From Lachnospiraceae bacterium (GTDB taxonomy: Bacteria; Bacillota; Clostridia; Lachnospirales; Lachnospiraceae): a DNA stretch of 28,177 nucleotides. The stretch covers positions 1 through 28,177 of the forward strand of contig JBNMJJ010000002.1 of assembly GCA_050873745.1 (NCBI GenBank). Direction: 5' to 3'. This document shows positions 1 to 28,177 of this stretch, piece by piece. Under the pieces are notes generated by a model, which did no database searches, was not told the DNA's origin, and saw only the letters and a list, made by a program, of their open reading frames with translations. Position numbers and translations under genes: made by a program. Every line of letters begins with the position of its first letter. The stretch's first letter is position 1.

Positions 1-1
1 C

Positions 2-907
2 AAGAAAGAAGCCGAAGTAACCGAGGAAGAAGTTAATGCGGAAATCGACAGGGAAAGAGAACGCAGCGCAAGAACCGTTTCCGTAACCGACAGAGCGGTA
101 CAAAGCGGCGACCAGACCGTAATCGATTTTGAAGGTTTCCAGGATGGTGTGGCTTTTGAAGGCGGTAAAGGAGAGAACTATCCTCTGACCATCGGTTCCG
201 GCACCTTTATTCCCGGCTTTGAAGACCAGTTAATCGGTAAAAGCATCGGCGAAGAAGTGGAGGTCAACGTAACCTTCCCTGAAAGCTATCAGGCAGAAAA
301 CCTGGCAGGAAAGCCTGCGGTATTTAAAGTGGCAATCAAAGAAATCAAAGAGAAGCAGTTGCCTGAGCTGGATGATGAATTTGCAGCAGAAGTATCTGAA
401 TTTGATACTCTGGATGAATATAAGGCTGATGTCAGGGCTAACTTATTGAAGAAGAAAGAAACAGACATCAAAAATGAAAAAGAGAATGCGGTAATCGACG
501 CTATCATCGCAGATGCGAAGATGGATATTCCTGAAGCTATGGTGGAGACCCAGCAGAGACAGATGGTGGATGATTTTTCACAGAGATTACAGATGCAGGG
601 CTTAAACGTAGAGCAGTATTTCCAGTTTACCGGTCTGGACAATGCCAAATTAATGGAGCAGGTTAAACCTCAGGCTGAGCAGAAAATCAAATCCCGTTTG
701 GTATTAGAAGCTATTGTGAAGGCAGAAAATATCACGGCTACGGAGGAGGATTTTGAGAAGGAAGTGGCTACTATGGCAGAAGCCTATAAGATGGAAGCGG
801 ATAAGGTAAAAGAGATGCTGGGAGAAGGCGGCAAGGAACAGATTATGGAGGATATTGCTGTCAACAAGGCGGTTGAGTTTGTTGTGGAGAATGCCCAGGA
901 AGCCTGA
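2..907 (+). CDS. tig: Trigger factor (PPIase chaperone), 3' portion; the 5' end lies outside the window
   Basis: Frame 2 is open from the first bases of the window, so track ORF 149..907 is only its GTG-started inner part. It has the FKBP-type motif [15 protein letters not shown] and an acidic helical C-terminal domain. It sits directly upstream of clpP-clpX, as is usual in Firmicutes. Confidence 0.9.
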
Positions 908-1136
908 CCTGAAGCGAAAGAAATCGGAAAAGGAAGAAAAGGCCAAAGAAGAATACGAAAGAATTAAAATTCTCTTAAATTGTAAAAAACAGATTGCAAA
1001 ATGCGGAGAATGATACTACAGTAATAAGGGGCTGTCCTGGTGGTAGCCCCATATACTTTATATAACAGGAAAAATTTTTCTACCTATTTAATGATGGTTC
1101 AGGGCGGTTACGCCTGCTTAGAATGGAGGATATAAA

Positions 1137-1739
1137 TTGAGTTTAGTACCTTATGTCATTGAACAGACCAGCAGAGGAGAGCGCTCCTATGACATTTATT
1201 CCAGATTGTTGAAGGAGAGAATTATTTTTTTGGGGGAAGAGGTAAATGAGGTAACCGCTTCTTTAGTAGTGGCCCAGCTTCTTTTTCTGGAGGCAGAGGA
1301 CCCGGAAAAGGATATTCATCTGTATATTAACAGTCCCGGCGGTTCCGTAACTGCCGGTATGGCGATTTATGATACGATGAATTTTATTAAATGCGATGTT
1401 TCCACCGTATGTATCGGCATGGCTGCCAGCATGGGGGCTTTCCTTTTGGCGGGCGGTGCAAAGGGCAAGCGTTATGCCCTGCCCAATGCAGAGATTATGA
1501 TTCATCAGCCTCTTGGCGGCGCACAGGGCCAGGCAACGGAGATTGAGATTGCCGCTAAGCATATTTTAAAGACAAAAGAAAAATTGAACCGTATGCTGGC
1601 TGAGAATACCGGACAGGATTATGAAGTCATTGCCCAGGATACGGAAAGAGATAACTGGAAGAGCGCTGAGGAAGCAAAGGAATATGGCCTGATTGACCAG
1701 ATTTTTGTTTCTCACAGTGCAATGAAAGAGAAAAAATAA
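1137..1739 (+). CDS. clpP: ATP-dependent Clp protease proteolytic subunit
   Basis: TTG start lies 7 nt after GGAGG (1125-1129). The N-terminus is [25 protein letters not shown]. Catalytic Ser context is GMAASMGA and His context is IMIHQPLGG. Confidence 0.95.
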
Positions 1740-1790
1740 AGGTGGGAATGAGTTGCCTTAGCTTACGGGGCAATTCAGAATGGAGTATAT

Positions 1791-3020
1791 ATGGCGAAAA
1801 ATTCAGACGTAAGATGTTCCTTCTGCAATAAGACCCAGGAACAGGTACGCAAGCTGATTGCAGGCCCTTCCGGCGTATACATCTGCGACGAATGTGTGGA
1901 GATTTGTGCGGATATTATCGAAGAGGAGTATGAAGAGGAAGAGGAGCTGTATGACAGCGAAGAAATCAACCTGTTAAAGCCGGTGGAGATTAAGGAGCAT
2001 CTGGACGAGTATGTAATCGGCCAGGAGGAGGCGAAGAAGGTTCTTGCTGTAGCGGTTTACAACCATTATAAGCGCATTACCGTAAAAAGGGATGAGGATG
2101 ATGTGGAACTGCAGAAAAGCAACATCATCATGATAGGCCCTACGGGTTCGGGAAAGACCTATCTGGCACAGACTCTGGCGAAAATTATCAACGTACCCTT
2201 TGCCATTGCCGACGCTACAACGCTGACGGAGGCAGGCTATGTGGGTGAGGACGTGGAGAATATTCTGCTGAAGCTTTTGCAGGCAGCGGATTATAACGTG
2301 GAAAGAGCCCAGAAGGGTATTATTTATATCGATGAAATCGATAAGATAACGAAAAAGAGTGAGAATGTTTCCATTACCAGAGACGTATCCGGCGAGGGTG
2401 TGCAGCAGGCATTGCTGAAGATTATTGAAGGAACCATAGCCAGCGTACCGCCTCAGGGGGGAAGAAAGCATCCCCATCAGGAGCTGATTCAGGTGGATAC
2501 CTCCAATATTCTGTTTATCTGCGGAGGAGCTTTTGACGGACTGGAGAAGATTATTGAAACCAGACTGGACAGAAAGACCATCGGTTTTAATACGGAAGTG
2601 GCTACAAAGAGCACCCATGAAATCGGGGAGCTGCTTTCTCAGGTAACTCCTCAGGATTTGGTAAAATACGGTTTGATTCCCGAGTTTATCGGCCGTGTAC
2701 CAATCAGCGTTTCTTTGGAGGGACTGGATAAGGAGTCTTTGGTTCGTATTCTGACCGAGCCCAGGAATGCTTTGATTAAACAGTACCGGAAACTTTTTTC
2801 CTATGATGATGTGGCATTGAGTTTCGATGATGCGGCTATCGAGGAAGTGGCCGGACTGGCATTGGAGAGAAAGACCGGAGCAAGAGGGCTTCGTTCTATT
2901 TTAGAAAAGGTAATGATGGATGTAATGTATCGGATTCCTTCGGATGAGACCATTCGGGAGTGTAAGATTACCAAAGAAGCTGTAGAAGGCAAAAGTCAGC
3001 CTTTAGTGGTACACCGTTAA
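1791..3020 (+). CDS. clpX: ATP-dependent Clp protease ATP-binding subunit ClpX
   Basis: N-terminal zinc ribbon CSFCNK...CDEC. Walker A is GPTGSGKT, the pore loop is GYVGEDV and Walker B is IIYIDEIDK. Confidence 0.97.
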
Positions 3021-3048
3021 AGCACAAGAGGAAGAGAAGCTTGAAGAG

Positions 3049-3088
3049 GCTGTTGCAGTGGCAGGTTTTGTCGTGTAACAGCTTTTTT
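3049..3088 (+). terminator. Weak terminator or attenuator hairpin between clpX and lon
   Basis: GCTGTT (3049-3054) pairs with AACAGC (3077-3082) and is followed by T6 (3083-3088). The loop is large, so the call is weak. Confidence 0.3.
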
Positions 3089-3104
3089 AGAAGGATTTTT
3101 AAAG

Positions 3105-5474
3105 ATGGAAAATAAGGATTTACAATTAAGAAGTGTAATGCCCGCTGTGGCATTGCGGGGACTTACGATTTTCCCCCATATGATTATTCATTTTGATTTG
3201 AGCCGGGACCGCTCTATTTTAGCGGTTCAGCAGGCGTTGATGGAGGAGCAGAAGCTGTTTTTGGTGACCCAGAAAAACAGTGATGTGGAAGAGCCGAAGC
3301 AGGAAGATTTATACGACATCGGAACCGTCGCTGTGGTAAAACAGATTAGTAAGCTGCCGGGCGGCCTGGTAAGGGTGCTGGTGGAAGGTATCAGTCGTGG
3401 AAAGCTGATGGAAATGGAGCTGGTTCCGGGAAAAGCCAAAAAGGATGAGTATCTTCAGGCTGTAGTTTCAGAGCTTGAGGAGGAGCCGGTAAAGGCGGAT
3501 GATGAGGAAGAGTTTTCCAATGAAGAGGAAGCGATGATTCGTCATTTGAAGGAAATCCTGGGTGAGTTCATGCTCTATTACCCCAAAATAGGCAAGAGCC
3601 TTTCCGCACAGGTGGAAAAACTTACCGGACTTTCCCAGCTTTTGGACCAGATAGCCATGAATCTGCCTATTACTTATGAGAAGAAGCAGTTGATTTTACA
3701 GACTTTGGAGTTGGAAGGGCGATACCGGGAAATGGTCGGTATTCTGTCCAAGGAGATTGAGATTGGAAAGCTGAAGAGTAAGCTGACGGAGGTAGTCAGG
3801 GACAAGGTAGAGGAAAACCAGAAGGAATTTTTACTGAGGGAACAGTTAAAATATATCCGAAAAGAGCTGGGTGAGGAAAGTGAGCTTTCCGATGCAGAAC
3901 GGTTTGAAGAAGCCCTGGAGAAGCTGAAGGCGGCAAAAGAGGTAAAGGAAAAGATTGCCAAGGAAATCAGCCGTTTTAAGAATCTGTCTCCCCATAGCTC
4001 GGAAATGAGTGTGGAGAGGGGCTACATTGAAACCCTGCTGGAGCTTCCCTGGGATAAGATGAGCAAAGACAACCTGGATTTGGACGCTGCACAAAAGAAG
4101 CTGGAGGAGGACCATTACGGCCTTGAACAGGTGAAGGAAAGAATTTTGGAGTTTTTGGCGGTAAGAGCTTTAAATAAGAAGGGGGACACCTCTATCCTCT
4201 GTCTGGTGGGGCCTCCCGGAACGGGAAAAACCTCCATTGCCAGAAGCGTGGCGGCAGCTTTGCATAAGGAATATGTACGGATTTGCCTGGGAGGCGTCCG
4301 GGATGAGGCGGAAATCCGGGGCCACAGAAGAACCTATGTGGGGGCTATGCCGGGCCGTATCGTCAATGGTTTGAAGCAGGCCAGGGTAAAAAATCCCCTG
4401 ATGCTTCTGGACGAAATTGATAAGGTCAGCAACGATTATAAGGGAGATACTTTTTCTGCCCTGTTAGAGGTGCTGGACGGGGAGCAGAACAGCCATTTCA
4501 GGGACCATTATGTGGAGATTCCGGTGGATTTGTCCCAGGTGTTCTTTATTGCTACGGCTAACTCCACCTCTACCATACCAAGGCCCCTTTTAGACCGTAT
4601 GGAGGTGATTGAGGTAACCAGCTATACGGCCAATGAGAAGTTTCATATTGCCAGGGAGCATCTGGTGGAAAAGCAGCTTGCCAAAAACGGGATTCCCGAG
4701 GGGCAGCTTGCCTTTAGTGACAGGGCGCTTCGGGATATTATCCAGTTTTATACCAGAGAAGCCGGAGTCCGTGGTCTGGAGAGGCAGATTGGCACCGTTT
4801 GCCGAAAAGCTGCCAGGGAAATTTTGAAGGATAAAACGAAAAAAATCCGTATTACCGGAACCAATTTAGGGAAGTATTTAGGAAAGAAGAAATATACGCT
4901 GGACAGAATCAATGAAAAGGATGAGGTAGGAATCGTCAGAGGCCTGGCCTGGACTAGTGTGGGGGGAGACACCCTTCAGATTGAGGTCAATATGATGCCG
5001 GGTAAAGGGAAAATTGAACTTACCGGACAGATGGGGGATGTGATGAAGGAATCTGCTCATGCGGCAGTAAGCTTCGTCCGCTCCGTGGGCGAGCAGTATG
5101 ATATTGATGAGGAAATTTTCAAAAATCAGGATTTCCATATCCATATTCCCGAAGGAGCGGTACCCAAGGACGGTCCTTCGGCGGGAATCACCATGGCTAC
5201 GGCCCTGCTTTCTGCCATAACGAAAACGCCGGTAAGAGCGGATATTGCCATGACCGGAGAAATTACTCTGAGAGGAAGGGTTCTTCCTATCGGGGGCTTG
5301 AAGGAGAAGATTCTGGCGGCGAAAACCGCCGGGGTAAAGACGGTGCTGGTTCCTTTGAAAAACGAAAAGGATGTGGAGGAGGTTCCACAGGAAATCAAAA
5401 GCGGTTTGGAGATTGTTTTTGTTGACCATATGAGTCAGGTGATGGAACAGGCATTCGTGAAAAAAGAGGCTTAA
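3105..5474 (+). CDS. lon: Lon protease (LonA type)
   Basis: N-terminal LON substrate-binding domain, Walker [10 protein letters not shown], and a protease domain with [15 protein letters not shown] (catalytic Ser) and GGLKEK (Lys). Confidence 0.95.
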
Positions 5475-5522
5475 GAGAAGAAATTCTGTCTGAATGGCTG
5501 AGTAGCAGCAGAAAGAGGAATT

Positions 5523-6104
5523 ATGGTAATTAAACAGGTTAGTCTGGAAACCGTTTGCGGAATCACCAGTACGCTGCCGGAAAACCGGCTGCCGGAGGTG
5601 GCTTTTGCGGGGAAGAGCAATGTGGGAAAATCCTCTTTAATCAATGCTCTGATGAACCGAAAATCCCTGGCAAGAACCAGCTCCCAGCCGGGAAAAACCC
5701 AGACGATTAATTTTTATAATATAAACAATCAGTTGTATTTTGTGGATTTACCTGGCTACGGCTACGCCAGGGTCAGTATCAGCGAGAAAGAAAAATGGGG
5801 GAAGATGATTGAGCGTTATCTTCACCGCTCAAAGCAGTTGAAAATAATTTTTTTGCTGATTGATATTCGCCATGAACCGGGGACTAACGATAAGCAGATG
5901 TATCAGTGGATACTGAGCCAGGGCTTCACTCCGGTGATTATTGCCACGAAGCTGGATAAAATTAACCGAAGCCAGAAGGACAAGCATATTAAGATGCTGA
6001 AAAATGGTCTTCAGGTAGTGCCCGAAACCATGATTATTCCTTTCTCTGCCCAGACGAAGCAGGGCAGGGAGGAAATATATGCTTTATTGGATTCTCTTGT
6101 TTAA
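5523..6104 (+). CDS. engB: Ribosome biogenesis GTP-binding protein YsxC/EngB
   Basis: G1 is GKSNVGKSSLIN, G3 is DLPGYG and G4 is ATKLDK. The position after lon is conserved in Firmicutes. Confidence 0.9.
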   Translation: MVIKQVSLETVCGITSTLPENRLPEVAFAGKSNVGKSSLINALMNRKSLARTSSQPGKTQTINFYNINNQLYFVDLPGYGYARVSISEKEKWGKMIERYLHRSKQLKIIFLLIDIRHEPGTNDKQMYQWILSQGFTPVIIATKLDKINRSQKDKHIKMLKNGLQVVPETMIIPFSAQTKQGREEIYALLDSLV

Positions 6105-6119
6105 GGAGGAAAACTTGAC

Positions 6120-7424
6120 ATGAGCGAAACACACCAAAAATATTTAAAGGCCTTTACCAACGTGGCCTTTGCTGGGGTGGTGGCAGCAGCCTGTATTCTG
6201 GCTCTGCCCAGACTACTCTGGCTTTTTATGCCTTTTATTATTGGCTGGTTGATTTCGTTAATGGCCAATCCATTGGTGCATTTTTTTGAGGATAAAATAA
6301 AAATCAAACGTAAGGCAGGCTCTGCCCTGGTAATTGTGTCCGTACTGGGCGGAATATGCCTGGTCATTTATGCAATTCTAGTCAAGCTGATTGAAGAGGG
6401 ATATGGGCTGTTTACCAGCCTGCCGTCCATTTGGGAGGCTATGGAGAGGGATTTTAATATTATCGGGGAAAAGTGGGCTGGAGTAATTAACCGTTTTCCC
6501 GATGATGTGGTGGAACAGGTGGAAATTTTCGGTGACAATATGGGCCAGAATCTGAGCGGCTTCATCAGCGGTCTGAGTGTGCCTACGGTGGGGGCGGTAG
6601 GAAATATGGCAAAAAATATCCCCTCCATTCTGGTGGCGGTGATTATGTGTCTTTTATCCTCCTACTTTTTTGTGGCAGAGAAGGAGTATGCTGCCCAATG
6701 GCTGCAAAACCATGTGCCAAAGCATTTGCACCAAAAAGGGCAGTTGATGAGAAGAACCCTTCTGGGGGCCATCGGAGGCTATTTCAAAGCACAGTTGAAA
6801 ATTGAAATCTGGATTTATCTGATTATCGTTATCGGCTTTGTTTTTATGAAGATTCAATATGGTTTTCTGATTGCTTTTGGGATAGCGTTATTGGATATTC
6901 TGCCGATTTTTGGTACGGGAGCGGTACTGATTCCCTGGGCTATCCTCAAGTTTTTAAGCGGGCATTACAGTTTTGGCATCGGTCTTTTGGTAATTTGGGG
7001 CGTGGGGCAGCTTACCCGCCAGATTATTCAGCCTAAGATTGTAGGTGACTCCATCGGTATGCCGCCTATCCCCACGCTGATTTTGTTGTATGTGGGTTAT
7101 CAGCTTGCAGGGGTAGGAGGAATGATTTTGTCTGTGCCTTTGGGGATTCTTGTGCTGACTATGAATGAAGCAGGATTTTTTGACAATACGAAGAACAGCC
7201 TTCTTTTTTTGTGGCGGGGCTTCAACCGCTTTCGCCAGATGAACTTGCAGGAAGGTGGGGGCAGGTCGTTGGAAACTGATTTGTCTAAGGCAGGTGCATC
7301 GGGAGGTGGCTCGCCAGAAATCGATTCCCCGGGGACTGGTTCGCCGGAAGCAGTTTTGCCTAAGGCTGGTTCGTCAGAGAACGGTTCCGAGAATCGGAAT
7401 TTGGCAGAAGGGAAGGAAGAATGA
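6120..7424 (+). CDS. AI-2E/PerM-family integral membrane protein (YtvI-like) with a low-complexity G/S/P/E-rich C-terminal tail
   Basis: Multiple hydrophobic segments. LLDILPIFGTGAVLIPWA-type motif is typical of the PerM/YtvI family. A 4-nt ATGA overlap joins it to truA. Confidence 0.7.
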   Translation: MSETHQKYLKAFTNVAFAGVVAAACILALPRLLWLFMPFIIGWLISLMANPLVHFFEDKIKIKRKAGSALVIVSVLGGICLVIYAILVKLIEEGYGLFTSLPSIWEAMERDFNIIGEKWAGVINRFPDDVVEQVEIFGDNMGQNLSGFISGLSVPTVGAVGNMAKNIPSILVAVIMCLLSSYFFVAEKEYAAQWLQNHVPKHLHQKGQLMRRTLLGAIGGYFKAQLKIEIWIYLIIVIGFVFMKIQYGFLIAFGIALLDILPIFGTGAVLIPWAILKFLSGHYSFGIGLLVIWGVGQLTRQIIQPKIVGDSIGMPPIPTLILLYVGYQLAGVGGMILSVPLGILVLTMNEAGFFDNTKNSLLFLWRGFNRFRQMNLQEGGGRSLETDLSKAGASGGGSPEIDSPGTGSPEAVLPKAGSSENGSENRNLAEGKEE

Positions 7425-8164
7425 GCCGCAATTTCAAGGCCATATTACAATATGAAGGAACCCGGTATCAGGGCTGGCAGAAGCAGACCAGTACAGCCAA
7501 TACCATTCAGGGAAAGCTGGAAGCTTTGCTTTCCCAAATGGTGAAGGAACCGGTGGAGGTACAGGCCAGCGGGCGTACCGATGCGGGAGTACACGCCTAT
7601 GGGCAGGTAATCAGTTTTCAGTTGGATACGGATAAATCACCGGAGGAAATTTTGGAATATATGAACCGTTATCTTCCGGAGGACATCGGCGTTATTGAAG
7701 TAAAGGAAGCGGCGGCCCGTTTCCATGCCCGGCTGAATGCAACGGGAAAGGTTTATCGCTATCGGGTATTAAACAGCGCCTTACCCCATATATTTGATAG
7801 AAGGTATGTTGCAGTATATCCTGAGCGTTTGGATGAAGAGGCCGTCCGAAAGGGAATGGCCTATCTGGAAGGGAGCCATGATTTTAAGGCTTTTACTTCC
7901 AAAAAGAACAGTAAAAAATCCACGGTGCGTACCATCCATGAAATCCGTCTGATAAGAGTAGGAGAGGAATGGCAGTTCATTTTCCGGGGAGACGGATTTT
8001 TATATCATATGGTGCGGATTATGGTGGGGACGCTGCTGGAAATCGGCAGCCACAAAAGAAAACCGGAGAGTATAGCAGAAGCCTTTGAAAGCGGTCAGCG
8101 GATAAAGGCGGGCTTCCTTGCGCCGGCTCAGGGGCTGGCTTTGATGGAAGTGTTTTATCATTAA
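7421..8164 (+). CDS. truA: tRNA pseudouridine(38-40) synthase
   Basis: Catalytic-Asp motif SGRTDAGVHA. The N-terminus (KAILQYEGTRYQGWQKQ) is TruA-like and the length is about 247 aa. Confidence 0.92.
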   Translation: MSRNFKAILQYEGTRYQGWQKQTSTANTIQGKLEALLSQMVKEPVEVQASGRTDAGVHAYGQVISFQLDTDKSPEEILEYMNRYLPEDIGVIEVKEAAARFHARLNATGKVYRYRVLNSALPHIFDRRYVAVYPERLDEEAVRKGMAYLEGSHDFKAFTSKKNSKKSTVRTIHEIRLIRVGEEWQFIFRGDGFLYHMVRIMVGTLLEIGSHKRKPESIAEAFESGQRIKAGFLAPAQGLALMEVFYH

Positions 8165-8180
8165 TCCCAGGGGGAATTTT

Positions 8181-8651
8181 ATGCAGGAACATAAAAAAAA
8201 GAAGCTTTTACGGTCTTTCTTTTTTCTTTATATTGTGATATTGATTAAGCTGGTTATTTTCAAATATCCCTGGGACTATTTGATGAATATTGCCAGAAAC
8301 TGGGAAAAGGGAGTAATTCTGGAGGGCCTGTCTACGGCTAATTTTACCTGGGGAAAAAGTATACGAATGTACATACGGTATTTTCCCGGCTTAAATGGGG
8401 TGGAGAACCTGTTTGGAAATATTCTGGCCTTTGTTCCCTACGGCTTTGGGCTGCCTTTGTGCTGGGAAAGTCTGGGGAAGTGGTGGAAGGTATTTTTCTG
8501 GAGCCTGGTGCTTGTTCTGGGAATTGAACTTTTTCAGCTTTTCAGTGCTTTCGGCGCTTTTGATGTGGATGATATTCTTTTGAATGTGCTGGGCGCCATG
8601 ATGGGATACCTGGTGTATAGAATATTTTTGGGAAGAACGGGGAAGAAGTAG
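8181..8651 (+). CDS. VanZ-family membrane protein
   Basis: Small polytopic protein with GNILAFVPYGFGLP and DVDDILLNVLGAMMGY, both typical VanZ-like motifs. Confidence 0.65.
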   Translation: MQEHKKKKLLRSFFFLYIVILIKLVIFKYPWDYLMNIARNWEKGVILEGLSTANFTWGKSIRMYIRYFPGLNGVENLFGNILAFVPYGFGLPLCWESLGKWWKVFFWSLVLVLGIELFQLFSAFGAFDVDDILLNVLGAMMGYLVYRIFLGRTGKK

Positions 8652-8940
8652 TGGAGGCGTGGCTTGAGGGCTATAGTGGGCCGACGAATGCTGGCGGTGT
8701 GAGCGGCTTGGGGGCTGATGTGTGCTGGCGATGTGAGGGGTTTGCCTGGTTGGTTCTGGCGATTTGCTGGATAGAGCTGTGCGGGCTTGGTTGCGGGCAT
8801 ATAGGGAAAAATTCTGTATTGGTGCCCGTAGAATTGGGTTACAGGCTTAAAAAGCACGTTTTTTTATAGAGAATGGGCAAAGAAAGAGGAATCGTATTTC
8901 TATGCCCACAATTCTGGCTATAGCGGGGCAGAGAGAATCG

Positions 8941-9045
8941 AAAAAATTGTGTATGCCCAAAGGCGTTCAGCATTCCTCGTTTTTTACGGTAAAAATACAG
9001 TTTCAGGGGCATGGGAGCCAACTTTTTCTCCATATGCCCTGCCTT
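8941..9045 (+). repeat. Copy 1 of a ~105-bp degenerate direct repeat with an embedded GGGCAT/ATGCCC stem-loop
   Basis: It starts with an A-run followed by TATGCCCAAA (ATGCCC at 8953-8958). A T6 tract at 8980-8985 starts 28 nt after the start of the TATGCCC word. GGGCAT lies at 9007-9012 and ATGCCC at 9034-9039. The anchor spacings of 54 and 27 nt are identical to copy 2. The hairpin lies just 3' of the minus-strand nuclease gene and may act as its terminator. Confidence 0.5.
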
Positions 9046-9063
9046 ATCTATTTACTTATCTTT

Positions 9064-9843
9064 CTATAGAAAATATTCCTTAACAATTTTCTCAACTGCA
9101 TCCATGCTTAAAGGCTTTTCTTTGGTTTCATAGGTGGTAATTAGCTGATGAGTGGGGATAATTCCCTCTGCGGCATAAAGATTAAGTTTGGAAAAGGCCA
9201 GTTTGGAATAGGACGGGTCGTCCATTAATCCGAAATGTTCCCAGTAGAATTCACAACCTGTCTGCGGATGGCGTATGGTGAAATCGGGATAGACGACTGC
9301 CTGGCCTAATGGAAGAGAAGATTCATATCGGAAAGGCAGTTTGTTCATGTGCAAAACGCAGGCAATCATTGCCTCAGACTTGGAGCGGACAAGGTGGCCG
9401 GAAATAGTTTTATGAATAAGATGCTCGGGATAATTGGGATTCTGTTCATAAGGAGAATTCATCCAGAGGCACAGTTCTTCCGACAGGGGATGGAAATAGG
9501 GGGAAAGAAGTTCCTGGTAGGCGGGGGAATGGAATAATTTTCTGTGCTTTTGTTCCTGGTGAGCGGCACAGTGCCTGAGATAAAAGTCGATGGCTTTCTT
9601 TTCCTGGAGAATATCTTCATACAGCAGGGTTAAATATTTTCTGGCGGCTAACTGCTCGGCAAGATAGCGCTTTTTCTTGGGAAGATAAGTCTGTTTCTTA
9701 CCATCGCTGTTGTACCATTTATAATGGTTGGTATTGCGGGTGCAAACAAGTTTTCCGGGAGGAAGAGAAGCAAGCTGGTTCTGTATGGCCTGTAGTTCTT
9801 CAGTTAATCTTAGTTTTTCGGTAAGCATTCGCTCGTAAATCAT
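9064..9843 (-). CDS. PD-(D/E)xK (TnsA-N/restriction-endonuclease-like) nuclease-fold protein with an N-terminal coiled coil; function unknown
   Basis: ATG is preceded by AAGGAGG. The C-terminal half reads VRSKSEAMIACVL ... VYPDFTI ... EFYWEHFG, a Ser-x-Ser-Glu / PDF / E-x-x motif order like TnsA-N/Vsr-type nucleases. The fold assignment is inference. Confidence 0.55.
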   Translation of the reverse strand: MIYERMLTEKLRLTEELQAIQNQLASLPPGKLVCTRNTNHYKWYNSDGKKQTYLPKKKRYLAEQLAARKYLTLLYEDILQEKKAIDFYLRHCAAHQEQKHRKLFHSPAYQELLSPYFHPLSEELCLWMNSPYEQNPNYPEHLIHKTISGHLVRSKSEAMIACVLHMNKLPFRYESSLPLGQAVVYPDFTIRHPQTGCEFYWEHFGLMDDPSYSKLAFSKLNLYAAEGIIPTHQLITTYETKEKPLSMDAVEKIVKEYFL

Positions 9844-9884
9844 GTGTATAACCTCCTTAGTTTGTTAAAGTGCCATTCATTACA

Positions 9885-9893
9885 ATTATAACA
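9885..9893 (-). promoter_or_regulatory. Extended -10 promoter element (TGTTATAAT) for the nuclease-fold gene
   Basis: The reverse complement of 9885-9893 reads TGTTATAAT, about 40 nt upstream of the ATG at 9843. The -35 region is weak (TTTTAT). Confidence 0.4.
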
Positions 9894-10153
9894 GAATGTA
9901 TAGAGTAATAAAAGTGGATTTTTTCGACGACGCACAGAGGTGTACTTGGGAGGGATAGATTGCAGAAGGGCGTAAAGAAATAGTAAAGTTTAAAAGGGCA
10001 TATACAAAGAAATTGCCTGTTACTGCCCTTGAAAGCGTAGAATTAGAGCTGTTGAGGTCTGATTTTAGCTTGTTTTTCCTGCAATGAGGGCATAGAGAGA
10101 AAAAGGGAACATCACTGCCCTGCAGGAAGATGACAAAGGGGATGAGGGAATAA

Positions 10154-10258
10154 AAAAATTTCTATATGCCCAAATTGGTGTACATTTTATATTTTTTCCA
10201 GGGAAATAGGCGTTTTCATGGGCATGACAAATGATTTATTTTTTGTATGCCCGATGGA
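10154..10258 (+). repeat. Copy 2 of the ~105-bp degenerate direct repeat
   Basis: ATGCCC lies at 10166-10171, T6 at 10193-10198, GGGCAT at 10220-10225 and ATGCCC at 10247-10252. The offset to copy 1 is a constant 1213 nt for all four anchors. My hand alignment gives roughly 55-60 percent identity between anchors. Confidence 0.5.
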
Positions 10259-10570
10259 AAGCCTAGGGGACAAGAACCAGCTAACATGGGGCAGGTCAAC
10301 AATCAAGCCGCAGCTAATGTAGAAATAAGCCAATGTGGAAGCAAGCCAGTTACCAAGCCCGGCAGCCAGTACGAAGGAAGGCATGATGCAAAATTTCAGC
10401 CAGCATAATGCCAAGTTCCGGTCAGCCGAAAGTAAGTTTAGCATGAGCCATGACAATAAATAAATCTAAGAAGAAATGAAGGGAAGGAATTGAAAAGCTG
10501 TTCTACATGTGTTAAACTTTGAAGGATTAGAAAAAAGAACAGGCTTTCCAGTCTGGGTTTGGAGGAAATC

Positions 10571-10624
10571 ATGGAAGCATACAAGCAGGAATTTATCGAA
10601 TTTATTTCTATGTTCCATTGTTGA
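10571..10624 (+). pseudogene. pyrE: Orphan 5' fragment of an orotate phosphoribosyltransferase-like gene
   Basis: GGAGG (10561-10565) lies 5 nt before the ATG. MEAYKQEFIEFI resembles the conserved PyrE N-terminus (E. coli MKPYQRQFIEFA, recalled from memory). Similarity stops at about 10606 and a stop codon follows after 17 codons, at the point where the composition turns AT-rich. Confidence 0.4.
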
Positions 10625-10986
10625 AGGTTAGAAATATCGATTTTCCTCGTATTTATGCGGTTTAGCCGATTTTCGGTATAAGAGAAAGTTATCGTAACTT
10701 ATCGCCATTTGGCACAGTTTGATAGAAAAATGGAACAGAAAATGGCACAGTAAACCATTAAGAAAAGCATAGTATAATTTAATATTGGGACACCTACATA
10801 AGTCCATAATCAGTTATAGCAATATGATTGATTGTGGGCTTATTTTTGTGCCTGAATTTATTAAGTGAAATTTACGCAGGTATAATAAAACGTTTGTATT
10901 AGCCACACAGAGCGTTAGGGTTCTAATTATCTGCGCTTTGAAAACGTTTTTATTGGCAAAATATTATAAAAATAGTAGGAGGAGAG

Positions 10987-11406
10987 ATGTTAGAAGCATT
11001 GACGGTAAATGATATGTCAAACCGCATATTAGAAAGAGAAGAATTTTCCAATGATATGATTAAAAAGAACTACAAGAGGGAGATGATTAGGTTGGTGTTG
11101 AATGCTTATATGGAAGAAATGAAATTGGCATTTATTGATGGGGAAAGGGTTTGTTTGCCTGGTATCGGTACACTTATTCCCGAACTACTAATTCCAGAAG
11201 GATTCTATTATAATTTACCAGCGTGTAATAAAAAGGATATTGCCCCACCATATACAAATCTTAGATTTTCACGCAATCATAATCTTAAAAACGATATGAA
11301 TAGGAAATTACGAGAAAATATTGAAAATAAAACTATGGGATTGGAATATTTACCATTCACAGATGAACAAGTAGACGCATTAAAAGAATGTGGGTATATC
11401 AAATAA
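10987..11406 (+). CDS. Divergent DNABII (HU/IHF)-fold protein
   Basis: A strong RBS, AGGAGG, ends 5 nt before the ATG. VCLPGIGTLIPE ... YNLP ... PPYTNLRFSRNHNLKNDMN follows the HU pattern (V-L-GFGtF ... NP ... P ... v-F-s-LK). Confidence 0.5.
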   Translation: MLEALTVNDMSNRILEREEFSNDMIKKNYKREMIRLVLNAYMEEMKLAFIDGERVCLPGIGTLIPELLIPEGFYYNLPACNKKDIAPPYTNLRFSRNHNLKNDMNRKLRENIENKTMGLEYLPFTDEQVDALKECGYIK

Positions 11407-11494
11407 GGGGTAAGAAAAAGTGTAAAATTATGGGTTAGTTACATAATGCTGCAATATTATATGTAGTTGAATCCGCAGAAAGGAAATAGTGAAT

Positions 11495-11932
11495 ATGGCA
11501 AAACACATTAGTAATATGGACGAATTAGCAAAGGCATTACAGCCTACAATGGTGGGTTTGGTAAATCAGATGGCAAATGAAGTATACAAAACTTTGAATG
11601 GTTTTTTAAATGATTACTACACAGGATGGACACCTTCGAGTTATCGTAGAACAAAAGATTTTCTTTATTCAGCAGTAAAAACAGAAGCAAAGATGGTAGG
11701 GAGTAAATGCGTAGCATCTGTATACATAGATTATGATTCAATGAATGATTATGTAAATGCTACGGGGTATCAGGTGGCTACCTGGGCGAATACAGGCTAT
11801 CATGGGGGATTATCAGTCAACCATAAACCCCATGTATGGGATGATACGATAGATAATACCATTAATAACGGTAGTTTGTTAAAATCAGCAGTCGAGTATT
11901 TAAAGAGCAAAGGATTTTCAGTAAGAGTATAA
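11495..11932 (+). CDS. Hypothetical protein (mobile-element associated)
   Basis: The open frame has coding-like composition. ATG 11495 is preferred over the track's GTG at 11489. I recognise no family. Confidence 0.55.
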   Translation: MAKHISNMDELAKALQPTMVGLVNQMANEVYKTLNGFLNDYYTGWTPSSYRRTKDFLYSAVKTEAKMVGSKCVASVYIDYDSMNDYVNATGYQVATWANTGYHGGLSVNHKPHVWDDTIDNTINNGSLLKSAVEYLKSKGFSVRV

Positions 11933-11949
11933 AAGAAGGAGAATTACAT

Positions 11950-12246
11950 ATGGCAATAACTAAAACTGAATTTATAAACAGGATGGCAAAAAAGAGCGGC
12001 ATTACAAATGTAGAAGCGAACAAGAGAACAGATACATTCATAGAAACGCTTATAGGCTGCCTGGAAGAAGATGGGGCAGTAAAATTTGTCGGATTTGGTA
12101 AATTTGAACTAAAGACTGTAAAAGCAAGAATGGGCAGGAATCCCCAGAATGGCAAGGAGTGTATGATACCAGAGCATAAAAAGGTAAAGTTTTATGCGAG
12201 CGAAGGTCTGTCTCAAAGAATGAAAGAATCGGAGGATAAGGATTAA
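11950..12246 (+). CDS. HU-family DNA-binding protein
   Basis: AAGGAG RBS. It has canonical HU features: MAITKTEFINRMAKK, FVGFGKFELKTVKARMGRNPQNGKECMIPEHKKVKF. Confidence 0.85.
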   Translation: MAITKTEFINRMAKKSGITNVEANKRTDTFIETLIGCLEEDGAVKFVGFGKFELKTVKARMGRNPQNGKECMIPEHKKVKFYASEGLSQRMKESEDKD

Positions 12247-12416
12247 TGAATAAAGTGTCACATTGCAGCGAATGCGAATATCTGAAAATATATAATTGTG
12301 TATACAAGAATTATTACTGTGACAATGAGGACAGGACAGATGATATGGGTAAACTTGGTGTAGACTATCTACCAAAGACAAGCCCTGAATGGTGTCCATT
12401 GAGAGAAAAGGAGTAA
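12246..12416 (+). CDS. Small Cys-rich protein (56 aa), below the ORF-track size cutoff
   Basis: A TAATG stop/start overlap joins it to the HU gene. It translates as MNKVSHCSECEYLKIYNCVYKNYYCDNEDRTDDMGKLGVDYLPKTSPEWCPLREKE, with CxxC plus three further Cys. It is followed 6 nt later by the next gene. Confidence 0.5.
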   Translation: MNKVSHCSECEYLKIYNCVYKNYYCDNEDRTDDMGKLGVDYLPKTSPEWCPLREKE

Positions 12417-12422
12417 TGACAG

Positions 12423-12707
12423 ATGCAATTTAAGGAATTAGAGTGGAAAGATATTATATCAGATGGTGTATTTGTATGCAGCACTTGTGGAATAAATTTA
12501 TGCGGATGGATTAAGATTGAATTCCGTATCAATCATGAACTGAAAGAAAATAAATATTATCTGTATTCTTTTGGTAAAGGCGGTATGAGGAGATTGGGGT
12601 CTGAGAAGTATGATTCTGTGGAATCGGCTAAGAATGCCGCATACAGGACATATAATAATGAGATGCAGAGAATAAAGAAAGCTGTTGATTTTCTGGTAAT
12701 TGATTAA
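12423..12707 (+). CDS. Hypothetical protein
   Basis: An RBS (AAAAGGAG) precedes the ATG. It is 94 aa with a CxxC pair. I recognise no family. Confidence 0.5.
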   Translation: MQFKELEWKDIISDGVFVCSTCGINLCGWIKIEFRINHELKENKYYLYSFGKGGMRRLGSEKYDSVESAKNAAYRTYNNEMQRIKKAVDFLVID

Positions 12708-13301
12708 AGGTGGTAATGTGATGAATTTAACATGAAATCGTGTTGAGTGAAATCTGAATGGAATTTTCTCTTTAGTAAAAATTATACATATTGAAATTCA
12801 AGAAATATCTTTAATTCAATAAGTGCGATTCTGTACATATTTTCAATATAAAGAAAACTGAATATTTGAAATGAAAATATTATGATGCTTCGGAAAAGTT
12901 TACCGATGCTATTTGAATATTAAGGACTGAATGAAATGTTCAGTCTTATTTACAATTCAAAAAGTCAACATTTCTAATTAGCGGTTAAAATAAAAAGAGA
13001 ATATACAAATGGATGATGTGTAATGGGAATTGTGGTCACATTAGAAAACCGTTGTTCAAATGGAGAAATGTAATTATGTGAATTCCTGCTATGGGATGTC
13101 ACAATGTAGAAAAAAAGAAATTTAAAAAGAGAAGTATTATTTTGATGATTTAGTGGAGATTGCTCAATTATTAAACGGAAGGAATAATTATATGAGAAAA
13201 AGATATTACAACTATGATTTAGAAGAATGAATAATACAAAGTAGAAAAGTAAATAGAGAAGATTTATCAAACCGTAAGTCAGATGTGGAACCTCGTTAGA
13301 G

Positions 13302-13613
13302 GTGCAAATTGGATCTCTTGTAGTAAAAAGGATTTCCTTTAGTAGTACCGAAATGTACAGTTATGCAGAGCCGGATTTATTGAAACTTATTGTTGATATG
13401 CGACAGGAAGGTTATAGCAATCGTGAGATAGCAAGAAAAGCGGTTGCTGTTATTGAAGATTATCGGGATTGGGGAATTAGGGAAGTTACGCAAATTATAG
13501 TAGCACTCACAAAGACGCACAACAGTGCATTACAAAGGCTTTACAGAGATACAGCGGAATATGGAAATATTGACAGCTATCAGAAATGGGAAGATGCAAG
13601 GGAAAATTGGTAA
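13302..13613 (+). CDS. Small HTH-like protein; start uncertain
   Basis: The segment QEGYSNREIARKAV resembles a sigma-r4/LuxR-type HTH. The track start is a GTG and the internal ATG at 13353 has no good RBS. Confidence 0.45.
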   Translation: MQIGSLVVKRISFSSTEMYSYAEPDLLKLIVDMRQEGYSNREIARKAVAVIEDYRDWGIREVTQIIVALTKTHNSALQRLYRDTAEYGNIDSYQKWEDARENW

Positions 13614-13668
13614 TCACATAAGGGGAGTTGTCGGCATGGCAATTCCCCAACATGAACGGAGGCAGTAG

Positions 13669-14217
13669 ATGGAAATTAAAAAGCGAATTAGGCCGCTTAC
13701 ACTAACAGAAAAGCAGTATGCAACGGAAAACTATCATCTAATCACTAAGTTTTTGAAACGCTCAAAATTGGACGCAGAGGAATTTTTTGACATTGTAGTT
13801 TTTGAATATCTGCTATCGGTGGAAAATTATCTAAACAATGCCGAGTTGCGGAACAGATGCAACTTTGAATCAGTTTCCTATATGCATATGAGGAGGGCAG
13901 TGTATAGGCATTTTAGGGAACAAAGAGCATTAAAAAGAAGTTGTGAAGCTGGTGTGGATGTGAGTTTTGAGGAAGTAGATGCTTGTATATCGGATTCAAT
14001 CGGCAATATGGAAAATTTACTTGAATACAGGGAAACCATAAAGCAGATTAAGAAAATTTTAACCGCAGAGCAGCAGAGGATTTTCTTTGCTAAGTTGGAA
14101 GGTTACTCACTCAAAGAGATAGCGGAAAACAACGGAATCAATCCTAAAAGGGTATATTGGCAGTTTAGAAAAATCAAAAATATTGTAGCTGATGTTATTG
14201 GAATTTCAAGGCTATAA
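13669..14217 (+). CDS. Sigma-70-family (ECF-like) RNA polymerase sigma factor
   Basis: GGAGG lies 6 nt before the ATG. The C-terminal region-4-like HTH is LTAEQQRIFFAKLEGYSLKEIAENNGINPKRVYWQFRKIK. The N-terminal segment is region-2-like. Confidence 0.7.
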   Translation: MEIKKRIRPLTLTEKQYATENYHLITKFLKRSKLDAEEFFDIVVFEYLLSVENYLNNAELRNRCNFESVSYMHMRRAVYRHFREQRALKRSCEAGVDVSFEEVDACISDSIGNMENLLEYRETIKQIKKILTAEQQRIFFAKLEGYSLKEIAENNGINPKRVYWQFRKIKNIVADVIGISRL

Positions 14218-14243
14218 GGATAACAGAAAGGACGAAAGATATT

Positions 14244-14476
14244 ATGTTTGACTTTAGAATTATAGAGACAGTAGACGAAAATCAGATTATAGATAGGAAT
14301 TTAAAAACACCATACAGCACACTTACACCTCTTCAGATGGTTGAGTATATGGAAATGGATAACAGTTTGCATATATGGATAGGTTAGAACGGAAAGCAAG
14401 GGCTGAAGCAGAACACAAACGGAAACTTGTGCGGAATACAATATATAAAATAGCTTGTTTATGTAGATTAGTTTAA
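14244..14476 (+). pseudogene. Small ICE-associated gene split by a frame shift (47-aa and 33-aa pieces)
   Basis: ORF 14244-14387 (MFDFRIIETVDENQIIDRNLKTPYSTLTPLQMVEYMEMDNSLHIWIG) overlaps ORF 14375-14476 (MDRLERKARAEAEHKRKLVRNTIYKIACLCRLV) in another frame at an ATATAT run. I recall single-ORF homologues that read through ...MDRLERKA.... Confidence 0.45.
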
Positions 14477-14497
14477 TCAAGAAAGGTGGAAACGAAT

Positions 14498-14805
14498 ATG
14501 TATAAATCAAAATTTTTCAATATAGGAAAAGTCGTTGTTACACATGAAATTAATGAAGCTATGAAGAAAATAGCCGATTTGCAGCAGAAGTCAATGTATC
14601 CTTACAGCGGTATACGGTAAAGGATTGGGGACATCTGGATGAAGAGGATAAGCAGACTAATGAAGATGCTTTACAATATCCTGATAATCTGTACTTATTA
14701 GCAACCTATGAGACTTGCAAAGGGAAAATATGGATTATTACAAACAGAATTTCGGAAATTGCCGGAGATAATGCTACAACGGTATGTTTTCCTAGTGAAA
14801 GATAA
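14498..14805 (+). pseudogene. Small conjugative-element-associated protein gene with a 1-nt frame disruption
   Basis: A start with an RBS (GAAAGGTGGA) gives a 40-aa ORF that stops at 14618-14620. The +2 frame is open from about 14556 to 14805. It encodes (S)YEENSRFAAEVNVSLQRYTVKDWGHLDEEDKQTNEDALQYPDNLYLLATYETCKGKIWIITNRISEIAGDNATTVCFPSER with no Met at all, so it cannot start independently. Confidence 0.6.
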
Positions 14806-14868
14806 ATGGAAATTGTTGCGTGGACTGTCTGGATTAAGGCGGTCCATAGGTTTAGGAAGGTGGATATT

Positions 14869-15463
14869 ATGGCGATTGTTATTACAAATGGAAATCATTA
14901 TGTTACATATACAGACAGTGGAGCAACGAAGAGAACCACGGATATAAATAATGCTTATCAGTTCTCTACTGTTGATGAAGCTATAAAGGGCATGAAGAAA
15001 GCGGAGGAAAAGACTAAAAACTATTTTGTGTTTGATACTCTTACACAGCGGATTCTATTGGAAGTGGATGACTGCGGATGAAATCAAAGAAATGCGTGAA
15101 AACAAGGTATCATTGTCAATGGTAAAGCGGAATCATAAAGGAAAGATTATCAGAAAATCATATTCAGAGGATACAAGAAAATTAATATATCTTCATGCTG
15201 GTGGACGGTGTGAGTTGTGCGGAAGGAAAATCTTACTTGAAGATATGACAATAGATTATATTACACCGTTAGCAATGGGCGGTAAGGATGATGTGGAAAA
15301 TTTATCTTGTACCTGTTACCCATGCAATTTATTCAAAGGAAACATCTTACCGTCTGACTTCATGGAAAGAATAACGGATATATTCTTATACCAGATGGAA
15401 AGACAGCATAAGGGTAGGTTTGGATGGAAAATTGTACATAATATGTTGAATAAGATGATTTGA
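14869..15463 (+). pseudogene. HNH endonuclease gene, apparently split by a 1-nt insertion near 15055-15061
   Basis: An RBS (AGGAAGGTGG) precedes ATG 14869 (MAIVITNGNHYVTY...DTLTQRIL), which then stops at 15079-15081. The other frame continues YWKWMTADEIKEM ... CELCGRKI ... DYITPLAMGG ... ENLSCTCYPCNLFKGN (HNH). Removing one T from CTATTGG restores QRILWKWMT. Two separate genes cannot be excluded. Confidence 0.55.
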
Positions 15464-15502
15464 TATAATCGGCACTGGTGGAAAATTTTCTGCTGGTGCT
15501 GA

Positions 15503-15531
15503 TTGAAAAAAGACGGAAGGAGTGTTATAAT
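15503..15531 (+). promoter_or_regulatory. Near-consensus sigma-A promoter
   Basis: TTGAAA (15503-15508), a 17-nt spacer containing TG at 15523-15524, then TATAAT (15526-15531). It lies about 35 nt upstream of the HTH gene. Confidence 0.55.
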
Positions 15532-15562
15532 ATACACAGAAATAAATGTATATTATATGTGA

Positions 15563-15889
15563 ATGGAGACTATGATGGTTAATTATAATAAATTGATGGA
15601 AAAACTTAAAGAAAAGGGTATTACTACCTATACTATAAGACAAAAAGCATTGATACCACAAGGCACACTTGCAAAGTTAAAAATGTGTAGCGGTGATTCA
15701 ATGGAAGAGATTGAAAAGAAACTGCAAGAATACAAAGATAGCCACGATGGAAAAGATTTCATGTGTGATGTATCAACAAAGACCATTGAGGACATATGCC
15801 AGTTGTTACAATGCCAGCCACAAGATTTAATTGAATGGAAAGTTGACTTAAAGCCAGAATTAGCATATGAAAACAGATTTAAGGAATAG
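15563..15889 (+). CDS. XRE/Cro-like HTH protein with an internal insertion; start may be 15572 or 15575
   Basis: NYNKLMEKLKEKGITTYTIRQKALIPQGTLAKLK ... TKTIEDICQLLQCQPQDLIEW matches the short HTH family. About 25 aa (SGDSMEEIEKKLQEYKDSHDGKDFM) are inserted between helices. Confidence 0.6.
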   Translation: METMMVNYNKLMEKLKEKGITTYTIRQKALIPQGTLAKLKMCSGDSMEEIEKKLQEYKDSHDGKDFMCDVSTKTIEDICQLLQCQPQDLIEWKVDLKPELAYENRFKE

Positions 15890-15900
15890 GAGGTATGGTT

Positions 15901-16125
15901 ATGACAGCTTTAAGACAGAGTGCAATAATGGAATTGGAAAAGTTGCCGGAAGATAAATTGAGTTTCATAATTCAGATAATGCAAGGTGTAAATGGCTTGT
16001 ATACCGATACTAATTCAGAAAGGAAAGAAGCATTTGCAAGATTGGAACAGTTACGCAGAAAGGGAACTGTTACAGATGATGACGCAGAGTTAGCTTCGTA
16101 TAAGGAAGAAAAGTATGGTAAATAA
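15901..16125 (+). CDS. Type II antitoxin (partner of the PIN toxin)
   Basis: AGGAGG (15888-15893) lies 7 nt before ATG 15901. The track start at 15895 is too close to the RBS. The protein is small and acidic, and it overlaps the PIN gene by 11 nt. Confidence 0.6.
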   Translation: MTALRQSAIMELEKLPEDKLSFIIQIMQGVNGLYTDTNSERKEAFARLEQLRRKGTVTDDDAELASYKEEKYGK

Positions 16126-16528
16126 GATTCTGATTGATACTAATGTATTATTGGATTATCTTCTTGAACGTGAGCCATTTTTTGAGGATGCAAAGGAAGT
16201 TATTTTGTCCTGTACAGATGGAAAAATAAAAGGATGTATAGCAGCACATTCAATTTCTAATATGTTCTTTATATTAAGGAAGGACTACAACGTAAAGGAG
16301 CGCAGAGAAGTATTATTGAATTTGTGCAAAATCTTTGATGTAGAAGGAATAGACAAAGCAAAACTAATATTAGCACTTACCAATGAGGATTTTTCAGATT
16401 TTGAGGATTGCTTACAGACGGAATGTGCAAAGGTATACGGAGCAGATTACATTGTTACGAGAGATGTTTCTGATTACTCCACATCGGAAATAAAGGCAAT
16501 TGAGCCGAAGGATTATTTAGAACTGTAA
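16115..16528 (+). CDS. PIN-domain ribonuclease toxin (VapC-like)
   Basis: ILIDTNVLLDYL carries the first acidic residue. Further acidic residues lie in FFEDAKE, DFEDC and IVTRDVSD. The length is 137 aa. Confidence 0.8.
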   Translation: MVNKILIDTNVLLDYLLEREPFFEDAKEVILSCTDGKIKGCIAAHSISNMFFILRKDYNVKERREVLLNLCKIFDVEGIDKAKLILALTNEDFSDFEDCLQTECAKVYGADYIVTRDVSDYSTSEIKAIEPKDYLEL

Positions 16529-16537
16529 AGCGTGAGA

Positions 16538-16580
16538 AGCACCAGCGGAAGAAATAAGATTTCTTCTGAAGGTGCTTTTT
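16538..16580 (+). terminator. Rho-independent terminator of the HTH-antitoxin-PIN operon
   Basis: AGCACC..GAAGAAAT-aag-ATTTCTTC..GGTGCT is followed by T5 (16576-16580). Confidence 0.65.
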
Positions 16581-16581
16581 C

Positions 16582-18063
16582 GAGACCGTTTCAAGTTTTG
16601 TGTAAACTCAAAAATCTGATATAAGATATGTGAATAGTTACGGAAGGGCAGAGCCGATTTTTTTGGTTCTGCCCTTACCTGCATTATACAGGGATTTTTT
16701 CGCATGTCAACAAAACCTGCATACTTTCAGGCTGCTTTACAGATTCCTGCCTGCAAGACGTTCCTCAAAATAGATTTCCAACTGGGAGTGAATCTGTCCC
16801 CAGTCCTGCCTGTGTCCGGTCCATTTTTTGGTCATGTCCATCATAGCCAGATACAGCATTTTTAAGAGGCTGTCATCTGTTGGAAATACAGTCTTGGATT
16901 TCGTCACTTTCCGGAGCTGCCGGTGAAATCCTTCAATGGCATTGGTTGTATAGATAAGCCTTCTGACGGCTTCCAGATATTTGAAATAAGTGGACAGGGT
17001 TGCCCAGTTATCGTGCCAGGACTTATCTATTTTAGGATATTTATTATTCCATTTGTCTTTAAACCGCTCCAGTTCATTTAAGGCAGTGTCCTCTGTTGGT
17101 GCTGCATATACCCGTTTTAAATCCCCCATCAGGCTTTTGATATCTTTGTAGGAAACAAACTTCGTGGAATTGCGGATTTGGTGGATAATGCACTGCTGTA
17201 TTTCTGTTTTGGGATAGACAGCTTCAATTGCCTGTGGGAATCCGGAAAACCCATCCACACAGGCAATCAGAATGTCTTCCACACCACGGTTTTTTAGTCC
17301 GTTCATGATGGAAAGCCAGAATTTTGCACTTTCATTTTCCCCCACATACATTCCAAGCACATCTTTTCTTCCGTTCATGTCGATACCGAGGGCTATATAG
17401 ACAGCCCTCTTTACAATGCGTCCTTCACTGCGGACATGGTAGTGGATAGCATCCATAAATACCACAGCATAAACTTCTTCCAGAGGACGTTCTTGCCATT
17501 CCTTAACCATTGGGAGAATTTTATCCGTAATCCGGCTTATGGTACTGTCAGAAATATCCATATCATACAGTTCCTTCATGTGGGATTCAATATCTTCGGT
17601 AGTCATGCCTTTGGCATACATGGAAAGAATCTTTTCTTCCATATCCTGTGTCACGGTATTCTGGTACTTTTTGACAAGCTGGGGTTCGTATTCACCATTC
17701 CGGTCACGAGGAATTGCAATATCCATGTCTCCGTAACTGGTATGCATGGTTTTACTGGAATGTCCGTTCCTGCTGTTGTCCGTATCCTTATTCCGGTAAT
17801 CATACTTGGAATAGCCGAGTTCCTCATCCAGTTCTTCATCCAATGCACCTTCCAGAAGTACCGACATCATGTCACGCATAACCGAGTTTACATCGGAACC
17901 GTTTTTGATGCTGATATCCTTATTTTTGAGATAATCACGCATCATTTCTCTCATTGCTGCTTTTTGTGGGCTGTCATTTTTTCTTGCCATAATTAAAACC
18001 TCCAAACTGAGTAATTTTATCTTACATCAGTTTAGAGGTTTACACAAACTTTGGGATAGTCCC
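16582..18063 (-). mobile_element. IS256-family insertion sequence (1482 bp)
   Basis: The imperfect terminal inverted repeats are GAGACCGTTTCAAGTTTTGTGTAAAC (16582-16607) and the reverse complement of 18038-18063, GGGACTATCCCAAAGTTTGTGTAAAC. They end in TTGTGTAAA like the IS256 IRs, as I recall them. They enclose a Mutator/IS256-type transposase gene. Confidence 0.8.
16737..17990 (-). CDS. IS256-family (Mutator-type) transposase
   Basis: It has typical IS256 transposase features: NGHSSKT, PRDRNGE(Y)EPQLV, VFMDAIHY, GMYVGENESAKFW, LIACVDG, YTTNAIEGFHRQLRK. ATG 17990 lies 8 nt after GGAGG and is preferred over the track's TTG at 18005. Confidence 0.92.
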   Translation of the reverse strand: MARKNDSPQKAAMREMMRDYLKNKDISIKNGSDVNSVMRDMMSVLLEGALDEELDEELGYSKYDYRNKDTDNSRNGHSSKTMHTSYGDMDIAIPRDRNGEYEPQLVKKYQNTVTQDMEEKILSMYAKGMTTEDIESHMKELYDMDISDSTISRITDKILPMVKEWQERPLEEVYAVVFMDAIHYHVRSEGRIVKRAVYIALGIDMNGRKDVLGMYVGENESAKFWLSIMNGLKNRGVEDILIACVDGFSGFPQAIEAVYPKTEIQQCIIHQIRNSTKFVSYKDIKSLMGDLKRVYAAPTEDTALNELERFKDKWNNKYPKIDKSWHDNWATLSTYFKYLEAVRRLIYTTNAIEGFHRQLRKVTKSKTVFPTDDSLLKMLYLAMMDMTKKWTGHRQDWGQIHSQLEIYFEERLAGRNL

Positions 18064-18269
18064 GAAAATATCTACGAGCGCATATTAACCCATTTAAAAG
18101 AAAAGATTTTTGGCATGAATGTGTCTCTTCTTTGTTACTCTTAACTATATTTGTTTAAGTTTTATACAAATACACACCTGTTTTTACTTCAATTACATCA
18201 GTTATTCTAGCTTGCTGATTTTCTGTTGCCAAAATGTTGCCACAAACTACTCTTTATAACAAAACACGC

Positions 18270-19154
18270 TTATTCATTCAATTCGTTCATAATACCCTTT
18301 TCAAAATCAGTCAACTTTATTATTTCGACATCATCTTTACCTATAAAGCTTTCTATTAAGTTTAATTGCTCAAATTTATTTCTTACAATAAGAGCATCTT
18401 GTTCGTTAACATAATACCCACTCTGAAAACTACTTATAGCATCTTTAAACTACGAAACCTTTTTTATACCAGTAATTCTTAATGAAACAAACTTAAACAA
18501 ATTATCCAATGTAGTCTTAACCGTCTTTTTATCTATTACTGTGTTGGAAGTAAAAATAAAAACCTTTTCGGTAAAATGTAATATTATTTCCTTTCCATAA
18601 AATGCTTCTTCAAAATCAACATCCTTTTTAATTATTCCAACAGAAGATATTTGCCTCCGTAAGTCCTCATTTTCTGCCTGCAGAAACTCAATTTGTTTCA
18701 GCATTCTTTCTTTCTCTTCATCATTTCCTCTATGCCAACCTGGTCGTTTTATTTCATTCTTCGCTTGCATAATTGCAATTGCTACTTTTCCCATTAAGTC
18801 AGATTGATCTTTCCAAACACTGGCTAATCTATTTCTCATTGCTCTACTCTTAAATTCAGCCAATTTTCCCTTTTTGATATCATCCTTTTCTATTTTATCA
18901 TCATCAACTTCTACAGAATCATCTAACACAAATACTAAAACAGGTATACCTTTATCTATAGCATAATTATATTCCATTTCCGTATAACTAATTCCAGTTG
19001 CTTCATTAACGGAGCCATAACGTTTTCCTAAAATTAAAATATAATAATCACATAAATCAATGACTTTTTTTATTACACTAAATTGTTCGTCATCTGTTGC
19101 TACAAAATTCTCCATGCCGGCCGGAATACAATCTGCCATAAGTAAAATATCCAA
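18270..19154 (-). pseudogene. DUF4062-like (TIR/deoxyribosyltransferase-like fold) protein gene, disrupted
   Basis: CIPAGMENFVATDDEQFSVIKKVIDLCDYYILILGKRYGS matches the DUF4062 core as I remember it. An in-frame TAG at 18450-18452 is followed by 59 more sense codons to TAA at 18270-18272. Upstream the frame stays open to a TAA at about 19221, with no ATG or GTG and only the track's TTG at 19154. Confidence 0.6.
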
Positions 19155-19335
19155 TACACGCCTTCTTTCTACTTTTTTTATTTCTGGTACATATATGTGG
19201 CCTTTATATTTTTATTATACGGTATACTTTTGTGAACTTCAAGTATTTATTTTAAATTTATATACACAAATATGTCCTAATGTGATAGAATTGAACTAAG
19301 CACTACCGAAAATCACCAAAATCGGAGGTATCGGC

Positions 19336-19884
19336 ATGACTACCGGAGAAAAGATTAAACACTTTAGGAATTTGCGTGGCATATCACAGGAAACGCTCGG
19401 TCAGCTTTCCGGCATCAATTCCGCCACAATCAAAAAGTATGAGTATGGCATCCGCAACCCCAAACCCGACCAACTAATGAAGATTGCAAATGCTTTGGGT
19501 ATCAGTATCAATGTTTTCATGGATTTTGATATAGAAACGGTATCAGATGTATTGTCCTTGATATTAAAAATGGACGAACAGTTAGATATGGACTTTGAAG
19601 CAGAAAAAGATGAGGACGGAAGTTTTATTCCCTCTACAATCAAAATATCCTTTAAGAATTCACTGCTCAATCATAAGTTAGGTGTTTACATGAAAGCAAG
19701 AGAATTGCAGGAAAACCTTATAAATGATACGAAACGCTTCTCATCAGAGGAAGAACACCAACGTGCCATTGAAGCACTCTCAAAGGATTTAGACGCTGTT
19801 AAGCAAAGTATTCTTGATGACAGCAAGATTGTCAAAAAGAGCGTTAGAGGTATATCGGTTAAAATATATCCAGAAAATGAATGA
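19336..19884 (+). CDS. XRE-family HTH transcriptional regulator with a ~115-aa C-terminal domain of unknown function
   Basis: GGAGG lies 7 nt before the ATG. The N-terminus KIKHFRNLRGISQETLGQLSGINSATIKKYEYGIRNPKPDQLMKIANALGISINVF is a classic Cro/C1 HTH. Confidence 0.8.
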   Translation: MTTGEKIKHFRNLRGISQETLGQLSGINSATIKKYEYGIRNPKPDQLMKIANALGISINVFMDFDIETVSDVLSLILKMDEQLDMDFEAEKDEDGSFIPSTIKISFKNSLLNHKLGVYMKARELQENLINDTKRFSSEEEHQRAIEALSKDLDAVKQSILDDSKIVKKSVRGISVKIYPENE

Positions 19885-19905
19885 CAAAAATTTCCCAGAA
19901 AAATA

Positions 19906-19936
19906 TTGACTCCCACGCAACGTGATACTGTATTCT
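19906..19936 (+). promoter_or_regulatory. MerR-type promoter with a 19-bp spacer
   Basis: TTGACT (19906-19911), a 19-nt spacer containing the dyad CACG-caa-CGTG, then TATTCT (19931-19936). It lies about 75 nt upstream of the MerR-family gene. Confidence 0.4.
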
Positions 19937-20012
19937 TTTCTCAAAGGAGCAGAATAGATATTAGCCGGCAATCTCTGTCTTGCTTCTTGACCAATTTAAG
20001 GAGCTGATAAAA

Positions 20013-20891
20013 ATGCGAACCATAAGCCAAGTTGCAGAATTAACAGGCATAAGCACCCGCACATTACAATACTATGACGAGATTGGGCTGTTAAAGCCAA
20101 GCGAGTTAACACAATCCGGCTATCGTCTATATAATGATGAAGCCTTGCAAAAGCTACAACAAATCCTGTTTTTTAAGGAATTGGGCTTTAAGCTGAAAGA
20201 AATTAAAGAAATTTTGCAAAAACCGGACTTTGATAGAATTAGGGCTTTCAAAAGGCAAAAAGAGTTGCTTCTGCTGAAGCGCAATCGGACAGACAGACTT
20301 ATACAGCTTCTTTGCCGCTTAGAGAAAGGAGAACAATGTATGAGTTTTAAAGAATTTGACCTGTCTGATTACATCAAAGCATTAGAGGACTTTAAAAACA
20401 ACAGCACTGATGATGTTATCAAACACTGGGGAAACGTTGAGAATTTTGATCTGTTTATCCAAAAAATCAAAGATGATGAAGCCGAAGTAGCCAAACTTGC
20501 TATTAAACAATTTGGAAGTATTGAAAAGTATACGGAAGCCATGAAGTATAATCTGGAACACTTTTCCGAAATTATGGAAACACAATTACCGGAAGAAGCA
20601 AAAGAAATCGGAAAACAATCTGATATGCTGTATGGCAAACTAACCGCCGATTTGTCAGAAGATGTTTCTTCCCATAAAATACAATCCATTGTACACGAAC
20701 TATTGCAGTTTATACAGAAAAACAGCACCAGCGTATCCCTCAATAAGCCCTATGCAAATGTGCTTATCGACACCTATTCAAACGATTATATAAAAAGCAT
20801 AACTGATAGCAAGTATGGAAAAGGGGCTTCTGATTACATTGTAAGAGCTTTCTGTTATTACTCCGAGAATAACGCTCCCGAAAACAATTAG
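20013..20891 (+). CDS. MerR-family transcriptional regulator with a long C-terminal effector domain (TipAS/Mta-like)
   Basis: AAGGAG (19998-20003) precedes ATG 20013, which is preferred over the track's TTG at 19980. MRTISQVAELTGISTRTLQYYDEIGLLKPS...GYRLY is the MerR winged HTH, followed by a coiled coil. Confidence 0.85.
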   Translation: MRTISQVAELTGISTRTLQYYDEIGLLKPSELTQSGYRLYNDEALQKLQQILFFKELGFKLKEIKEILQKPDFDRIRAFKRQKELLLLKRNRTDRLIQLLCRLEKGEQCMSFKEFDLSDYIKALEDFKNNSTDDVIKHWGNVENFDLFIQKIKDDEAEVAKLAIKQFGSIEKYTEAMKYNLEHFSEIMETQLPEEAKEIGKQSDMLYGKLTADLSEDVSSHKIQSIVHELLQFIQKNSTSVSLNKPYANVLIDTYSNDYIKSITDSKYGKGASDYIVRAFCYYSENNAPENN

Positions 20892-20932
20892 AGCCATTTT
20901 AGAGTTATCCGCAAATTTTGTGCTTAAACCTC

Positions 20933-20961
20933 TTGAAACATTTCAAATACAATGGTATTAT
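20933..20961 (+). promoter_or_regulatory. Candidate promoter for a plus-strand small RNA
   Basis: TTGAAA (20933-20938), a 17-nt spacer with TG at 20953-20954, then TATTAT (20956-20961). No ORF with an RBS follows. Confidence 0.4.
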
Positions 20962-20967
20962 AACAAT

Positions 20968-21075
20968 ACAAAAGGAAAGTACCCACTCCAAAGTGGATGC
21001 TCCGAGTTTAGGCTAAGAAATGTCCTTACGGACACCGCCTATCCTGTTGGCAGACAGGATAGGCATTTTTATTTT
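20968..21075 (+). ncRNA. Candidate ~108-nt sRNA convergent with the holin-like toxin gene (possible type I antitoxin)
   Basis: It is bounded by the promoter at 20933-20961 and the terminator at 21037-21075. It would be antisense to the 3' end and 3' UTR of the minus-strand toxin transcript. This is a purely structural inference. Confidence 0.3.
21037..21075 (+). terminator. Rho-independent terminator (11-bp stem, 6-nt loop, T-rich tail)
   Basis: GCCTATCCTGT (21037-21047) pairs with ACAGGATAGGC (21054-21064) and is followed by ATTTTTATTTT. It overlaps the last codons of the minus-strand toxin ORF. Confidence 0.65.
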
Positions 21076-21188
21076 CGCTTGTTGTTTCTCTTATCGAGAA
21101 AGGCAAGCAACGCAACAATTAAGCTACCAAAGAACATCAGCAATGCTAATATTTCAATGAAAATCGATATGATTTCAAAAGCTGTCAT
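21069..21188 (-). CDS. Holin-like small hydrophobic toxin (Hol-Tox-like, 39 aa), absent from the ORF track
   Basis: GGAGGTGG ends 5 nt before the ATG at 21188. The translation is MTAFEIISIFIEILALLMFFGSLIVALLAFLDKRNNKRK: one TM helix plus a basic tail, the pattern of the putative holin-like toxin family of Firmicutes. Confidence 0.65.
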   Translation of the reverse strand: MTAFEIISIFIEILALLMFFGSLIVALLAFLDKRNNKRK

Positions 21189-21279
21189 CAGCGCCACCTC
21201 CCTTCCTATGTATTCCGGCACGCCGGTTTTCATAAACTCGGGAGGCTACCACCCTGTCATGGGTACTTTCCGTAGATGT

Positions 21280-21308
21280 ATTGTAACACGAAGATATATG
21301 AATGGCAA
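21280..21308 (-). promoter_or_regulatory. Sigma-A promoter for the toxin transcript
   Basis: On the minus strand: TTGCCA (reverse complement of 21303-21308), a 17-nt spacer, then TACAAT (reverse complement of 21280-21285). It predicts a ~85-nt 5' UTR. Confidence 0.5.
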
Positions 21309-22027
21309 TTAGTTTTTCGGATTTCATGCAGGTATCATGATACCCCCCTAAACTCAGTATTCACCAAATAATTAGAGCCAACAGGCATAAAGCAATCCCG
21401 GAAACACCCTTTTTATCAGCATTTCCGGGATTTTATCCGTTACTCGAACTCTATTACACATATCATATCTTGTGTCTGACCAGTTTTAAAATCACTAGAT
21501 TTAGTATCTTAAAATTATATAATTTTAACTATCTCAGAGTCCTCAAGGCGCTTTGTAACCCTTTTGTAACCCTGTTGTTATTATAGAATAGTCTGGTGGT
21601 TTTCGCAAGAGGAAAAGTGATTATGTTTCGAACAAATTTTCTATCCAATACTATATAGAATTATCGATGCACAATGCTTTCAATCACCATCCCAAATACA
21701 ATCCGGGCGCACTTTTGCAAGTGCGATCAACTGGTACAATGGTTTTAATGCATTCGCAACTGTAGGTAACCAGTAGTTTAATTTTTCATGCTACTTTCTT
21801 TAATGAGTTCGATAAATACCATTCCCTATCCAATATCAAAATGGTAGTAAACATTCAATAGGTCTTGTAGAAAGTGACCATCTATTGCAGAAAATGGATA
21901 AAAATACAATTTATCTTCTTCCGAAGGCTTGAGCTTCATTGACAGGAATCGTATACTAGAGCGAATTATCTAAAAATAATGTACGATATATTTCTTGTAA
22001 ATATATAAAAACAAAGGAGATTACACC

Positions 22028-22960
22028 ATGACCAATTTACCGATTCACATTAAAAACTATTTAGAATATTGCAACACCCAAAAACGCTTAGATGTAAAAA
22101 CATTAAAAGCATACCGTATTGACCTACGGCAATTTTCTGAACAGATTTCCATAGCTGAAACCACAGAACTTACTTCCACTTTCTTAGAAACATATGTGGC
22201 AAAACTCCATCAACAATATGCCCCAAAAACTGTAAAACGTAAGATTGCATCTTTAAAAGCCTTCTTTCACTATCTTGAATATAAGGAAATCATTAACCAG
22301 AATCCATTTAGCAAATTACAGATGAGATTTCGGGAACCAATTGCATTACCCAAAACAATCCTTCTACATACTATCGAAACATTGCTAAATACAGTTTACG
22401 AACAATACCGCAATGCTCCTAGCAGCTACCAAAAAAAGAACTCCCTGCGAGATATAGCTGTTATAGAGCTGCTTTTTGCAACAGGAATTAGAATCTCTGA
22501 ACTCTGCACAATACAGTATCAAAATATAGACTTGCAAAATAATGTTATTGTAATTAAAGGAAAAGGCGCCAAAGAGCGTCTTATTCATATATGTGATGAA
22601 CATGTTATTACTGCACTGGAAAAATATCGTTCAGAATACGATAGTGAAATTCACTCATGCGGCTATTTCTTTGTAAATAGTATCGGGAATCGCTTATCTG
22701 ATCAGTCTGTAAGAGAAATGATTAATAAATATTGCCAAATTGCAGATATCCAACAGCATATTACTCCGCATATGTTCCGACATTCTTTTGCCACACTGCT
22801 TTTAGAAGAAAATGTTGATATCCGTTATATTCAAACCATGCTAGGACACAGTTCAATAAACGTAACAGAAATATATACACATGTTACTATGTCAAAACAA
22901 AAAGATATTCTTGAATCAAAACATCCCCGCAAAAGCATGAACATATCAAACCAATTATAG
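22028..22960 (+). CDS. Tyrosine recombinase, XerC/XerD-like
   Basis: An AAAGGAGA RBS precedes the start. All catalytic contexts are present: ATGIRISE (Arg), GKGAKER (Lys), HMFRHSFAT (His-x-x-Arg), LGHSS (His), EIYTHV (Tyr). Confidence 0.9.
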   Translation: MTNLPIHIKNYLEYCNTQKRLDVKTLKAYRIDLRQFSEQISIAETTELTSTFLETYVAKLHQQYAPKTVKRKIASLKAFFHYLEYKEIINQNPFSKLQMRFREPIALPKTILLHTIETLLNTVYEQYRNAPSSYQKKNSLRDIAVIELLFATGIRISELCTIQYQNIDLQNNVIVIKGKGAKERLIHICDEHVITALEKYRSEYDSEIHSCGYFFVNSIGNRLSDQSVREMINKYCQIADIQQHITPHMFRHSFATLLLEENVDIRYIQTMLGHSSINVTEIYTHVTMSKQKDILESKHPRKSMNISNQL

Positions 22961-22967
22961 TAGTTCC

Positions 22968-23001
22968 AACAGTCTTGAAGAATACCTACTTCAAGACTGT
23001 T
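22968..23001. terminator. 13-bp-stem hairpin between the convergent recombinase and SbnA-like genes
   Basis: AACAGTCTTGAAG (22968-22980) pairs with CTTCAAGACTGTT (22989-23001) across an 8-nt loop. TTTGTTGG follows on the plus strand. The 3' arm overlaps the last codons of the minus-strand gene. Confidence 0.5.
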
Positions 23002-23956
23002 TTGTTGGTTGGACTACACCATAAAATCCGGTATCTATTTTATTGCACCATTCTTTGCCATATATTGTGTCTAAATACCTTTCCCCTCTATCCGGAAAAA
23101 TCCCAACTATTGTTCTCGTATCAAAATCAGTTGAATAACCTGTATAATTTTGAATGGCATAGGCTACCGCCCCACTTGAGGCACCTACAACAATCCCCTT
23201 TGATAAGAGCTTATTGCACTCTGATATGGCATCCGCTTCCTCAATAATCATATAATCATCATATTTAGCATGTACTAAATTATGCGGAATTAACCCAGTT
23301 CCGATACCTGAAATATGCTTCTTCCGGTTGCTTGGTTCAAAAATTTGTGAACCCACAATATCAACCGCAACAATTTTACAATCGGGAAATTGTTCTTTTA
23401 TTTTTTGAGATGTACCTGCCAAAGTTCCACAGGTACTAACTGCAACAAATAAATAATCTATTTTTCCCATTTCATTACACAGTTTTTCCCCTAAAGAAAA
23501 ATATGCCTTCCAAACATATTCATTTTCATATTGGTTTGTCCAATATACATTTGTATGATTTATAACATATTCTTTTACAGTCTGTATTCTATCCTGCACA
23601 TAGTTTCCATTTTTGTCTGCTTTACGAGCAACAACAATCTTAGCTCCCAATAATTCGATGATTTTCCTATTTGACTCTGTTATGTTGGGATCAACCACGC
23701 ATATAAAAGAGTTCCCTTTTATTTTACACATTCCTGCCAAAGCAATTCCAAAATTGCCCGACGATGATTCTATAATGACTGTATCATTTTTTATTATCCC
23801 ATCGTTGTATGCATTTTCTATTAAGTACCTTGCTGCCCTGTCTTTAACACTGCCAAACAGATTATTACCTTCTATTTTTGCATAATACTCTATTTTATTG
23901 TTTACCTTTAAAAGCGGCGTATTGCCAATCATATCCGTAATATTTTGTATTCTCAT
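22991..23956 (-). CDS. PLP-dependent cysteine-synthase-fold enzyme, SbnA-like (2,3-diaminopropionate pathway type)
   Basis: GGAGG lies 5 nt before the ATG. PLP-Lys context is GSVKDR (K38, 23843-23845), the Asn loop is SSSGNFG and the phosphate loop is VGASSGA. Long stretches parallel S. aureus SbnA as I recall it: IIESSSGNFGIALAGMCKIKG..CVVDP, YWTNQYENE, FPDRGERYLDTIY. Confidence 0.75.
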   Translation of the reverse strand: MRIQNITDMIGNTPLLKVNNKIEYYAKIEGNNLFGSVKDRAARYLIENAYNDGIIKNDTVIIESSSGNFGIALAGMCKIKGNSFICVVDPNITESNRKIIELLGAKIVVARKADKNGNYVQDRIQTVKEYVINHTNVYWTNQYENEYVWKAYFSLGEKLCNEMGKIDYLFVAVSTCGTLAGTSQKIKEQFPDCKIVAVDIVGSQIFEPSNRKKHISGIGTGLIPHNLVHAKYDDYMIIEEADAISECNKLLSKGIVVGASSGAVAYAIQNYTGYSTDFDTRTIVGIFPDRGERYLDTIYGKEWCNKIDTGFYGVVQPTKQS

Positions 23957-24007
23957 AAAATCCTCCGAGGATAATAAGAAATTATCCGTTGGAAACAGGT
24001 GAAAATT

Positions 24008-26962
24008 ATGGATAAAACATGGAAACTATTTGAGAGTGTAGCCTATGAGTATGTTTCACAGTTGTATAAAAAAACTATAAAAAGTGAACATACTGTAGAT
24101 TCGCATGATTCAGGATATGATGGCATATGGATCATTCCCTCTGACAATAAAGCATTATATAAGAAAATAATGATGGAAGCCAAATACAGAGAATCGCAGT
24201 CTTCATTACCATTAAATGATTGCGCAAAGGCTATTATTATTGCTTTTAATTCTTCTGCTAATAAATTGTATATTGCTACTAATATAGAATTAGCACCACA
24301 AACCAAAGAACAAATTAAAAATTTTAATAATAGAACAGCATTAGCAATAGTAAGCGTAGACAATATAAAACTTAAAAATTATATTCATAATAATAAAACA
24401 TATTTGGTAAAAGCCTGTAAGACAAAAGAATCTCGCTTATCTGATTTAGAAAGTAAAATTGTTTCCCTGCCCACAAAAGAAAATAATCAAATAAACAAAT
24501 CTTTGACAAAAGACACTTGTTTACTTGATACTCAAAGGCAGGAACTCATATCAAATATAGTGAATGAGGTCTGTATTTCAAACAAGAAAATTATTCTTTC
24601 CGGTGCTGAGGGAATCGGGAAAAGTGTACTCATTGATAAAATATGTGATGAATTACAGAAAAAGAAGTTTGACACACAAAAAATTGATTTGAGTTTGTGC
24701 ACTAGTTCCAGAATATTGTATTTAAAAGTCTTAGAAGCAGTGTGGGGTGTTTCATTAGATGCCATATTGAAAGATACAGATTTAAGCACATATATAGATA
24801 GATTAATAGCAATAAAGGAGAAGTGTATTGATCCTGATATCTCAAATGCTGTTAAGCATATTATGGTAATGAATATTTATGAGTATGAAGGAGCAAATGA
24901 TATTTATCGGTATTATTTACTCAAGTATTTAAACGCTATGCTACAAGATAAAAGTGGATATTTTCATTTGGCAGTTTTTTTTGAAAATGTGGATTCGCTT
25001 TCTATAGAATGTGTAGACTTTTTCCTAGAACTTATTGAGCAAATGAAAAATAATGGAATAAGGATTCTTCTTGAACTCAGAAAGCCGTTTATGCTGACGG
25101 ATGATATTAAGAGTTCTAATGATTACTATAAAATAATCAAGAAAAACGCTCTTGTACATTCCGTGGAGCCATTATCTGAAGACTTAATTTATAAATTTAT
25201 TAGAAAATATATTAAATTGGATAAAGATTCCTGTAAACAATTCAGTGATATGCTGGAAGACAACCCGCTTAAAATTAAAAACGCATTAGAGTATCTTAAA
25301 CAGACTTCAGTAAATGTAAATGTTAGGGAACTGAAGAAGATGTCAAATGAGGAACGCGAAATTTTTTGGAATGATCGAGGTATTGATGCCAATAGAGAAG
25401 CAGTTTCTCTGATTTCAAAATACAGAACAAATTCTTTAATCTCAGAATTGCTAGAAATGGCATTGCTTTTGAACGGCGAAATTCCCTATTTACTGTTAAG
25501 CGATTATTGGGGAACGCAGACAGATGAAATATATGAGTTTGCCATTGATAGTAGATTGTTTAAGCTTAAAGATAATAATCTTCAGTGCGCCCATTTGCGG
25601 TTTTTATCAGCAATAAAGACAACTTTGCAACCATTAGAACGAATGAAAGCAGCACAAAAATTATTGCCCATTATACAAGAGAAAAGTGATGCCAAGTATC
25701 CATTTATCCAGTTAGAATTACTATATATATTAGAACAAGATAATAATATTGGTGATTATACAATGTATGTTATGTCGCTGTATGAAGACTCGCAACAATA
25801 CAAACAATCAATAGCAGTTGGCAAAAAATATATTGAAAGAGTAGATAATAAAAGGATACTTTCAACTAGCGAAAAAAGTATGAGGGTACATGTTTTAATA
25901 AAAATGTTACATTGTATATATGAACTTCATGCAGATAATGAAAAGGAGTATGAATATTTCTATCAAATAGCAAAAGAATCAATTATACTACACGTTCCTG
26001 ATTATACATCCTGCAAGGAATGGTATGAATATTCTTTATTCACATGGCATAAAAAATTTATAGCCGGATTGTTTGATGACGCATATCGGATTAGTAAAGA
26101 ACTATATGATAATTTGCCAAATATATTTTGTATTTTTGATTTGAACGATGATATCGCAGGGCGTATATATTCTGCACATGGATTATCTTTAAAAATGCTT
26201 GAAGGAGGGGATGCCGCCACAAATCTTTTTAAAGAAGGAATTGAAAAATATCCTGAGTCATATAACGCTCGCGCCGCCTATTTATCGCAAGAAGGAAATC
26301 GCCTGCTTAAGGAAAAACCATTAGAGGCAGTAAAAAAATATAGTGAACTTTTAGATACTGTAAAAGGGAAAGCCTATCCATTTTTGGAAATTATACATAC
26401 AAGAATTGATATTGCTATGTCTAATTTCTTGGCACAAGAATATGACATTGCAAAAATATGGGCTGAGGAAGGATTAAGTATTGCCTCTACACTAGGTATT
26501 CATATTCAAAAGGGAAGGGCATTAAATATATTAGGTTGCTGTAAAGTGGCTAATGGCAAATATATAGAAGGGTTGAATCTTCTTAAAGAAAGTGATTTTT
26601 ATTTGGAGCTTTCAGGAGCCGCTATTTATAGATGGAGAGTCCTGCTGAACCAAGCAAGTGTATTATTCGACAAAGGCGATAAAAAGGAAGCAAAAGTCCT
26701 GATTCTACAGGTAGTAAATATATTGTTGTCTGATTTTACCAAGAAAATAAAATCAGACAACATATCAGTGCCCTATCAAAGTTTATTATTGATATTAATG
26801 TATTTACATGAGCTAGAAGAGGACGTAGAAAGCATTTTAATCCAGCTTGAAGGTATTTCGATACGGAATGATTTTAACCAGCTTTGTCAGACAATAAATT
26901 GGAAAAATTGCTTTCAGAATAAGGTAAAATACTGTAACGGCGTAGTATTAGTGACTGGCTGA
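24008..26962 (+). CDS. Mrr-like PD-(D/E)xK nuclease / AAA_16-type STAND NTPase / TPR-like repeat protein (Avs-like architecture)
   Basis: AGGTG (23997-24001) lies 6 nt before ATG 24008; the track starts at GTG 23999. The N-terminus reads FESVAYEYVSQLY...DSGYDGIW...IMMEAKYR...IATN, which is Mrr_cat-like (D41 at 24119-24121, E60-A-K62 at 24176-24184). Walker A is GAEGIGKS (24602-24625). The Walker B region LAVFFENVDSLSIECVDFFLELI (from 24968) resembles AAA_16 (vlDDlhwaD.aSl.lL). The C-terminal ~400 aa is helical and repeat-like. Confidence 0.75.
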   Translation: MDKTWKLFESVAYEYVSQLYKKTIKSEHTVDSHDSGYDGIWIIPSDNKALYKKIMMEAKYRESQSSLPLNDCAKAIIIAFNSSANKLYIATNIELAPQTKEQIKNFNNRTALAIVSVDNIKLKNYIHNNKTYLVKACKTKESRLSDLESKIVSLPTKENNQINKSLTKDTCLLDTQRQELISNIVNEVCISNKKIILSGAEGIGKSVLIDKICDELQKKKFDTQKIDLSLCTSSRILYLKVLEAVWGVSLDAILKDTDLSTYIDRLIAIKEKCIDPDISNAVKHIMVMNIYEYEGANDIYRYYLLKYLNAMLQDKSGYFHLAVFFENVDSLSIECVDFFLELIEQMKNNGIRILLELRKPFMLTDDIKSSNDYYKIIKKNALVHSVEPLSEDLIYKFIRKYIKLDKDSCKQFSDMLEDNPLKIKNALEYLKQTSVNVNVRELKKMSNEEREIFWNDRGIDANREAVSLISKYRTNSLISELLEMALLLNGEIPYLLLSDYWGTQTDEIYEFAIDSRLFKLKDNNLQCAHLRFLSAIKTTLQPLERMKAAQKLLPIIQEKSDAKYPFIQLELLYILEQDNNIGDYTMYVMSLYEDSQQYKQSIAVGKKYIERVDNKRILSTSEKSMRVHVLIKMLHCIYELHADNEKEYEYFYQIAKESIILHVPDYTSCKEWYEYSLFTWHKKFIAGLFDDAYRISKELYDNLPNIFCIFDLNDDIAGRIYSAHGLSLKMLEGGDAATNLFKEGIEKYPESYNARAAYLSQEGNRLLKEKPLEAVKKYSELLDTVKGKAYPFLEIIHTRIDIAMSNFLAQEYDIAKIWAEEGLSIASTLGIHIQKGRALNILGCCKVANGKYIEGLNLLKESDFYLELSGAAIYRWRVLLNQASVLFDKGDKKEAKVLILQVVNILLSDFTKKIKSDNISVPYQSLLLILMYLHELEEDVESILIQLEGISIRNDFNQLCQTINWKNCFQNKVKYCNGVVLVTG

Positions 26963-28177
26963 TTATTGGAATATCTGCAGCAGGATGTCACTTCTCTTTT
27001 TTAATGATGCGGAAATAGGGTTTAAACGTGCTGCTTCTGATACCAATTCTTTGCAAATACCTAAAAGGAGCCATCCTCCAAGTATTGAGTTCGAAATATG
27101 CAAAATAGGAACTGCTTTAAGTATATTTTCCCATAAATTTATTGTTTCTTTTGAAACATAGTTTTTTGCTACAAAAGTAAGAAGAAAGTCAGCATAATCA
27201 ATTCCAGGCCAGCCTGGATGAAGTTTTTCGTTATCCAGTAAAATAGTCTGCGGATTAAAAATAAGATTTTTGTAATCGAATCCGCCGTGATTTAATACTG
27301 GTTGCAGATTAGATTCTTCCAACGAAAGCGTGCTTGCTACATGAAATACTTTTGGATATATTGACATAATAAGCTTCTGTTGTACTGTGGATAAAAGGTT
27401 GTAATAATGGTTCCAACGCAATAATTCTACCCGGAGGGAATAATCATTATAATAATATTGCCATGGATAATTAGAGGATACTATTTTTTTGTACAAATTA
27501 TCAATTTTTTGATAATTTGTTTTTTGTTGTATTAGTTTATTTAGATTTTGCATGCATTTTGGGTCAGAAAGAGGATTACTCTCATAAAAATTATTTATCG
27601 CATGTAGTGCATGGGTTAATTGCTGTTCCAAAGGAAGTTCTATGTTCTCATATTTCTCCCTAATGAGTGCATGTCTTGGTCCATGCTTTCCTAACAACGC
27701 TGGAATTCCGTGAAATGCAGTTGCTCCAAGTTCGGCACGGTAACGCTTTATGGAACTAATAACTGTTGGTTGTTCTTTTTCTTCTGACCAGAGGGAAGAG
27801 TAATTCATTCGGTCATAGGGCATTTTTATAAAGTAATTTCTATTAGAGCATTCTACAGTCCAGCTTGCAGAAGAACTATTTGAGCAATTAACAATGGAAA
27901 TAACATCTGTAATTCTGTTATCATGCATAATCTGTAAAATATCAGATTTGTCAACCAAATACATATTAAATGGATAAGTTAATGGTATTCTGAAATTAGG
28001 ATTTAATTCAGGCTTTTTATGAGAGTCTTCCTTAAATTCATTGCCTTCAATTGCAGCTGTATAGGAGGCTAAATGTTTATTTCTAAAGTTCCAGTTTTTT
28101 AAAGTGTCTAGCCCAGTCTGTCGGGCTTGCTGCCCCATACAGTTTGACAGGTAAGGTTGTTTTATAAAGTGTTCCAT
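26963..28177 (-). CDS. Protein-kinase-like fold (APH/CotS-type phosphotransferase) protein with an atypical catalytic loop
   Basis: The ATG sits at the very window edge, so upstream context is unseen. The beta3-like segment is NYFIKM. The catalytic loop VLNHGGFDYKNLIF (27266-27289) corresponds to hHGDxxxxNhh. ILLDNEKL...GWPGIDYADFLL corresponds to the APH motif hhDxE....g.p..DhA. Confidence 0.5.
   Translation of the reverse strand: MEHFIKQPYLSNCMGQQARQTGLDTLKNWNFRNKHLASYTAAIEGNEFKEDSHKKPELNPNFRIPLTYPFNMYLVDKSDILQIMHDNRITDVISIVNCSNSSSASWTVECSNRNYFIKMPYDRMNYSSLWSEEKEQPTVISSIKRYRAELGATAFHGIPALLGKHGPRHALIREKYENIELPLEQQLTHALHAINNFYESNPLSDPKCMQNLNKLIQQKTNYQKIDNLYKKIVSSNYPWQYYYNDYSLRVELLRWNHYYNLLSTVQQKLIMSIYPKVFHVASTLSLEESNLQPVLNHGGFDYKNLIFNPQTILLDNEKLHPGWPGIDYADFLLTFVAKNYVSKETINLWENILKAVPILHISNSILGGWLLLGICKELVSEAARLNPISASLKKRSDILLQIFQ

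Follow-up and report, generated by a model that had tools for sequence, protein, structure and literature searches.

We analysed a 28,177-nucleotide stretch of DNA from a Lachnospiraceae bacterium (the window) and find that positions 23970-28177 are probably part of an invertible segment of about 5.4 kb that carries two genes, is flipped by an adjacent XerC/D-like recombinase and would act as an either/or switch. Three observations underlie this inversion model: a pair of sites, an adjoining recombinase gene and the occurrence of the same element both ways round between unchanged flanks. The two genes encode a STAND protein and a fusion of a GT4 glycosyltransferase with a kinase-fold domain (GT4-kinase). 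As inferred from related loci, the window holds the first 4.2 kb of the segment (Table 1).

Table 1. Features at the proposed invertible segment and its recombinase-side flank (window coordinates)
Feature	Position	Strand	Remarks
XerC/XerD-like tyrosine recombinase, 310 aa	22028..22960	+	Pfam Phage_integrase, 3.7e-42
Hairpin, 13-bp stem	22968..23001		Where the recombinase and SbnA genes converge; overlaps the stop codon of SbnA
SbnA-family PLP enzyme, 321 aa	22991..23956	-	Outside the proposed invertible segment; ATG 13 nt from the site
Recombination core-type site, GATAAT-AAGAA-ATTATC	23970..23986		Left boundary of the proposed invertible segment; sole match in the window
STAND protein, 984 aa	24008..26962	+	Mrr-like PD-(D/E)xK nuclease, P-loop NTPase and TPR array
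Hairpin, 17-bp stem	26724..26762	-	Within the STAND coding sequence, some 200 nt past the GT4-kinase stop
GT4 glycosyltransferase/APH-choline-kinase-like fusion, C-terminal 404 codons	26963..28177	-	Cut by the window end

A conserved pair of convergent genes

An initial annotation had described a tightly packed cassette of three genes, SbnA-like, STAND nuclease and kinase-fold. Its local geometry is correct: the SbnA-like gene lies where it was placed, 51 bp separate the SbnA ATG (23956) from the STAND ATG (24008), the plus-strand STAND ORF ends in a TGA (26960-26962) with 0 bp before the TAA of the convergent ORF at 26963, and the hairpin at 22968-23001 has a stem of 13 bp and a loop of 8 nt. 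The kinase-fold ORF does stop at that TAA but was not a complete gene, as the window end cuts it and homologues continue into an N-terminal GT4 part. We consider it likely that this odd packing is caused by site-specific DNA inversion, which the annotation overlooked.

Comparison with related loci changes the extent of the unit. The hairpin at 22968-23001, taken earlier as the cassette boundary, does not delimit it; the boundary of the conserved unit is the 17-bp site inside the 51-bp gap. SbnA falls outside the conserved pair of STAND and GT4-kinase, and the three-gene cassette is not a real unit. Among homologous loci (33-93 % identity) the pair is co-inherited wherever DNA past the STAND stop is available. 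Every related locus has the two genes tail to tail, with 0-19 nt between their stop codons across clades, so that the abutting ends are themselves conserved. Of the co-inherited three-gene unit once proposed, the STAND and GT4-kinase part holds and the SbnA part does not, SbnA being missing from most STAND/GT4-kinase loci (L001, L009, L011, L013-L020 and L045-L054). Likewise, when the neighbourhoods of the three sets of homologues are compared, STAND and GT4-kinase always co-occur and SbnA tracks the recombinase and the site instead.

The window contains no tRNA. A nucleotide search of the region against plasmids gave no match, and a search of window positions 1-21000 against phages gave short matches only. 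Exact-sequence look-up of the STAND protein with either possible start, and of SbnA, returned no match, nor did PADLOC for any of the four genes from the recombinase to GT4-kinase.

Paired inverted sites

The site follows the 17-bp motif GATAAT-N5-ATTATC, and an inverted pair of such sites flanks the two-gene segment in 22 related loci. Within a locus the two sites are near-perfect inverted copies of each other; the spacer differs among lineages and co-varies left and right, with 10 forms (AAGAA, AAGGA, ATCTA, TAGCA, CAGGA, ATGCA, CCCAG, AAAGA, TAGAA and TTTTA). Each site is found 20-100 nt upstream of a start codon, a distance of 21-31 nt in the window clade. The window itself contains one site. 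Its expected partner, GATAATTTCTTATTATC, is deduced from relatives of 90-93 % identity and, judged by L006, should lie at about 29364-29380, past the window end.

The segment occurs in both orientations

Both orientations between the same flanks are seen in four contig pairs, L018/L019, L014/L015, L045/L049 and the window versus L007/L012. Between L018 and L019 the segment is 99.9 % identical while its flanks are swapped and reverse-complemented. The inverted segment of L014 and L015 is also 99.9 % identical between the same flanks, and that of L045 and L049 is 99.95 % identical with an identical STAND protein. The recombinase and SbnA genes adjoin STAND in the window and GT4-kinase in L007 and L012, where the same SbnA lies head-to-head with GT4-kinase, divergent across the site. 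That SbnA and GT4-kinase lie on one strand in the window is due solely to the present orientation of the segment. A second type of cargo is also found in both orientations (L026 versus L027 and L032).

In dozens of assemblies, clonal isolates included, the segment appears as a separate contig of 5.35-5.63 kb. The isolate assemblies L008 and L010 break at the sites, both ends of L010 stopping within a site, and L002 carries the recombinase-side flank at both contig ends. Such breaks in isolates fit mixed orientations but could also be explained by long flanking repeats like those of L009, where a perfect 1906-nt inverted repeat has a recombinase gene on each arm and inversion would change nothing. 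We considered a circular plasmid as the source of the 5.4-kb contigs and discarded it because the contig ends are inverted and not direct repeats.

The recombinase and SbnA flank

The recombinase scores 246 bits on the XerC model TIGR02224, below the family cutoff. All 12 STAND/GT4-kinase loci with sufficient flank have a homologue (47-86 % identical) no more than about 300 bp from one site, and the window gene is presumed to be the invertase of the adjoining segment. The hairpin between the recombinase and SbnA genes would probably serve both as a shared terminator.

The SbnA-family ORF finds its best matches in SbnA, both on TIGR03945 (a full-length match of 343.4 bits, just under the equivalog cutoff of 349.95) and in the PDB (5d84, 4.9e-64). 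This 321-aa PLP enzyme thereby resembles the SbnA of the SbnA/SbnB pathway to L-2,3-diaminopropionate (staphyloferrin B). It differs from that pathway in its score and in its surroundings: neither the window island nor 20 related-locus neighbourhoods contain an SbnB-type dehydrogenase, a diaminopropionate/siderophore cluster or an NRPS.

The close clade of this SbnA (at least 65 %, 65-92 % identical) occurs only beside the recombinase and a site, always 13 nt from the site, and the next homologues are at most 50 % identical. Moreover, the convergent SbnA/recombinase pair recurs beside three different invertible cargos. The second cargo pairs a STAND-like ATPase with a PylC-like ATP-grasp enzyme, and in the third a methyltransferase/SHMT set faces a cytidylyltransferase set. 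The recombinase-SbnA flanks of L026 and L044 are 83.5 % identical to that of the window around unrelated cargos, and the 17-mer GATAATAAGAAATTATC bounds all three cargos (window, L026 and L044) unchanged. BLASTP detected no similarity between the STAND proteins of the two cargo types. We infer that SbnA, together with the recombinase, is a fixed flank and not cargo.

The STAND protein

Translation of the STAND gene probably starts at the ATG at 24008. The listed GTG at 23999 is an unlikely start because the homologues are all 984 aa long and an AGGTG ribosome-binding site precedes 24008. The protein has an Mrr-like domain (about aa 1-140), a Walker A motif (G199-S206) and a C-terminal TPR array (about aa 540-960). 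Pfam gave no match for the N-terminus of the window protein. Mrr_cat is reached through homologues, with 23.4 bits for P0075 (cutoff 21) and 15.8-16.7 bits for two others, and residues D38, E57 and K59, like the Walker A GxxGxGKS, are invariant in our alignment of STAND homologues (A1). The label of nuclease given to this gene earlier is therefore upheld by way of its homologues and not by the window protein itself. Matches to NACHT and AAA_16 in Pfam were sub-threshold. A structure model (pLDDT 82) has its best PDB fold match in the STAND-TPR protein 6mfv (E = 3.7e-10), followed by TPR proteins, while PDB sequence searches with the STAND and kinase domains returned nothing usable.

This architecture, with an N-terminal Mrr-like nuclease effector, a central STAND P-loop NTPase and a C-terminal TPR sensor, resembles the Avs/AVAST systems, and one relative is located in a defence island (L001, with ToxN, KAP NTPase and AbiL-like genes as neighbours). 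It differs from them in its obligate convergent GT4-kinase partner, in the invertible segment and in matching no PADLOC model (no defence HMM of PADLOC-DB at E <= 0.01), and an anti-phage activity of the protein is putative. Elsewhere the neighbours are toxin-antitoxin genes (L011) or the unit is located in a teichoic-acid-like locus (L045). These three neighbourhoods fit phase variation or defence.

The GT4-kinase fusion

Judged from homologues, the full GT4-kinase is about 789 aa long. The homologues P0001 and P0009 and the 789-aa ORFs of L006, L007, L009 and L011 (82-96 % identical) read through the sequence MEHFIKQPYLS from the GT4 N-terminus. Past the window end, homologues carry N-terminal GT-B GT4 domains of the MshA/sucrose-phosphate-synthase-like kind: PF13439 and PF00534 match the 789-aa proteins of L009 and L010, with MshA (109 bits) and PDB entries 6kih and 3c4q as closest families.

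For the C-terminal domain, the evidence behind the label kinase-fold is weak but all points the same way. The Pfam APH match stays below threshold (E = 9e-4 in P0005), and the top 12 Foldseek matches of the model are all choline/aminoglycoside (CAK) kinases with probabilities of 0.72-0.99, at TM-scores of 0.3-0.4 and a pLDDT of 60. With a model this poor, the fold match is to be read as supportive only. Conserved motifs of the domain include NHGGFDYKN and LLDNEKL, and a Gly is found where the canonical HxD catalytic Asp is expected.

Promoters, terminators and the proposed switch

Promoters were assessed as motif matches. An extended -10 motif (TGNTA[TC]AAT) reads inward from exactly one flank in 9/34 flanks, where a background of 0.014 per 130 nt predicts about 0.5. 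In L016 the motif-bearing flank adjoins STAND and in L017 it adjoins GT4-kinase. No clear promoter motif is present on either flank in several loci (L011, L015, L045), and promoter-like matches in the window are at chance level (15 against 14.1 expected). The one-sided motif suggests either/or expression. In the window clade there is no room for an internal promoter because the site and the start codon are only 21-31 nt apart. We also considered whether the site acts as a -10 element through its GATAAT arm, an idea that could not be supported.

No terminator fits between the STAND and GT4-kinase stop codons; hairpins lie 200-240 nt inside the coding region of each partner, and overlapping 3' ends of the two transcripts are plausible. 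The hairpin at 26724-26762 is kept with wobble and loop changes in 8 of 8 loci of the clade at or above 79 % identity (z = -4 to -6.6) and is absent from clades at about 40 %. It is a candidate for an embedded terminator or RNA-stability element and may halt transcription before the whole partner gene has been crossed. Read-through from the cargo into SbnA was considered as well and is not supportable, the conserved hairpin arguing against it in the window clade.

We propose that the recombinase acts on the two 17-bp inverted sites and flips the STAND/GT4-kinase segment. With a strong promoter on one outer flank only, orientation would pick the gene to be transcribed, resulting in an either/or phase switch. 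Lacking a terminator between the stops, transcription of the ON gene would continue antisense into the OFF gene. In the window orientation STAND faces the promoter-poor SbnA flank, so that GT4-kinase would be ON and STAND OFF or low. The most likely benefit of the switch would be bet-hedging, with an intracellular Avs-type anti-phage sensor as one option and an enzyme modifying the envelope or small molecules as the other.

Alternative explanations

One explanation for the association of the three genes is that SbnA, the STAND protein and the kinase-fold protein form one system coupling small-molecule chemistry to a STAND nuclease, for instance with a phosphorylated serine feeding SbnA, and that inversion is incidental. 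The SbnA clade is indeed always beside cargo with small-molecule enzymes (GT4-kinase; the PylC-like ATP-grasp enzyme; SHMT, methyltransferase and cytidylyltransferase), the kinase domain has homoserine kinase type II as one of its fold matches, and the pairing of two unrelated STAND-like ATPases each with an enzyme beside SbnA keeps alive a looser idea of STAND plus metabolite chemistry. However, most STAND/GT4-kinase loci have no SbnA, none of the neighbourhoods listed has an SbnB-like partner, and the placement of SbnA relative to both genes shifts with orientation. Furthermore, either/or expression would keep STAND and the enzyme from being made together, and we regard a single system as unlikely. 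The insertion of a STAND defence gene into a former minus-strand operon of SbnA and kinase-fold genes, which the initial annotation had offered as its second reading, would account for the two minus-strand genes with STAND between them in the window. However, the STAND/GT4-kinase pair is strictly conserved across all homologous loci, even those with as little as 33 % identity, in no case does SbnA lie next to GT4-kinase on the same strand without STAND, and in L007 and L012 the two diverge across the site. These observations refute the insertion, to which we give almost no credence.

Alternatively, the paired sites may serve mainly for cassette exchange, the recombinase swapping whole two-gene cargos between a fixed promoter flank and a recombinase(-SbnA) flank with inversion as a by-product. 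Such exchange would explain the same GATAATAAGAAATTATC and the 83.5 % identical recombinase-SbnA flank around three unrelated cargos, the presence of the unit in many differing genomic contexts, and the additional sites with other spacers and recombinase fragments in L015, L017, L021 and L009. Against it, neither a donor element nor any cargo in circular or excised form was observed, and within a lineage a single cargo repeatedly occurs in both orientations, which makes inversion frequent at the least. Exchange is compatible with the inversion model rather than exclusive of it, and as the main role of the sites we consider it improbable. An assembly artefact or a transposon with inverted-repeat ends has very little probability. 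Many loci are short metagenomic contigs, and the long perfect inverted repeats of L009 defy orientation by assemblers. However, L018/L019, L014/L015 and L045/L049 have repeats of just 25-60 nt, come from independent samples and have both junctions spanned into kilobases of identical flank, and transposition would alter the flanks, not swap them.

Relation to known systems

The G segment of phage Mu and the C segment of P1 are inverted by the serine invertases Gin and Cin, and their alternatives are paralogous tail-fibre genes that share a constant 5' part. The proposed switch resembles them in having a multi-kb segment, short inverted sites, convergent tail-to-tail genes and an adjoining recombinase gene and, by analogy, in a fixed outside promoter that would express whichever gene faces it. 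It differs in that the recombinase is XerC/D-like instead of Gin or Cin, and in that two unrelated complete genes are swapped, with the sites in the 5' untranslated region, whereas the Mu genes are paralogous.

Invertons and shufflons of tyrosine recombinases are found in both orientations in natural populations and are enriched in gut bacteria and in defence loci (PMC9881135, PMC7672463). The hsdS invertons of Type I R-M systems, the R64 shufflon with Rci and the invertible promoters of gut bacteria likewise have an adjoining tyrosine recombinase and short inverted repeats. Those systems invert promoters a few hundred bp long or rearrange parts of one coding sequence, in contrast to the 3.5-6.3 kb with entire unrelated genes described here. 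Neither PMC9881135 and PMC11892184 nor full-text searches yielded such an arrangement. The proposed switch seems to be a previously undescribed form of programmed inversion that is common in gut Lachnospiraceae; dozens of gut assemblies from human, pig, rabbit and mouse contain it.

If orientation governs expression, an Avs-like immune sensor would be subject to phase variation, and its expression would exclude that of a glycosyltransferase-kinase and vice versa, which would bear on the carriage cost of defence and on phage-receptor variation. More tentatively, we hypothesize an integron-like 'flip-and-swap' platform in gut Lachnospiraceae, composed of a fixed promoter flank, a fixed recombinase flank with or without SbnA, and inverted core sites between them. 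Whole convergent gene pairs, typically a STAND-type sensor ATPase against a small-molecule or envelope enzyme, would be toggled by inversion, a given cell making the sensor or the enzyme, and exchanged between strains by double-site recombination, SbnA feeding a common precursor to the enzyme cargo. Through this platform, which we regard as possible rather than probable, immune and surface-modification genes would be phase-varied and traded in a new way.

Inverton surveys mostly aim at short promoter flips or intragenic inversions, and a 3.5-6.3-kb switch exchanging entire unrelated genes would slip past them. Genetic tools for Clostridia could be built from the 17-bp site and its recombinase. 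The loci systematically break short-read assemblies, and a contig of about 5.4 kb that keeps recurring can help to flag them.

An inversion exchanges the flanks of two convergent genes

We compared the window with related loci (designated L) and found two of them, L018 and L019, to share a 5.5-kb segment that is 99.9% identical, with flanks of 2.6 kb and 1.3 kb exchanged and reverse-complemented and an overlap of 26 bp at each junction. The same flank exchange is observed between L014 and L015. L045 and L049 are also inverted relative to each other; their STAND proteins are identical, they share their chromosomal context, and the repeat is 60 nt long. The flank holding the recombinase and SbnA genes, 83.6% identical in nucleotide sequence between the window and L007, adjoins STAND in the window and the convergent GT4-kinase gene in L007, L012 and L006. 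We consider it very probable that the locus is a recombinase-bounded invertible segment.

The boundaries of the segment are best seen in L009 (Lachnospiraceae bacterium 3-2), where a perfect inverted repeat of 1906 nt encloses both genes. The inner end of each arm is GATAATAAGAAATTATC, a 17-mer also present at 23970-23986 of the window, within the 51-bp gap separating SbnA and STAND. Across loci, an inverted GATAAT-N5-[A/G]TTATC pair always brackets the two genes. While the 5-nt centre has ten variants among lineages, the left and right copies of each locus are reverse complements, with one outer-base mismatch in L001 and L017. Such a covarying inverted pair is the pattern expected for the crossover sites of a tyrosine recombinase.

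Most STAND homologues are held on contigs of 5.35-5.63 kb, isolate genomes included. Both ends of contig L010, from a clonal isolate, fall exactly within the site, and L002 has the recombinase-side flank at both ends. Since the repeats at the inverted loci are far below the assembly k-mer length, contig breaks at the sites are consistent with mixed orientations in the sequenced populations.

Some sites depart from this simple arrangement. L045 and L049 recombine at a new outer site, GATAATTTTTAGTTATC (60-nt repeats at 4922-4980 and 10356-10414), and a degraded AAGAA-type site, GGATAAGAAATTAT, persists about 40 nt inside the repeat, which looks like site turnover. Extra sites with different spacers are found in tandem just outside the segment in L021 (5934-5980) and, in L015 (7293) and L017 (12636), on the recombinase gene's far side. 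C-terminal recombinase fragments adjoin sites in L014, L015 and L022. These extra sites and fragments may point to shufflon-like arrays, either nested or made up of several segments. L009 has further recombinase fragments at 7091-7447 and 4376-4480.

Coordinates of features in the window and in related loci
Feature	Location	Coordinates	Strand	Remarks
IS256/Mutator-type transposase	window	16737-18005		low-GC island
DUF4062	window	18450-19154		low-GC island
Recombinase	window	22028-22960	+	ORF map
Hairpin	window	22968-23001		13-bp stem, 8-nt loop
PLP enzyme (SbnA-family)	window	22991-23956	-	ORF map
STAND ORF	window	TGA at 26960-26962	+	ORF map; 984/987 aa
Hairpin	window	26724-26762	-	17-bp stem; 200 nt past GT4-kinase stop, within STAND CDS
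GT4-kinase ORF (partial)	window	TAA from 26963 to last window base	-	ORF map
Hairpin	window	27203-27218	+	inside GT4-kinase coding region
1906-nt inverted repeat	L009	8074-9979 and 15357-17262		each arm: identical recombinase gene plus the gene fragment upstream of it
Second cargo, 3.5 kb	L026-L043	L026 37-3565; L032 5450-8985; L036-L043		823-aa P-loop/TPR protein convergent with PylC-like ATP-grasp enzyme; unrelated to window STAND
Third cargo, 6.3 kb	L044	1656-7987		methyltransferase and SHMT facing cytidylyltransferase and 770-aa protein

The gene pair is conserved and SbnA belongs to the flank

The computed ORF map agrees with the gene layout of the initial annotation, and the zero-base tail-to-tail junction and the 51-bp gap between the SbnA and STAND ATG codons are directly seen in the sequence. 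The hairpin next to the recombinase gene is also confirmed. STAND likely starts at the ATG at 24008 rather than at the GTG at 23999, given that all homologues are 984 aa long and AGGTG precedes 24008.

Two readings of this geometry had been offered: a co-inherited cassette of SbnA, STAND and the kinase gene, or a defence gene inserted into a former two-gene minus-strand operon. Gene neighbourhoods bear on both. STAND and GT4-kinase occur together, GT4-kinase being convergent after the STAND stop with a gap of 0-19 nt in every locus with DNA there (L001-L020, L022-L024, L045-L052 and L054; 33-93% protein identity). Among these loci SbnA is confined to the window clade, that is the window, L007, L012 and L006, the last of which shows no more of the gene than its opening bases. 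In the close SbnA homologues (65-92% identical) the gene invariably converges with that of the recombinase, and its start is 13 nt away from a site; the next homologues, at 50% identity or less, are canonical SbnA proteins. What lies across the site from SbnA varies between the STAND/GT4-kinase pair and two other cargo types, with a 17-mer in L026 and L044 identical to that of the window. The varied cargos and the shared 17-mer place SbnA in the fixed flank, and by this comparison we take it to be part of a platform hosting different invertible cargos. Insertion into an operon is refuted by this arrangement. The three-gene cassette is weakened, as SbnA lies outside the cargo, and what survives of it is the conserved pair and perhaps a less strict connection of SbnA with the enzymes of the cargos. 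Even the pair is not kept intact everywhere: in decayed copies (L001/L002, L020 and L023) STAND and/or GT4-kinase are broken into 2-5 frames.

The second cargo likewise occurs in both orientations (L026 compared to L032 or L027). Its 823-aa protein is STAND-like and has no nuclease domain. The site in L026 is surrounded by a 19-nt palindrome made up of the starts of the ATP-grasp and SbnA genes, which share their first codons. In the third cargo the cytidylyltransferase is TagD/RfaE-like, the 770-aa protein has no family match, 6521-7970 (about 1.4 kb) has no called gene, and the inverted repeat reaches 28 nt inward with a second site-like motif.

Encoded proteins

The PLP enzyme scores 343.4 bits on TIGR03945, below the cutoff of 349.95, and matches the SbnA structure 5d84 at 4.9e-64; on these similarities it belongs to the SbnA family.

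Direct profile matches of the 984-aa STAND protein are limited to a weak P-loop, and none of the PADLOC models match it. The Walker A and an H33-D34...D38...E57-x-K59 motif are invariant across 12 aligned homologues, and the N-termini of three homologues match nearly the whole Pfam Mrr_cat profile, one above the gathering cutoff. A PDB fold search with the AlphaFold model (pLDDT 82) returned the STAND-TPR protein 6mfv as best match (3.7e-10), followed by TPR proteins. Taken together, these results make the earlier "STAND nuclease" label a fair one, and Mrr-like nuclease, STAND NTPase and TPR a fair description of the protein. Avs proteins have the same domain layout.

The third ORF had been described as a kinase-fold gene and is in fact incomplete. 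In the homologous proteins P0001 (88% identical) and P0009 (89%) "MEHFIKQPYLS" is internal, preceded without a break by a GT4 glycosyltransferase, and the full gene encodes 789-799 aa in L006, L007, L009 and L011. The window end (28175-28177) falls exactly on an internal Met codon, so the 404-aa ORF looks complete though partial. In the L004/L005 lineage the kinase part is called from the same Met as its own 407-aa ORF, beginning one base after a 391-aa GT4 ORF. The families nearest to the GT4 half are MshA and sucrose-phosphate synthase, both of which use phosphorylated acceptors. The C-terminal half has sub-threshold Pfam APH matches, and its model is of low confidence (pLDDT 60), with the top 12 fold matches all choline/aminoglycoside-kinase-fold enzymes, including LicA, YihE, APH(3'), N-acetylhexosamine kinase, MTR kinase and spore kinase YtaA. 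Its catalytic-loop motif, NHGGFDYKN, is conserved and non-canonical compared to HxD.

Orientation may select the expressed gene

In the window clade the site lies 21 nt from the STAND start codon and 31 nt from that of GT4-kinase, so transcription must begin at or outside the site. We searched the flanks for an extended -10 motif, TGNTA[TC]AAT, directed at the segment and found it in 9 of 34 flanks, in each case in exactly one outer flank (background of 0.014 per 130 nt). L016 and L017, one lineage in opposite orientations, have the motif flank adjoining STAND and GT4-kinase respectively. From the short distances and the one-sided motif we infer an either/or switch, and we give even chances to orientation setting expression in this way. 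The gene facing the promoter flank would be ON. As the stop codons abut and leave no space for a terminator, its transcript would run antisense into the partner gene. The SbnA flank, next to STAND in the window, is without the extended -10 motif, and GT4-kinase would be the expressed gene there. Inversion in L009 would leave expression unchanged.

The hairpin within the STAND coding region is kept in all 8 loci of the clade at 79% identity or above, with stem wobble and loop changes, and is not found in the clades at about 40%. It may end the GT4-kinase transcript. Both coding-region hairpins sit 200-240 nt beyond the partner's stop codon, and the two may be embedded terminators resulting in overlapping 3' UTRs.

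The switch logic is the same as that of the Mu G and P1 C segments and is likewise common to tyrosine-recombinase invertons and shufflons. The enzyme class differs from that of Mu, and unlike known inversion systems the segment differs in size and swaps entire unrelated genes. A systematic survey of inversions that alter genes (PMC9881135) and an inverton profiling study (PMC11892184) make no mention of such a case, and full-text searches revealed no such arrangement; for the literature that could be searched, this is absence of evidence. A whole-gene-pair inversion switch is apparently undescribed, while built on known inversion logic.

Genomic context

Positions 1-8650 of the window hold core genes (trigger factor/tig, clpP, clpX, lon, engB and truA) at 45% GC, and an AI-2E transporter and VanZ also lie in the first 10 kb. 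From about 9-10 kb to the window end GC drops from about 45% to about 33%, and the genes of this island are accessory; besides those in the table they include HNH, two HTH entries, a PIN toxin, MerR/TipAS and an ECF sigma factor. The 1.1 kb or so upstream of the recombinase (20900-22027) has no convincing gene, its sole ORF (20920-21312) having no Pfam match, and neither a recombinase fragment nor a second site was found there.

A role in anti-phage or surface bet-hedging is conceivable, and we propose it tentatively. The neighbours of L001 form a defence island (ToxN, a KAP NTPase and AbiL-like genes), L011 adjoins toxin-antitoxin genes and L045 is within a teichoic-acid-like locus. In L001, 6994-12730 holds the ToxN toxin, the 1075-aa KAP NTPase and an AAA_21 and RloB (AbiL-like) pair.

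Follow-up and report, generated by a model that had tools for sequence, protein, structure and literature searches.

An Avs-like STAND nuclease and a glycosyltransferase arm in a putatively invertible cassette found across bacterial phyla

STAND sensors of the Avs type are costly to the cell and potentially autotoxic, and we know of little that explains how bacteria control their expression. Among them, the effector of EcAvs4 is Mrr-like and that of SeAvs3 is a nuclease of Cap4 type; the structures 8dgf and 8dgc are those of Avs4 and Avs3, respectively. Both proteins were reportedly described as antiviral STAND proteins by Gao et al. in 2022. A survey of the STAND family from 2026 distinguishes 589 clades, and its main text makes no mention of a STAND gene in an invertible cassette with a glycosyltransferase (GT) partner (PMC13581612).

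Two further kinds of system invite comparison. Programmed inversions that change which gene is turned towards a fixed promoter are found in the G segment of phage Mu, with Gin, and in the invertons of Type I R-M hsdS genes, with PsrA/CreX (PMC7096588, PMC7672463), while Ureaplasma parvum uses short inverted repeats and XerC-type recombinases to switch mba/UU376 (PMC3047005, PMC3599477). The GT4 glycosyltransferases of bacterial conflict systems, represented in Pfam by PF20706, were described by Kaur, Burroughs, Iyer and Aravind in 2021 (PMC8195603).

The present analysis concerns a STAND gene, here called T, which together with a convergent GT4 glycosyltransferase arm makes up a cassette of roughly 5.4 kb between inverted 19-bp sites of the form RGATAA-N7-TTATCY. 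On balance, and with some reserve, this cassette probably works as a phase-variable switch, with an abortive, Avs-like nuclease sensor in one state and a glycosyl-modifying arm in the other, and has a presumptive role against phage. The window, that is the whole stretch of 28,177 nucleotides of Lachnospiraceae DNA that was analysed, contains the following features of the cassette and its left flank.

22028-22960, + strand: Xer-like tyrosine recombinase, 310 aa (Phage_integrase, E 3.7e-42; SAM-like N domain)
22968-23001, no strand: strong, bidirectional terminator-like hairpin, a 13-bp stem followed by a T-run
22991-23956, - strand: gene for a PLP enzyme of the SbnA family (PLP_SbnA_fam, 343 bits, cut-off 350; PALP in Pfam)
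23969-23987, no strand: putative core recombination site GGATAA-TAAGAAA-TTATCC, the left cassette boundary; the right copy lies beyond the window end
23999 (GTG) or 24008 (ATG) to 26962, + strand: T open reading frame, 984 aa, stop codon TGA at 26960-26962
24008-24391, + strand: T residues 1-128, PD-(D/E)xK nuclease domain of Mrr type (conserved residues, Mrr_cat in relatives, model fold)
24530-25177, + strand: T residues 175-390, P-loop nucleotide-binding domain (Pfam in relatives, model, conservation)
24602-24625, + strand: T residues 199-206, Walker A, GxxGxGKS
25178-25597, + strand: T residues 391-530, helical domain with a winged-helix-like element (secondary structure of the model, Foldseek)
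25598-26962, + strand: T residues 531-984, sensor of TPR-like helical repeats, followed by the stop codon (model, Pfam in relatives, profile)
26963-28177, - strand: 3' half of the partner gene, 404 codons, cut by the window end; convergent with T, the stop codons abutting

T is a genuine open reading frame of 984 codons at 24008-26962, and all the motifs that the first-pass annotation had quoted from it are present in the translation. The ATG at 24008 is the likely start, because it has a GGTG ribosome-binding site 7 nt upstream and is where homologues begin too. These homologues form 65 clusters at 90% identity, nearly all of them full length, and those with E < 1e-30 comprise 140 representatives at 50% identity; since so many groups exist, and since the AlphaFold2 model is of high quality (mean pLDDT 88.6, pTM 0.87), T is not a chance reading frame. 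It belongs to a family of STAND NTPases that spans phyla, had no earlier name and combines an Mrr-type PD-(D/E)xK nuclease with a TPR sensor. The order of modules read at first sight from the translation, nuclease, STAND NTPase and TPR sensor, proves correct in the AlphaFold2 model, in the conservation pattern and in Foldseek comparisons. Conservation was assessed in an alignment of 113 sequences, whose average identity is otherwise about 17%, and domains were surveyed with Pfam and PADLOC in 48 diverse family members.

The family had been called unassigned, and so it remains against PADLOC 2.0.0, Pfam, NCBIfam and the sequences of the PDB. No PADLOC model matches T at E <= 1, no curated NCBIfam family matches it, and searches of PADLOC, Pfam and NCBIfam yielded no clear HMM assignment to a described family. 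The PADLOC defence models likewise match neither the partner nor the recombinase, and the Avs/AVAST models of PADLOC-DB 2.0.0 find none of the 48 relatives. The one PADLOC match that recurs among these relatives is mad8 (8/48).

In the nuclease domain, the catalytic residues are D34/D38 and E57-x-K59. They are conserved throughout the alignment (D34 and E57 in 113/113 sequences, D38 and K59 in 112/113), and G36, D38, K59, R61 and N92 are each conserved in at least 97% of the 113 sequences. The model has the alpha-beta-beta-beta-alpha-beta order of a PD-(D/E)xK core, with D38 opening strand 2 and E57 and K59 on strand 3. Pfam Mrr_cat (PF04471) does not match the T of the window at E <= 1; it matches 20 of the 48 relatives at E < 1e-3 (best 2.1e-10), and a precomputed PF04471 annotation is present on the P0109 group.

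The nucleotide-binding domain is modelled with five parallel strands (194-199, 222-227, 321-326, 352-358 and 381-386). Its Walker A motif, G199-x2-G202-x-G204-K205-S206, is conserved, K205 without exception (113/113). The Walker B segment had been correctly placed by the first reading, on the strand at 321-326, but it lacks the conserved acidic residue of the canonical hhhhD[D/E] form: across residues 321-327, position 326 is variable and position 327 is Asn in 94/113 sequences. E356 is conserved in 94/113 as well, and might stand in for the missing acid. The non-acidic Walker B is counted against the reading preferred here. For the T of the window, the Pfam matches to NACHT, AAA_16, nSTAND3 and nSTAND6 are all sub-threshold; AAA_16 matches 29/48 relatives. 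Residues 391-530, in which a beta-hairpin (518-527) follows a helix (494-514), complete the STAND module according to the model, and Foldseek matches include Avs3, PDB 6mfv, Avs4 and SAMD9.

From about residue 531 to 984, roughly 450 residues, the model is all-helical. TPR families match relatives of T (TPR_12 in 19/48), and in a PDB profile search the family profile matches the TPR structures of LGN/Pins, RapF and MalT. The polar residues K729, H797, R837, N840 and N881 are invariant or near-invariant, which suggests a conserved ligand rather than a fast-evolving interface with a phage protein and is a point against the preferred reading.

The top Foldseek matches of the whole model are Avs3 (8dgc_A, E 1.9e-10), the STAND-TPR protein 6mfv and Avs4 (8dgf_B, E 5e-7). 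With Avs3 and Avs4, T shares the succession of an N-terminal nuclease effector, a STAND NTPase and a C-terminal TPR-like sensor, and ligand-induced oligomerisation that activates the nuclease would be expected of T too. It nevertheless differs from them in several respects. T has 984 residues as against 2028 and 1534 in the aligned chains, the TM-scores are only 0.16, the Walker B has Asn in place of an acidic residue, and the gene lies, together with an obligate GT partner, in an invertible cassette. At the level of sequence no relationship to them was detectable: PADLOC has no Avs/AVAST match to T or to the 48 relatives, and neither Avs3 nor Avs4 is among the matches listed in two PDB profile searches (in each, the best 60 of over 230).

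MalT/LAL proteins, too, have a STAND-like P-loop NTPase with a sensor of helical repeats behind it and metabolic genes adjacent, and the first-pass annotation had raised a LAL/SARP-type regulator as its alternative. T would then be a signal-sensing regulator of the adjacent glycosyl pathway, its nuclease fold merely binding DNA. The constant association with a biosynthesis-like arm, the weak match of the family profile to the TPR-like domain of MalT, the degenerate Walker B and the invariant polar residues of the sensor, which could suit a small-molecule ligand, all accord with this. Unlike MalT/LAL proteins, however, T has no HTH: neither an HTH nor a LuxR-type domain is found among its Pfam matches at E <= 1 or among the top families in the 48 relatives. 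Its N-terminal nuclease fold retains an intact catalytic triad, and a D...ExK signature that is invariant over 113 sequences averaging about 17% identity would be unexpected in a relic that only binds DNA. In addition, T and the supposed target operon are convergent and have no intergenic region in common. A regulatory role of this kind is therefore very doubtful.

The partner extends beyond the window. The full protein, of about 789 aa, is a fusion of an N-terminal GT4 domain, outside the window, and an APH/choline-kinase-like domain; the part encoded in the window shares 90% identity with the C-terminal half of its 789-aa counterpart in locus L004. Full-length relatives carry Pfam GT4 domains and have matches resembling MshA and sucrose-phosphate synthase in NCBIfam and the PDB, and these two enzymes are the best functional relatives of the partner, with scores far below the equivalog cut-offs. 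An AlphaFold2 model of the partner (pLDDT 72) matches YtaA/CotI, APH(9) and the ethanolamine and choline kinases in Foldseek. T is convergent with the GT arm in 42/42 loci examined, the stop codons abutting or overlapping across loci, and the pairing is kept down to 21-27% identity of T and in a Longimicrobium MAG, so that Gemmatimonadota are included. As judged from this gene order, the GT arm is a conserved and obligate partner of T, not an incidental neighbour.

Such strict pairing across phyla would also be seen if T and the GT arm were co-expressed parts of one conflict system, with the GT4 protein serving, for example, as another effector or modifying molecules of self or invader, and with both flanks transcribing inwards so that inversion would only exchange promoter strengths and tune the T:GT ratio instead of giving either/or states. 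GT4 domains, including STAND-linked ones, have been proposed as bacterial conflict effectors (PMC8195603), and the partner has weak matches to the GT4-conflict family (PF20706, E 0.03). The cassette resembles the GT4 conflict systems in the genomic coupling of GT4 to a STAND NTPase and in its mobile, patchy loci. Those systems, however, are fusions or co-directional operons, whereas the GT4 gene of the cassette is convergent with T and an inversion switch comes with the pair. Strong transcription of two convergent genes with abutting or overlapping stops would lead to collision. This explanation is unlikely, also in view of the sites and promoters considered below.

The core site has an asymmetric spacer of 7 nt between two inverted arms of 6 nt. 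Positions 23969-23987 are its sole match in the window, and 100 shuffles gave none. In locus L011 the identical 19-mer stands at both cassette ends, and in L001-L003 inverted repeats of 41 nt lie 5488 nt apart. Inverted pairs of the core site flank the cassette in most loci for which both ends are available, with matching spacers in L001-L009, L011, L014, L020, L022-L028, L033, L037 and L039-L042; L035 has only one recognisable site. Between lineages the 7-nt spacer takes 11 different forms, and it is identical within every cassette that has two recognisable sites. Matched inverted sites whose spacers co-vary across lineages argue for selection on switching itself, and thus against co-expression of the two arms.

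In at least four lineages, the same flanks enclose the cassette in either orientation. The orientation in L001/L003 is opposite to that in L002, and that in L004, L005, L007, L008 and L009 to that in L006, the flanks being the same; between L024 and L025, also opposite, an outer-arm SNP travels with the flank. In L039, compared with L040-L042 by blastn, a 7.6-kb segment is inverted relative to both flanks, and in L010, L011 and L022 the recombinase-PLP flank of the window abuts the partner gene instead of T. The inversion breakpoints fall within the 19-bp core. Isolate and metagenome assemblies break exactly at the core sites: two isolate contigs, L015 (Claveliimonas monacensis DSM 108991) and L021, have both ends inside the site, and in 28 of the 65 T homologue clusters the longest contig measures 5.3-5.63 kb. 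Breaks of this kind in isolate assemblies are to be expected of mixed orientations in one culture.

The module is found in many unrelated genomic contexts and tyrosine recombinases do mobilise elements, from which it might be supposed that the repeats are the ends of a mobile element, the recombinase its transposase or integrase, and the two orientations the outcome of independent insertions. Yet the recombinase gene lies outside the repeats, the same left and right flanks bracket both orientations with breakpoints inside the core, isolate assemblies break at the sites as a mixed culture would, and collections of plasmids, phages and viral contigs gave no matches. Independent insertion is thus barely plausible.

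Inversion in situ, as the preferred switch requires, would place the cassette beside the invertons described above, with which it shares short inverted sites, an adjacent recombinase gene, promoterless opposed coding units and, by the reading given here, a mixed population. In those systems a single function exists in alternative forms, as variants or paralogues (of tail fibres, specificity subunits or surface antigens), whereas the alternatives here, a STAND nuclease and a glycosyltransferase arm, have no relation to each other. Moreover, the cassette swaps whole genes with their own ribosome-binding sites rather than C-terminal segments, and the module is kept across phyla. No mention of it is made in a published systematic search for inversions that alter genes (PMC9881135), and the papers searched do not describe the T/GT flip arrangement.

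The recombinase had been noted by the first reading as part of the island around T. It is indeed present, but rather than mere background it is the presumed invertase of the cassette that holds T and the downstream 'biosynthesis-like' gene. Its catalytic R, HxxR, H and Y are readable in the translation, and its NCBIfam scores for XerC and XerD (246 and 240 bits) are below the equivalog cut-offs. A homologue adjoins the cassette in most loci with enough flank; in L037 the sites are present and no recombinase lies within 7 kb. The SbnA-family PLP gene between recombinase and cassette is lineage-specific cargo. The hairpin at 22968-23001 sits between the convergent recombinase and PLP genes and, if it works, would halt read-through from the recombinase before the cassette in the lineage of the window.

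The start codons of T and its partner lie 20 and 30 nt, respectively, from the core site, and the distance for T is 20-90 nt in most lineages. As both genes begin 20-30 nt inside the sites, with no room for promoters of their own, orientation would decide which of them a flank reads. Candidate promoters on the recombinase side are TTGACA-16-TATAAT in L001/L002 and an extended -10 element (TGgTATAAT) 12 nt from the site in L026-L028; in L014 the candidate, TTGAAA-17-TAATAT, is on the far side, and a terminator follows the recombinase gene. Promoter calls in such AT-rich DNA are no better than in shuffled sequence. The side of the best candidate varies by lineage, and several lineages have a good candidate on one flank only, which speaks against co-expression; L004, L033 and L037, for example, show plausible inward transcription from both flanks, and inward-reading genes or promoter candidates on both sides of some loci favour it. 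On the recombinase-PLP side of the window no promoter into the cassette is visible, the far side lying beyond the window.

The same stretches of DNA bear on a further possibility: T might be expressed constitutively, as an Avs-like defence gene of the ordinary kind, with inversion irrelevant to it and regulating instead the GT arm or genes in the flanks, for instance the SbnA-like gene. In L039-L042, T lies off the cassette edge and shares a divergent region of 60 nt with a UDP-glucose dehydrogenase/GT8 pair inside the cassette, and may, to judge from this layout, carry an internal promoter. Furthermore, the ribosome-binding site of the PLP gene (GGAGG, 23962-23966) abuts the core site, so that the promoter of this gene has to be within the site or past it; without room for one outside the cassette, its expression must depend on the adjoining cassette end. 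In most lineages, however, the 20-90 nt between T and the site leave no promoter space inside the cassette, and it is T, not the GT arm alone, that is always within the invertible segment. Constitutive expression of T is accordingly quite improbable.

In the phase-variable switch favoured here, the TPR domain of T would bind a trigger, the nucleotide-bound STAND module would oligomerise, and the clustered nuclease domains would cut DNA and stop the infected cell. The neighbouring Xer-like recombinase would flip the cassette in situ, making a clonal population a mix of 'T-on' and 'GT-on' cells. This reading is weakened by the inconsistent side of the promoter candidates, by the off-edge position of T in L039-L042, by the absence of PADLOC matches, by the single recognisable site of L035 and by L037, which has the sites and no recombinase within 7 kb. 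A more far-reaching version can be put forward only tentatively: a self-contained, cross-phylum module of recombinase, two sites and two convergent arms would act as a flip-flop between anti-phage strategies that are unrelated to each other and may be incompatible. One would be an intracellular, Avs-like suicide nuclease, the other a GT4/kinase (or GT4/PIG-L deacetylase) arm, by which a glycoside would be made or a surface glycan remodelled, and clones would hedge between dying on infection and avoiding or chemically blocking it. We infer anti-phage action for either arm. If true, such a flip-flop would amount to a new regulatory principle for bacterial innate immune sensors and a new class of inverton that swaps whole genes.

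From gut Lachnospiraceae to Gemmatimonadota, an Avs-like gene is hard-wired into a probable recombinase-linked switch opposite a glycosyltransferase arm. If orientation decides expression, an immune sensor would here be under natural ON/OFF control that is heritable, the inverton would alternate between two functions without relation to each other instead of between two alleles, and intracellular immunity would be linked to the modification of glycans or metabolites. The compact site (6-7-6 nt) and the recombinase of roughly 300 aa could serve as an orthogonal inversion tool. Short-read assemblies are systematically split by the module into contigs of about 5.4 kb, so that its annotation in gut MAGs is likely to be incomplete and predictors of defence genes that rely on neighbourhood easily miss it.

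The surroundings of T had been described as an AT-rich island, which is confirmed by a GC content of 0.30-0.38 from about 10 kb onward as against 0.44-0.50 before. In the window the island contains HNH, PIN, a Mutator-family transposase, DUF4062, HTH, MerR and the tyrosine recombinase. Mobile or defence-type surroundings of this sort, which accord with the preferred reading, are also seen at other loci, with PemK, ParE/Phd, SocA/MqsA or SMODS.

T, the 984-aa protein encoded on the + strand of the window, is the product of a real gene. Its reading frame runs from an ATG at 24008 to 26962, with an in-frame GTG at 23999, and every motif quoted from it in the first-pass annotation is found in the translation. 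Homologues of T fall into 65 clusters at 90% identity, nearly all of them full length, and a profile search of 1.84 billion representatives returned 755 proteins below E 1e-3, of which 140 fell below 1e-30; most are ~1000 aa long and align end to end. The AlphaFold2 model has a pLDDT of 88.6 and a pTM of 0.87, and T can be divided as follows.

Domains of T and their support
Residues 1-128: nuclease domain, Mrr-type PD-(D/E)xK core (model, conservation, Pfam in relatives)
Residues 175-390: nucleotide-binding domain, five parallel strands (AlphaFold2 model)
Residues 391-530: helical domain and winged-helix-like element (AlphaFold2 model)
Residues 531-984: sensor, all-helical TPR-like repeats (model, Pfam in relatives, family profile)

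The Mrr-type nuclease proposed earlier is borne out. The AlphaFold2 model orders a helix, three strands, a helix and a strand, as in the PD-(D/E)xK core, and in an alignment of 113 sequences whose columns average 17% identity, D34 and E57 never vary; conservation is 97% or more at G36, D38, K59, R61 and N92. Pfam Mrr_cat does not match window T at E <= 1; it matches 20 of 48 diverse relatives, with a best E of 2e-10. It is also present in the members of 1040-1090 aa, ruling out a different N-terminal effector in these.

A nucleotide-binding domain followed by helical and winged-helix-like elements gives T the layout of a STAND protein. In Pfam, NACHT, AAA_16, nSTAND3 and nSTAND6 are all below threshold for window T, and among the relatives AAA_16 is found in 29/48 and nSTAND3 in 10/48. 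The P-loop of the earlier reading stands, Walker A (G199/G202/G204/K205/S206) being conserved and K205 invariant, but its Walker B has no conserved acidic residue. Instead, residues 321-327 (window 24968-24988) follow the pattern hhhhF-x-N family-wide, the strand ending in F325-x-N327, with Asn at position 327 in 94 of the 113 sequences; on the strand that follows, E356 is kept in the same number. Such a Walker B is unusual among STAND NTPases; this residue pattern suggests that T binds nucleotide but hydrolyses it weakly or in an altered way, and it hints at a switch that works by binding alone or with slow hydrolysis.

The TPR-like periodicity noted in the C-terminal region extends as helical repeats over the whole sensor, in which the polar residues K729, H797, R837, N840 and N881 are invariant or nearly so. 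When the model was compared with the PDB by Foldseek, the top matches were Avs3 (8dgc_A, E 1.9e-10), 6mfv (a Pyrococcus STAND-TPR protein), Avs4 (8dgf_B, E 5e-7) and SAMD9, in agreement with the Avs-like architecture first proposed. TM-scores reach no more than 0.16-0.24, low values that are to be expected when large multidomain proteins differ in length. From the observed domains and residue conservation we infer an activation mechanism by analogy with Avs3/4: the TPR region would bind a ligand, T would oligomerise in a nucleotide-dependent manner, and the clustered Mrr-type domains would cut DNA. A MalT-like regulator, akin to the LAL/SARP alternative of the first-pass annotation, is disfavoured, as no HTH domain is detected in T and its catalytic triad is intact.

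T was previously left without a family, and database searches assign none. PADLOC-DB 2.0.0 gave zero matches for window T; its Avs/AVAST models match none of the 48 relatives, and mad8 is the sole recurrent match, a weak one, in 8/48. Searches of window T against Pfam, NCBIfam and PADLOC (HMMER) and against PDB sequences (phmmer) returned only generic P-loop/TPR similarity. With the family profile, both for the whole of T and for its N-terminal 450 aa, the PDB yielded TPR proteins and generic P-loop ATPases (AAA+, NtrC, FtsY), as well as Apaf-1 at E 0.01, with no Avs or Mrr structure among the matches listed. No T relatives were found in phage, plasmid and viral-contig collections, and a BFVD fold search gave generic matches and nothing specific. 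A 2026 survey of prokaryotic STANDs describes 589 clades and names Avs1-24 (PMC13581612); glycosyltransferase, recombinase, inversion and phase variation are absent from its main text. By itself, T would be another Avs-like STAND with a Mrr-type effector, a kind already known.

The setting of T was unexpected. In 28 of the 65 homologue clusters the longest contig measures 5.3-5.63 kb, a strikingly constant length that gave the first pointer to a cassette. A GT4 glycosyltransferase (the partner, or GT arm) is always encoded downstream of T, by a gene or operon convergent with it, the stops abutting or overlapping. Where the flank is long enough, a gene for a Xer-like tyrosine recombinase adjoins the pair in most loci. 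In L001-L003, three of the 42 examined loci with T relatives (L001-L042), 41-nt inverted repeats 5488 nt apart bracket the pair. The core site common to the loci is RGATAA-N7-TTATCY, with two inverted arms around an asymmetric 7-nt spacer, the typical layout of a tyrosine-recombinase site. The pattern occurs exactly once in the window and in none of 100 shuffles; the second core site must lie past the end of the window, where the partner gene is cut after 404 codons.

The recombinase side of the cassette in the window
22028-22960: Xer-like tyrosine recombinase
22991-23956, - strand: SbnA-family PLP enzyme gene
23969-23987: core site GGATAATAAGAAATTATCC, 20 nt upstream of the T ATG (pattern scan)
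24008-26962, + strand: T

Both orientations of the cassette are found within the same flanks. This is the case for L001/L003 vs L002, and for L004, L005, L007, L008 and L009 vs L006, where the junction sequences are identical and swapped; the cassettes of L004-L009 sit inside one teichoic-acid/EPS-type gene cluster. The recombinase-PLP flank is joined to T in the window and to the partner gene in L010, L011 and L022. L024 and L025 also have opposite orientations, and a C/T difference at the first base of the outer arm keeps with the flank, putting the crossover within the core. Between L039 and L040-L042, the blastn alignment has both flanks in one direction and a 7.6-kb block in the other, the segments overlapping by 26 nt at the sites. 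The spacer varies between lineages (TAAGAAA, TAAGGAA, TTTTTAG, TAAAATA, TTAAAAG, TCAGGAG, TATGCAA, TTAGCAG, TACATAG, TACACGA, CTATAAA), and in each cassette with two recognisable sites it is identical at both ends, a requirement of strand exchange by a tyrosine recombinase. The cassette forms a separate contig in assemblies of the clonal isolates Claveliimonas monacensis DSM 108991 (L015) and Lachnospiraceae bacterium 29-84 (L012), as it does in many metagenomes, and both ends of the L015 and L021 contigs fall inside the core site. Repeats of 19-40 nt fall below the k-mer lengths that assemblers usually use, so we infer from these breaks that the reads contained both types of junction. A transposon-like element, an alternative reading of such a cassette, is disfavoured, because the repeats do not enclose the recombinase and either orientation has the same flanks.

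Some loci have further structure around the sites. A second, degenerate core-like element lies ~30-40 nt from the functional core in L004 (9921-9985) and L011 (2088-2149), lengthening the L004 inverted repeat to ~60 nt; the element could be vestigial or serve as an accessory binding site. The motif ATTGATATTTG recurs 20-30 nt outside the core in L024-L028. In Lachnospiraceae bacterium 3-2 (L013), perfect 1480-nt inverted repeats (7500-8979 and 14357-15836), each holding a copy of the recombinase gene, flank the cassette, and reflect either a true duplication or faulty scaffolding of a culture with mixed orientations.

T is convergent with the GT arm in 42/42 loci examined, and the pairing is kept where T is just 21-27% identical to window T (L020, L031-L034). 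It is found too in a Longimicrobium (Gemmatimonadota) MAG and one other non-Firmicute contig, in both of which the GT arm is an operon of a PIG-L deacetylase and a split GT4. In one gut lineage the invertible block additionally carries a UDP-glucose dehydrogenase and a GT8. The neighbourhoods of the module are unrelated between loci and often include toxin-antitoxin genes or others of mobile or defence type; phage, plasmid and viral-contig collections yielded no copy of the module itself. Adjoining genes of conflict type encode, in different hosts, a SMODS nucleotidyltransferase (L035 14040-15026), a PemK toxin (L001 602-970), a Phd/ParE pair (L020 7210-7771) and a SocA/MqsA-like protein (L016 3531-4577). 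In the window, the AT-rich island of the earlier description is confirmed at 10000-22000 (GC 0.30-0.38), after the housekeeping block tig-clpX-lon-AI-2E transporter-truA. It also encodes HTH proteins, and ~1.1 kb at 20900-22027 holds no convincing ORF; tRNA and Rfam scans of the window found no element.

Genes of the AT-rich island
15026-15463: HNH nuclease
16115-16528: PIN-domain protein
16737-18005: Mutator-family transposase
18450-19154: DUF4062 protein
19336-19884: HTH_3 protein, capH-like PADLOC match
19980-20891: MerR/TipAS regulator

Full-length relatives of the partner have ~789 aa. For the N-terminal GT4 domain the best matches are MshA and sucrose-phosphate synthase, with scores that fall far short of the equivalog cut-offs, and the C-terminal domain has no Pfam match. 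The 404-aa part in the window was modelled at a pLDDT of 72, and Foldseek places the C-terminal model in the APH/choline-kinase fold (B. subtilis YtaA/CotI, APH(9), ethanolamine kinase, LicA). Distant members do not keep the catalytic H-x-D...N motif, which makes kinase activity doubtful, and judging by this motif the domain may not be an active kinase. Two leads to a function are that GT4 plus PIG-L is the first-step logic of the mycothiol, bacillithiol and aminoglycoside pathways, and that in B. subtilis the GT4 protein CotSA is encoded beside CotS-type spore-coat kinases.

The start codons of T and of the partner lie 20-30 nt in from a site, and each gene has its own ribosome-binding site. 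This leaves no room for a promoter, so that transcription must enter from a flank, and the orientation of the cassette sets which gene faces which flank. In L001/L002 a candidate promoter of consensus type (TTGACA-16-TATAAT) lies on the recombinase side alone. L026-L028 have a candidate with an extended -10 element on that side too, at 12 nt from the site; in L014 a candidate TTGAAA-17-TAATAT is on the far side, and a terminator hairpin follows the recombinase gene. The recombinase ORF ends GGA-TAA within the outer arm in L004/L006 (near 15397-15415 and 9921-9939) and L020 (5369-5392), an overlap of stop and site kept between lineages whose T proteins are ~23% identical; the position of the stop suggests read-through into whichever gene adjoins it. 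Consensus scans in this AT-rich DNA showed no enrichment of promoters over shuffles, and flank scoring gave candidates without a consistent side across lineages, some loci being readable from both. Reciprocal, orientation-dependent expression of T and the GT arm is thus proposed with moderate confidence. A less likely alternative is that both are expressed as a single two-component system, inversion tuning their ratio; slightly less likely again is that T is constitutive and the switch acts for the GT arm or for flanking genes.

A conserved inversion switch that swaps whole genes, with a STAND opposite an unrelated GT arm, was not found in the literature searched: the STAND survey, a systematic study of inversions (PMC9881135), a survey of invertons (PMC11892184) and the results of keyword searches. 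The nearest precedents for such a switch, Ureaplasma mba/UU376, the Mu G segment and hsdS invertons, alternate related genes; the T cassette would alternate unrelated ones.

Window T faces the SbnA-like PLP gene, which points away and is separated from the recombinase by a strong terminator-like hairpin (22968-23001). No inward promoter into the cassette was found on the recombinase-PLP side, and window T may therefore be in the OFF orientation, which hinges on the far flank outside the window. No convincing outward promoter was found for the PLP gene either. Its ribosome-binding site lies directly against the core site (window region 22991-23987), as in L010, L011 and L022; with no promoter space outside the cassette, its transcription must start in or cross the invertible segment, and on this spacing its expression may itself depend on orientation.

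The 3' coding region of T contains a hairpin at 26724-26762 (17-bp stem, -22 kcal/mol as - strand RNA, z -5.5) that looks like a terminator of the partner transcript, ~200 nt beyond the partner stop. L001, L004, L012 and L013 share it, L014 has a weak form, and L010, L011, L022 and L023 lack it; L011, L022 and L023 encode an identical peptide there and L010 differs at two residues. Its absence from close relatives with the same peptide rules it out as a conserved part of the module. A palindrome, TCCAGGCCAGCCTGGA (window 27203-27218), followed by a T-run on the + strand, lies inside the partner gene ~240 nt past the T stop. It may be a codon coincidence, the other strand encoding a conserved PGWPG motif; if functional, it would mirror the hairpin in T, giving reciprocal embedded terminators.
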